Assembly (NCBI RefSeq): GCF_036588685.1
Contig: NC_086382.1
Span: 59,396,001 to 59,460,000 of the forward strand
Length of the DNA: 64,000 nt
Direction of reading: 5' to 3'
Source: Mytilus trossulus
Taxonomy: Eukaryota
The position numbers and the translations under genes were made by a program. Below, in pieces: positions 1 to 64,000 of the stretch. Numbering within the stretch: position 1 is the first letter of the stretch; each line of letters begins with the position of its first letter. Under the pieces are notes generated by a model. The model saw nothing but the letters and a program-made list of their open reading frames with translations. It was not told where the DNA came from and made no database searches.

Positions 1-2341
1 CAAAATAAATTGTGAAGCACTTAACTTAACGTGTAATACTACCAAATCATGGTATGTCACATCCGGTTGTATACGAACAAAAGGTCTAAAAATATTCCCT
101 TCAATTTGACAGTTGTAGAAAATTAACGCTGCATTTCAATGCACTTAGATTTTTCTGAGTCATACACATTAATGTTGCGTGTCTGAAAGCATCATTCCTT
201 ATTGATTTGATGGTCTTATAAAATATTTTGGAAAGTTACGGTTACATAGTTACCAAAGCAGGTAACCAGTAAATAACAGTGTTAAAATTGGGTTGTTAAC
301 TTCCGGTGATGGTTACTTTCTTATATGCAATGAAATGTAGTGTGCAATTTTCACTGTAGCACTGGGAAGGATTATACTTTATACATGCAAAGTATTTCTT
401 TGGTTGAAATAAAGGTAAATACTGTGCAATTTTTTTAAAAAGTGCCAATTTAACAAAGACTAATATGGGAAAATCAATGTTGGTATTACACCTAAAGGAA
501 AGGTACTTATTGCAAACCCATATCTTAATTCTGAACCATCAAATGTATTATTAGTTTCTTTTTTCGGTCACATAATTTAGAGTTTAGTGTTACGTATAAA
601 AATAATACTCTATATTATCATGACTATCACGACTCAATTAGCAGTATCAAGATTTCATAAAATTTTTTGACTTCACAGCCTATTTACAACAACTTGAAAA
701 TTCCCGCCCTGCATAGAAGTAAGTAATGTATTCATATGGTGCTCTTTTTCAAAGAAAATACGTGATTAAGTGTTTTGTGCATTTGCTTAATTTTAAACGG
801 ATTTCAACATCCATTAGAGACATGTCTTTGTCAAGAGTTTATACACACAAAGTTTCTAAACATTTTATATCTATATTTAGTCTAACGTCCATACATATAG
901 ATTTTTTCTACAGATGATGACATAAATTATGTTAATTTACATAATCTTATTTCCCAGATTAGTCCATCTTTTTGTAACAGCAAACGCAGAAAGAATATAT
1001 GCGCATAAACTTAAAAACTGTTGACACACAAATTTGTCTCGTATGTCGGCATACAATTCAGAAAAAGACCATCGGATAGACACCATTGCTTATCAGTTAA
1101 GGTGCTTGACCATGATTGCGTAAAAATGGTCAAAGTACACAGTAATGTAACTCTATAGACAATACCGTTATTTATTGTAAGACGTTCGTATCAATCTAAA
1201 TTAGGTAAAAAAAATATCAAAAAAATAGTCGATGAAGCATAAACTAATGAACAGATATTCAAAATTGCCGTCTAACTGTAATCACACTTTGTATTTAATA
1301 TCAATGTTCTTTCACAAGTAGTTGTAACGAAACTAATTTAAGCTATTGCTGACGCCATTGTGGTCATGATCAGTGTCGTCATCGGAAAAGCAATCCTTTT
1401 ATCGCGCTTTCCGTGACTTTCGACAAAAGTGAGATTACATAAGCACCTTTAGTCATTTTAAGCATTAACTCAAAACTGGTTGATTTATGTTCAAATGTGT
1501 CCTCTTTAATTAATAGTATAAACATGTTACCTCTGTGTGATTTCTTACAGGAAATTGCAAGGACATTACTTCGTTTAATAGTATAGAAATATCAATGTCT
1601 TTTTTCTTTTTCATCTTCGCAACTGAAAAAAGAATCATATCTTAAAATTACAACTAAATGATTTATATTACGATTACAATATAAGTGTAGTACAAAGTAA
1701 AATCTAAAAAGAAACTGAACTCAAAGGAAAATTCAATCGGAAAGTCCATAATCACATGGTAAAATCAAATGACAAAACATATCAAAAACAAATGGTCAAG
1801 AACTGTCATAGTCCTGACTTGGTACAGGCATTTTCAAATGTAAAAAAATGGTGGATTAAACCTGGTTTTATAGCGCTAACCCTCTCACTTTGTTGACATG
1901 CTCTTCAAATTCCATAATATTTACATAGATGCGTGAACTAAACAGACATGATAAATAATATAGTCAAAATATGGGAACATCAGTCATCATCGTGTAACAA
2001 TTTTAAAAGGAACAATTGAACAGAACACATAAACATCTTTCTACAAACACATTCATTGATTCGCGTGTCTGACGTCAGAAAATTATATATGTCACATGTT
2101 TTTATTGTTCAATGTTTATACAAACAATTTTAAAATTTCACATGGACAATGTTAGCAGACAGCGTTAAAAAATCAAAAGTATGTAAGACTTAATTTTAGA
2201 AATAGACCGAGATTTTAAATTATCCAAAAGTTAAATAGAATTTATAAGAATCAACAAATTTTATTATTTTTCATTCGACCACGTTATTCAATAATTTTGA
2301 CGTTTATAGTGTAACGTATTTTCTAATGCATAATAGAAATA

Positions 2342-2576
2342 AACTCATCATAGACACCAGGGCTAAATTTTGTATATACGCAAGACGCGCGTTTCGTCTT
2401 CAAAAGACTCATCAGTGACGCTCGAATCCAAAAAAGTTTAAAAAGGCCAAAAAAAGTACGAAGTTGAAGAGCATTGAGGACCAAAATTCATAAAAGATTG
2501 GCCAAATACAGCTAAGGTAATCTATGCCTGAGGTAGAAAAGCCTTAGTATTTCAAAAAATTCAAAACTTAGTGAAC
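2342..2576 (-). mobile_element. 5'-truncated hammerhead-bearing retroelement copy inserted in an older repeat
   Basis: Absent from the homologous host copy at ~19200. Flanked by direct repeat AGAAATA (2335-2341, 2577-2583). Homologous to 8914-9174, 10315-10480 and 16335-16630. Confidence 0.8.
2377..2422 (-). ncRNA. Type-I hammerhead ribozyme in a dispersed repeat copy
   Basis: Minus strand CGUCA-CUGAUGA-GUCUU-UUG-AAGAC-GAAA-CGCGCG-UC|UUGCG. Intact core, 5-bp stem II, palindromic stem III, one mismatch in stem I. Confidence 0.8.
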
Positions 2577-3663
2577 AGAAATATATCGTAATGACATATG
2601 ATATTTTAATAGAACAATATCATACTGACGGAAGTACAGCGTCACGTTATAAGAACCAAAGAAACACAAAAAGTCGCATATACAAAACACACCACTAAAA
2701 AATGAAAGATAATACAAAAACACATTGACGGGATATTTAAGTACTGAACCACGTTAAACGGACATCACATAAAAACAACTCAACAGTAAAAGTAATATTA
2801 ATTATTTAATAATAGAACAAAGACAAATGAAAGAACAATATAACACGTTGTTAAGATGATAAACAACATCAGTACGCATAATCTATGCACCAAGACCATC
2901 ATGTATTATTAGTACAGTATAGCTTCCGATTAAATTTCTGGCTTCAGTTGATACATTTTAATCATAGGAGATTCCCGCCCATGTCAAGTGGCCTGATATC
3001 AAATATGTCCATGTTTTAATAGCGACTTTTTGTCATTCATTTTTTGCAAATATAATTACAGAAAATTATTACAAACCAGTTAGTGTTTGCGTGGTAAGAG
3101 AAATCATCTTATAATAGCATCATATTACTTTGCTTTGAAATATACCAGCTAGTTTCGTGGTTTTATTTTTGTTTAAATTAATATTTCAGATAATTTTTTT
3201 CATTTCATTACTTTATTATCAGTCGGGCAGTTGGATTCTATCACGAAAAGGAATATTCTTTTTGTTTGAAATATTAAGTGTAATATCCCATCTAGGGACA
3301 TTATGTTTTTATGTTTGTGCATTCATTGGTTTGTTCATTCATCCGTCCGTCCGTTCTTTTGTCCATTTGTCCCGCTTTAGCAGTAAATGTTGTTGGTCAA
3401 GGGAGTTTTTGATGAAGTTGAAGTTCGATCAACTTGAAACTTAGTACGTATAGTAAGATCTTTTAAATTTTAATGCCAATTTCACCGTTCACTAAAAATA
3501 GTAAAAGATAGTGTGAGTTGGGTATTTATGAACTATGGAAAAATTCTTGTTCATGTTATCATCCTTATAATTATTTCTATCCATATTGGTTTTATGATCA
3601 ACATTATTTCTATTGTGTTTTTATTATGAAGTTGGCACAGATAGTAACGTGTTAAAGTTCTAC

Positions 3664-3958
3664 CTAAAAAGTGTGTGCTTCCGTAGGCTAAAACCGTATA
3701 ATGTTCTTCCATTCCATTTTCCTTTTTCAATCCATAGATCTCAAGGCAATATTCTGTTCCAGAAACAAAGATCATTGGTAAATCGTGGTCATTTACTGTG
3801 ACATCAGCTATCATTGTTACGCCATTAAGTGATATTATATCGGGTCGTAAAAATAGAAGTAAACAATTCATTCTTTCTGGTCCATGAATCTCGAAATGCA
3901 TTTTTCTATTCCCACCATCAATTTGTCCATGAAAGAGTATTCCTTGACTGTTTGCCAT
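3664..3958 (-). CDS. PHYHIP-like paralogue A, N-terminal coding exon (rest of gene probably beyond the left window edge)
   Basis: MANSQGILFHGQIDG...HDLPMIFVSGTEYCLEIYGLKK...YGSTHFL is clearly homologous to the 17019-17322 exon (GQID, LPMxFxSG, YCLEIYGL, YG). It ends at the same phase-1 donor position (TTA G|GTAGA). No C-terminal exon was seen in 1-3663. Confidence 0.7.
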
Positions 3959-6900
3959 ACCGCTTTGCTATCTTTAACAATCTGCTTACATGTAGAATCG
4001 ATCTCCAACTAACCCAAGGTCACATCATAGGTTTTAGGTATAACAACTAATGAGGTTGACTAACTATCCTGCAATAGAATAATGTATAAGCAAAGTTTTA
4101 AGTTTCATTTTTAGAAATACTCAAAACACAGTTTTCGGGATACGCGGACCAGTTAAAATGTTTCACTGAATAATCGAACTGTTCACGTAAGGAAGTACAT
4201 GAGTATAAACATGATAGATATTTTTATTACTTTTAGAATATGATAAAAATGATAGGTCCAGAAGCTTGTTTCCAAGTTACTTTCTGTGAAAATATAACAC
4301 GTTTAGTATATTTTGTACAAAGAAATGGAATCTTATTACGAACACAAGGTAAACTAAGTTGCATAATTAGGAATGAAATTTAAGAGAATTTGACCTACCG
4401 GCGTGGATCTGCTTCCCTGTCCGACGCGACTGAGATAACTCCCAGTTATAGGCGATGTTTATGTTCCTCAGTCTTAGTGGGGTTTTTGTGTTTGTGTTAT
4501 GTGTACTTATGTTTTTTTTTCTTTTTGAAGCCATGGCATTGTCAGTTTGTTTTTCGATTTATGAGTTGACCTTCCCTTTGATAGTTTTTGCCTCTCTCTT
4601 TCAAAACTGCTTTTGGAATAACAAGAGAAAAAAATTAGGTTACAAAACACTATTTCCTACTACAACATTAAACAGAAAAATTGTGTAAGTGTTTTTAATC
4701 CGTTATCGTTCTAGTGAGCAACGAAATATAAATATATTAGATTCATCGTTGTAGATTGAAATAACACTTTCGAATAATATGTTTATATTTGTAGGGAAAT
4801 AAGTCTGTGCTACTGATTTAAATAGATACCGAAAAGATTAGAACAAGAGGAATTATCACATTCACCTCATATTGTCCGAGTGTGGTTGCTAATAACAATC
4901 CTCATTTTTCCTTGAAACCTGAACAAATGTTTGTTTTGCGTGATTTATCGGTAGTTAAGAAAGTTAAATCCACGTTCATAAATTTTGAAAGGTAGATTTC
5001 GTTCGATAAACAACTTCCTCCTGAATTGTTGAAATATACCTTAACATTAACCATCATACCTTCGTGAATATTAGGTAAATGTTTTCTAATACAAGGGTAT
5101 ACTATTGTTAACAAATGTACTATCAGTATCTGTACGTTTTATCACAAAAAAGTGATATCGAGGGTTATCATGCTTCATTGATTTGATCAAGTGAGAATTG
5201 ACCTCTTCTTTTAATACCTAATTATATAATATATGGATATGAATGGACCCTCGTATACTTCTTGTAATTCATTCTTTCGGTCAACGTTGTCGATTTGATA
5301 ACATGCATGCAGAACTATGACACTTAATAAAAGACACACAAAGTAATTAAAAAAAACACTCAACCTAGGGTTATTATATAGTATGTAAACATTTGATAAA
5401 CTTCATTCAATAAAGATTTATAATCTACACAAAAGTGTGCTATGCAATTGATTTGAAAGAGTACTTTATCATTGTTGATTAGTGATTGAAATATTACATA
5501 ATTGTATCGTTTTGGTGAATATTGACTATTCTTTTCTAGTCCATAGAACAGAAATTGTCAAAAACAAATTATCTCACAAGATTTTAGAGGTAAAAGAATC
5601 GTTTAACTAAGGCAAATACAAGGTACATTGTAAAATCACAAAAATACTGAATACTGAATACTAATAATTGCCATTGAGCATGAAAGGATTACAAACTAAA
5701 TAATCATTTACCCATGATAAAATGTAAAAATATAATATGACATCATAACATATTTCAGTCTGCTGGACCCATGTTAACCAGCAACAAAGTAGACAGTTAG
5801 CTCTTTGGTAATAATTGTGATCAGAACAGGTAATTTCATTATTGAAATTTGTTGCTATCACATTTTTAAAGAGGTGTACAATTTTGAAACATACATCCCT
5901 CATTTAAAGCTCTGAGTACTTGTCAGGTTTTGGCTACATATCCTTTTTAACTGAGCTCTTCAAATATGTGTTTTCAAGTATTGTAGCCTGGAGTATTATT
6001 GACATTAAATGAAGTGTCAAAACGCGGATCTGTTGCTGTTTAAAAGGTACCGTTAATGTGATACCGATCATTCGGTCGATACATCTTCTGGTGGACTGTT
6101 AGTCCTCCATGATATCACGAGACCAGTTGCTAAATCTCTTGTTATTACGTGAAAATACGCGGATACATTTTGATTGAAATTTGCTGTTTTCGAAACATTT
6201 CGGAAATAATTATAAACTAAGGGATATATATCTTCATCATGCAAAGCGCTGTCTCTTGTTTGAATTTGAATACAGCTTAGGGGTATTCTGGTTTGATCAA
6301 TTGTCCAACGTTTGTATACGTTTTTGTTTTTCAAATATTGTTTTCTCGATCTATCTGCAGAAAACGTTCGAAATGCGCATCATAACAACACAATCTAACA
6401 TTTAAAACGATTGATATGAGGCTCTTTTCATCTATTATACAAGGCCTATATACACACAAAAATTATCCTTCCAATATTCAAATGATTGAGGAGTAATTAT
6501 CTGTCAGGTGTGTAGAGCTGAGTGATTTTTTAACAATTATCAAATAGAAACTAACAAGGAAGTTTTTATAAGTTGATATTTGTGCTAAATTACAAGTATG
6601 ATATAATAAAATAGGGTGTAAAATTGATCTTAAGATGAGCATGTTTGAGTTTTCTAACCAGCTTCCTATAAGGGAAGAGCAAGTGATTATCTTTTTTTAC
6701 AATTACCTTGAAAAGCGACGGTTAATGAAAAATCCGAATGAAATACAAAATTTTCTTCCGCATGTATCAATGAACAGGAACAGCAAACTGAAATAGTCAT
6801 GCGCATAAAAAAATCCTTATATACATATGTATTTGCAAAAAATATTATGTGAGTTACGAATTACATTATTTGACTACAGGATTGAATCAATACTATAATC

Positions 6901-8913
6901 AATGTTTTGTCTTATCGCTGATTTCTAATGTGGTTTAATGTGTAAACTGACGTGTTCATGTCATATACATTCAGTAAATATAATCAAACTAAGGTTATAT
7001 TACATAACAAACATGAGATACCACGGAGAAACTCAAGGATAGTAACTTGAGAAGAAACTGACAATTTTATGGCTGAAAAATGTTTGTAAGGTTTACATAT
7101 GTATCATGAGAAAAAAAATGAAAATCTGAGACTGTTTGCAAATGGTAACAGTATAAAACGAAGTCAATCTATCAGAAAAATACAAAAAAATAAAATTCTT
7201 GCTTTAGACATTTTCTCTTAATTGTTAAAAAGAGTCTGCCAAAACTCTTTGATGGTTTGACAGAGTACCCGCGAAAATTAGTTGGTTTACAGTGATTGTT
7301 GTGAAACTTTAATCACATGCTGTGTCTGTTTGTTACCTGCAGAACACTAAGTCCACTTGTCAATGAAAAGCAGCAAATTGAAAATAAATTATTTTTTTTA
7401 ATTTTGCTCTGGATACTATCTTTTTGGTCATAAACAAGCGTATAACCTAATTTCATAAAATTCAATGTAGGTTTGACAAAATAAGTGTTGTCAAACTTTT
7501 ACCTGAAACTTAATCTGATTGGTAACTGTAAAATGGTTAAGTAGATCTATCAGTAAAAAATAATCGATGTGTCTCGCTTTTGCGAAATGAATAATCAAAC
7601 TCGACAACAAAAGACAATATTTTTTTCACTATGCTTGTATCTGTAGTATCTGTAGTCGGTTCAATGATTTTAATAAACGTAAAAATTGTTTAACTGGTAC
7701 AGTATTAAGTAAGGAATTTCACTAACACAAGTTTATCAAAACGTATACTCATTCCTCGATAAAAATAAAGATTTAGTTAAGGAGTATGGCTACACGTCTC
7801 ACTATAACCAACGGTATATTACTGGGTCTACCAAGTACTTATCGAAACCTTTTTCTAAAGTATTAGCATCAATTTATCAACAATCAAAGCCCGGCCTTAA
7901 ATGTTTTAGAAACTGGCTGTTATAGAGGTGGCTTGAATCAGATGTGATTATTGAAACATTCCAAAGATCTTTTAGAGTACATACAATCTCAGACTCTTTC
8001 ATCTTGAAATAGTATTAAAACATTTGATTGTTCTACACTGTACACAAATGTTTACCATTTCAATCTAAAAGACAAATTGAAAGAGTTGGTCCCGCTTTAT
8101 TTCATCAAAAAGAATGGCCAACGTAGATACAAGTTTTTGTCTTAGGGAGGTACATCTTACTTTGTCAAAAACACAACAGAGTCAAACAAAAGATTCTCTA
8201 AAACTGACATTATCTAGATGCTAACTTTCTTGATTGTCAAAATATTCATTACGTTTTGGGGGCGTGTTTTTCAACCAATTATTGGTATTCCCATGGGAAC
8301 TAATTATGCCCGTCTTCTTGTCGACTTGTTGCTTTATTCTTATAAGGCTGACTCCATACAGGCACTTCTTATGAAGAAGGAAAAGAAGTTAGCAATATCG
8401 TTTAACTTTACTTTCCGCTATATAGATGATGTTTTCTCATTAAATGATTCAAAATTTGGTGACTATGTTGAACACATGTTTACCATCGAACTAGAGATAA
8501 AGGATACAACAGCTACAAATAAATCCTAGTACCGGTTGAAAAAAAATGTTTACGACAAAAGAGATGATTGCAGGTTCCCAATTGAGAACTTTCCATTTCT
8601 ATTAGCATAATTCCAGCAGCGCCTGCATACGGAACATATATCTCCCAATTAAAACGATATTCCCGGGCTTGTATTTCCATGATCATTTTCATGATTTCCT
8701 TGATTGAGGGTTTTAGTTTAAACATATTTTATTTGTTAAAGTACAAATTGGATAAGACACAAGTCAAACAGATGCTATCGCATATGTTCCTTTGATTGAG
8801 GGTTGCTGCTCACAAGGAAACTATTGAACCAAGAGTTCGAAATGGTTGAGTTAAATTCATCCCTTCGTAAATGTTACGGACGACATCACGAGTTGGTTGG
8901 CCGTTATGGAATA

Positions 8914-9174
8914 AACTCATTATTGATACCAGGATAACATTTTGTATTTACGCCAGACAAGCGTTTCGTCTACCAAAGACTCATCAGTGACGCTCGAATC
9001 CAAAAAAAGAGCACTGAGTTAGAAAAGCGCTTTTGTGTCATTTTGGTCTTTTGTGGATAGTTGTCTCATTGGCAATCATACCACATCTTCTTTTTTATAT
9101 TTAGTATTAAAAATTCAAAAGATTTGTTATCAGTTAACTTATAAATAAGACCATATCAATGATAATTTATGTTA
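8914..9174 (-). mobile_element. Hammerhead-bearing retroelement copy inserted into the PLE-like RT relic
   Basis: Interrupts the RT reading frame (RYGI|SVSQM). GAATA is duplicated at 8909-8913 and 9175-9179. It carries a further short 3'-end insertion at ~9030-9100. Confidence 0.7.
8949..8994 (-). ncRNA. Type-I hammerhead ribozyme in a dispersed repeat copy
   Basis: Minus strand CGUCA-CUGAUGA-GUCU-UUGGU-AGAC-GAAA-CGCUUG-UC|UGGCG. Core and stems I and II intact; stem III palindrome mutated. Confidence 0.75.
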
Positions 9175-12100
9175 GAATATCCGTTTCACAGATGCTATCG
9201 CATATGTTCCTTATACCGTAAGTACAATCCCCTCCCTTTAACAAACACGACCCACCGACTAAGACTATTTACCGGGTTTGTTATAATATGAGCAACACAA
9301 CGGGTGCCACATGTAGAGCAGGACCTGCATACCCTTCCAGAGCACCTGGTGGTATTCATAATGGTCTTTAGTTTTCTATGTTATGTCTTGTGTACTATTA
9401 TTTGTCTGTTTGTCTTTTTTATTATTCATGCGTTGTCAGGTTTTTTTTTATCTATCTTTCGCCCCTCTTTTTTAATGCAAACTTGTACAAAATCAGGCTG
9501 GCTTTTGTTAGTCTTGTATGGTTTTTTTTAAATTTTACTTCATGTGAATGTTTCGGATTTTAGTGTGATTGAACTAGTTTGCATTTGTGTTAAAAGCTCA
9601 GGTGAAGTGCGCCTCTAGGTTCATGATTTTCTCGCTGAATTGAAGACCCATTGATGGGCTTAGGCTGTTTTTGCGCTTTGGTCGGATTGTTGTCTCTTTG
9701 ACACATTTCCCGTTTCACTTGTAATTTTATTATGACTTTTTATTAAGTATACATGTTACTGTATTTCAATTAGACATTAATACGGAACTTATTTATAGAG
9801 TGTTTTAGATATTGTTCACATCGGTTAATAGGAGTCATAAAATAATGATGTGAATCTTATATTATATTTATTAGTTTATATGCATATAATAAAGCTAACT
9901 TAATTTGAACTGTTGTGCATGAATTATGGTTCAGATAAAACACGTTTATATAAACAGAAATCAAACCAAACAAACTGCAACTATTCTTATACAATTTATT
10001 ACGTCTGTTTAAGACATTCATAACATATTTTCATCGTGTTATATAATGGGTTGGTCCATTAAAAAAGCACTGTTAATGACATCCCTTTTCTAATGTCCCT
10101 GTAATGGAATAATTTCTAGTGGGATGTCACATTCCAACGCAAAGATAATTTTTAAGTTCTTGTTCCTTTAGACAAGGAATTTCAATTATTCAGGTTGAGA
10201 ATTCCTAATGAAAAAAAATCCAAGAAAACGCTTCGAACGCATGAAATCCTCCGTAAAAAATACATATATCATAAAGGTCAACCTAAATCATTATGGTGTT
10301 TGTAAAACTGTCGAATAAACTCATCATGCATACAAAGATTCAAATGTGTGTCTACAAAAGACTCATCGGCAACGTTCAAATAAAAAAAAGATAGGAGGCC
10401 AAATTAAATAAGACTTGAAGATCATAGAGGATACAGAATTCGGAAATGTTTTGAAAAAAACCTGATAAGGTAATAAATCTTTATTTTTATTTGCAAAAAA
10501 TTTCTTACCATGTGTGTGACTTTGTAAGAATTAAGTCCCAGTAATTAAGATATTTCAATCCTATATTAGTGATTTTTCATAGATAAATAAAATCTTATAC
10601 ATAAGAAAGTAATGAATGAGGTTATTAAATTTTATGTTTTCTTTTTTGTGCTTTTTTCTTACATATTTGTTTTTATAGTGATTTAGATTATAACGCACTG
10701 TTTGTTTTGCTCATGTATCGTTGTCAATATAATGGAATTTGATTCGACTGTCATACATGTCTGAGGTTTTGTAGACGAAACGCGCGTCTGGCCTATATAC
10801 AAAATTTAGTCTAGTATCTATGATGAGTTTATTTAGCTAGCTATAAAATCAGGTTCAATCAACCATTTGCTTCAGGAATATGACATTTGTTATCCATTCG
10901 TTTGATATGTTTGAGCTTTTGATTTTGCCATTTGCTTAGGGACTTTTCTTTTTGAATCTTCCTCGGCGTTTAGTATTTTTGTGATTTTACTTTTTCAAAG
11001 TTAATCTATGATAAGGTTCATATTAATGATAATTCACATCAACATCGAAAGTATTAATTCTTTCATTGATGCATTGGCCTCTTGGTCAACAGTATAATGA
11101 CATGAACGATACCAGACTTTTAATTTGTACATCTGTATTATTGTTGTCTCCTTTTCGACAAACGCATCAACTCTGTTGTTGTAGTACTTCTTCTTCTCAT
11201 ACCATACAACCGTGTTCAGGTCAACCTTATTTTATATTGAAGCTGGCTCATGATATTTGGGATGAACGTGTTTCTAAAAACCTGTTCATGTCCGGAATAT
11301 AGTGATTCGGATCCCCATATCTAAACCAAATAGTACATTATATTCTGTCTCAATTTCTGTTACGAAACCTTTTTTTTTTTTAGTTTTTACAGACAAAATC
11401 TAGATAAGAATGAATGAGATGTTGTATGAATGCCAATGAGACAACTATCAACTAAAGTTCAAATAAGTGGATGTAAGAAATTAACCAAGAGAAACTTTAT
11501 AGTCTTAATTGACAAGAACCTTCATAGTACATAAACGATTTTTGTGCTGGGTTCACTCCTTGTCAACTTAATCAAAGCGACAGAAGTTTGCTGATGTTCA
11601 ACTCTCGTAAATCGATAAGTAAAGAAAAAATCTATGTAACAATTAAAGACTGAGAATTGCACTTGAACCTGTAAAATCACAGATCAGATACCTACATTAT
11701 ACTGATATTAAAATTTAAAGACTACAAAAACAGTCGATAGTGAGTTGAAACACCAGCATGTCATAAAGGTCAATCGATTCGTGAATTTAACAGTAAAACT
11801 TATATAGTGTTGACATACGTCGTGTTTTCGAAATAATGTTATTGCTTGGGCCGTTTCTGTGTGTGTTGCGTTTCGGTGTTGTGTCGTTGTTCTCCTCTTA
11901 TATTTAATGCGTTTCCCTCGGTTTTAGTTTGTCACCCCGATTTTGTTTTTTGTCCAAGGATTTATGAGTTTTGAACAGCGGTATACTACTGTTGCCTTTA
12001 TTTATTGGAGTTTTTTTAGTGTAAGGAGCACGCCTCTGTTAATGTTAGTCTGTGGACATGCATGAGCGTAACTATAAACTGAGATATAGAAACATATTGC

Positions 12101-12637
12101 AATGACACAGAACGTATGTTTCTGTTGTAAATGTGTAGTTGGCAGTTAGAAAGTTGCAATCAACATGTTTGTCATAAATTCTTTTTAGAAGTCGTTCATC
12201 TGCGTAAATATCGAGTAAATAAACAATATATGACTCAGACCCGCAGTTTGCAAGATGCATTTGTCTTAATTCTGATAATTCTTGAGAAAGTTCTCTTTGA
12301 AATATCCTTCGTATCAATACAAAAACATTATCTGCTGATAGATCATCTGTTGAAATATCATTCCACCAAACTCAACAAATATCATTTAAAGCAGTGAACA
12401 TTTTATCAATGATCTAAGAATCAATGTAAAACTGATTGTAACATCCACTAATTTTTTTCAAAAACTTTAAGAAAATACTGTAGTTAGGTTTTTATCAATA
12501 ACTCTTTAAGATACTTTTGTCGAAAACGGGAATAATGTGGCAGCTGAATATTACGAATTCCTTTGAGTCGGTGAGTTTATATTAAAAACTAGTTATCTTT
12601 AAGATAAAATTATTATAATTTATTACTTATAGGTTAT

Positions 12638-12953
12638 AAAAGAGGGACGAAAGATACCAAAGGGACAGTCAAACTCATAAATCTAAAACAAACTGACAAC
12701 GCCAAGGCTAAAAATGAAAAAGAAAAACAGAAAAACAATAGTACACACGACACAACATAAAAGAGGGGCGAAAGATACCAGAGGCACGGTAAAACTCATA
12801 GATTGAAAATAAACTGACAATGCCATGGCTAAAACAAAAAGACAAACAGACAAATAATAATAAAGAAGACCCAACAAAAAGAAAACTAAAGACTAAGCAT
12901 CACGAACCCTACAAAAAACTAGGGGTGATCTCAGATGCTCCGGAAGGGTAAGC
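12638..12953 (-). repeat. 3'-end fragment of the PLE-like family with a tandem ~120-bp duplicated terminus
   Basis: AAAAGAGGG(A/G)CGAAAGATACCA...ACAACAT occurs twice (12638, 12758). The reverse complement resembles 9310-9470 and 4395-4600. Confidence 0.6.
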
Positions 12954-13097
12954 AATATAAGATACAGTATAAGATTACGTGGGTCCTCGGTGCTTTTCAA
13001 CTTCATTCTTCAGACGACCTTTTACTTAATTTTTTCGTGTGTCATTGTCGGCGTCAGACGTTTGAAATAACAATTCTGGTATATTTTATGTTTTTTT

Positions 13098-16000
13098 TTA
13101 TAAATTGCATATTTTACAAAGACCATTTTTAGGAATTCCAGTGGGTCTACTTTCTCCTCTTCCAATTATTGGTACTCGTTCGAAATGTCCTTGTTGGTTT
13201 TCAATTATTCTTGAAATGTTCACTGCTTCTGTATAAAACACTTCAACACGAAGTCCATTGCTTAAATAAACTATAACTTCATAAAAATCTTCTTTTGTTT
13301 CACTGAGGTATATGAACGGATTATGTCTTATATCAAGTTTAAGAAGTCGTCTTTCACAAAATTGATCAGTTGGAGACCTTTTGGGAGTTAATACGACGGT
13401 CACATAATGAACCCGATAATGACAAAAAAAATCTGCAAAATATAAATTAAAGTTTGGTGTAAATAATGTAATGGCATCAATATGTAATCTTACTGGTCCA
13501 TATAATGATTCAGGCAAAGGCTTCATAGTTTGAAAATCTACAGCAGTACTAAAAAATAATCCATCTATATGTCCGTTTATAACAGAACACGGATCTCCAT
13601 TATGGTCCTTTGTATACGGCTTCATTATCCCAGAATGATATTCTCTTACGGATGCAAAGTACATTTCCGATTTATTTCTATACAGATAGTCAATAGTATG
13701 GAATTTCCCTGGTAAAGTTTTGATGAAACTTAACGTCCTGTTGTGAAGAGCTTGGTATTCTTGTTTCGTAAAATCTAGAAAGAAAACATTGAATCATGGC
13801 AATTTATACATTTTTTTTTTACAAAATATATTCAGGTAGTTATCTAAATACGGGCGGCTAGTTACTAAGAAACACCGAGAAAGCATATATTTATTATCAA
13901 TCAAGACTATATATACTAATATAAGAAAAAAATAAGTTACTCTTCAACAATTACAATGTTGGTGTCGTCCTTTCTCGTATCTATAGGGTAAAAGTATTAC
14001 TAGTATTACATTCAATCGGGTTTATGTTGGTCTTTTTTGTACCCAAGGTGAAAGATGTCAATTTTGGAGCGCCATGATTAGATATAAGGGTAGAGTATAA
14101 TTTGTTTTATGAATCTATGAATACCTACAGTGTGTATATCTACAATGTAAATTTTGAAACTCATTGAAATATGTTCTTGAGAATTATTCGAAAAGACCAT
14201 AAAATATTCATAAACTTGATGTGAAATGATTGTAGAATGGTTACCATAAGTGAGCTCCGTTCTAAGATTGGCATGATTCTATTTGACTTCAATTTCTCAA
14301 ACAGAATATACAGTTATAATAACGCACATAGCTTTTTTGTCCAGGTTTTTATTATAAAAATTTAGAAAATGTTAAGGGAGAATCAATAATACCGTTTGTC
14401 TTTGATGTAAATGACTTATCACAGCTATTTCTGAAACCAATCCTTTTTATAATTAAACATGGCAAAAATAATATAAAGATTTAAAGGATGTGTGTCATTT
14501 ATAGTAACTGGTACAACTGAAAAATATAAACTTACACGATTTAAATCTTAACTTTTCACTGTTTACTTCATTCGCAATAATTCGAACCACATCACTTTCA
14601 TATAAAACAGAGCCAATTATAGCTTTTATTTCACAATTCCTAGCTGCATGGAGTTCGAATGGTAGTCTGAATTTCAGTCGCTTGCCAGTATGTATAAAGA
14701 AACATATCTTTTCGCCATGCTGTTTAAAAATCAAAATCCACGTTTTATCTGACTGGTATTTCTGATTACTGTTGAAAGTATACCTAGAATTTGGCTTATG
14801 ATGTACACTAATTTGGAGATTATCCTACAACAAGAAAAATTCCATGTTTTAGTTTAAGGACTATAATCACTGAAAGAATGAAAGAATGAAAATTGCAAAA
14901 ATATGAAAAACAAGAAAATGTTTGTTCTTTCAAAAACTAGAACACTTACATATATATGTTTAGCTTATTTCGGCATACCATGATCATATGGTTTTTGTAA
15001 ACTCAAAGAATTATATTATCAAACCTTTTGGTAAAAAAAAATATTTTCATTTAAAGTGTTTCTGCACTGAAGTTCAAAAAGTTGTCGGAGGAAGATGTTA
15101 TTTTTTTCTCCTCAAAAAAACATTGCTTACATTTTTGGCAATATAAAACCAAATCGATTGACGAAAAAATTGCATTAATTTTCATATGTTTTTTTCTGTA
15201 TTATTCTTATAATAAGAATATGATCCTATCAATAGACGCTCGTTGTATAAATGCTGGTAAAACCGATATATCGTATTATAACAAACATATGTTACTTCAA
15301 ATAATTAAATGTCATATTTAGTTTCAAGAGAATTGCGGCTAGTTAAAAAAAATCGACACTTTTAATGTAGTTAGTCAATACAAAGATTGGAAAACTTAAT
15401 GTCTTTGATTCGTGCATCATTTATCGCTTTTTATTTATTGTTGGTTTGATCTGAATAGCTTTCCTTTCATTAAACTGCATTTCATTGCAATTGTTAAAAA
15501 GATAATAATGTTAGATAGTTTTTACCGTCCAGTGGAAAATAATGCATGCATATTTTAAGGTTAAATAAATATACTAGTATATGAAACCTACTTTGTACTA
15601 GAAGGACACGCAGTGCTACATTTTAATGTGGGTTTTTTTCACAAGATAACTGTCCATAAAAATATTTATGTCGTCCTAAATAGACTTATCTCAAACCAAA
15701 CAGTTTTGGTTCTTCCTCTTCTGTGTATTCTGAATACCTATGAAATAGGCAGAAAATGCTAATTTTTAGACTTGTTTTATCCTGCTCGTGATCGAAAAAA
15801 AGGACATGTCGAATTCGATGCCATAATACCACCGAGGAGGTTACTACTTTACTTCTTTCTGCGCTAGATAAATATGTGATATATTCACTATAGAGGCTAA
15901 TTGAAAAGTAGAAACAAATGTTAAATTTCCTATAACCAAATTTGAAAATCACTTCTAATTAAGGAATGTATCTCCCTAATTCAAAGCTCTAATTTCTAAC

Positions 16001-17322
16001 CTAGCTGTGGCTTTACTTATTGTCTTATACGCTTATCATTTTTTCTATTAGTTTTGGATTTATTAATATTTTGGCCTCGAACATCAGTGAAGATACATTT
16101 TTTTGACTAAATGCACATACGTTGATGATGTTACCTTTGAAGCGCAGTCTACTGGAAGTAATACACATTCTTGTGCAGACAACCTCATGTTGAGGTTTAG
16201 ATTTGATGCTGAGTGACCTTTCATTACTGAAAATAAAGCTGTTATTTAGACAATTGAATTCAAACCGTTTTGATAACTGATATGTTGATAAACTAATGTT
16301 TTGTCTACTACCAAATGTTTCAAAACATATTGTATATAGTTATCAAAGGTATCAGGATTATAATTTAATACGCCTGACGCGCATTTCGTCTACACAAGAC
16401 TCATCAGTGACGCTCAGATCAAAATAGTTATAAGGCCAAACAAGTAACAAGTTGAAAAGCATTAAGGACCAAAAATTCAAAAAAAGTTGTGCAAAATACG
16501 GCTAAGGTAATCTATATCTGGGATAAGAAAATCCTTAGGTTTTCGAAAAATTTAAAGTTTTGTCGATAGGAAATTTATGAATACGATATAATTGATACTC
16601 ATGTCAACACAGAAGTGCTGACTACTACTTATCTACTTCACCTTGAGTAATTGTCATTGAATCAAACTAATGGGCACTTTTAAGATTCTTTTAGTTAAAC
16701 CGAATAGTTAAAAGTTTGTATGTGGATTATGCAACACTTATCTTGCAGTTGTTGTTTTTTTCCCACTTGTTGAGTGATAGTGTTTGTCGTTGTAAGTTTC
16801 TGTGGATTTTTTCTTTTTTATTTGGTCTTTGAGTTTGGTATTGTTGTTATATGTTTTACTCATTATGAGAGTATTGTATTTTTTAATGTGTGGTTTCAAC
16901 ATCATATTCCTTAAAAAGAAGAACCATTTTCTTTTCAAGTTGATGTGATAAAGGCAAAAACAAAACCAACAACATTAAGAATTAAATAAAAATTAAATAA
17001 TCAATATTGATTTATTACCTTGAAAAACTTTTCTTCCATACGATTGACATTCATAAAACTCTCTATCTGATGCCATCTTTTTTCGCAAACCATAAATTTC
17101 TAGACAATAACTGCAACCAGAACCAGACAAAAAGTTCATTGGCAACTCATGTTCCTTTGTTGATATATCAGCAGTTAGTGATATGCCGTAGTGTGGTGCA
17201 TGTTCATATACAAGGAACAACATTAAGATATCTACATCTTGGTTTGGAATAATAACTTTGAAGCATATTTGTCCGCAAACGCTATCAATCTGTCCACAAA
17301 AAAATACTTCCAATGTGGACAT
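13098..17322 (-). CDS. PHYHIP-like (phytanoyl-CoA hydroxylase-interacting protein-like) paralogue B, 326 aa
   Basis: Exons 17322-17019 (ATG TCC ACA; donor CAA G|GTAAT) and 13774-13098 (acceptor TTTCTAG|AT) give 981 nt in frame. The C-terminal exon has PHYHIP C-domain motifs YRNK, MKPYxKDxNGDP, INGxIxGLFFS, PxxSxYG, NLYFADFFC, HYVTVV, VEVFYTE and terminal CKICN. Confidence 0.85.
16335..16630 (-). mobile_element. Hammerhead-bearing retroelement monomer
   Basis: Colinear homology with 2342-2576. Shares blocks with the 21926-22585 unit (AGTAGTCAG..TGACATG, CTAAGG, GAGCGT-hammerhead). Confidence 0.75.
16369..16414 (-). ncRNA. Type-I hammerhead ribozyme in a dispersed repeat copy (intron of PHYHIP-like B, sense strand)
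   Basis: Minus strand CGUCA-CUGAUGA-GUCU-UGUGU-AGAC-GAAA-UGCGCG-UC|AGGCG. Core intact; first stem I pair is an A-A mismatch. Confidence 0.7.
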
Positions 17323-18360
17323 CTTAAGCACATGAACCGTGGATTGTCTCTCTGCAACCTAGATATGTCTATTTACGTCAGTCATAGCTGCTTAAATTCG
17401 ATAACTATACAATTGTCTTCTTTTTTTTTATCGTTAACAACAAAGCTATAATTTAAAGGTAAACATTCACAATTAACTTCCTGGTCAGAAACAAGGACCA
17501 ACAAAGCTATATATATATTTACTTTTTTTCTTCAACTTTATCCCTACTAAGTTGAAAATAAAGCTATTCGAATTCATATTCCACTTGATGCCCTATCAAA
17601 ATATAAGTTAAGTCCCAGGTTATTTATGGTGACTAGACGGTTGGCCTTGTAAATTAAGACACTCATTTATAATTTGAAATTTGTCACGTGAATATGATTA
17701 CACAAAAAATATCCTAATTGACCGCTGATATCACTTTGGCTGGTTATAGAAAAAAATATTAATCAATGGAGGGAAACATCAAAGATATCAAGTAAAAATT
17801 ATATTAACAGTTTTGATAATAAAAACAAGATAAATTAGTATGCATGTTCATTCATTCTAAAAGTGCAAAACAGAAATCAAAAGACTTTAATTTAAATGAG
17901 AGAGAAAAATTGAAATACAAACCAAGCGGCTTCTTGACACTCTGATCAAGTAAACACTATCTCGTGTCCGTCCATTGGTCACACAAAGGTATACATGTTG
18001 GTTGTTTAGTAGATCATAGATTTCAGGAAATCTTGTTTACTGATTTAACAAATAAACGACGTAGAAATGTTTAGTCAATCCGGAGTTCATGTTTGATAAA
18101 TTCTTACTTAGTCTTGATGAGATGTAACACTGTAAATGCAAAGGAAAATTCAGCTGTGCTGAGTGCATATGTACATATATGTACTGTCACATACATTTAA
18201 AAACGTACACAACCAAAACGAAGGTATTGTTTTGTTTACATTTAACAGTTACATTAACTGTATGTTTTTAAAGAATCCGTTATTTTGATTGGATAACAAC
18301 GCTTGAAATAAATGATAAATTCGATTTTTCATGATCATATCGAATGTTTTTCTTAGTTAT

Positions 18361-18466
18361 TTCATGAGGTTGTAAAAGCGTTGATCGTGCGGACATCTTT
18401 AAATAAAGCGCTTCTGCATTTCATACAAAATGAACTTCGGTCAACGCTTTTACACCCCAATGAATT
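18361..18466. repeat. Short fold-back (hairpin) repeat
   Basis: TTCATGAGGTTGTAAAAGCGTTGA ... TCAACGCTTTTACACCCCAATGAA imperfect inverted arms. Confidence 0.6.
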
Positions 18467-18556
18467 TACAATAAGAAGCATCCAATTTTTTAAATTGCAG
18501 CCAATTATAATATGTAATATATATGATTTTTTCTATTTTATATAGTTTTTATATAA

Positions 18557-19340
18557 AAAGTAAAATCACAATAATAATGAACTCAGAGGAGAATCCAATC
18601 GGAAAATCCATAATCACATGGCAAAATCTAATGACAAAACACATAAAAAACGAATTGATAAGAACTGTCATATTCCTGACTTGGTACAGGTATTTTCAAA
18701 TGTAGAAAATGGCGGATTAAACCTGGTTTTAAAGCGCTAAACCTCTCACTTTGATGACAGTCTCATCCAATTCCGTTATATTTACAATGATGCATGAACT
18801 TAACAGACACCACATCTTCCTATATCTATAAAATAAATAAAATAGTCAAAATATGGGTACAGCAGTCATCATCGTGTAACAATTTTAAAAGGAACAATTT
18901 AACAGAACACAAAAAACATCTTACTACGAACGCATTCATTGATTCGCGTGTCTGGCGTCAGAAAATGTGAAACGTCACATAAATTTGTCGTTCAATGTAT
19001 ATACAATCAATTTACAAATTTCACATGGGCAATGGTAGCATACAGGGTTCAAAAATCAAAAGTATGTAAGAATTAATTTCAGAAATAGACCGAGATTTAA
19101 AATAGTCCAAAAGTTAGATAGAATTTATAATCATCCAAAAATAGTTCATTCCACTACGCGATTGAATACTTTTGAAGTTTGTGGTTTAACGTATTTTCTA
19201 ATTCATAATAAAAATATATCATGACATATAATAGAACTATATCATACTGACAAAGACACGTTATAAGAACCAAAGAAACACAAAAAGTTGCATATACAAA
19301 ATATACCAGCAAAAAATTGAAGATAATACAAACACATCGA
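18557..19340. repeat. Interspersed repeat, second copy (empty site for the 2342-2576 insertion)
   Basis: Colinear with 1693-2740 apart from the hammerhead-element insertion. Confidence 0.8.
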
Positions 19341-19698
19341 AAGATTGTAGGTCCATGACTGTGTATATGTATATAACATATTTAGTTTGCTTTTAATTTA
19401 CTGATTACAATATCAAAAGTTATACCAATAAAAATAATATTCAATGATTTTATTACAGTGTTGCATTGGTAATCTTTTAGAAAAAGTTTATTTAAAGGAG
19501 CGATAAGTCTACCAGGATCATGTTGTTTTGACTATCATTTTTATTTTGTACGTTTCTCTTTGATGAAAGTACTGGCGTATGTTTGTGTTATATTTCTGTC
19601 ACGTAGTGTGACGTATGCGGGAGATTTTGCATGTCATTAAACCAGAATCAATCGAACATGTTTTTAATTTTGTTCTTTAATTGTCCAGTACCATGTCA

Positions 19699-19936
19699 GA
19701 GGGGGGGACCGGGGGATACCCTTCTCCCTTCTCCCACCCCTCTTCTCCTTTCTCCTACCCCTCTTCTCCTTTCTCTCACCCCTCTTCTCCTTTTTTTTGA
19801 ATTTACCGGAAAAAAGAGAGATATTTAATTTTTTCATATTTTATTTTTTCTCCAACTTTTTCTCCTTTATCCCAGACTTCTTCTCCTTTCTCCTATCCCC
19901 TTTCTCCCTGTCTCCCTTACCCCTGTCCTCCCCCTC
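19699..19936. mobile_element. Small MITE with G-rich TIRs and a CT-rich 21-bp tandem core
   Basis: GAGGGGGGGACCGGGGG versus reverse complement GAGGGGGAGGACAGGGG. ATGTCA is duplicated at the flanks. Internal (CCCCTCTTCTCCTTTCTC..)n repeats. Confidence 0.65.
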
Positions 19937-22154
19937 ATGTCAGGTATATGGCAGTAGTTCGTTTCTATATGTGTTGGCGTTTGTTTTGTTGCACTTCGGT
20001 TTTCCTGTTGTTCCTTTAAATTGTTTTCCTATTATATTTTCCCTCGGTTTTTGTGTGTAGGTTTTTTTTACTTAATTGATATATGTCTTTTGAACACTGT
20101 TATGCTACTATTGCCTTTATTATACAAAAAAATCTAATTCACTGAAAAAAAATAGAAAAAAAATTATTGATTTCAAAAAGTAAAATTTGAAACTGATAGA
20201 TCTTGACAATCTACAATATTCGTAACCATTGAAACTCGAACCTTCAACAATTCTTTGATTACTATTCATAATATAATGATGTATCAATAGGATTGTATGA
20301 ACGGATTTTTTGTTCTCAAGAGTCAATTGTTATGTTCAATCGACATCATAATTATGTTGAAGTTGTCGTAACCTTTTTATGGATAATTTTAATTGTCTGC
20401 TAGGCACAAATTAAAACAAGACATTCCACTAAAGTTAAGATATTTATATGAGACATATTGTAGTAAACATCTAAAGGTGTATTAGGTCTTTGTCCTTTTA
20501 AAATATGTCAGATTGCATGAACTGAATTAAAGCACTTAATAAACGTTGACACATTTCACTCAAATATGTAAAAACTGTAATATGACAGACTTATGTCATA
20601 TTAAACCTCACTCACGCTTTTGAATGATTTGTAAGACTAAGTTTGTTTTAGAATTTTAGGGGCAAAAACGTTTCCTTGTTATAAAATTACTTTTTTTAAT
20701 ATTCATGTAAAAGTGTTGAGTTAGATTTCCAAAATGAATTGTTATTTTCAGTATTTTAAAAACATGACAAAAGCTAAATGAATTCAACGAACAACTGTCG
20801 AAAACTCTTGTCACATTAAGCATGTTAAGGGAGGTGAAAAATACCAAATGGACATTAAATCTCAATCAAATAAAAACTAAACTGACCATGATATGACAAA
20901 ACAAAAAGCGAAACAGATCAAGAGACAAACAACAGTATACAAAACACAACATAGAAAGTCAAAGACTGAGTAAGACGAAACCCAAAAAAAACAGGGAGGA
21001 TTTCATTTACTTCCGATTGAACAGATCTTCCTGTCTTGCGTGCAAATATGTATGTAAGAATTTATTTCAATAAATTAGATTATGGAAGGAATATATTACT
21101 GATATTGTTTACTAAAGATTTTTTTTTTTAATTGAATCTAAGGCATTTCCAGCGCCTTGACATTGAACTTGAAAATCACGAGACGGCAACTTTGAAATAA
21201 ACGAGTCCATTGTAATACTTAAACTGGATATCAATTAAAACAAACAAATTTTACTCAAAAATTGTTACTTAAAGGATTTTAAGTAATTCTTAAAGCGATG
21301 TAATAAAATGTATCCCAAATGGTTTATGTGGATTTGTTGTTAGTCTTTTTTTTTCTCGAATTTAAATCTCTATCTTATCTGGTGAAATCGTGTTTCTGCT
21401 TCTGAATAGTTTATCTTGTCATGAAATTATTTTTTTTTGCTTCGTCTTATCAGTTTGACTATCCGCTTCTCCTCTCTCCCATTTTCAACCACGGCTACAT
21501 GTATGTGTACTGAAAAAAAGTGATATCACAAAAATACCAAACTCCAAAGAAAATTCAAAACGGAAAGTCAACAATCAAATAGCAAATTATCAAAGGTACC
21601 AGGATTATAATTTAATAAGTAACCCACAAGTTCAAACGCATCAAACGAATGGATAACAAACTGTCATATTCCTGACTTGAAAGGACAGCTGGATTGTTAT
21701 TTCAGCGATGAGTCCCTTGTTTGATCTAGGACGTGAAATATCCTCATTCAGTTGTTTCCACTCTACCATCGTTTTTGGATAGCCCTCATGTTAGGTTACT
21801 AGTACTTGTCTTGAGGTGGCACAATATAAAGATTTTATAACTTGAACTCTCAATTTTTAAAATGCTGTAACTTTCTAAAAAATGCTTGAACAAAAAGTGG
21901 TAGTTGTGGATAGCTAACTTATTATATCAGCTCAGTAGTCAGTATTTCGGTACTGACATGATTTAACAAACTTTACTAAAATTTGTCCGTTTATAAATTT
22001 ATAAATTACATATATTAAGAAACTAAGGTTTCAACTCCCTCAGGCAAAGTTGGCTTTAGATGAATTTGGCTATTTATTTTAGGTATTTTTGACATACAGC
22101 TCTTCAACGGTTTCGGTACTTATACATCTTCGGATTTCAAATGTTTGGCTTTGA

Positions 22155-22196
22155 GCGTTCCTGATGAAGGTAAATCTAGAAAAGCGCTTCGGACGC
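22155..22196 (+). ncRNA. Type-I hammerhead ribozyme (copy 1 of tandem)
   Basis: GCGUUC-CUGAUGA-AGGUAAAUCUA-GAAA-AGCGCU-UC|GGACGC. Stem I is GCGUUC/GGACGC, stem III is minimal and palindromic (AAGCGCUU), stem II is weak. Predicted cleavage after 22190. Confidence 0.75.
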
Positions 22197-22510
22197 AAGA
22201 AATTAATAACGTGTTGTTTTCAATATTTTACATCACTGGGTCAATACCTCTGCTGGTGGACTATCAGTCCCCGAGGGTATCATCAGCTCAGTAGTCAGTA
22301 TTTCGGTACTGACATGATTTAACAAACTTTACTAAATTTTGTCCGTTTATAAATTTATAAATTATTAAGAAACTAAGGTTTCAACTCCCTCAGGCAAAGT
22401 TGGCTTTAGATGAATTTGGCTATCTATTTTAGGTATTTTTGACATACAGCTCTTCAACGGTTTCGGTACTTACTAGTATACATCTTCGGATTTCAAATGT
22501 TTGGCTTTGA

Positions 22511-22552
22511 GCGTTCCTGATGAAGGTAAATCCAGAAAAGCGCTTCGGACGC
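22511..22552 (+). ncRNA. Type-I hammerhead ribozyme (copy 2 of tandem)
   Basis: GCGUUC-CUGAUGA-AGGUAAAUCCA-GAAA-AGCGCU-UC|GGACGC. Predicted cleavage after 22546. Confidence 0.78.
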
Positions 22553-23339
22553 AAGAAATTAATAACGTGTTGTTTTCAATATTTTATTACTCTTTCAAAT
22601 AAATGCAATGTTAGTATGATGCAACAATTATGTAACCAATTATAATGTTAACTGTGTCTAAAATATTTTTCACCAAATTTCCACTTTCAAATGAAATTAG
22701 CTTCTGTATAGGTATTCCTAGAGGATTGGTTTTATTATATGTTGTTCCTATGGCCATTATCTACTAAAGGGTGCCTCAGATTTGAGATAGAATGTATAGA
22801 ACAAATTTTACACCTAATTAAACATTATTTTCTTTTGGTTATGATGTTCACATTAATTAGAGATTTATGAGAGAATGAAATACCATAGGGACAATTTGAG
22901 ACACTCTTTTGAAGCCCATGGTGTGTTGATTAAGATTTCGTTAAAAAAAATGTATAGTTAAACAGATGAAAGAGCTAATGTCGTTCAAGTGAACTGACCG
23001 AGATTTTGCCATTAATTACATAATAATTGATTACACAATGATTGCATAATAAAAATATTGCATTCATTTAAAAGTTCAATCTTTTATCTATCTATATATA
23101 CCTCTTTTATTATTTTGATTGCATTCATAAGAAAGTTACAGCATTTTAAAGGTAAGTGATTGGAAGTAAAAAAATCTTTGTATTGTGCTACCTTAACTTG
23201 ATGTTTGTTTCTTGTGAGTATTAGATAATCTTTCAAGACCATAGATAAGGGTTTGTTTGAACTTGTTTGATTATTTAGTTGATAGAAGTGTTTCGGTTTC
23301 TGGTGAACATAAATAAAGCGTTAAATTTTAGACTCCAGT

Positions 23340-24750
23340 TTTATGTTAACACTTACACCAATTTCAGATCTTTTTTTGGAGAATTTGGCTGTTGTTAGTT
23401 GTGTTGAGTTTTCATTGAAATAAGTAGGCATGTGTAATGATTCGAAAATAAAGACTTTCTGTATTTTTCCAAGATTTTCTCTTTTAGGATTAAGCCAACA
23501 AATGAGGTTCAATATTGTTTAAAAACGTAATACCAAATGCATTCAAAAATTTCTAAAAAGTACAGTATGTTTCCTATTACTTATCTTTGATGAGTGTTTG
23601 CAGAAGTACTTGAACCTTAATCCATGGTTCTATTTTGTCAGTACTTTGAACTTTTGCAGGTTGAATAGGATTACAGAATTCACGGATTAATGAAACGGAC
23701 CTGTACGTTTCTGCTGTTTTTAATGCTGGAGCCTTATTAGCACTTTATTAGTCTTCTGGTAGTCTTGATACTGCTTACTTTATATGTTTTATGACGATCA
23801 GACATTGTTCGAGTGCTTCTGTCCAATTCTTAAGAATGGTATTTGGATTTCCGTCTGGTCCCTTAGATAAGGATAGATGTACACTATTCAGAAACTTGTT
23901 TACGCCTTCCAGTGTTATGTTCAGTTTTGTAATGTTTAATGTAGTTTTTTTTTCAATGTAAATCTGGATCTGACTTTGTTAACACAGATTTGAAGTGATG
24001 TTTAGAATTTCTGTCGTTTCTTTTGTGTCGTTCGTTAGGCCTCAATTCAATTCCAGAGGTGCTAAATCAATATTGTCTAGATTCTCTGCTTTTATATACT
24101 GGTAGGTCCAGACTGCTTGAATGCTATTTTGTCGAATCTTCCATTTATGATAACATTTATGTAATATTGTTCGAAAATTGACGCCAGTTGCCATTCTGTT
24201 TAGCTTCTAGTCTGTTTTCGACATGTTTGTGTAATCATATTGCTTTCCATTTGTGCATCCCATGTAGATGTCTGTTTGACCAATAGACTGACCGAATGTT
24301 TCGATATCATTTTGAGTGTTTCGATATCATTTTGAACGGTCAATTTAAGTCCATAGCTTTGTGGGTGTACTTCATTCAAGTCAATCCGTTGACGTCTCAT
24401 TTATCTGCTTGATTGTATAGATATCCTTGTTATTATGTAAAACATATGTTAGTTCGTTACGTGACATCGCTCTTACAAAGATGTATCGAGGTTGTGGGCG
24501 TTGCTTACAGAAGTATTGTGTTATCATGTAATCTGTGAAGACGATGTCGTTGTCTGAAATTTCCACTGCATTTTCAGCTGATTTGTAGATGAGGGACTGG
24601 TTGTGAATATTAGATCCAATATGTTTCGTTTACTTCACGGCGTGTTTGTCATGAAGTTGGACATGTCAATGATGGCCGTGTTCAATGTTCAGTCCTTTGA
24701 TTACTCGGCAATATTGACATTTAGTATTGAATGTTAGAAATTTCTCGCTT
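23340..24750 (-). pseudogene. Highly decayed LINE (CR1/L2-like) ORF2 fragment
   Basis: Minus-strand remnants of SKGPDG(x)P (~23850-23870), YR(P/S)VSL (~23685-23710) and a degenerate LDFxxAFD (~23530-23560) in the expected order. Confidence 0.5.
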
Positions 24751-25562
24751 TCACAAATCTTAGCGTTGTTACAAGTGTCAATAACAATTCTTAAGATTCT
24801 TATAACGGCGCACTTCTACACAATAGGCTGGATCGCTATATATTATCAGATTATTACATGGCATTTTTCATATCGCATGTATTATCAGCCCTAGGTTAAA
24901 TATCAGCCCAAGAGCCGCATGGCATGTTATGATCTTTTTATCATATGCTTCAACAGTGGAGAAAAATAACAGATTCATATTTGGATCCTTTTACGTGGTT
25001 CCAAAATAGAAGTTTAAAGAGTGAAAAGTTCACATGCAGACGTCGGACCCCAAATTAAGTACATTCGATATGAAATCTTTCTATATGACTTAACAGAGAA
25101 GAAAAATATTTGAATATGGACGAATCGACCCAAAAATTACATAATAAACACTGTTTGGAAATTAACATTTTTGAAGTAACTCCCTAAATATTGTTTGAAA
25201 CTTTGAAAATGCATTTTTTTTAATAATATCCGTGTTTGTTTTGTATGTTTTGTATGTTTTGTATGTTTTGTTTTGTTTGTTTGTTTGTTTGTTGTTTGTT
25301 TGTTGTTTTTTTGTTGTTGTTTTTTTACACAATATACTTTCCAGTATCCAAATAATTGTTTTGTACACTACTAATTGTAATGTTTTTCATTGAAAACGTA
25401 GCATTGTGGTGTATTTTCCGGAATTTGCCGAGCATCACCGGAATGCCATGCGATAACGTTACGGAAAGGCATGTGATAACAATCGAAGCATGCGATAAAC
25501 TTTTTATATCAGCCCGCTAAGCATCAATTCGAAAATTTAATGCTATTATCATACAGTAAAAT

Positions 25563-25862
25563 TCATAAGTTATTTAGTATAAGTATATGATAATTTACAT
25601 ATATTGTTAAGTACGTCTTAGTCAGTGACAACCCTACAACAGATGTATCCATCGGATCGCCATCAATGATGGTGATACATGGCTGTGTACATAATGTATA
25701 TACAACTCGTCTAAACATCAACCCAACAATGTTAGATCTGTAAATTTGCTTTCGCAAATTTTTGGTTCTTCCCTCGCCGGGATTCGAACCCATGCTACTG
25801 TGATATCGTGACACCAAATCGCCTGCACTGCAGCCGTCCCGCTAGACCACACGACCACCTGG
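25563..25862 (-). mobile_element. tRNA-derived SINE
   Basis: Minus-strand head with A-box TGGTCTAGCGG and B-box GGTTCGAATCC, followed by a ~200-bp body and an AT-rich tail. It does not fold as a complete cloverleaf. Confidence 0.75.
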
Positions 25863-27544
25863 CCCAGGAGTTGTATTTACATATATTGTATACACCCGCT
25901 CTCACTAAAATGCCATACCCACTAAAACATGCCATTCCTTACTTTATCGTGCATTCACTTTATGTTTAACGGTATTAAAATCTGATAAAACAATATTATA
26001 TATGTAATGACATCATTCTTTCGTATATAAAAATATTTAGTAAGATAGTGACTCTACCTGTATATTTCGTATTACAAACGGGATGTCATCTTATTTTTGA
26101 CGTTGGTGTTGTTTTATAAAGACCATAATGTTAACCGACTTATCCTTTGAATAAATGTATTCTGAAAGGTTGTCAATTTAATGCATTAGTACAATATTGA
26201 AATATGAGTTTTATCGGTACTAACATTGATTACATTTTTATATGAAAATTTAAGGATGTTTCCTACCCCTGAATGCCTAGATTTCACAATATTCTCTTTT
26301 TTCTTCTTTAATATAATAAAAAAAATTTGCAAGAAATTCAGAGGCCTCCTCTGCATGCCGGGCTAAACATTCATGTCACTAGTTTTAATAAAATGAAAAT
26401 ATCTGTATATACATTGCTATTTATTTGTACAGTTATGAGAATGTACGATCCTTCATCCTAAAGATGCTGTTTATTTTAAATCTGGCTTTGTACAATGTCA
26501 TCATTTACTCAGACTGTTTATGCCGTCTTTACACTAAATCTGTTGGAGTTTACTGATTCGGTACTCTTTTTTTCTGTCTATTGTATTTGTGTGTTTGTGT
26601 TACAGTTGTTATCTGTGCCTTGTACTGATATTCTAAGTTGAGAAAATTACCTTTGATTAATTAACATTACCATTCTTTACGGCAGACAAACTAGCTGACC
26701 TGAAACGTACATCATCTTCTTGCAGAAGCATGGGTTTGGATATTGCTAAATTTGAAACCGATAATTCGGTTTCTTATCAGTGTTGAAAGCATATAATGGC
26801 TTACTACCACATCTATTTCACGATGTTGGATAGTTGTCTCGTAAGCTTTCATAACAGGCACATCTCAGGCCTCATTGTATATAAATCCAAATAAAGTTCC
26901 TTGAAGTCACAACATTACTGTGACAACTTCCACCAAACAGAGTTGAGCTCTAAATTCATGACTGATACAATATTGTATTAAACTTAAATACCGTGGCAAT
27001 GTTGCATCAGTAATGAAATTGAATAACAATGTTGATATAAAAAGCAATTGCTGTATGCATTTATTTTATTGTAAAGAATTAATGTTTGGGCAAACGCTTG
27101 AGTGAAATATAATGATCTTTGGAACTTGGGGATCTTAAATTTATTTATTTCTTATATAGCTTGGCACATTTTATTTTAATTGCAATTTTCACCCGTTTCA
27201 TCCCGCACCAAATTTAAAATTTTGCGAAAATACGCATAATACAGGTTTTTTTTATTCGATCTCACGGCCAGTCCTCTTTTCTTGACAGGTAAAACCTGTC
27301 GCACATTTCTCATAACGGTCACAGGAGTCTTAGAACAATAAGACTCCTTGTTGTATGTACGGAATATCTTATAAGCAATTAAGACATATGACATGTATCT
27401 CACGGGAATGCTGTATAATAGCTTTAATTACTTTATTTTTATTTTCATTGTTGTATGTTGTTACTCCGAACTGCAAAATGGTCTTTACTTATATTTATAA
27501 TGGTCCCATAAGTACTCAATCTCTCTAGACCTCGTTTTGCACGT

Positions 27545-27612
27545 AACTTCCGGCCACGTTAAGCACTTCCTGTCGGCGACCAGAATATTTTCATTTTTTG
27601 GAAGACTCAAAG
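27545..27612 (+). promoter_or_regulatory. Probable COPB1 promoter and non-coding first exon
   Basis: Locally CpG-richer patch with two ETS-type motifs (ACTTCCGG ~27546, ACTTCCTG ~27565) followed by a donor-like AAG|GTTTGT at 27612/27613. The first coding exon begins at an acceptor (31813) 9 nt before the ATG, so an upstream UTR exon is required. Assignment is inference. Confidence 0.5.
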
Positions 27613-28091
27613 GTTTGTTAAACACCTATTATTAACAAGTATGAAATAATATATTTACGTTGAATTTGTAATTTTGAACTTCCACGTATACGGGACACAA
27701 AGGTGAAGGAACATGTTGATCACATTCTCAATATGTTTTTCTTTCTAACATTTGTTTTCTTGATAAGATTAAAAAAAAATCAGCTTTCCTGGTATGTGGT
27801 GACTGTTGATGTCAATTAATTGCTGATTAAATCAAACATAAACCTACTATTACAGTTTTGAATTTGGTACACTACCCTTCTTATTATGAGGCAGGCATTA
27901 CCTGTAAAAGAGGATGAAGTCTGTATTTTTTTTTAATGTTTATTCAAACATGTTGATAAAAGAATATGGAAATATAGTAACATTTCCAATATTCATTCTC
28001 TTGTAAGGGATTTAGTTGTGACGTTATTTAAGTTATGAAGTCATTGTAACAAAGAAACGCTGTTATCCAGGTAACGTTTTTTTCATTAATA

Positions 28092-28165
28092 CAGGGCTCA
28101 GGCTACCAGGCGACTTTGGCGAAGAAGTCACTTCTCCCTTTAATTCTGAAGTAGTGTGAGCCCTG
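28092..28165. mobile_element. 74-bp mini-MITE
   Basis: CAGGGCTCA ... TGAGCCCTG termini flanked by TA; the inverted match extends to TAATACAGGGCTCA/TGAGCCCTGTATTA. Confidence 0.5.
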
Positions 28166-28861
28166 TATTATCAAACAATTATTAAAAATGATTGGATGTT
28201 GAATTCCTTCCTATATTTGTTGATATGTTTATATATATACATTTTATTTAAAGTCTCATGCAACATGACCGGAAACAAAAGAAGATCGGAAGGGGAAGTA
28301 GATCTGAAAAAAAAAGTTAACGATTTTGAGTTCATTAGTAGAATAAAAATTCTGGAAATTTTCCCGAAATTTTTTATTTTTTTTTATTGATTTTTCTACT
28401 GTCATGACTGTAATATTGGACTTTGTCCCAATATAATTTGTTCGTTATGTCCTTTCAAACAGAAACACTAATAGTAATACATATGTATGAGGCAGACATT
28501 ACTAGTGAAAATATTTTCAATTTAAAATCTGTTAAAAACAAATGGAAATACTGAAAGTTTAACGATGTTGGTTCTCTTGTTCGGGATTTAAAAAGTTGTG
28601 ACATCATTTTCATTGAAAACAAAGAAATGCTATCCTGATGATGTTATGATTTTTCTTATCTAAGACAAAGAATCATCAAAAACAACAATTTTTCAGACAG
28701 TCTCATGACATATGAGACCAGAAGAAAGAAAGAGATGTCTGTGCAAATGCAGGAAAATAAATAAGTCTGTAAAATAAAAAGTGAATGATTGTGAGATCAT
28801 TACTTAGCTAACATGGTAATTGATGGTAGAACACAAACCTTAGACTAATTTTTCTCTTTAA

Positions 28862-30370
28862 CCCTTTCCTCCATCAGTGATTTAGCTAGCGCTCGTCACT
28901 TTCGTATTTTACGAAAAGGTTTTAGAAATGACGAAAATATTTCATATCAATTTCGTCACTTAAATTTGGAAAGTGTAAAAATATTTACACATCAAATTAC
29001 TTGAATTCTACCTGTCTTTATGTTTCTGACAAGTTTATGACCCTCAGGTAATTAACGTTTACCAAAGGTGTTAAAAGTTGTGATGACAAGTAATCCGCCT
29101 ATCGCCAATCAGATGGGTCACTAATCCCTTAATTATCATTATAAAACCTCATAAATGATCATTATAATAATCTATTTAAGTTAAATCAGTCAGTCAGCTT
29201 TTCATTTTAATCTTTTTTCACAGTTCAGTTGTATTTTCGTCATTTGAACAAAATTGATAAACTTCCCGGACATTTCAACTTTATTTTATTTTCAATATTT
29301 CCCTTACGATCATAATTTGCAGTTTGCTTGTCGTAGTTTCGTCAGTTCAACGTATTTTCGTCATACTTTATATAAATATTCATTAAAAACTTTCGACAAC
29401 TTCGATTAAAAAGAATGAACTTTATTAAAAACGTAAATATTTTCACTTGCAAACAGGTGCTTCCTGTTCTATGCATTGCGCATGCGTTAAAGTTCGAAAA
29501 TGAATCCGTTTTTGTTCTGAAATTATTATTCAATTGTCACTTCCCGTTTTCATTTCATTTTGTTTAAAAATCGAAAGTAAACGTGATCTACAGTTTACAG
29601 TCATAAGAATCGTCACATTAAGTATAGATGCAGATTCTTCTATCCAATATTAAAGAAATTGATTCCAAATAGATATTAAAACGTATTTTCAAGGATATAA
29701 ATGATTGTGAAGTGAAAAAGTCGTTACAAGTTCATTTGTACAGTGGTTAAAAAATAGAGGCACCCAACTTTTGTTGATAATTAATGGGTGTTCCCTGAAA
29801 ATAACTGAAGTGAAGTTTTGATCTTATTACCAGATCCCTATTCTTATCTTCATATCTTAGCATCACATCAGTCAATTCATTCAATATTGCCAATAACTGC
29901 CTACATAAGCAATCCTAAAGTCTTCAAAGATCCTAGACTAGTCCTTAAAGGACTTGGACATATATGTATAGCTAGTTTGATAAACATCCTAGATCCCTTG
30001 CTTTATAAAAAAAAATAAGGCTGATTTTTATCGCGCAAAAGTGACTAAAGCCCTCAAAATCCTAGCTAAAACCCTGCCTCCATTGAAATTGTTTTTTTAC
30101 ATACATGATTTGCATAGGATTTTTCAATCAAATGCTGTAAATATGCTTTAAAGTGTTAATGCATCAATGCCAAAAACAAATATTTCATCAAATAAATTTA
30201 AGTTGGATATTCCTATGATATTTCTTTTCATATTGGATACAAATTTTATTAAGTCTACTGCAGACACTTTTAAGTCCAAGTGTTTCAACTGAGGTACTAC
30301 ACAGGCGTCAAAAGTCGTCATTATGTATTAAAAGGGGTGGCGTCAAAAAGCGTCATTATGGAGGAAAGGG
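28862..30370. mobile_element. piggyBac-like MITE (about 300 bp without the nested insert)
   Basis: TTAA|CCCTTTCCTCCAT ... ATGGAGGAAAGGG|TTAA: perfect 13-bp TIR, CCC/GGG ends, TTAA TSD. Confidence 0.85.
28875..30076. mobile_element. Non-autonomous DNA transposon (hAT/P-like) nested in the piggyBac MITE
   Basis: TIRs CAGTGATTTAGCTAG and CTAGCTAAAACCCTG. 7-bp TSD CCTCCAT (28868-28874, 30077-30083). No transposase ORF. Confidence 0.8.
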
Positions 30371-31821
30371 TTAATTGATTTTTCTACCGTAATAGTGTAA
30401 GACAAGTCAATTCATTTAACAACTAATCAATAAAATAATCTGGCCATGTATTGAATTAAAGATACTTATTTCAATTGACAATTATGCTGCTACAATTAAC
30501 CAGTTGAAATTTTGTTATGGGGCAGAAGAAAAACCATATAGAACATCAAGTTGCATTTATAAATGTGTTACACTCTTAGTATTACACATTGTAACTATGA
30601 GATTGTGTCAAAGTACTCATGAGTCATGTTGAATGGATACATGTATTAATCACTTTATATTGCATTTTACACAATTTAATATTTGAAATAACTTGTTATA
30701 AGATACAAACATATCAGGATGACGGTAAGAAACAAGTTTTTGTGTTTGTTTTGCATGAACAGTTTGTCACGTCTCAATATCAAATAGAAACAACATCTTA
30801 TCATAATGTTAAAGTTTAAGAAGTGTAAATGTATTTTGAAGAAGTGTAAAGTTTTACAAATGTGGATAGTACATGCCATCTGTTCATGCAAAATTATACC
30901 TAACACACAAGGTGATTCATTGAACACTCCTTGCTCATTTTTTTTTATTTTGGAAAACATTACTTGTAAATTTGATGATTTATAATTATTTTTTGTCCTG
31001 ATTTATTAATGATCTATCTTTACAATGACTTCAGTTCATTAAAACAGAAGTGTTGCTCGAAATCATATTTCACCAAATACTGACTAAGTCACTATATATA
31101 CATGATATATACCCGAGAAAGTCACAATAATAATTGAATCACCATGTGTGTCAACAGGTACTTTAATGGTTGTAGGAAATTAGATTTTTCAGTTATAAAA
31201 CATAAACATATAATAATACATATAATATATATATATATATATATTGGCCTAGGGTACCAGGTAAATTATGCCTCTTTAAGTTAGTGTGCGATGTAGATAT
31301 TTTTAAACTTTATACTGCTATTGTTTATTTTTTTGTACAAGTAGTTATGGAGAAATTTTAGCCAGTTATATTTTGTAAAAGTACATAAGCATTCAGTCAT
31401 TTTTCCTAAAATAGTTTTTCTAGTTCATTGGTTACAGTACTTGTTTAGTATTTTTTGTTGAACCTTCAAGCTTTGTGATGTGGTGACTGCTTACACGCAA
31501 ATAACTGCACTCAAACCATTTCAAAATGTCAACAAAAACAAAAAAAACAACATATTAAATACTAATGATATTGCTAATTTATAGCAATATTTTTCAATTA
31601 TTAAATAAAACATTTGGTCTCCTGTCTTCATCTTTACTGGTTCCAATACATTAAAAAATCCTGAGATTTTTGTTAAAACACTGATATTATACACACATAA
31701 AAATGTGGTAAAAAATCTCTTGTATATACTTATTCTAGAGCTGTTATCTAAAAAGATAAAGTGTTATAAATACACCTACAAATGTGAAATGCCCATTTGA
31801 CTTTATTTTCAGAATAAAAAG

Positions 31822-34800
31822 ATGTCTACCTTGGCTGAGCAGCCATGTTATACTCTGATAAATATACCGTCAGATGCAGAGCCTCCAACCGAGATGGGAC
31901 TCAAATCAGATCTAGGTATGGCATTACACATTGATTTAAAACAGCAGTGAAATACATTGGCATGTTTTACCTGTTCTCAAAAGGTGTGGATAAACTGCAC
32001 TTTAAATTCAATGTAGAATTTCAATTTTTGTTATGTAATGTTTTTTGCAACGAAATATACAAGCATGAAACTTTTTTTTGAATATACACCATTGTTAATT
32101 CTATGTCCATGTTACATATGTACATGCATACAAACAATATAAACAACAAGAAATGGTTTGCCAGCATTGTTAATTAAGGCTGAATACATGTACATGTATC
32201 TAGCAGTCTATTATAAACAACATACATCAAACTAAATGACATTAAAAATAAAAGATGTACATGTATTGGAGTGATTCACATTCAGCAAACTTTTAATATC
32301 TTTCTTAAATTCCATTTTGATGGCTATATGTAGCTTATCATTTGCCTGGGCTATAATATGGTCTCCTGAAATTGAGGTTTTGAAAAAAGATTAATCATTC
32401 ATGTTTTAGTTTTTCTTTATTGATCACAGTATAAAAGTTTGTATATAGTTGCATTTAAAGGCATGAGAAGAAACTGATTAAAATTAAATTGTAAAATTTC
32501 AATTTTCAAAAGTGGTAGTACATTGTACAATAATAATATTAAACATGTTAAATGATATTTCTGTTTTTTTTTATTAGAAAAGGGAGATACCAAAACAAAG
32601 ATTGAAGCTCTGAAGAAGACGATACAGATGATATTGAATGGAGAGAAGATGCCATCATTATTGATGACTATTATTAGATTTGTCATGCCTGTGAGAGACC
32701 ATACCATCAAGAAAATGCTGTTAATTTTCTGGGAAATTGTCCCAAAATATAACCCTGATGGCAAAATGTTACACGAGTTCATACTTGTTTGTGATGCATA
32801 CAGAAAGGTATGTTTTTTTCTAGGTCTTTAACTTAAAGTGTTCTTCCTAATATAGTGTCATGGTACCAAGGAGCAATAAAGCCTTGGAGAGATCATTTGC
32901 ATCTGCATTGATAAGAAATGTAAAATTGAAAATAAATTAGATATTTAGCAACAGCACTATTTCTTTTTATAAAGATACAAGTAAGGTCTACATGTAAAAT
33001 TATAAATCACTGTACATATATTATTGTTTGTATCTTATTGAGAATTTCACTGAATAATGTATCTATTTTTCTGAGTAAGCACTGTACAATTAAACATGCA
33101 TGTTTTAGGGAATGTGTCATCCTTCTAAAAAATAAATTGGTTTATACCTATATATGTAACGATATATCAAATAAAATTCCAAATGCTTCTTTTTTAGGAT
33201 CTTCAACATCCAAATGAATTTATAAGAGGATCAACATTGAGATTTTTATGTAAACTGAAGGAAGCTGAATTATTGGAACCATTGATGCCAGCTATCAGAC
33301 AGTGTTTAGAACACAGACACTCTTATGTTAGAAGAAATGCTGTATTAGCTATTTATACTATCTATAGGTTTGTACATTCAAAATTAAAAGTGTTGAAAGT
33401 TGTGTGGAAAGCTAATTAAAATAGCTCTGGTCAGACTGATTATAATTCCAATTACAAGTTAAAAGGGAATTTTGAAGTTAAATGGTTTTGTCTTATAATT
33501 ACCAACAGATAATTATGCCCCCTCCGCTATTGGCAATCAGTTTTACCCTTGTCTGTCTGTATGTCCATCTGTCTGTTATCCAAAGTTTGTTTCCTTTAAC
33601 TTTGGTTTGCCTCAAACAATTGTTATAAAACTTATACACAATGCTTACTACCACAAAACAGAGATCATGTTTGAAGTTTGGTGGTGTCACTTTAACTGTT
33701 CTAGAGTTATTCCCCTTTCCAAATGAACAAAAATGAATTATTTGTTTCTGTTATCTAACTTCAGTTTTCCACAACCAAATTTTATGAAACTTATACACAA
33801 TACTTATTACCACAAAACTCAGGTCATCATCAAGTACACATTTGGGTAGTGTCACTTTTTCTGTCTTTAGTTATGTCCCTTTATAACTTTTATCATGTGG
33901 TTGTATGATATACAAGTGGGGGCATCATCTGTCCCATGGACAAATTCCCCATTTATTATCTATTTGATAAAATATAGACATGGTATTTTTGGTATAGTTG
34001 CATTTTCTATTAATGTATTCATTTGCACTTACTATGAATTTCTCTAAGCAAGTCTTTCAGATAGGTCATTTTATTTTCAGTGTTGTCTTCACTTTGATCG
34101 TGTTCATGAGAAATACATGTATAGAAAACCATCTATCAATTTTTTTGTTTGTGTGTCTTAATTATATAATCGAAGCAGATAGAAATCACTATCTTTTGTG
34201 GTCCACATCATACTCTTTAGTCTTACATGTATCTGCTACACATTTTATACTTTTCATCAGAAACTAATTAAATGTCAACAGAAAGTTCAGAAGGATTTGT
34301 TTTATTGATATATTTTATTTCATTTGTTTATTCTCAGTAGCTGGATGGTCATCCCTCTCCTGATAATACTAAGGTTGTGAGTTCAAATGTAGTGCTTTGG
34401 GCTCGAATCTTGACAACTAGGATTGCCCGTTTTTGTTACAAGGATCAGTGGTTCTTTTCACATACTTTGGCTTCGTCCTAAAAAAAAAGGACCACTTCAT
34501 CCAAGTCATAATTTGTAAAAGTAAATCATTATAGGTCAAAGAACAATCTTCAACACCATTGAACAGTAAGCTATAAAGGGCCCCAAATTATGACTAGTGT
34601 TAAACCAATCAAACAGGAAAAACAACAGTCTAATCTATATAAAAACGAGAAACACTTATGAACCATATCAACAAACGACAACCACTATTAATTCACCAGA
34701 ATATAAGTGTAGTAGATAGTATCAGTTATTTGTATTTACCATGGTTCATAGTGACATTATAGTTGAGGACATTTCCTTGGTGCATGAGAGCTATTGACAT

Positions 34801-37800
34801 GATTTACAACATAACTTACTTGTATACTCTCCAAATTTAGAAATTATTAGAATACTGTGTTCCCACTCCCTCAGGCAAAGATGGAATAAGCTTTTCTTAT
34901 AAGTTTGTTTGGGTCACATATCACTCGCATTCAAATATATTTATTAAAATTAAAAGTGAAATATGCAAGTATGATCTCTAATTCTCTTATTCTGTTTAAA
35001 CCTCTTTAAGTCACACGAAGGTTTACCTTTGTAATTAACAGCTGCACTACACATACTTAATACTGTAAAAACTAAAGCCTCAATTTTTTGTTACATTTAT
35101 TAAGAACTATGCTACTGACATACATGATACTTAAGTAATAAAACATAAAGACTAGCACTACAAAGACTGATATAATTTATATTGTATTCCATCCAGACAT
35201 TTTATATAAAAAAAAGAAACCATGTAAGATGAAAATCATAAATAAAAAAAAGCATAAAAGTAAAAAATATACTTTTAAAAAGTTACTGTTCAACAGTTGT
35301 TCTAAATAGAATCATAAAATAAAACTATTGCACTTACCAGTCATGTTGATTTAAAAATAGGTTTAAGTTCATTATGATTGATCATCTATTATTGATAAAA
35401 TATACAAAAAATTAAGTTGTAAAAATCATATTGTTTATTTCACATTCATTTTATTATGGGGAGAGACCCATATTATTCAATTAAAGCACATTGCAAAATA
35501 TCAAATACAAATGTACTTGTAAAAGTTTGACATTGGTTAAGTAATATATATATATATAATCTGTTATGCTATTTAACACATAGAATTTCCTAAAAAGAAT
35601 GGATAAAAAAAGCACCAAAATTGTTTCTAATAACTATCATGACTATACAAATTAAAACTAGTTCCTTGTTAAAAATATTTATAAAATCAAATAATAACAT
35701 AAAAACCTAAAACATGAAATAAACCAACTGTATTAAAGATTTAGTCTAAATCTTTAATACAGTTGGTTTATTTCATGTTTTAGGTTTTTATGTTATTATT
35801 TGATTTTATAAATATTTTTATCAAAATTGTTTGATTTTATAAATATTTTTATCAAAATTGTTGATCTAAATTTTTAGATCAACAATTTTGATATAAGAAC
35901 TCTCATTTATTGTCATTATAAAACAGTTTTTGCATCAAAATAAATAATCTAAAACAAAGTAAGCACTAAACTGGAAAGGTAGCACAGTGACTACATGTAA
36001 TGTTTTGAATAAAAAACACATCATGCCTCCAAATTACATATTTTACATCCTGCTTTCTTAGCTATGCCCTCAGGACAACTGGTACCCTTACCCCTGACTG
36101 GTACATCTTCAAACAAGAACCCTCCTTGCTGGTACTTGATAGCATTAAGATCTATATTTTCAGTATAAAACAGTTCAACGTGAACATTTGTTGTGACAAA
36201 CACACTCCACTCGCCATGCTCCAGTACAAGCTTGATGAATGGGTTGTCATATTGATTCACCATAAGTAGTCTTCCCCTACAGTATTTATCAGCACTTGAG
36301 TTAGCTTCTGTGATAACAAGGGTGACGTAATGAATGTAAAAGTTACAGTAGAAATCAGCAAAGTAGACATTAGATCGAAGATTTAGCATCTTTGGAGCAA
36401 AAACAAACATTCTCCGTGTGCCAAATATTGACGTGGGAGGTGGTTTCAAGGTTTTGGATTCTAAGAGTGCGCTGAAGAACAATCCTTCCAAGTTTTTGTT
36501 GATGACAGAATACCTGTCCCCATTATTGTCCTTCATATATTTCCTCATGATGCCATTACTTTTCCAGAATATATCCTCAAAGTATTCTCTTGGTTTGTTT
36601 CTGTAGAAAAATCTTATTGGAGCCATTATGTTGTTTCTCCCGACAAATTTTCTTCCCATATTGTACAGCTTTTGCAGTTCTGTTTTTGTCATGTCTGAAA
36701 TTAAAGGTAAAATGGAGGATCTAGTAAAATTGTCATCAAGATGAGCCATAATGTTAAATTGAGTTGTTATCTTTTTTAAAACAAGAATAAACATGATGAA
36801 CAAGAATAGTTAGTGTAATTGTCAAGAAATATGAAAACATAAATTGTTTTGAAAAGGTTAACCTTATTAAAGATTTCGTGTTTGTTATGCTTAAAAAGTA
36901 GAACATCAAGATGAATACACATCTTGCCTGCTCATAGCAAAACTAAAAACCTAAGTTTCATAGATCACATTTTAACATAACATGTGTTTGATGGTCATGT
37001 GAATGTTACAAAGAAATAAATTCTATGGATTCAGGAAACTTATGATAATGGATTTTAAATTTCATGTTTTTGTCGTAGTCTGCATACAACCCTATAGAAC
37101 ATATGATATTCATTGGTCATTTAATTGTGTGGTCCAACTCAAAATCAAGTGTACCCACAAAATTCACGAAAGTTGGTATCCAACAAGTAATAATGAATCT
37201 ACAGTACATATCTTAAGTGTATAAAATCATATGCTTACATGCAGTAAAAGTGTGTATCTTTGATGTCCTGAACAGCTGGTAATTCTTTGTAAATGCCACT
37301 CCAGACAGTGATTTACATCTAAAACTAAGTACATGATCCTGAGAGCTGGATGTACATCCATAGTAGGTCATGCATCTGTACTGAGAACAGGGCTTTAGTA
37401 GAAATGGGATACTTTTAAACCTCCAGATATTTTCTGTAAAGAAGAAATAAACTTCTTCTGATTCCTTGTCCTGCAGGATGATGAATTTAGAAGTTTGTTT
37501 CCTACTTGATGGTTCTGTCTTTATCCAGTATTTAGAACCTAATTTATGTTTAACAGCTATCTCTGCTCCTTTCTAAATATATAAATAGAAATAAATAAAC
37601 ATAAGAACTGACTAGAATTGTAAGCAGGAATGAAAATCCCATGCATCGGCCATTTTTCTTCTTCATTGAAATCACCTTTATAAAAAATAAAATTGAGAAT
37701 GGAAATGGGGAATGTGTCATAGATTTTCTTGAGATATACCATGAAAAGTTTGGAAAGTCGGATATTACTTTGATAAGAATTTTCTTTTTAAAAGATATAT

Positions 37801-40800
37801 ACATATTTTGCATTTTTTTGTTTTGTTTAACATTGTCTAGACATAATTATTCCAAAACTTTAGTATATTCCTACTAAGCAGACAAATAAACATCAATATT
37901 AGGGGAGTACTTATTAGTGAATAAAATTATGAAAATAGAACTTTACTATTTGATATTTTATAATATAATTATGATGTAAATAAAGTCATATATACTTACA
38001 TTATCTGCCAAGTCAAACAACTTAGAACCACAAAGGGATCCTTTACTCTCTGTGAGATTTAGTTCCATGCTTGACATTTCTGAAAAAAAACCTAAGTTTA
38101 TGAAAAAGAATAAAAAAAGATTTACGGATTGAAAGGGTTGCATTAATTTTAAAATTTCAAGTCTTATTAAATTGTTTCTGATGAATATGTCTTGCATTAT
38201 TCAAAATGTAGACAGTAGAACACATTAAATCTCCTCCACAACTCCATTGCACTTTAACCCTTTCATTCCTATACAAAAAGTCAGATATGAAGACTATGTA
38301 AATCAGTATGATTATCAGAAAAATAAATCAGGAGTTTCTGATTCTTAACATTGTTGGGGGCACTAGATATATGTGTGCATGGACTCGAAATGTGTGGAAA
38401 TGTGATAATTAGATAAATAATATTGACGTGGGTAGCTTACTATTGCTGAAGAAGAACATAATCAGAAAGAATAAACAATTCTTTAAACAAAGTAAATACC
38501 TTCTTTTATCTCTGTATATCCCTCAGTTCTAACTACATAGTACTTCTGACTTCCCTTGGTAACAGTCTGTAGACCAATCAGCATCAAGGTCAAAGGTAAC
38601 GTGTCTTGGTCAGTGTTAAGGTCTAGGTATAGGTTTTTGTTGTTTGGATCAAGGTCAAGGACTTTAATGCAGGTATTGTCTTTAGAGGTCACCATGATAA
38701 ATAAAGAATCAACATTTTCTGGACATTGCAGTTCCCATTTAGAGAAATCTGTGTTTTCACATGCTTCAAGTTCTTCTACTTGGTCCTGTAAAATATATGT
38801 TCAAAGCAAAAATTAAATAAACTTGGAACAAGAATTATCTGCCTATGACCACCGTTTCTGTGTATCAGATTCATGTGGTTAAACATGTTAAGCAGAAGTT
38901 AACTTTAATTGGAGGCATCTTTCAACTTAGTGTAAGACTAGCAGTTATTCATTTAGTAATGGTGGTCAAGCTGGTCTGTAGATGGAACCATCTCATTAAA
39001 AGAGGGAATATGGTTTAATTTGCAGTCATTGGAAAAAAGTTGATATATATGTGAAAAAGAATCCCTAAAATTCATTGATTTTAAGATTTTTGTTTACTAA
39101 TTGGTTATTTTAATTACTTGCAGGAATTTTGATTTCTTGATTCCTGATGCACCAGAATTAATTGCTAAGTTTTTAGAAGGAGAACAAGACATGTCCTGTA
39201 AGAGGAATGCATTTATGATGTTAATTCATGCTGACCAGGTAAGATTATCATTTCAATATATATAATATGGGATTTCTTTTTCTGATATCTGATCAGTCAA
39301 ATGTATTATATACACTCAAAATTCAAATTTATATGATAACCTTATTGCATTTAATTTGTCTGAGAGGAGATATTGGTCAGATATCTATCCAGAGAAAATG
39401 TTGATAAAAAGGTTGATAATGGTTTTTTTGCAAGGGGTAGCAAGCTGCTCTTTCATCCTTGCAGCTACATTTGTATATAAATGATATATTTAATATTTGA
39501 TTAGTTATACTGAATGTTCTTTTGTAAATATCTTTTCCATTGTTATTGATTTCAAATTTAATAAAATCATAAAACTGTTGGTAGAGCTACGTGTTAGAGT
39601 AAAATACATTAATTAACCAATCAAAAACTGGCATATAGAAAAATAGTATTACCTTCTAACCTTGCAAAATGTATGCTGTGTAAGACTTGATTCCTATTTT
39701 ATTATGTATGTAGTTTCATACTGATGATTCACATATTTAAAAGTTAACATTTATTTGTGTTTTAAAAATAAAAAACCCTTCAATATTAAATGAAGACTTC
39801 ATGGTTAACTTGTGCTAAAACAAAAACAAAAATATTATTTTAGGACCGAGCTTTGAACTACCTGAGTAGCTGTATTGACCAAGTGAACTCTTTTGGAGAC
39901 ATTCTACAGTTAGTTATAGTTGAACTGATTTACAAGGTAGGTGTGACAAATCATACAGATTTTATATATGAAAGAGATAAACGATCGGTGTAGGATCATG
40001 TTGATAGCTTACAATTCCCATAGAGTTGTCATCCACTAACTTTTAAAACGTCTGAATGGGTAATTTTTTCAGGACACAAAATGTAAAGTGTTTTCTTAAA
40101 TTTTAGTAAAGTTGTCTCATTTAAGGTGGCTCAGGCCTATTCGAAGTTTCTATCAGAAGTGCCGTATTTTTGGTAATTTTATTCTATAAAGAAAATGAAT
40201 CAAATTGGTCGAGAGAAAAAATAGGGGGTCACAGACCATTTAAGCTCAAAATTTTACTTATAAACAGGTATGTAAAAGGGACCATTTTTTCAATGAAATG
40301 ACAGGGAAAATAGAGGTGTTGACATATTTTTATCGGAATATAAAAAAACGTTCTATGACAATTGGTCCAAAACTGTAATATAGCTTCAAAGAATGAGCCA
40401 ATGAAAAACATAGGTCACCGATAAGGAAAAAAAATGGTTTGTCTTAAAGCCCAAATTTTGGAGGGAAATGGTGAAAATGGGTGAAATGTCATTTTGACTC
40501 TTTAACAAATATGGATAATAACGAAAAATATTCTATTAGTCACATAACTACAATGATTAAACAATTCTAATCAATCAAAATATTTAAAAAATTATATGGA
40601 ATTTACGACAAATACTTTTGTATTTCATGTGTGAAATTATGCACAGTCGAATAGTCCCGAGCTACCTAAAGTAGTACATTTAAAATTTGTACCAGATTTC
40701 TCTTAAGAGACAATTGACAAATAAAATTTAGGGAAATTAATTAGACAAGGAAATACTTCTAATGTAATAGTTCATAAAAAAGCCAAATGGTGTTTACTTT

Positions 40801-43800
40801 TTTCTTAGTTTGTCTGATTCTGAGCTCTATTTCTACATATACAAAGCTAATAAGGCATATAGGAATCAGCCTGTATCTTTCTATCTCTAAACTATCTGAC
40901 TGTTTAAACTAACTTTAGTAAATTTGAAGAACAAAATATTGTTTTTCTTTCTTTTTAGTTTTTGTTGAATTATTCCCCCTTAACATTAAAATTTGCATAC
41001 TGTTCGGTCTGTGTTTTCTTTAGTGACTGATGTTACATTCTTTTTCAGATGTTCATGAAATTTTGTACATTGTAAGATAGCATACAGGTACAATTCAAAT
41101 CCCAGAGTTGTGCCCCTTTGAACCATTTTTTATTTGCTAATCAGAATTGATAGATAGATTAAAATAAAATCAGCATTCATATACCTATCACAAAGGTGAA
41201 ATTATATTTAGTAGTGATATGTTTTGATCTTACAAAAAGTTGAACCTAAAGGTATTTGTGCTGCTCTGAAGACAGTTCTTTTATTTCTGGCAGTCAGTTT
41301 GTTTATAATATATGAATGAACTCATTTCCATGTTTTATTTACAGATTTTTCACCAAGATTTATGAAGGTTTTGATTTGATTTGAAAACATTTTACAACTT
41401 TGTTAAATTGATGATCATTAATTGGCATAAGATGGTCAAAAATGATATATGCACATCATCATATTATGCAAAATTTTTATTGAGAATTTAATTTATTTTA
41501 ACCCTCTTTTAAGGGGTATTCTTCATTTTGGGGGTTATTTCCCAGCTGTTTATAACTCCGATTGAAAGTTTGACTGCTAACTTATTCAATACAGTTTATG
41601 TAAAGTAAGAAGTTTATGCCAGTGATCTGAAATTATACTTGCATTGAATTGTGCCATGAAATAATTAACTTACCCTAGAATTCTGTATTGTAACTTCCAA
41701 GTCACTAAATTGTTTAAGATCACAAATCCTTTGGAAATCAAAATGTTTTGGAACAGTCAGATTTAAATGTTTAAAAAGAGCCATGGTTTGTGCTCTGTGT
41801 TAAAATCATAAATGACAACTCTTGATTGTGGATTTTACAATACTCACTGAAATCTACTCACGATGGCTCACAAGGTCTTGTTATGGTTCAATGATTTATA
41901 TAGGTAAATTAAAGTTTGACTTTGTTTTGTAAACATTAAAGGCCAAAGACTTAAGAAATTACAGAAATAGAAAACAGTGAAAAATCTTAAGGAATAAATA
42001 TGAGTTTTATTTATTTTTAGAAACTTGTATTTTGTTTGAATAATTTTCATTACGTCCATACTTTATTTTCACGTGTTGTCATGGCTAAGTTTTTTTTATC
42101 TGTTATGTAAAAATTCAATAGGAAGGGCTAATTATTGGGTTAGCAGTATAATTCAAAATCATACTATTGATTTTACGTTTTTATGCCCTTTGCTGCGAGG
42201 CAAAAGGGTCATAAAGTTATTTCAACCAAACACAGATCAAGATAGAATGTGGGTGCCGTCACTTTCTCTATTCCGAGAGTTATGTTCTTTTGCAAATGGC
42301 AACATTGTTGAATATGCTGTTTCCATTGCTATGACTTTACTTAACCTCAAACAAATGTTATAAAAACTTATAAATAAAACTTAAAACATGGGAACACAGA
42401 TCGAGTTGGCACTCTCACTGTTCTTAGAGTTATGCCCCTTTACAAATGAAAAAATAGGTGCATTTGCTGTGTCCTCTCTTTAAATTAACTTGTGACTCAA
42501 CCAAATTTTTTTAAACATTCATGATTTCTATATTGTTTATTATAGCTATCTTAAGATAAGAACTTCAATGGTCAAAGAATGCAATAATTTCTACAGACAG
42601 ATCATAAATCGCATGAAAACTTGAGCCTTACAATTAAATTATGCTTAATATACCAAATGTTTACATTTTGTCATTGGTCATCACATGTATAAACAATAGA
42701 AAAAAATAATATAATAGAATATAAAAAAGTTAAAATTTCAGAACAAATATATCATGTATATATGAAAAAGTTGTTACCTTATTCATTATTGATATCAGTT
42801 GTAAGACCATCACATGCACAGATCAGATGTGTTGTAAAAAAGTCAGTACTGATGATAAATGTAAATTTCCAATGATAAAAATACATTGATTTGATCTTGC
42901 AAGATAATATTATACAAATGAACATATAGATAAAAGTAAATTTTTTAAATGTACTTTCGTTTTTAAATTTGACTTTTTGTTCAGGATGAATGTATTTTGC
43001 ATTTTTTTTTTTAATCACAGTTAAACTGTTGACTCATATAAACATTCAATAGTTTTAGATGACTTATGTTTATAGTTTTACATATATACAATGGCTTTTC
43101 AGTTTCTTTTAAGTTTCTTTTTATATGATATTGTGTTTTCCTGATTGCTTATTTTTATGCCCCATGGCCACCTAGGGACATTATGTTGTCCGGTATGTGC
43201 GTCTGTTATCTGTCCACCTGTACCGCTTCAGGTAACAGGTTTTAGTCAAGTTATTTTTTGATAAAGATTGAAGTCTTATCAACTTGAAACTTAGTTCACA
43301 TGTTCCAATTGATATGATCTTTCTAATTTTAATGCCAAATTAGAGTTTTTACCGCAATTTGGCGACCCTTAGTGTGAGTTGGGAATCCTATTACTATAAC
43401 ACATTCTTGTTATTATAAATGAAAAAAAAATTTTGCTTTTTTTAGTATATGATAATGTGTTCTCTTGATTGTTTATTTTTGGTATATGCCTTTGGCTGTT
43501 TTTTTCTCTTTGGTATATGTATCGGATCACTATCATTTCATTGTTTGCATTTGAGTAAAACATAAATTTTGATATCTTTTTACTTTCAGGTTTGCCATGC
43601 CAATCCATCAGAGAGAGCTAGATTTATTAGATGTATTTATAACCTTCTTAACTCTTCAAGTCCTGCTGTCAAATATGAAGCTGCTGGTACCCTGGTTACA
43701 CTATCCAGTGCTCCTACTGCTGTTAAAGTAAGTTGTTATTTCCCTTACAAGATGATCTTAGAAATATTTACAGAAATAATTTTCATTTTTCCCCATTAAA

Positions 43801-46800
43801 TTCTTTTCTGAAATATATAATTTTACACTAAATTGAAATAATATGTTAAATTAAAGCAAGTTTTTGAAGAATATGAATCTGTCAATATGTTTGATTTTAC
43901 CAAAAAACGAAGATGCCACTACTATGTAATGTGTAATTCTAATACTATTGTTTGTATTTTTGCAGTAATTTTAATTCCAAAATGTACCAGAAACTTTTTT
44001 AAATTATTATTATGATAAATTTTGAAGCCTAAGGTTTGAAATAAAACTGATATCTATAGAAATAAAGATTCTTGGTTTTGATTAATTTTGGAATGGAATA
44101 TTGTAATAATATTGCCTGCATTTATTATTGCTATTGGACTAAAATGCAATTTTAATTTTTGTGATATTGAGAAAAAAAATCCTGTTTAATTTGTACAAAA
44201 AATTTCAAAATCGAGTTAAAATTATAGTGATTATAACCCTGTCACATTTTCCCTATAATAAAAACATAGCAATAACTTTGAATTTACAGTACTTGTACAA
44301 TATAAATGTCTTATTTCTATATTTTAGGCTGCCGCCAGTTGTTATATTGAATTGATCGTAAAAGAAAGTGACAATAATGTCAAACTGATTGTTCTGGACA
44401 GACTGATAGCACTCAGAGAGGTGCCAGCACATGAGAAAGTTTTACAGGTACATGTATTGTCTTTGTTATATCTATGTAAATTGGATGATATCTGTTTAGA
44501 ATTTTTGATTTAAATTTTGGTAACACACAAGAATTTATGTAATGCTGTGACAGTTCAGGCATCTAAATGTTATAATGAGCATTTTTTTCAAGACAAAAAA
44601 AATTATGGGTTTCATGGAAATAAGGAATTTCATCCATAAGAATAATAAATTTATTAGAAAAAAAAATATATTCAATAAAGGAAAGTTATCAGAAAGTTTT
44701 GTGTGATGATGATTATAAAACAAATTGATTATTCTTCATTTGTATAAGGGTAAGATTTCTGACTCATTAATCATTCAAGCTCATGTTGTAAACGTAAAAT
44801 TCCGAGCGTTCATAATTTATAAGTAAACACCATATTTGTAGAAAATATCAGTCCTGATGATTTATTCACATTACATGTATGACATGTACTATACAGACGT
44901 TACATAAAATACAAAATACACGGCATACACTCCGATAGTACAAACATTCAGCCATGTTGTCCATCCGGCAACACATCTCTCCCTCTCTCACGTCACTATC
45001 ACACCGTCAAAAATACGGGAAACAACGTTAACACTGTTTGCGACATTACCGACATGAAGACAAAGTCACATTCACAACACTACTCCTTCTTTTCAAGAAT
45101 ATTTCGTCCTCGAAATAAAAGATAATCAAGACAAATTGCGTTTTCGTGTTTTCCAGTTCATCTCAGGTAACATTGACGATTCACAGGAGCAAACATCACG
45201 TGTATAACTGTTTTCATAGATGTTACTATCTCTGAATTGGGTGAACCCATTTCTACGTACAAGTTCTTTATATGTGAAGTCCTTTCCGTATACTGGTCTC
45301 GATAAACCAGTATATATTGAAACTCTGGGTTTGTCATAATTTTTTTCATCATCATTTTTAGAAATATCAAACTGTACGTCACTTTGCTCAATGGGTGCCA
45401 ATTTTCGGACGCTAACTACCTCTACCTTACCAGAGGGTATCTTCTGTTGTTCAACGTTTGGACTTCCAAAATTAGTTGTCATTAGCTTAGAAACGTTTGC
45501 AACTGCAACCTCAGTTGCCTCAACAATTTCATTAAGTTCCTCATATTTCATCTCAGCCTTTCTAACAATAACATTCTCTGTTCCACCAGTAACTACTGCT
45601 TGCTTTTTAACGTGCGGAAGTTTCAAGATAGCTATCTCTTTGTCCAAAACTTTCGCAACTTCAAATTCAGTTGCCTCAATAACGTCACAAAATTCCTCAT
45701 GTTTCAATTCATATGTTCCGCAATGTAATAAACCGACTGTTCATTCGGATAAACGAAATTATTACGAACATTTAATTTACCAACATTATAATTCTCTTTT
45801 CCCAATTTCTGGTTACTACTATATAGACTAATGTCGTTTTGCATATCAACGACTGTATTTTCAGAAACTTTATTCCTCCGAATATCATGCTCTTTGAAAT
45901 TCATATTACGCTTATTGCCTATTTCAAAATGTTTCTCAAAGTTACTGTCTTCAGTGCAACACGATTTTTCTACGGACTTTAAATATTGTCTACAATGTTC
46001 CTGCCACAATATTTCTTTGATAAGTTCACTAACTGTTGACGGTTCTTTAGTCAGAACTCTATATCCAATGTTACCATCAGGATATCCATATATAGCATAC
46101 TCAGTAATCAGCTTCACTAATAAATCTTCGTTCACACCAGGGAATGATTTCCGAACATTTATCTCAGTTCTACATACGTACTCTTGAACGCTTTCACTTG
46201 TAAGCATAGTTATATTTCTCAATTTCATTCTACAAATCTGAGCAGTCTCAATATCACCAAATCGACTTTTCAATGCAGAATACAAAACAGTTACATTATA
46301 AAGATCTCTGTGTGGTAAATACGACACATATTCTAAAGCTTTACCTCTCAGTGAAGTAACCAAATAAAAAGCCATATCACTAGATGACAAATTAAAACGT
46401 TCAGCAAAGATAGAAAATTTCATCCAGAAACCTTCAAAAAGTTCGATACCGTCAAACTCTGGTAAGTCACACCAGCTCATGGTTAATATATATCAAAATG
46501 CTGACGAATATAAGTTACAGACATACATAAAACAACAAATATTTATAGATAAACGTAACAATGTTGATTTCTTTCAAATTTGCACCTTAGATTATCATTT
46601 TATCCTTAATGCTAACACTGAACAAAAAGGTTTAATTCATTTCCCTCCACTTTTGATGATTAAATACTTCTCTGTGCATTATGTGGTCGAATCTCTTTTT
46701 ATTCCAATATCAATTTTGAAATGGTGAAATTTCATAGTCCATGGCAGTGCCGTATCTTCCTTCTGTTGTAATGTACATTTGGTCACAATCGTATTGTAGA

Positions 46801-49800
46801 ATAAACGGTACCTTCATTGTTTAATTTCATATTTCCTCCCCTCTTTAAATGCATTCCGTCTGTATAAAAATATAAATCATCTGTTTGCGTAGATCCGTTT
46901 CTGTTCGCTGCCACCAATGTTGTAAACGTAAAATTCCGAGCGTTCATAATTTATAAGTAAACACCATATTTGTAGAAAATATCAGTCCTGATGATTTTTT
47001 CACATTACATGTATGACATGTACTATACAGACGTTACATAAAATACAAAATACACGGCATACACTCCGATAGTACAAACATTCAGCTATCTTGTCCATCC
47101 GGCAACACATCTCTCCCTCTCTCACGTCACTATCACACAACGTCAAAAATACGGGAAACAACGTTAACACTGTTTGCGACATTACCGACATGAAGACAAA
47201 GTCACATTCACAACACTCATATAAATTGTTTCTTTCAGGAATTAGTAATGGATATACTGAGAGTATTGAGTGCACCAGATTTGGAAGTCAGGAAGAAAAC
47301 ATTGGGCTTGGCATTGGATCTGGTAACCTCCAGAAATATCGAAGAGGTAGGTCAAGGGAGATAATCAATAATAAATACAAAGTTAGAAGTATCTTCATTG
47401 ATAAGATAATTCTGTGGATTCATTATAATTTGTGGGATACTTAATTATCTGGATTTCGTAGGTGCAAGTGAACAAGGAATTTTGTATGTTAAAAGAAAAT
47501 AAAAAAAATTTGCTCAATCGATGAAAATTGGTATTGTCGAAGTTATTTATGACTTATTTCTGTAATTGCTTTATTGATATAATTCAATATCGCAGGAAAA
47601 TTGCTGAGGAAATTCATGTAAAAGGAATGAAAAAGAACTTTATCATTGCAGATAAAATTAAATGAATCATTAACAACTTTCAATATTGTAGATGGTCTTG
47701 GTTTTGAAAAAAGAAGTTGTGAAAACCAACAATGTAGAACATGAAGATACAGGGAAATATCGTCAAATCCTGGTCAGAACACTTCATCAATGTAGCATCA
47801 AGTTCCCAGATATAGCTATCACTATTATACCTGTGGTAAGTCAAATATAAAAGTATGAAATATTGAATCATTGATGTGTTTATCCAAAATTATTATTAAA
47901 ATATGTGTTAAAGTAGAAAAGACTATATATTTTAGATTCCATTTAACAATATTTAAATGCAATATGTGGTAAAGTTGAAAATATAATTGAGAATGGAAAT
48001 GGGGAATATGTCAAATATACAACATGCTGACTAAAGAGCAGATAACGGGAACGCCACCAATGGGTCTTGAATACATCAAGATAATCCTGCAACAGGAGGT
48101 GGGCCTTGTCTGGTTCAAAGACTATCTATTCCTATATACCATTTGGGGAAAAAAATCTTTTTTAAATACAAAATCAACTTTTAAAAGAAAACATATATTC
48201 TTTCTAATTCTATATTGAAAAGAACTTACATGGGATGATATTATCATTAATTGAATGGCCATGAGTTTAACATAACACCTTAAATGTACTTTCAGTTGAT
48301 TGAATTTCTGTGTGATCAAAATGAGTTAGCTGCCCTTGATGTACTTGTATTTGTAAGAGAAGCCATTCAGAGATTTGAATCTCTTAGACCAGTCATCAAC
48401 AGTAAACTCCTAGAGGTTTTCCCATCTGTCAAAGCATTGAAGTAAGATTTTGTTATTCTCCTCATACCTATAGGTTGTTAAAACTTGTGATATATAAAAT
48501 CTTTAAGGACAATAAAGGTATTAAAATCACATAAACAAATAAGAAAAAGTTATTTTCACTATTAACTGATGGAATTCTGTTGTTGATAAGTAAAGTTCAA
48601 GTGTGATTAATACATTATTTTATTTGATAAAAAAAGTAATTTCAAATTGACTAATGATTTTTTTTAAACATCACATTTAATATTCTAAATCTATAACATT
48701 TATTATACTAAATGTCTAATGACCATATTTTCAATAGAATACACAGAGCAGCTTTATGGATCCTTGGAGAGTACTGCACCAACTCTGAAGATATACAAAG
48801 TGTGATGACCTTGATAAGACAGTCTCTTGGTGAGGTAGGTCAGCTTGGAAATATATGTGTACACAAAAAACCTTATGCCATAAGACGCCCACAGATATGC
48901 AACCATTACAGTCTTTATGATCAATAGCGCTCAAATTCTCCTCCTAAGAATTCATAAAAGTTAACTCTACTCAACTATGCATGATCTCAAAAAGACCATG
49001 TTTTTTCTTAGGTTATTGAGTGTATTAAATGGAAAGTTGAGATACAACTTGTCAGTATTAGTAAAATATGCTACTTGTTTCAGATTTTTGGAAGTTATAT
49101 GCGAATGAGGGGCAACAAAATTTAAATAAAAATATTCAAGACAAATATAGAAAATTAAGGAGTGAATTTTATCGGCCTCTGGATATTTTTAAATTGACTA
49201 CATGTTCTGTAGATTCATTAATTATCCTTGGCATCAATTTTCATGCATAGAATGATCAGTGGTTTTGGCAAAATCTGCATTGAATCCTACAGAAAATGTT
49301 TACCTCATTGAACAATTAATTTAATGGTTAACTTAAACCTAAGAGATCCATGAAATTCGGCATCCAACAAATAATGAATCTACAGTATTCTTTCACATAA
49401 CATTGACATGTTTTAGATACCTATTGTTGATGATGAGATTAAGAAAGCTGCTGGCGAGGTAGATGAAGATGAGATGCAGTCCACTGGTTCTGTTCAGAAG
49501 TTAGTAACAGCAGACGGCACTTACGCTACTCAGAGTGCATTCAGTTCTACTACTGTTTCTAAGAAGGAAGAAAGGTAGGCTTGATTTATTTTTATATAAT
49601 GATTATACAATTTTTAAACACATAAAATGGTTTAATAATTTTCCTTTCTATGCTTTATATTTATTTGTACAATGACTAAATTATTTAATTTGGTTTTTTA
49701 TATAGTTGAAATCTGGGCTATTTAGAACATGACATTTGGTATGGATACTGTTCGTGTTTTCGTGTAATTTCATAATGTTATACCTGACATCTCTTTACAG

Positions 49801-52800
49801 ACCACCAATGAGGCAATATCTGATGGACGGAGAATTCTTTGCAGGAGCAGCTCTAGCCACTACCCTTACCAAACTTGCTCTTAGATTTATAGAGTGTACT
49901 GAAAATGTCAAGAGACAAAATGTAAGTAATTTAATGGATTAATATGAATTGCAAGAGGAGGCACTTCAAAATTTCATTATTGTTTACTGTCTAGTTTTAG
50001 GGGGTGTTGTTTGTTTTGTTTTGTTTCGTTAATTTTGTTTTACACTACTTTTAAGTGGGATAATGCAGTATTCCAGTATATATTTTTATTGTTTCTTGAT
50101 AGTCTTTTAACACAGTTTAATATGACATTAGTTATTGAATTCAATACATCTTAATGAAGGAAATAAACAGTTAACACAAATCACACAAAAGATTTATTGC
50201 TAAATAATAAATAATGAATATTAAAAGTCTATAGTAAATACTTTCCTAGTTATAACCTGATTTATAACATAATCTTTTGCAGTCATTTGTAGCAGAGGCT
50301 ATGTTGATAATGGCATCCATCATACATTTTGGCAAATCTGGACTACCAACAAAGGTACAGTATAGAATATTTTAGGGATTAATCCTATGCAAGGAATAGA
50401 GATTTGAAAATTTTGTGCCAATATATCTGTCCTGACTGTTATTATTATATCACTTTTTCAGATATTATTTAACTGGTAAACAAATTTGTCTCCCATTAAA
50501 AAAATCACACAGGTTCCCTTAAACTATGGCATCACAATTCACAATAAAAAAGTGATTGTTGCTTGACGTCTAAAGGTTATTCAGGGCAGATTTAAGGTCA
50601 TTTTGAGACAAAATTCAGCCAAATACCTATAGTGTAAATATGTTTCTTGTCTTTTGTCTTAAATTTAATTCACCAAGGATTACTGATAAGATATTTTAAT
50701 TATGGAAAGTTTTTCTTTAAACAACTGAAATCAATGGCATGTTATTGACTGGTTGATATAGATGATATATCTCCTTGTTTCAGCCAATGACAGATGACGA
50801 TGTAGATCGTATTGCTACCTGTTTAAGAGTACTAGCAGAGAGGAGTTCTCTAATGAAAGAGATATTTAATGACGGCTGTAGAGAGTCACTATCTTTGATG
50901 TTGGCCTCTAAAGTTGAGGAGGAGAAAGAATTACAAAAAGTAAGATTCATAAATTTGTTGATAATTTTATGGATAAAAAACTTTTAATTGTGACAAGTAA
51001 CAAGCATTTTTAAATTTAAACGTTATAATGATTGACATAATTTATAAGCTAACTTAGATTAATTGAAGAAGAAATGCCACCTTTATATATTTATATGCTC
51101 AACTAGTTTGATGTTTTAGTGTAACTTTGTACCCTTGGATTTAAAGTTAAATCCTTCACAAAGTTTTTTTTATTAAACCGTGAAAGAAAATATTAGTTGA
51201 AACTGGATTGTTTTCAAACCACAACAGTTATCCACATACTTAATAATTATAATCTCTGCAACTGCATGCAAGTCATTATAAATTTCAGCTAACCTCTATA
51301 TGAGATAAATTTTTAAAAAGTTCTTTTGATCTCATATACTAAATTGAAAGAAACTAACTGTATTTATTGTAAAAACTATGCATTGTATTTTCAGGCCTCT
51401 GAAAGGAAAGCTGTTAAAGTACAAGCTGATGATCCTATTGCCTTTAATCAGTTGATCAACAAGAGTGAACTGGGAGCTACAGAGGTGTGTACAGTTTGTT
51501 TTGACATTTATAATTAGAAAAGTCACTTGAATTTAATAGTGACCTCATTGTAGAGGGAAAAAGGTATTCTGATTTATGTCTTTTCAGTCTCATGAAATTT
51601 TCATTGCAATTTTCTCAGGCATTACAAATCAGAGCTACCTAAAATTTCATATCAAAAAACCTCATTTGAGCATGTTATATGTTTTCACATCCATTTCTCA
51701 TCATGTTTATTGAATTCATGTATATTTCTACAAGAAATGACCATCCATGTCAACTCTCAGAAGTTAGAATCAGAGTTTCACATGAGCATGCGTTTCAGGT
51801 GATTCCTTTTCTACATCCAAGGTTAATCAACTTCCAGTTTATTGAATACTTGTTACTGAAATATCATTACTGAGAGTTTTGAAAAATATAAATGAATAAA
51901 ACCTTTGACATTGTAGAACATGTTTGAGCTAACCCTCTCCCAAGCCTTAGGAATGAGCAGTAAGAAGGATGCAGATCCTATAGGAGCCTCTAAACTAAAC
52001 AAAGTCACCCAGCTGACTGGTTTCTCTGACCCTGTCTATGCTGAAGCCTATGTGAATGTGAACCAGTTTGATATTGTTCTGGATGTCCTGATTGTTAACC
52101 AGACATCTGATACATTACAGAACCTTACCCTTGAACTAGCTACACTTGGTAAGTTCATAAGAAAAACAGAAAAGAATTCCATAATATAAAGAAAAATACT
52201 TGAAATATTCCAATAAAAATCATTAGTTTTACTAAAAAGTAGGATTTCGCCAAAAAATAAATTGTTGCTTTCAAACTTTTTTTTTCCATATTATTTTTTT
52301 AAGATTTTGTTTAATAAGAGCACTCTTATGATTTATCGTTTGCGTTTCTTATTATTTATTTATAATTTATTTCTGTTAACAGGTGACCTGAAGTTGGTAG
52401 AGAAGCCATCACCTTTGATGTTAGCTCCACATGACTTCTGTAATATCAAGGCTAATGTTAAAGTAGCTTCTACAGAGAATGGTATCATATTTGGAAATAT
52501 AGGTAAGAATTATAGAATAGTATGTCTAGGTCATTTAAAGGATTTTATTGAATAATTCTTTAATGAGTATTCATCAATTAAAACAATATATATAGAGTAT
52601 AAAGTATAAATATGTTGTATGCTTGCCAATGAGACAACTATTCACTATAGACCAAAGGATTTATACAACTGCAGGTTGGTTTTGCGCATTTTAAATTGCT
52701 TGGATCGCCAAACATTTTTTATACGACCGCAAATTTTGAAAAAAATTTCGTCGTATATTGCTATCACGTTGGCGTCGTCGTCGTCCGAATACTTTTAGTT

Positions 52801-55800
52801 TTCACACTCTAACTTTAGTAAAAGTGAATAGAAATCTATGAAATTTTAACACAAGGTATATGACCATAAAAGGAAGGTTGGTATTGATTTTGGGAGTTTT
52901 GGTCCCAACATTTTAGGAAATAGGGGCCAAAAAGGGCCCAAATAAGCATTTTCTTGGTTTTCGCACTATAACTTTAGTTTAAGTCAATAGAAATCTATGA
53001 AATTTTGACACAAGGTTTATGACCACAAAAGAAAGGTTGGGATTGATTTTGGGAGTTTTGGTTTCAACAGTTTAGGAATAAGGGGCCAAAAAAGGGCCGA
53101 AATAAGCATTATTCTTGGTTTTCTCACAATAACTTTAGTTTAAGTAAATAGAAATCAATGAAATTTAAACACAATGTTTATGACCACAAAAGGAAGATTG
53201 GTATTGATTTTGGGAGTTTAGGTCCCAACAGTTTAGGAATTAGGGGCCAAAAAGGGACCCAAATAAGCATTTTTCTTGGTTTTCGCAACATAACATTAAT
53301 AGAAATCTTTGAAATTTAAACACAAGGTTTATGACCATAAAAGGAAGGTTGGTATTGATTTTGGCAGTTTTGGTCCCAACAGTTTAGGAAAAAGGGGTCC
53401 AAAGGGTCCAAAATTAAACTTTGTTTGATTTCATCAAAATTTAATAATTGGGGTTCTTTGATATGCCGAATCTAACTGTGTATGTAGATTCTTAACTTTT
53501 GGTCATGTTTTCAAATTGGTCTACATTAAGGTCCAAAGGGTCCAAAATTAAACTTAGTTTGATTTTGACAAAAAATGAATCGGTTGGGTTCTTTGATATG
53601 TTGAATCTAAAAATGTACATTGATTCTTGATTATTGGCCCAGTTTTCAAGTTGGTCCAAATCTGGGTCCAAAATTAAACTTTATTTGATTACATCAAAAA
53701 TTGAATAAATGGGGTTCTTAGATATGCCAAATCTAACTGTGTATGTAGATTCTTCATTTTTGGTCCCGTTTTCAAATTGGCCTACATTAAGGTCTAAAGG
53801 GTCCATAATTAAACTAAGTTTGATTTTAACAAAAATTAAATTCTTGGGCCTCTTTGATATGCTGAATCTAAACATGTACTTAGATTTTTGATTATGGGCC
53901 CAGTTTTCAAGTTGGTCCAAATCAGGATCTAAAATTATTATATTAAGTATTGTGCAATAGCAAATCTTTTCAATTGCACAGTATTGTACAATGGCAAGAA
54001 ATATCTAATTTCACAATATTGTGAAATAGCAAATTTTTTTTTTAATTAGAGTTATCTTTCTTTGTCCAGAATAGTAAGCAAGAAATATCTTATTGCAAGA
54101 ATTTTTTTTAATGGGAGTTATCTTTCTTTGTCCAGAATCAACTTAAATCTTTGTTATATACAATATACAATGTATATTCACTTTTTACTACCAACTGATA
54201 AATTTAAATAATCTTTACCATTCAGTGATAACAAGCAGTTTTTTTACATCTTAATATTTTATGATGTATTTAAATGAGTAGTTATTGTTGCAAACTCCAT
54301 TAGAAAAATTTAATTGAGATTAGTTTTGGAATAAGGGAAAGGGGGATGTGATTAAAAAATTGGGTTCAATTTTTCTCATTTGAAATTTCATAAATAAAAA
54401 GAAAATGTCTTCAAACATTTTTTTGAGAGGATTAATATTCAACAGCATAGTGAATTGCTCTAAGAGAAAACAAAAATTTTAAGTTCATTAGAACACATTC
54501 ATTCTGTGTCAGAAACCTATGCTGTGTCAACTATTTAATCACAATCCAAATTTAGAGCTGAATCCAGCTTGAATGTTGTGTCCATACTTGCCCCAACTGT
54601 TCAGGGTTCAACCTCTGCGGTCGTATAAAGCTACCCCCTGCGGAGCATCTGGTTTTTAATGCCAACGCCGTATTGGAGGGGGCAATAAGTTTTACACTTG
54701 TCCGTGTAAGTCCAAAATTGATTTCCGTCCTCTTAACTTAAGTTTGCCTCAATCAAATGTTATAAGATTTATATACAATGCTGATTACCACAAATCACAG
54801 ATTAAGTTTGAATTTGGACAGCGTCACTTTTACCATTCTAGTTTCTTGCATCGTTCATCATATTTCTTTATCTTTTATCCTACAGTGTATGATGTTAGTG
54901 GAGCTGCCAGTGACCGTAACTGTGTTGTCCTGAATGATATCCATATTGACATCATGGACTACATTGTCCCTGCCTCATGTAATGATGGAGAGTTCAGACA
55001 GATGTGGGCAGAGTTTGAATGGGAAAACAAAGTGGCTGTCAACACCAATATATCTGATTTACAAATTTTCCTTCAACATGTCATAAAGTGTACTAACATG
55101 AAATGTTTAACACCAGATAAGGTGAGTGCTATGTTATATTTGATTTTCACTTTGATCATGTTAAAAATAATTATAGGTTAAAGCTCTTTCATTTATTTTC
55201 ATTTTCTTATCTGCATGATATTGCCTGCTGAAAGTAAACAATCACATAAATTTTTTCTCTCAAATATACAACAAATATTAATATAACAACTGCTATCGAA
55301 AAGTATAAAAGTGTAAATAGCTGGTAGCATTTGAAACACTGTACAAATTGTGAATACAAATAAGCATTTAAAGCACTGAACAAATCTTATGAACAAATAA
55401 GTAAAGAAAATTTCAAGTAGAACCAAATGTAACTGCTTTGCATTTCAATTTTTATAACATATTTTTTATACTGTCTTATATCAACACAATCAAATTTTAA
55501 AGTTTACTAGTATTGGATTTAATAATGCATTATTTTACATTTCTTTTTTAGTTTGAATTTAAATGTTTTAAAAGTTTTTATTATTTAATTAAATTGCCAA
55601 AAGGGCATACCTGGTATTTGAATTTAAGTTGAAAAAAAAAAAAATTTCATTTTGATTTACAAACAAATTTCTATTTCTATTTCTCAAAAGCTGTGAAGAT
55701 TCAGGAGATAATATTGGAAAAGGGTATGCGGTACTGCTAATGTTATCACCAATAATTTCTATATTTTTTCCCTCAAACTGGATTTTAAACTATTGTATTT

Positions 55801-57426
55801 CCCATTTCAGGCTTTATCAGGAGAATGTGGCTTCATGGCAGCCAACTTGTATGCCAAGTCTATTTTTGGTGAAGATGTCCTTGCTAATTTGAGTATTGAG
55901 AAACCAGTCCATCTACCACCAACTGCACCTGTCCAGGGACATATCAGGATCAGAGCTAAAAGCCAGGTAGGTACTAGTGTAGATTTACAAGTTGCTCCGA
56001 CAGAAATATATAGTGTACTGGAAACCTTTATAAGAACTAGATTTCACTATCAGGCTCTTTTACCATCGCCAAACAGTTTACATTGCATTTATACAGGTTA
56101 GAGGTCAAATTTAACCAAGTCATATCAATAGATATAAAAATGTAGTATGGGTGCCAATGAGACAACTTCCATCCAAGTCACTATTTATAAAAATAAACCA
56201 TTATAGGTCAAAGTACAGTCTTCAACACAGAGCCTTTGTTCACATCACACCAAACAGCAAGGTCATAAATTATTTTTTTGTACTGGGAATTTAACCTTAT
56301 AGTGTCATTGCAGACTGGCCAATTTTTGCTAGTTGTTTATGTAACTTCAACCCAAATTTGTTCATAATTCTCTGAAAAGACTCTGATATCGTTTGGGTTT
56401 ACCTATAACAATTGTTATTATAAGCTTTAAACAATTCTCTAGCAAAAACTACATACATCTGTATAGGTATAATATCAATAGTAGCAGATAGATTATTTGT
56501 ATAATGTATTGTGTTAATGAGTGTGAAATGGAATAAACAAAGATTTTAGTGTTTTATCATGTGTATTAATTAAGAAATAATTCATGGGGGCTTGAATATA
56601 TTGTGAATTTACCACAGGTTGGCCCTTTATGACCAATATTTTACCCTGAGCAACAGCGAGGGGTACAGTAACTTCTTAAAGGGACAACCTGTGGTAAAAT
56701 CTAGATATATTCAAGCCCCCATGAATTATTTCGATTCTAATAGGACAAATACATCAATTCTTTTGGATCGAAGCGCTCTAGATAGGAGGCAAATATTTGC
56801 TGTTTCCATAAATAAACACACTTTTGAAATGGCGTAAAAGAACGGAGCAAACAAATTAGTGACATGCTTAAACTATTTACAAAAGCGTATTTAGAAAATT
56901 TTGGATGAATTTAAATGATAATTCACTAATATGTTTTATTTGTATAAAAAAATGGCTTATACAACAATTTAGCATCGATTGTTTACGTTTCAATGTTGTG
57001 ATGATTTTCGGTTTCACAAGCGTGTATTTTCCTGTAAAATGCTTATATTCTGACGTCATCGTATTATGACGTCAGGTATCTCATTCATAAACAAACTTAT
57101 TACGTGGGAGTGCGATCGGAACAGCCTTATCAATATATTCATATTTTACTAAAAGTGTTTGAAGGACGTCATGTTAGAATAATTTATAAACTCTAATGAA
57201 CTAATAGAAATATAAGTGCAACATATTTCATTAATTTTGTTATATTCACTAGTTTACATGACAGTTGGTATAGCATTAATTAAGGATTAAGATAATAAAA
57301 AAAAGTTTGCAATCTAAATATTCTGAATTGTTTGCCTTTCTATTTCAGGGTATGGCATTAAGCATGGGTGATAAGATCAACCTGTCACAGAAATCTGGAG
57401 CCAAAATGACTGCAGTAGCAAAATAA
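31822..57426 (+). CDS. COPB1: Coatomer subunit beta (beta-COP), 21 coding exons, 957 aa
   Basis: Manually spliced GT-AG exons: 31822-31915, 32578-32807, 33198-33367, 39124-39238, 39844-39936, 43590-43727, 44328-44447, 47239-47346, 47692-47835, 48296-48441, 48738-48834, 49417-49574, 49801-49921, 50283-50354, 50784-50939, 51395-51484, 51917-52148, 52383-52502, 54886-55121, 55811-55966, 57349-57426. Sum is 2874 nt, in frame, from [14 protein letters not shown] to TAVAK*. Recognisable beta-COP motifs: [131 protein letters not shown]. Confidence 0.97.
33505..33955 (+). mobile_element. HINE-like element, shorter family
   Basis: TTATGCCCC start, (GTCT)n microsatellite, two ~160-bp internal repeats, GGGGGCAT end. 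Relatives at ~42180-42510 and 54655-54840; similar architecture at ~3285-3540 and 43153-43390. Confidence 0.6.
35670..35893. repeat. Perfect 75-bp inverted repeat plus adjacent 21-bp palindrome and ~31-bp direct repeat
   Basis: Arms 35670-35744 and 35746-35820 are exact reverse complements with a 1-nt spacer. Second palindrome at 35850-35870 / 35873-35893. Confidence 0.95.
36021..38785 (-). CDS. PHYHIP-like paralogue C, nested antisense in a COPB1 intron (5' end undetermined)
   Basis: Phase-compatible exons 38785-38500, 38079-38000, 37572-37239 and 36694-36021, all GT-AG and open in one frame. The last exon has [48 protein letters not shown]. It lies inside the COPB1 intron 33368-39123. Confidence 0.85.
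40125..40666. mobile_element. Kolobok-like MITE
   Basis: TTAA|GGTGGCTCAGGCCTATTCGA ... TCGAATAGTCCCGAGCTACC|TAAA imperfect TIRs. Confidence 0.65.
45126..45707 (-). CDS. Unknown ORF2 of the LTR element (-1 frame to gag, internal repeat)
   Basis: Open for ~200 codons. The track's start is TTG, not ATG. Internal duplication [21 protein letters not shown] / [21 protein letters not shown]. No protease, RT or integrase motifs. Confidence 0.45.
   Translation of the reverse strand: MKHEEFCDVIEATEFEVAKVLDKEIAILKLPHVKKQAVVTGGTENVIVRKAEMKYEELNEIVEATEVAVANVSKLMTTNFGSPNVEQQKIPSGKVEVVSVRKLAPIEQSDVQFDISKNDDEKNYDKPRVSIYTGLSRPVYGKDFTYKELVRRNGFTQFRDSNIYENSYTRDVCSCESSMLPEMNWKTRKRNLS
45704..46480 (-). CDS. Retrotransposon Gag (capsid-like) protein, 258 aa
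   Basis: Intact ATG ORF inside the LTR element. LPEFDG...FWMKF...[13 protein letters not shown]...LKSRFG...ESVQEY...E...RKSFP matches the Ty3/gypsy capsid pattern. Confidence 0.8.
   Translation of the reverse strand: MSWCDLPEFDGIELFEGFWMKFSIFAERFNLSSSDMAFYLVTSLRGKALEYVSYLPHRDLYNVTVLYSALKSRFGDIETAQICRMKLRNITMLTSESVQEYVCRTEINVRKSFPGVNEDLLVKLITEYAIYGYPDGNIGYRVLTKEPSTVSELIKEILWQEHCRQYLKSVEKSCCTEDSNFEKHFEIGNKRNMNFKEHDIRRNKVSENTVVDMQNDISLYSSNQKLGKENYNVGKLNVRNNFVYPNEQSVYYIAEHMN
52717..54654 (+). mobile_element. Helentron-associated non-autonomous element (HINE/DINE-1-like) with internal satellite arrays
   Basis: 5' subTIR TTATACGACCGCA, (GTC)n microsatellite, ~4 x 160-bp repeats (52795-53400), 2 x 260-bp dimeric repeats (53400-53930), 3' subTIR TGCGGTCGTATAA followed by a short GC-rich stem-loop, inserted in T-runs. 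Confidence 0.85.
56574..57180. repeat. Fold-back repeat with ~50-bp inverted arms
   Basis: GAAATAATTCATGGGGGCTTGAATATAT..TTTACCACAGGTTG pairs with CAACCTGTGGTAAA..ATATATTCAAGCCCCCATGAATTATTTC (56574-56731). Then ATTCTAATAGGAC ... GTCATGTTAGAAT forms a second inverted pair. Confidence 0.6.
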
Positions 57427-58064
57427 ACTGAAATCTAGAACTTATTGAACAGACAAAATAATATATTATATGACTTTAAAAATAAACTGTGTTTGTGTGT
57501 ATTCAATGAAAAAAATAATTTATATTTGTCAAATTATTTAAAACATATTTAAGAGAATTATGGTAAAAAAGATGTTTATTTAATTTCAAAATCTTTGCTG
57601 AAGTCAGTAGACCTTATTTGGAGTTTTATATATTCTTCTATATTGTAAAGCTTATGTGTTGATGTTATCAATCTTGAAAACTTTTGTCACTTCATTCAAA
57701 TAAATTCTAACCACGTTATCATTTCCTTTGTGTTACACTTCATAGATGATAATTTGACTGCTTATGATGTTGTTGACAACTGATCAATTTTGGTAAACCA
57801 TGGTCTGCATTCCATTCACAATTTGCATGCAATCTACCCCAAAAAAACATATTTTGTAAATGCAAAAATAAAGAAAGATGTGAACTAACAATCTACCTCA
57901 TTTAACAAAAAAAACTTGTTAACTGAATTGTTCATGACTAGTCCTTTCCAAAGTGTTCTGTTCTTCCCTTCCTAAATTCTGACTGACCAGGCCAAAAATG
58001 AGATTACAGTTGATGTCAACAGACCTTAAAATTTTCCTTCATGTGACTTTTCCAGAAATATGTC

Positions 58065-58620
58065 TTTTTATACCTCGCTATAAAAAAGTGGTGCTATTCT
58101 GTTTACCTCTGTCTGTCAGTCTGTCAATCCATCCGTTAGTCTGTCCATCCATCTATCAGTCTGTCTGTCCCATAAATATTTCTCGTTGCATCTTTCTCAG
58201 GAACTACATCATAAGGATTTTTGAAATTTGGTTTGAAGGTTTATATAAGTCAGCAATACTGTGTGATGCATGTGAAAATGTATCACTCAACTACTTCCTG
58301 TTAATGGAACACTTGTATCATTTTACAAATGTTAGTCAAGTTGAAAATTTTCATCACATTTTTCTCAGGAGCTACAATGCAAGGATTTCTGAAATTTGGT
58401 TTTCGAGTTTATATAATTCAGCTGTACCTTGTGATGTGTTTTCAGAGTCATCACTCAACAACTTTTGTTTACCAAACACTTGCATAATATTTTACGTATG
58501 ATGAGGTGAAAATTTTCATCAATTTTTTATCAGGTGGTACAATAAAAGGATTTCTAAAATTTGGCTGGATGATACGAGTCAGCTGTAATGTGTTTTCGGA
58601 TTCATCATGCAGCAACTTCT
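58065..58620 (+). mobile_element. HINE-like element with ~155-bp tandem core
   Basis: TTTTTATACCTCGC start, (CTGT/CCAT)n microsatellite, and three degenerate repeats of TTTTTCTCAGGAxCTACA...AGGATTT..GAAATTTGG. Confidence 0.6.
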
Positions 58621-59257
58621 TGGTTTAATAGCTTCCTTATAAGCAGCAACCTTCTATCAAGGACTTCTTGTTAGGACATACAAGCCCTGGAAAGTCGTAT
58701 CAACAGGGATATGTTTACTCTGTATATAGGTACAGCTGGAATTTCGCTGCATAGTAATGGAAAAATTGTTTGATTGTTAGTTGAAAAACGTCATAAAAAC
58801 GTCTCTCATACACCAATAATTTTATAGCTAACTTCTTACACACCAATGTCTCATATAACCTTTAACCATTACTGCTGATTGTTTGGTTCACAAATGTATG
58901 CTCTCTTTTCCCTACAAACTATATAAGCTAGAAACAACAATAGATGAAATAAATCTACGTGCTAGCTCTCACAAATTTGATTGTAATAAAAAAAAAATTT
59001 CATGAAGACAAATTAAAAAAATCCTTGAAAAACTCAAAACAAACTAATACACTACAAAAAATAAACAAATTCATGAATTATTTTCTAACTTTTTATCCTT
59101 TTTTGCACACTGATAGACTAGTATTTTTGATTGTTTTTCTGTTACCAAAGCTCCAAGAACAGCCACCTTGGACATTAGCTCAACTTATTTTCGAACTTAA
59201 TACAAAACTGGAGTTGATTTCAAGAATGATTAACAAGTAGACACAGACACGTTTAGT

Positions 59258-60739
59258 TTACTTCAAATTGTAAGTCACTATTAATCGTCCGTCATTGTTC
59301 ACAACCATAATAGACTTTGTAGAATAACAGGAACAGATCGAGCGAGGGAGATTTATTCCATCGTCTTTGTTCAATACAACAGAACAGTGTTCTCCGTCAT
59401 TGTCAATTCTGTGTAACGTATTTGACAGGAAACCTGTAATATAAATGTCCCCTTCATTGGAAACAGAGATTCCATTGAGATATTCTAAGTCAGGGGGTGA
59501 AATTTCAAACAGTTTTACTCCGTTTATGTCTATGCAATAAATAGTGTTACAGTGCATTGTTCCTCCTACAACTGTGTCGTCTGATCTTCCACAGAGTATA
59601 TGTTTTCCAGTTATGTCTGGAATCAAATTTTCAACTTCAAAATCAGAATTTAAAACAAATAAACCTTTGATTTTACCATTTAGAACCAGACGATGTCCTG
59701 TTTGTGCGATCCCATGACATTCATCCTCTAGCTTAATTTGTCTATGAACCTTTCGGGTTTTTAAATCTAGAATTACTACTTTTCTTTCATTGGCCAATGT
59801 CATGGCAACCAAATCATCTGGCATAGTAGCAAGACATAAAGGATTATGGGAAAGTTCCATTTCTACTTTTTCTAAACCGTTTTGATCGTAAACTACTAAT
59901 TTACGATTGTTTAAATTAGTTACAACGATATCTCCATTATGCAAAAGTTTTATGTCTGAGGAGGACTGAAAATCTGTATCGTTAGAAATTCTAAATTCGC
60001 CAACCTTTTGAAGACTTTGGTCTTTCTGCTGGACTTGGTTCGTCTTGTCTTTTTTGGGGAACGCGGTACTTGGTTCTGGATTCTGTGCAGTAGCTGTACG
60101 TTTCACTTGAGTGTATGCAAGTTTTAGTCCTTTCAAAAAGTCTTGCAAATCGTTGGATATTGTGAATGTCAAAGTTACATTTTCAAACTTTCTTTCTATC
60201 TTAGAAGCATGTTTTTCAATAACTGAGAAGGAATTATTAATCTTAGACATGTAAACGTATGACTGTAAACTTAATTCTTTTCTGGCCATTTCCTCGACAT
60301 TTTTCACCCATTCATGCAAACTATTCTTTTTACTCGTTACACCAACTTCTCTTTGTTTCAGTATCTCTGTTTCTTGATTGTACAGGTCATTGAAATTCTC
60401 TCTAATTTTATTTTCAGCTTCGTCAATGTATGCATCTATTTGTTTTCTAAACTGCTGTAAATCAATTTCAAATTTGTCCTTTTGCATTAACAGATGTTTC
60501 CTACTTTTGTAGAATTCTTTGTACAATTCATCTAATAGAGTGTTAGTTTTATTCATACGTTTGAGGATATCGGCCATTTTTATACCGATATCTTTTTCGT
60601 TTGTGTACGGATCCATCACTTCCATGTTACATGTAGGCTTGTGTGAAACCCTCTTGCACTCAGAACAACAAGGAACATCATGATCAGTACAGTAAAATAA
60701 ATAAACCTGTTCACGATGTATACGGCAACTGAAGTCCAT
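59258..60739 (-). CDS. RING-less TRIM-like protein: B-box zinc finger, coiled coil, NHL/six-bladed beta-propeller (493 aa)
   Basis: Single coding exon. CRIH...FYCTDHDVPCCSECKRVSHKPTC is a B-box2 pattern, followed by a long heptad-rich helix and propeller-type repeats (NGDIVVTN, PLCLA, CHGIA, LNGISVSNEGDIYITG, LPRSIC). Acceptor at 60748-60750. A strong donor GAG|GTGAGT at 61130 would put an in-frame TGA upstream, supporting ATG 60739 as the start. Confidence 0.85.
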   Translation of the reverse strand: MDFSCRIHREQVYLFYCTDHDVPCCSECKRVSHKPTCNMEVMDPYTNEKDIGIKMADILKRMNKTNTLLDELYKEFYKSRKHLLMQKDKFEIDLQQFRKQIDAYIDEAENKIRENFNDLYNQETEILKQREVGVTSKKNSLHEWVKNVEEMARKELSLQSYVYMSKINNSFSVIEKHASKIERKFENVTLTFTISNDLQDFLKGLKLAYTQVKRTATAQNPEPSTAFPKKDKTNQVQQKDQSLQKVGEFRISNDTDFQSSSDIKLLHNGDIVVTNLNNRKLVVYDQNGLEKVEMELSHNPLCLATMPDDLVAMTLANERKVVILDLKTRKVHRQIKLEDECHGIAQTGHRLVLNGKIKGLFVLNSDFEVENLIPDITGKHILCGRSDDTVVGGTMHCNTIYCIDINGVKLFEISPPDLEYLNGISVSNEGDIYITGFLSNTLHRIDNDGEHCSVVLNKDDGINLPRSICSCYSTKSIMVVNNDGRLIVTYNLK

Positions 60740-63700
60740 GCTGGGTGCTGAAATAGGAAATTTTAATATAAAGGAAAAAATGACTTTCAGGACATAGTAC
60801 ATGTACACATATTTCACTAAATTTTAGAATTCCATATACAAGCATGTGTCAATTAGTAAACAACAAAAAAACGGTTGTCGTAATATTGTCGTAATATTGC
60901 ATCTATTAGCATTATAAGGTTCTTTGAATAGTAAATAGACTCACACTTTTTAATCTTCAGATTACGTTTCTTGCCCTATTGAGTCGTTTAAATTTTCGTC
61001 ATGCTGATCACCTTAAAATATGGCACATACTTGCTCATTTTGACAATGATTAACGCAAGAAAACATGCAATCAATTGGTTTTCTTATATCATTCCAGAAA
61101 ATATAAATTTGTATCGTAGTATTACTCACCTCAGAATTTCCGACAACTAAATTGAATTGAGGTATAAATGGGAATAAAACATTGACTGAATACACAAAAT
61201 CACCGCATAAACTGTAAATTTATGTTTGGTTTTTGAAAAAAAAGTAATTAGATATAATTGTTTTTTACAAAAGAAATAGGTGCATATGTTATGTTCGTTA
61301 GATCATGCGAAAATAATGCCTATTGTGAAAAAGATCATGTTGAATGAAAGTTAGACATACACAATTTAAATGTACATTGATTAGATATTCATGGTAAATG
61401 TTTTATTTATGACATAGATATATGATATTTTGTATTTGAACTTTATTCAAAGCGTGTCGTTTTGCCGGTTAGGAATTTGACCAAATTCGAATTAATTTTC
61501 AAAATCTGCAAGGGTGTACATAGATCGATGAGGATAGTCATCGTTGAGATTTGATCATGGTACTTTAGGACTCTCATATTAGATTTTACACGGTGTGATG
61601 GATGTTTATCCCTTCATCCCCACCTTTTAGCAGAACTTACAGGTAGTTTTGTTAATTAGATTGGAAGGCTAAATCACATGCGTATCTAGTTTGGTGTTTA
61701 CAAACCTTGGATCATTTGTTCAACGTTTGATTTGAATGTCTTTCTCATTGCGATCTATGTTAAATTGTGGATGACAGCCATTTTTTTTATTTCAGATATG
61801 TACATAAAACTATGAAGAATAAAGAGCGAAAGATACACAATTCTTCAATTTGGGAACAAAGTGTTAACAATTTGATTAAAAGGGGAAGATGATTGGATAC
61901 AAAAATGTTATAGAAACAGATTAAATCTCTTATGCTTAAGAATATCGAGTCTGCGTAAGTTGCTATAAAAAAAATAATTCTGTAATCTGGTTACTGTATA
62001 CAGGACGGAGTGACCTTTTTGACCTATTCATCTATTATTGCAGATGTAAATAAATCAGTTTACTTTCACTGAGTGGTACTCATAGATAACATTAATCAAA
62101 ATGAACGTACTGTTTGATTAGAAAAATGTCCAAATATGATAAAATATTATATAAAACTAATATTTACTAGATTATCTATGGATCCGGCCTTTTTGTGGAA
62201 AAGAATTGGTTCCAGAGTTCTTAAACTTTTAAACTCAGGGATAATTTGTTTTACTTATTTTACGCAATAGTCCGAATAGAAAAAGGAAAGAAACTACTGG
62301 ACCAACATTCCATGCCATAAAGTTATGAAAATAAATCGACAAGCTACTATTTTGTTACGCATCATTGTAAAACATATCAAAATTTAAAAAAAAAATAGGT
62401 TCTATATAATGGTATATGTTGACATTGAATTTTGAGGATATAAATTTCATGTATATTTAGTCTGGTTCAATATAATGGTGAAATGAAGCAGTTCTATTTT
62501 ACATGGTTTTCGAGAGGTTCAGTTTATTATCTTCTTTTATTTCCCTTTCGTTTTGTGATTTTACTAAATTGTGCGACAAATTCTTTATTATGTTATCTTG
62601 TTTTTAATATTCTACCATATGTACTGATAAACGATACAAATCAAAGTTATATATACATATATATTTAGTATTAGGTCAAAATACTTTTTAGAAATAGAAA
62701 TGTGATTACATAAAATACTTTTTTTTTTTTCATCAACATTGTTGATTTTGTTTAAAACCGCACGAAGAAAAATAACTAAAATACCGAACTCTAAGGGAAA
62801 TTCAAAATGGAAAGTCCGTAATCAAATGGCAAAAATGCAAAGATTTGTAACGAATTTTTATATTTTTGTGCTTTGGATGGATACTTTAGATTTGAAAAAA
62901 AATCATTTAATTTCATTTTTAAGCCGTTATTGTATGCACGATGTAGACGACACGCGCGTCTGGCGTATTAAATTATAATTCTGGTATCTTTGGTAACTTT
63001 TGATAATTATTTTAAAACACTTTTAGTACACCCATGCTACTTGGATTTTCAGTTCAGTTTGTAAGACGATTGCTTGATAATAATTATAAATCTGTTCAGA
63101 TCAAATTTGCCTCTGTATACCTTTTTTTAATTGCAAGCACCAATATCGTATGATTTGGAGAAATAATTTGCAAACATTATAACTTTTAGATATAATATTA
63201 GTGTAATAATCAGTCACCAGTCTGAAACCTCACTTTCCACATCTTCAATAGAGTTTAAAGAAATAACGTCTTTTTGTAGGTTATTCATTTCGTTTAAAAT
63301 AGATTGTGATATTTTTTTAAAAATCTGTTTCTTCAAATATTAGTAAAATTTTAACCCTAGAGAAGGAAGTGTAAGTACTTTTAATCTTCCTTAACATACG
63401 TAACATAATTCATATGGTATCCTAACATAAATTCCTGAGATATGATATCTTAAACAGATACACCTATATTTCCTGTATAACTTGGATTTTTTGGATGCAG
63501 TTTGCGATTTTTGTGCATGTAATTTTATCAATTATATTTTTTTGAGGATTCACGAAAATTCTAGTCGTTTACGGAAAATCATTATAAACAAAAATGAAAC
63601 ATCTATTCATAACAAAACATGACATTTGAACTCAATTGATAAAGCTTTATAAAAGATAAACTTTCAGTTTATCCCATTGTTAACATTGAGGCGTTGGTGA

Positions 63701-64000
63701 TTGCACTGGTAAATACTGAAACTGTAAGTTTGTGTGTTGCAAGCATTCTCTATGTTAAGATTTAATTTGTATTTACCTCTCGGGAAGTCACTTTAATCTC
63801 GTTGTGGTAGGGATGAGCAGCTAAGATGTTCAATCAGTACACCCACCCTTTTCATAAATATTTGATGTTCAATTATACAAAGACATCACGTCGTTTTTCT
63901 AAAAAAAAAAATCATCGAAAGGAGCAAATACCTTGTTGATTAATATTCCATGTCAACTTCAAAAATGATACACAATGGCCTTCTGGATACTTACATTGTA

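Follow-up and report, generated by a model that had tools for sequence, protein, structure and literature searches.

Non-LTR hammerhead retrozymes are known from Mytilus galloprovincialis, for which published work reported two ribozyme families in about 5,000 copies. In the portions of the main text of the corresponding papers available to us (PMC4918200; PMC7229834), neither the insertion ends nor the priming site is mapped, and the enzyme is left open. Which enzyme copies the circles of animal retrozymes, and how a circle without a 3′ end is primed, are open issues of the retrozyme papers. The published driver candidates are Penelope-like elements (PLEs) in general; canonical hammerheads occur in other PLE clades but not in Naiads, and the words "hairpin" and "stem-loop" are absent from the main text of the Naiad paper (PMC8557442). 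For Poseidon elements, priming was reported to proceed without need for homology to the nicked DNA (PMC11167929).

We analysed 64,000 nucleotides of the Mytilus trossulus genome (contig NC_086382.1, positions 59,396,001 to 59,460,000), hereafter called the window. Judged by sequence, the copies in it are 5′-truncated pieces of the known Mytilus hammerhead retrozyme, with a non-coding unit of about 355–375 nt. They split into subtypes A (ends at 2337, 8910, 10315 and 10834) and B (16336, 21587 and 63000), which are about 76% alike. The earlier note had introduced this group as a second, dispersed hammerhead subfamily. Subtype A matches the M. galloprovincialis retrozyme printed in 2016, tail and hairpin included: positions 2501–2552 agree with the published 375-nt sequence at 51 of 52 nt (text taken from the figure, compared by eye), and the hammerhead agrees with the printed monomer at 44 of 46 (by eye). 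The element was already known, and the "second subfamily" contributes little. No coding frame of 90 aa or more was found inside A, B or C copies, and the GC content of the region is 29–34%, below 50%. No LTR-like layout was seen in the copies.

A window search by nhmmer with a one-monomer query gave 10 matches at E < 0.001 (best E in the reversed-window control, 2.4). About ten relics had been counted before; the full inventory (Table 1) comprises 13 relics, about 2,950 bp or 4.6% of the window, those at 12903–13088, 10177–10248 and 34790–34890 having been missed. A high genomic density, as proposed earlier, is supported. Also confirmed are the 3′ halves given at about 10769–10834 and 62941–63000 (plus strand), the stub at about 21586–21617 and the decayed copy at about 10315–10480 (both minus). 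The decayed relatives at about 15955–16125 and 5895–6125 are also present, but they lie on the plus strand and are weak (scores 98–101 against shuffle maxima of 81.5–83). They seem to belong to an older third subfamily; the second of them forms a partial tandem that extends to about 6380. Aligned to the tandem unit, 15900–16200 scored 69.5, not above shuffles (maximum 78.5). An extension of the 2335 copy past its target site duplication (TSD) to about 2600 was rejected, since the empty site shows the aligned part to be AT-rich host DNA.

Table 1. Retrozyme relics, hammerheads, Naiad-derived DNA and hairpin in the window.
Feature	Position	Strand	Remarks
Subtype A copy, 5′-truncated	2335–2583	−	7-bp TSD 2335–2341 / 2577–2583; 3′ end 2337, 47 nt beyond cut
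Internally deleted subtype A copy carrying 60-bp foreign repeat	8909–9179	−	5-bp TSD 8909–8913 / 9175–9179; antisense inside Naiad RT relic; 3′ end 8910, 46 nt beyond cut
Decayed subtype A copy	10313–10474	−	3′ half of ribozyme deleted, usual 3′ end retained
Subtype A 3′ fragment	10767–10834	+	Begins in loop II; 3-bp TSD (TTT); nested in Naiad_Mgal-type 3′ end, identical orientation
Subtype B copy, 5′-truncated	16336–16626	−	3′ end 40 nt beyond cut (16376|16375)
Subtype B 31-bp stub	21587–21617	−	In Naiad_Mgal-type 3′ end, identical orientation; ends ~36 nt beyond cut
Subtype B 3′ fragment	62941–63000	+	Begins in loop II; 3′ end 40 nt beyond cut; mutation in core GAAA
Sister subfamily C, tandem, 1.9 units of 356 bp	21926–22586	+	Two hammerheads, cuts 22190|22191 and 22546|22547; 3′ end likewise 40 nt beyond cut; candidate 6-bp TSD
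Old third-subfamily relic, ~1.5 units	5843–6380	+	Decayed hairpin 6076–6118; apparent end at cut site (counter-example)
Weak old relic, nearest to 5843–6100	15922–16175	+	Score 101 vs shuffle maximum 83
Old relic beside Naiad-type 3′ end	12903–13088	+	E 2.5e-5
Decayed subfamily C hammerhead	10177–10248	+	
Decayed subfamily C middle part	34790–34890	+	
Type I hammerhead	2378–2421	−	Cut 2384|2383; one stem I mismatch (C.U)
Type I hammerhead	8950–8993	−	Cut 8956|8955; stems I, II and III all paired; loop III palindrome lost
Type I hammerhead	16370–16413	−	A.A at first stem I pair, beside cut
Decayed Naiad PLE (C-terminal part of RT, 3′ UTR)	7800–9470	+	Hosts 8909–9179 copy; tblastn E 3e-88 to P0059
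Internally deleted Naiad_Mgal-type repeat	1691–2722	−	Hosts 2335–2583 copy; carries Naiad_Mgal 3′ end
Hairpin common to 5′ start of Naiad elements	22241–22283	+	Only intact example in window; copies' 3′ ends map just upstream

Three single copies carry minus-strand hammerhead cores (2392–2415, 8964–8987 and 16384–16407), whose spans from stem I to stem I are given in Table 1. Complete cores had been placed at 2377–2422, 8949–8994 and 16369–16414; the core letters and, within 1 nt, the spans are confirmed, but only one of the three (8950–8993) pairs in all of stems I, II and III. The Rfam hammerhead score was 27.7 against a gathering cut-off of 34 bits, and no window match reached gathering; the hammerhead of an outside locus, L002, scored 33.3 bits (E 1.2e-5), slightly under the cut-off. 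It had also been argued that all three stems differ between the families yet still pair. This does not hold for stem II, in which the tandem type has A.A at 10.1–11.1 and two pairs, so that the change is not compensatory. Two double changes in hammerhead stems were found at the family level. Among 10 hammerheads (9 distinct), 1 of 10 pairs was altered on both sides, and 213 of 500 shuffles did equally well or better; the stem III pair, misaligned by MAFFT, was omitted from this count and read separately by stem inspection. Free folding of single hammerheads gave no ribozyme fold and was not better than shuffles in six sequences (z +0.9 to −1.4). Covariation of the ribozyme is weak and does not stand as statistical evidence of a selected fold, for which it had been cited.

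Subtype B occurs in tandem at L002 with a monomer of 355 nt. With the 356-bp unit of the window's tandem copy, this falls within the 150–450 bp tandem units of metazoan non-LTR retrozymes. Joints jumping back 344–352 nt, which correspond to tandem arrays, were seen in all four DNA runs; the contig counts of these runs (39,146–128,065 records) are not copy numbers. The "dispersed" type and the tandem copy of the window are colinear, agreeing in 242 of 370 columns, and the families differ by about 35%. A hammerhead pattern search returned four loci in metagenome contigs and none in prokaryote and viral contigs. Six RNA runs contain 4–7% of the sampled words, which we do not count as evidence of expression.

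As to the mode of insertion, TSDs with empty-site support measure 7 bp (AGAAATA; 2335 and 2577), 5 bp (GAATA; 8909 and 9175) and 3 bp. The empty homologue of the 2335–2583 insertion lies near 19212, in an empty sister repeat (18554–19336). The first two duplications had been recognised before and both stand; none was found for 16336–16626 and 62941–63000, that is, for two of the seven A/B copies. Apart from these lengths and the 6-bp candidate, TSDs are absent or unclear in the rest. In metazoan non-LTR retrozymes, TSDs exceed 4 bp where they occur. TSD and element end overlap by 3–5 nt. Terminal inverted repeats (TIRs) were absent from three of the four copies tested. The fixed 3′ ends, the variable 5′ ends, the short AT-rich TSDs with empty sites and the lack of TIRs in those three copies support spread by target-primed reverse transcription, as the earlier note had proposed. 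In the 8909–9179 copy, one 15-nt inverted match of 80% was observed near both ends.

The 3′ ends do not coincide with the ribozyme cut but sit 33–78 nt past it, immediately before a hairpin, a position that the earlier note had not recognised. For all seven A/B copies in the window and for the tandem copy, the 3′ end lies 36–47 nt beyond the cut or at the equivalent letters of the tail, and all five informative outside loci stop right before the hairpin (+40, +40, +45, +33 in L058 and +78 in L033). As the spacer varies from 33 to 78 nt, the 3′ end tracks the hairpin and not the distance from the ribozyme. The DNA runs agree: among 24 loose ends listed (of 2,386, with counts incomplete for two runs), none lies at the cut (L002 655), and the nine with long mixed flanks (median 181–255 nt, agreement 0.38–0.40) all fall at L002 612–614, the fixed-end site, in 4/4 runs. 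Of the five older relics none clearly has the fixed end: one apparently ends at the cut (6380), another aligns only to about +13, one may extend past the fixed end, one is roughly at it and one is uninformative. Because copies span the ribozyme cut, the copied template must have been a circle or an uncleaved multimer.

The hairpin has the same fold in 5/5 intact examples. Taken singly, hairpins have only a modest folding advantage over shuffles (z −1.4 to −3.0). In a set of six related sequences, 5 of 15 pairs were altered on both sides, a value reached by 4 of 500 shuffles, and slid controls gave 0–2. The same hairpin stands at the start of 16 of the 54 Naiad Penelope-like consensus elements, among them 9 of the 11 bivalve ones, Naiad_Mgal included. 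The supplement contains 11 exact occurrences of an 8-letter word from the hairpin's 3′ arm; 10 are at Naiad starts, one is inside a Chlamys ORF and none is in the Hydra file. A hairpin pattern search in prokaryote assemblies gave 120 loci, with retrozyme DNA in three (L014, L033 and L058) and a Naiad start in one (L100); these four probably stem from contaminating host DNA. For the remaining 116, neither nhmmer nor tblastn gave a match, and they were dropped as chance. In L100, a Naiad 3′ terminus stands directly before the hairpin and ORF start, at the same position as the retrozyme ends. L014 carries a 74-bp array of the hairpin.

Naiad-derived DNA is also the setting of several insertions. 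The match P0059 has N-terminal GIY-YIG, CxC and DKA and a C-terminal RT. Further Naiad_Mgal-type pieces lie at 10664–10995, 21515–21679 and 62765–62834, and the empty sister repeat includes an RT piece (19081–19161, tblastn E 0.001). Such DNA covers 6.8% of the window and holds four of the seven A/B copies (post hoc binomial P 6e-4); the nesting is weaker for 4 of 12 relics (P 0.007) or with the footprint doubled (P 0.07). BLAST of the window's retrozyme copies against its Naiad-derived tails gave no match, and within these window pieces derivation of the retrozyme from a Naiad 3′ end or pLTR was not borne out.

Based on the above results, we suggest that the retrozyme copies were probably pasted in by a Naiad protein. 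We predict that this protein binds the shared hairpin and initiates reverse transcription immediately upstream of it, at an internal site of a template that is probably circular. The shared 40-nt structure and the geometry of the ends make Naiad the likely driver. The process would start with tandem arrays being transcribed, self-cleaved and ligated to circles, as published for the family. Then, the Naiad protein would bind the hairpin, a step suggested by the shared, covarying structure. Its GIY-YIG nuclease would nick AT-rich DNA, and the nicked end may prime on a U-rich tract that precedes the conserved core of the hairpin by about 20 nt; this step has an observed basis in the fixed end, the TSDs and their 3–5 nt overlap with the element end. 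The enzyme would subsequently copy back across the ribozyme cut, which the copies do span. Early drop-off may leave scattered fragments, and more than one round may give short tandems such as that at 21926–22586. In the literature searched, no paper was found that links a fixed end and a Naiad hairpin to retrozyme copying.

Other explanations deserve consideration. The same family with the same fixed start might be copied by another PLE clade or a LINE, the hairpin being inherited from the 5′ end of Naiads and serving a different purpose, for instance as promoter, in translation or in RNA stability. Hammerheads do occur in pLTRs of non-Naiad PLEs, the vertebrate retrozymes resemble pLTRs where Neptune and Poseidon were the only clades found (bioRxiv 10.64898/2026.07.22.740005), and BLAST within the window showed no likeness between retrozyme and Naiad outside the hairpin. 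We nevertheless consider this unlikely: the end follows the hairpin across 33–78 nt of differing spacer, Naiad termini lie at the same place, and the 8-letter word falls at Naiad starts in 10 of 11 cases, with none in the Hydra file. Somewhat less probable still is Naiad machinery working on an uncleaved linear multimer transcript and not on a ligated circle. Cut-spanning copies fit either template, uncleaved RNA was the main substrate in the Poseidon assay (PMC11167929), and cleavage by the mussel ribozyme is slow, with a published rate of about 0.1 per min, but published Northern blots of mussel tissue show mostly circles, with linear forms at <5% to 25%.

We give very little credence to the separate dispersed subfamily of the earlier note, spreading only as SINE-like copies with a life cycle distinct from that of the tandem family. 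All seven A/B copies in the window are indeed single fragments, and the families differ by about 35%; but tandem arrays of subtype B exist in L002 and in the four DNA runs, the window's tandem copy shares the 3′ end and has a candidate TSD, and monomers are a normal retrozyme form. Least credible of all is spread at the DNA level, by a DNA transposon, a MITE or satellite pieces moved by recombination, to which the inverted match in the 8909–9179 copy and the possible growth of long arrays by unequal crossover might point. Against it stand the lack of TIRs in the other three copies tested, the variable TSD length, which does not fit a DNA transposon or MITE, the fixed 3′ and variable 5′ ends, the clean insertions shown by the empty sites and the one-sided pile of ends in the DNA runs.

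If the copying by Naiad is taken further, bivalve retrozymes may be circular RNA parasites that captured the Naiad RT-start hairpin, a 40-nt portable signal that would fix the choice of enzyme and the start on any RNA circle; we find this broader proposal evenly balanced. According to it, the telomerase-related Naiad enzyme would be directed to AT-rich DNA, in many cases the 3′ ends of Naiads themselves, the hammerhead would make the circle, and the hairpin could be amplified alone, as the array in L014 may illustrate. As to the main proposal, the fixed end beside a Naiad hairpin points to a single enzyme, RNA structure and start site, all of which can be tested with an assay format already available for a Poseidon element. 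If true, the hairpin would be the first described cis-acting RNA signal of Naiads.

Like the window elements, the M. galloprovincialis retrozyme (PMC4918200, Additional file 11; PMC7229834) has a type I hammerhead, a unit of 350–390 bp and a tandem form, whereas the window shows at least three subtypes and an older one. The vertebrate non-LTR retrozymes likewise combine monomers and tandems in one family, with PLEs proposed as origin and driver; they differ in pLTR homology with other clades, and the part of the survey available to us covers neither end mapping nor bivalves (bioRxiv 10.64898/2026.07.22.740005). Naiads (Naiad_Mgal, Naiad_Bpla and Naiad_Pmar; PMC8557442) have the same 5′ hairpin; in their partial tandems, 3′ termini lie immediately before this hairpin. 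They share 5′ truncation and AT-rich targets with the retrozyme copies. Unlike the retrozyme, in which no ORF or other Naiad likeness was seen, they code for GIY-YIG and RT and have no canonical hammerheads. In Poseidon PAc of Anolis (PMC11167929), reverse transcription begins at an internal stem-loop of the RNA, which follows the hammerhead on its downstream side, the nick is made in AT-rich DNA and, as is likely for the retrozyme, genomic ends mark the start sites. Poseidon PAc belongs to another PLE clade, is autonomous and uses two start sites 30–40 nt apart, about 85–92 nt past the cut, whereas the retrozyme has a single site and would be mobilised in trans.

The retrozyme family, made up of non-coding repeats that carry a hammerhead ribozyme, is already known. 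About 5,000 hammerheads of two families, lying within repeats of 350–390 bp, have been described in M. galloprovincialis (PMC7229834), and a 375-nt retrozyme monomer of this species is printed in Additional file 11 of PMC4918200. In vertebrates, retrozyme monomers are reported to be common, and an origin from Penelope-like elements (PLEs) is proposed (preprint 10.64898/2026.07.22.740005). The scattered copies of the window form two subtypes about 76% alike, which we named A (copies at 2337, 8910, 10315 and 10834) and B (16336, 21587 and 63000); C is our label for the sister subfamily found as a partial tandem at 21926–22586. Compared by eye with the printed monomer (text extracted from the file), subtype A agreed at 51 of 52 nt at 2501–2552 and at 44 of 46 nt across the hammerhead.

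The earlier note had set a dispersed subfamily apart from the tandem one. This boundary was not upheld, because subtype B is arranged in tandem 355-nt units at L002, a locus from outside the window, tandem joints stepping back 344–352 nt were found in the DNA runs compared, and one monomer of L002 aligns colinearly with the window tandem unit (242 of 370 columns). Gill and mollusc metagenomes were among the sequencing runs containing the repeat. Its agreement with published Mytilus elements makes a Mytilus mussel the most likely source of the DNA.

The three hammerhead cores noted earlier (2377–2422, 8949–8994 and 16369–16414) were confirmed at their stated positions. In textbook numbering, stem I of the scattered type is 6 bp long and stem II 4 bp; stem III has 2 bp and a palindromic loop, and the triplet is GUC. 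The description of these cores as complete applies to the core letters; all stems are paired only at 8950–8993, and each of the other two has one mismatch in stem I. Rfam matched the window hammerheads solely below the gathering score. Partial copies at 10767–10834, 62941–63000, 21587–21617 and 10313–10474 were confirmed by BLAST and nhmmer; the best E in the reversed-window control was 2.4. Two listed decayed relatives (5843–6380 and 15922–16175) could be kept as weakly matching relics on the + strand, older than the A/B copies. Three additional relics were found by nhmmer, giving 13 in all (4.6% of the window). Fragments 10767 and 62941 both start in hammerhead loop II, about 20 nt before the self-cleavage site (cut), possibly owing to stalling of the reverse transcriptase (RT) at stem II (n = 2).

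Compensatory changes in all three stems had been claimed as evidence for a selected fold. In stem I, three single changes and one double change separate the scattered type from the tandem one. Stem III differs by a double change, from C-G to A-U, in which the palindrome is retained, but the claim fails at stem II, where the tandem type has A.A at its base. Among nine distinct sequences, only 1 of 10 pairs changed on both sides, a count equalled by 213 of 500 shuffles. The same sequences did exceed the shuffles in paired cells (0 of 500 as high) and in covariation score (7 of 500), as kin sequences can. The hammerhead fold itself is not in doubt; the window alone supplies two covariation events, too few for a test. 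In the more distant relatives L033 and L058, stem I is fully paired and stem III palindromic, with letters differing from the window types; a short palindromic helix III has been described for type I hammerheads of animals (PMC4209133). In both subfamily C hammerheads (22161–22182 and 22517–22538), and likewise in L058:993–1014, stem II has 2 bp with A.A at its base; such a ribozyme may cleave slowly or require a dimer.

Two target-site duplications (TSDs) were borne out. The 7-bp TSD of the copy at 2335–2583 corresponds to a site present once in a sister repeat near 19212 (empty site). The copy at 8909–9179 has a 5-bp TSD and lies inside a decayed RT frame, the flanking peptides of which are contiguous in the intact homologue P0059. 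This protein has GIY-YIG at the N-terminus, CxC, DKA and RT at the C-terminus, which is the layout of the PLE clade Naiad (PMC8557442). Fragment 10767 shows a 3-bp TSD against both the empty sister in the window and the consensus element Naiad_Mgal. In these three copies the TSD overlaps the last 3–5 element letters, which would fit priming through short pairing. No TSD was detected at the 16336 or 63000 copies, and the stub at 21587–21617 gave an ambiguous picture. Terminal inverted repeats were absent from three of the four copies examined (the fourth had one 15-nt match, 80%). An exact 25-bp direct repeat (8768–8792 and 9188–9212) flanking the insertion within the Naiad relic resembles host sequence duplicated locally, not a TSD. 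Four of the seven A/B copies lie within Naiad-derived DNA, since the repeat hosting three of them is the Naiad_Mgal 3′ end. Such DNA makes up 6.8% of the window, so that this nesting has a post hoc P of 6e-4, or of 0.007 when counted as 4 of 12 relics.

The 3′ end of the retrozyme differs from the ribozyme cut. In all seven A/B copies, as in the tandem copy, the element stops 36–47 nt beyond the cut or, if the cut has been deleted, at the corresponding letters of the tail. This common end lies at a U-rich tract, which within an array leads into the next domain. Loci L001, L003 and L004 end at the same site, and L002 and L014 carry no informative end. When contigs of four DNA runs (four organism labels) were compared with one L002 monomer, loose ends with long mixed flanks occurred at 612–614 in every run (at least 821, 309, 488 and 465 records, among 24 of 2,386 rows listed). 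The other 15 of these 24 rows were short variant continuations, and none lay at the cut (L002 655). The older relics run counter to the fixed end: none of five displays it clearly, and 6069–6380 appears to end at the cut. Because copies span the cut site, the template was either a circle closed by ligation or a multimer left uncleaved, and synthesis started internally.

A hairpin is shared with Naiad. In the PMC8557442 supplement, exact-word search and inspection by eye placed its motif at the start of 16 of 54 Naiad consensus sequences, including 9 of 11 bivalve ones, among them Naiad_Mgal. A Naiad junction is present in L100, a locus of a mussel-symbiont assembly, where the 3′ terminus of the element itself is followed by the hairpin and next by the ORF start. 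Folding gave one structure for four retrozyme hairpins and that of L100, and 5 of 15 pairs changed on both sides in six related sequences (4 of 500 shuffles as high; slid controls 0–2). Two distant retrozymes, chosen by the hairpin motif, end right before the hairpin at +33 (L058) and +78 (L033, period 401) nt past the cut; thus, the element end tracks the hairpin, not the ribozyme.

Animal repeats (retrozymes and one Naiad start) were present in prokaryote genome assemblies (L058, L100, L014 and L033), likely as host contamination of symbiont genomes. L033:1140–1643 (−), in a bacterial MAG and probably host-derived, is a distant retrozyme of 401 nt that carries the common hairpin; its type I hammerhead has all stems paired and a GUA triplet. 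Rfam gave no match. L014:1405–3230 (+), probably host DNA in a mussel-symbiont assembly, has one hammerhead followed by a tandem array of more than 20 units of 74 bp, the hairpin domain alone, which suggests that amplification of the hairpin can proceed in the absence of the ribozyme.

The GC content across the window (27–35%) is that of AT-rich animal DNA. Neighbouring features are listed below.

Genes and other repeats of the window
Feature	Position	Strand	Remark
Coatomer beta exons	32556–56101	+	
PHYHIP-like single-exon frames	13098–13793, 36021–36809	−	two; one apparently within a coatomer intron
B-box/NHL-like frame	59258–60823	−	521 aa
Young LTR element	44783–47217		301-bp direct repeats, 98% identical, flanking gag-like ORF
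Gag-like ORF of LTR element	45704–46492	−	PNMA and Retrotrans_gag matches
Internally deleted Naiad derivative	18554–19336, 1691–2722		~780 bp; short RT piece fused to Naiad_Mgal 3′ end; five pieces in window
Palindrome, near-perfect	35666–35824		159 bp
Palindrome, weaker	56574–56732		160 bp
Intronic minisatellite	52795–53937		units 161 bp and 126/135 bp
Dispersed short repeat end	9035–9100, 11377–11463, 52598–52656, 56128–56171		one copy within 8909–9179 retrozyme

The simplest reading is a Naiad reaction acting in trans on retrozyme RNA. The Naiad protein would bind the common hairpin, priming would occur just upstream of it, and copying would run back through the ligation junction, presumably on a circular template. 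Early drop-off would leave fragments, and more than one circuit would give short tandems. Our observations bearing on this are the identity of the element and its tandem form, the TSDs, the fixed end, the covarying hairpin held in common with Naiad, and the Naiad end geometry; cleavage (~0.1 per min) and expression chiefly as circles come from published work on mussel repeats (PMC7229834). The retrozyme therefore appears to behave like a Naiad-driven element. Descent from a Naiad pseudo-LTR finds no sequence support outside the hairpin, because BLAST of window copies against window Naiad pieces found no likeness elsewhere.

Neither the fixed end nor the Naiad hairpin was found in the literature searched, most subscription papers and Repbase being outside that search, or by word search of the available text of 10.1101/721605 and PMC10886601; the words "hairpin" and "stem-loop" are absent from the PMC8557442 main text. 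According to the accessible part of PMC7761336, no conserved motif pointing to the driver of retrozymes is known. The element is thus a known one, and the apparently unpublished part is a testable mechanistic lead, namely the fixed end together with the Naiad hairpin.
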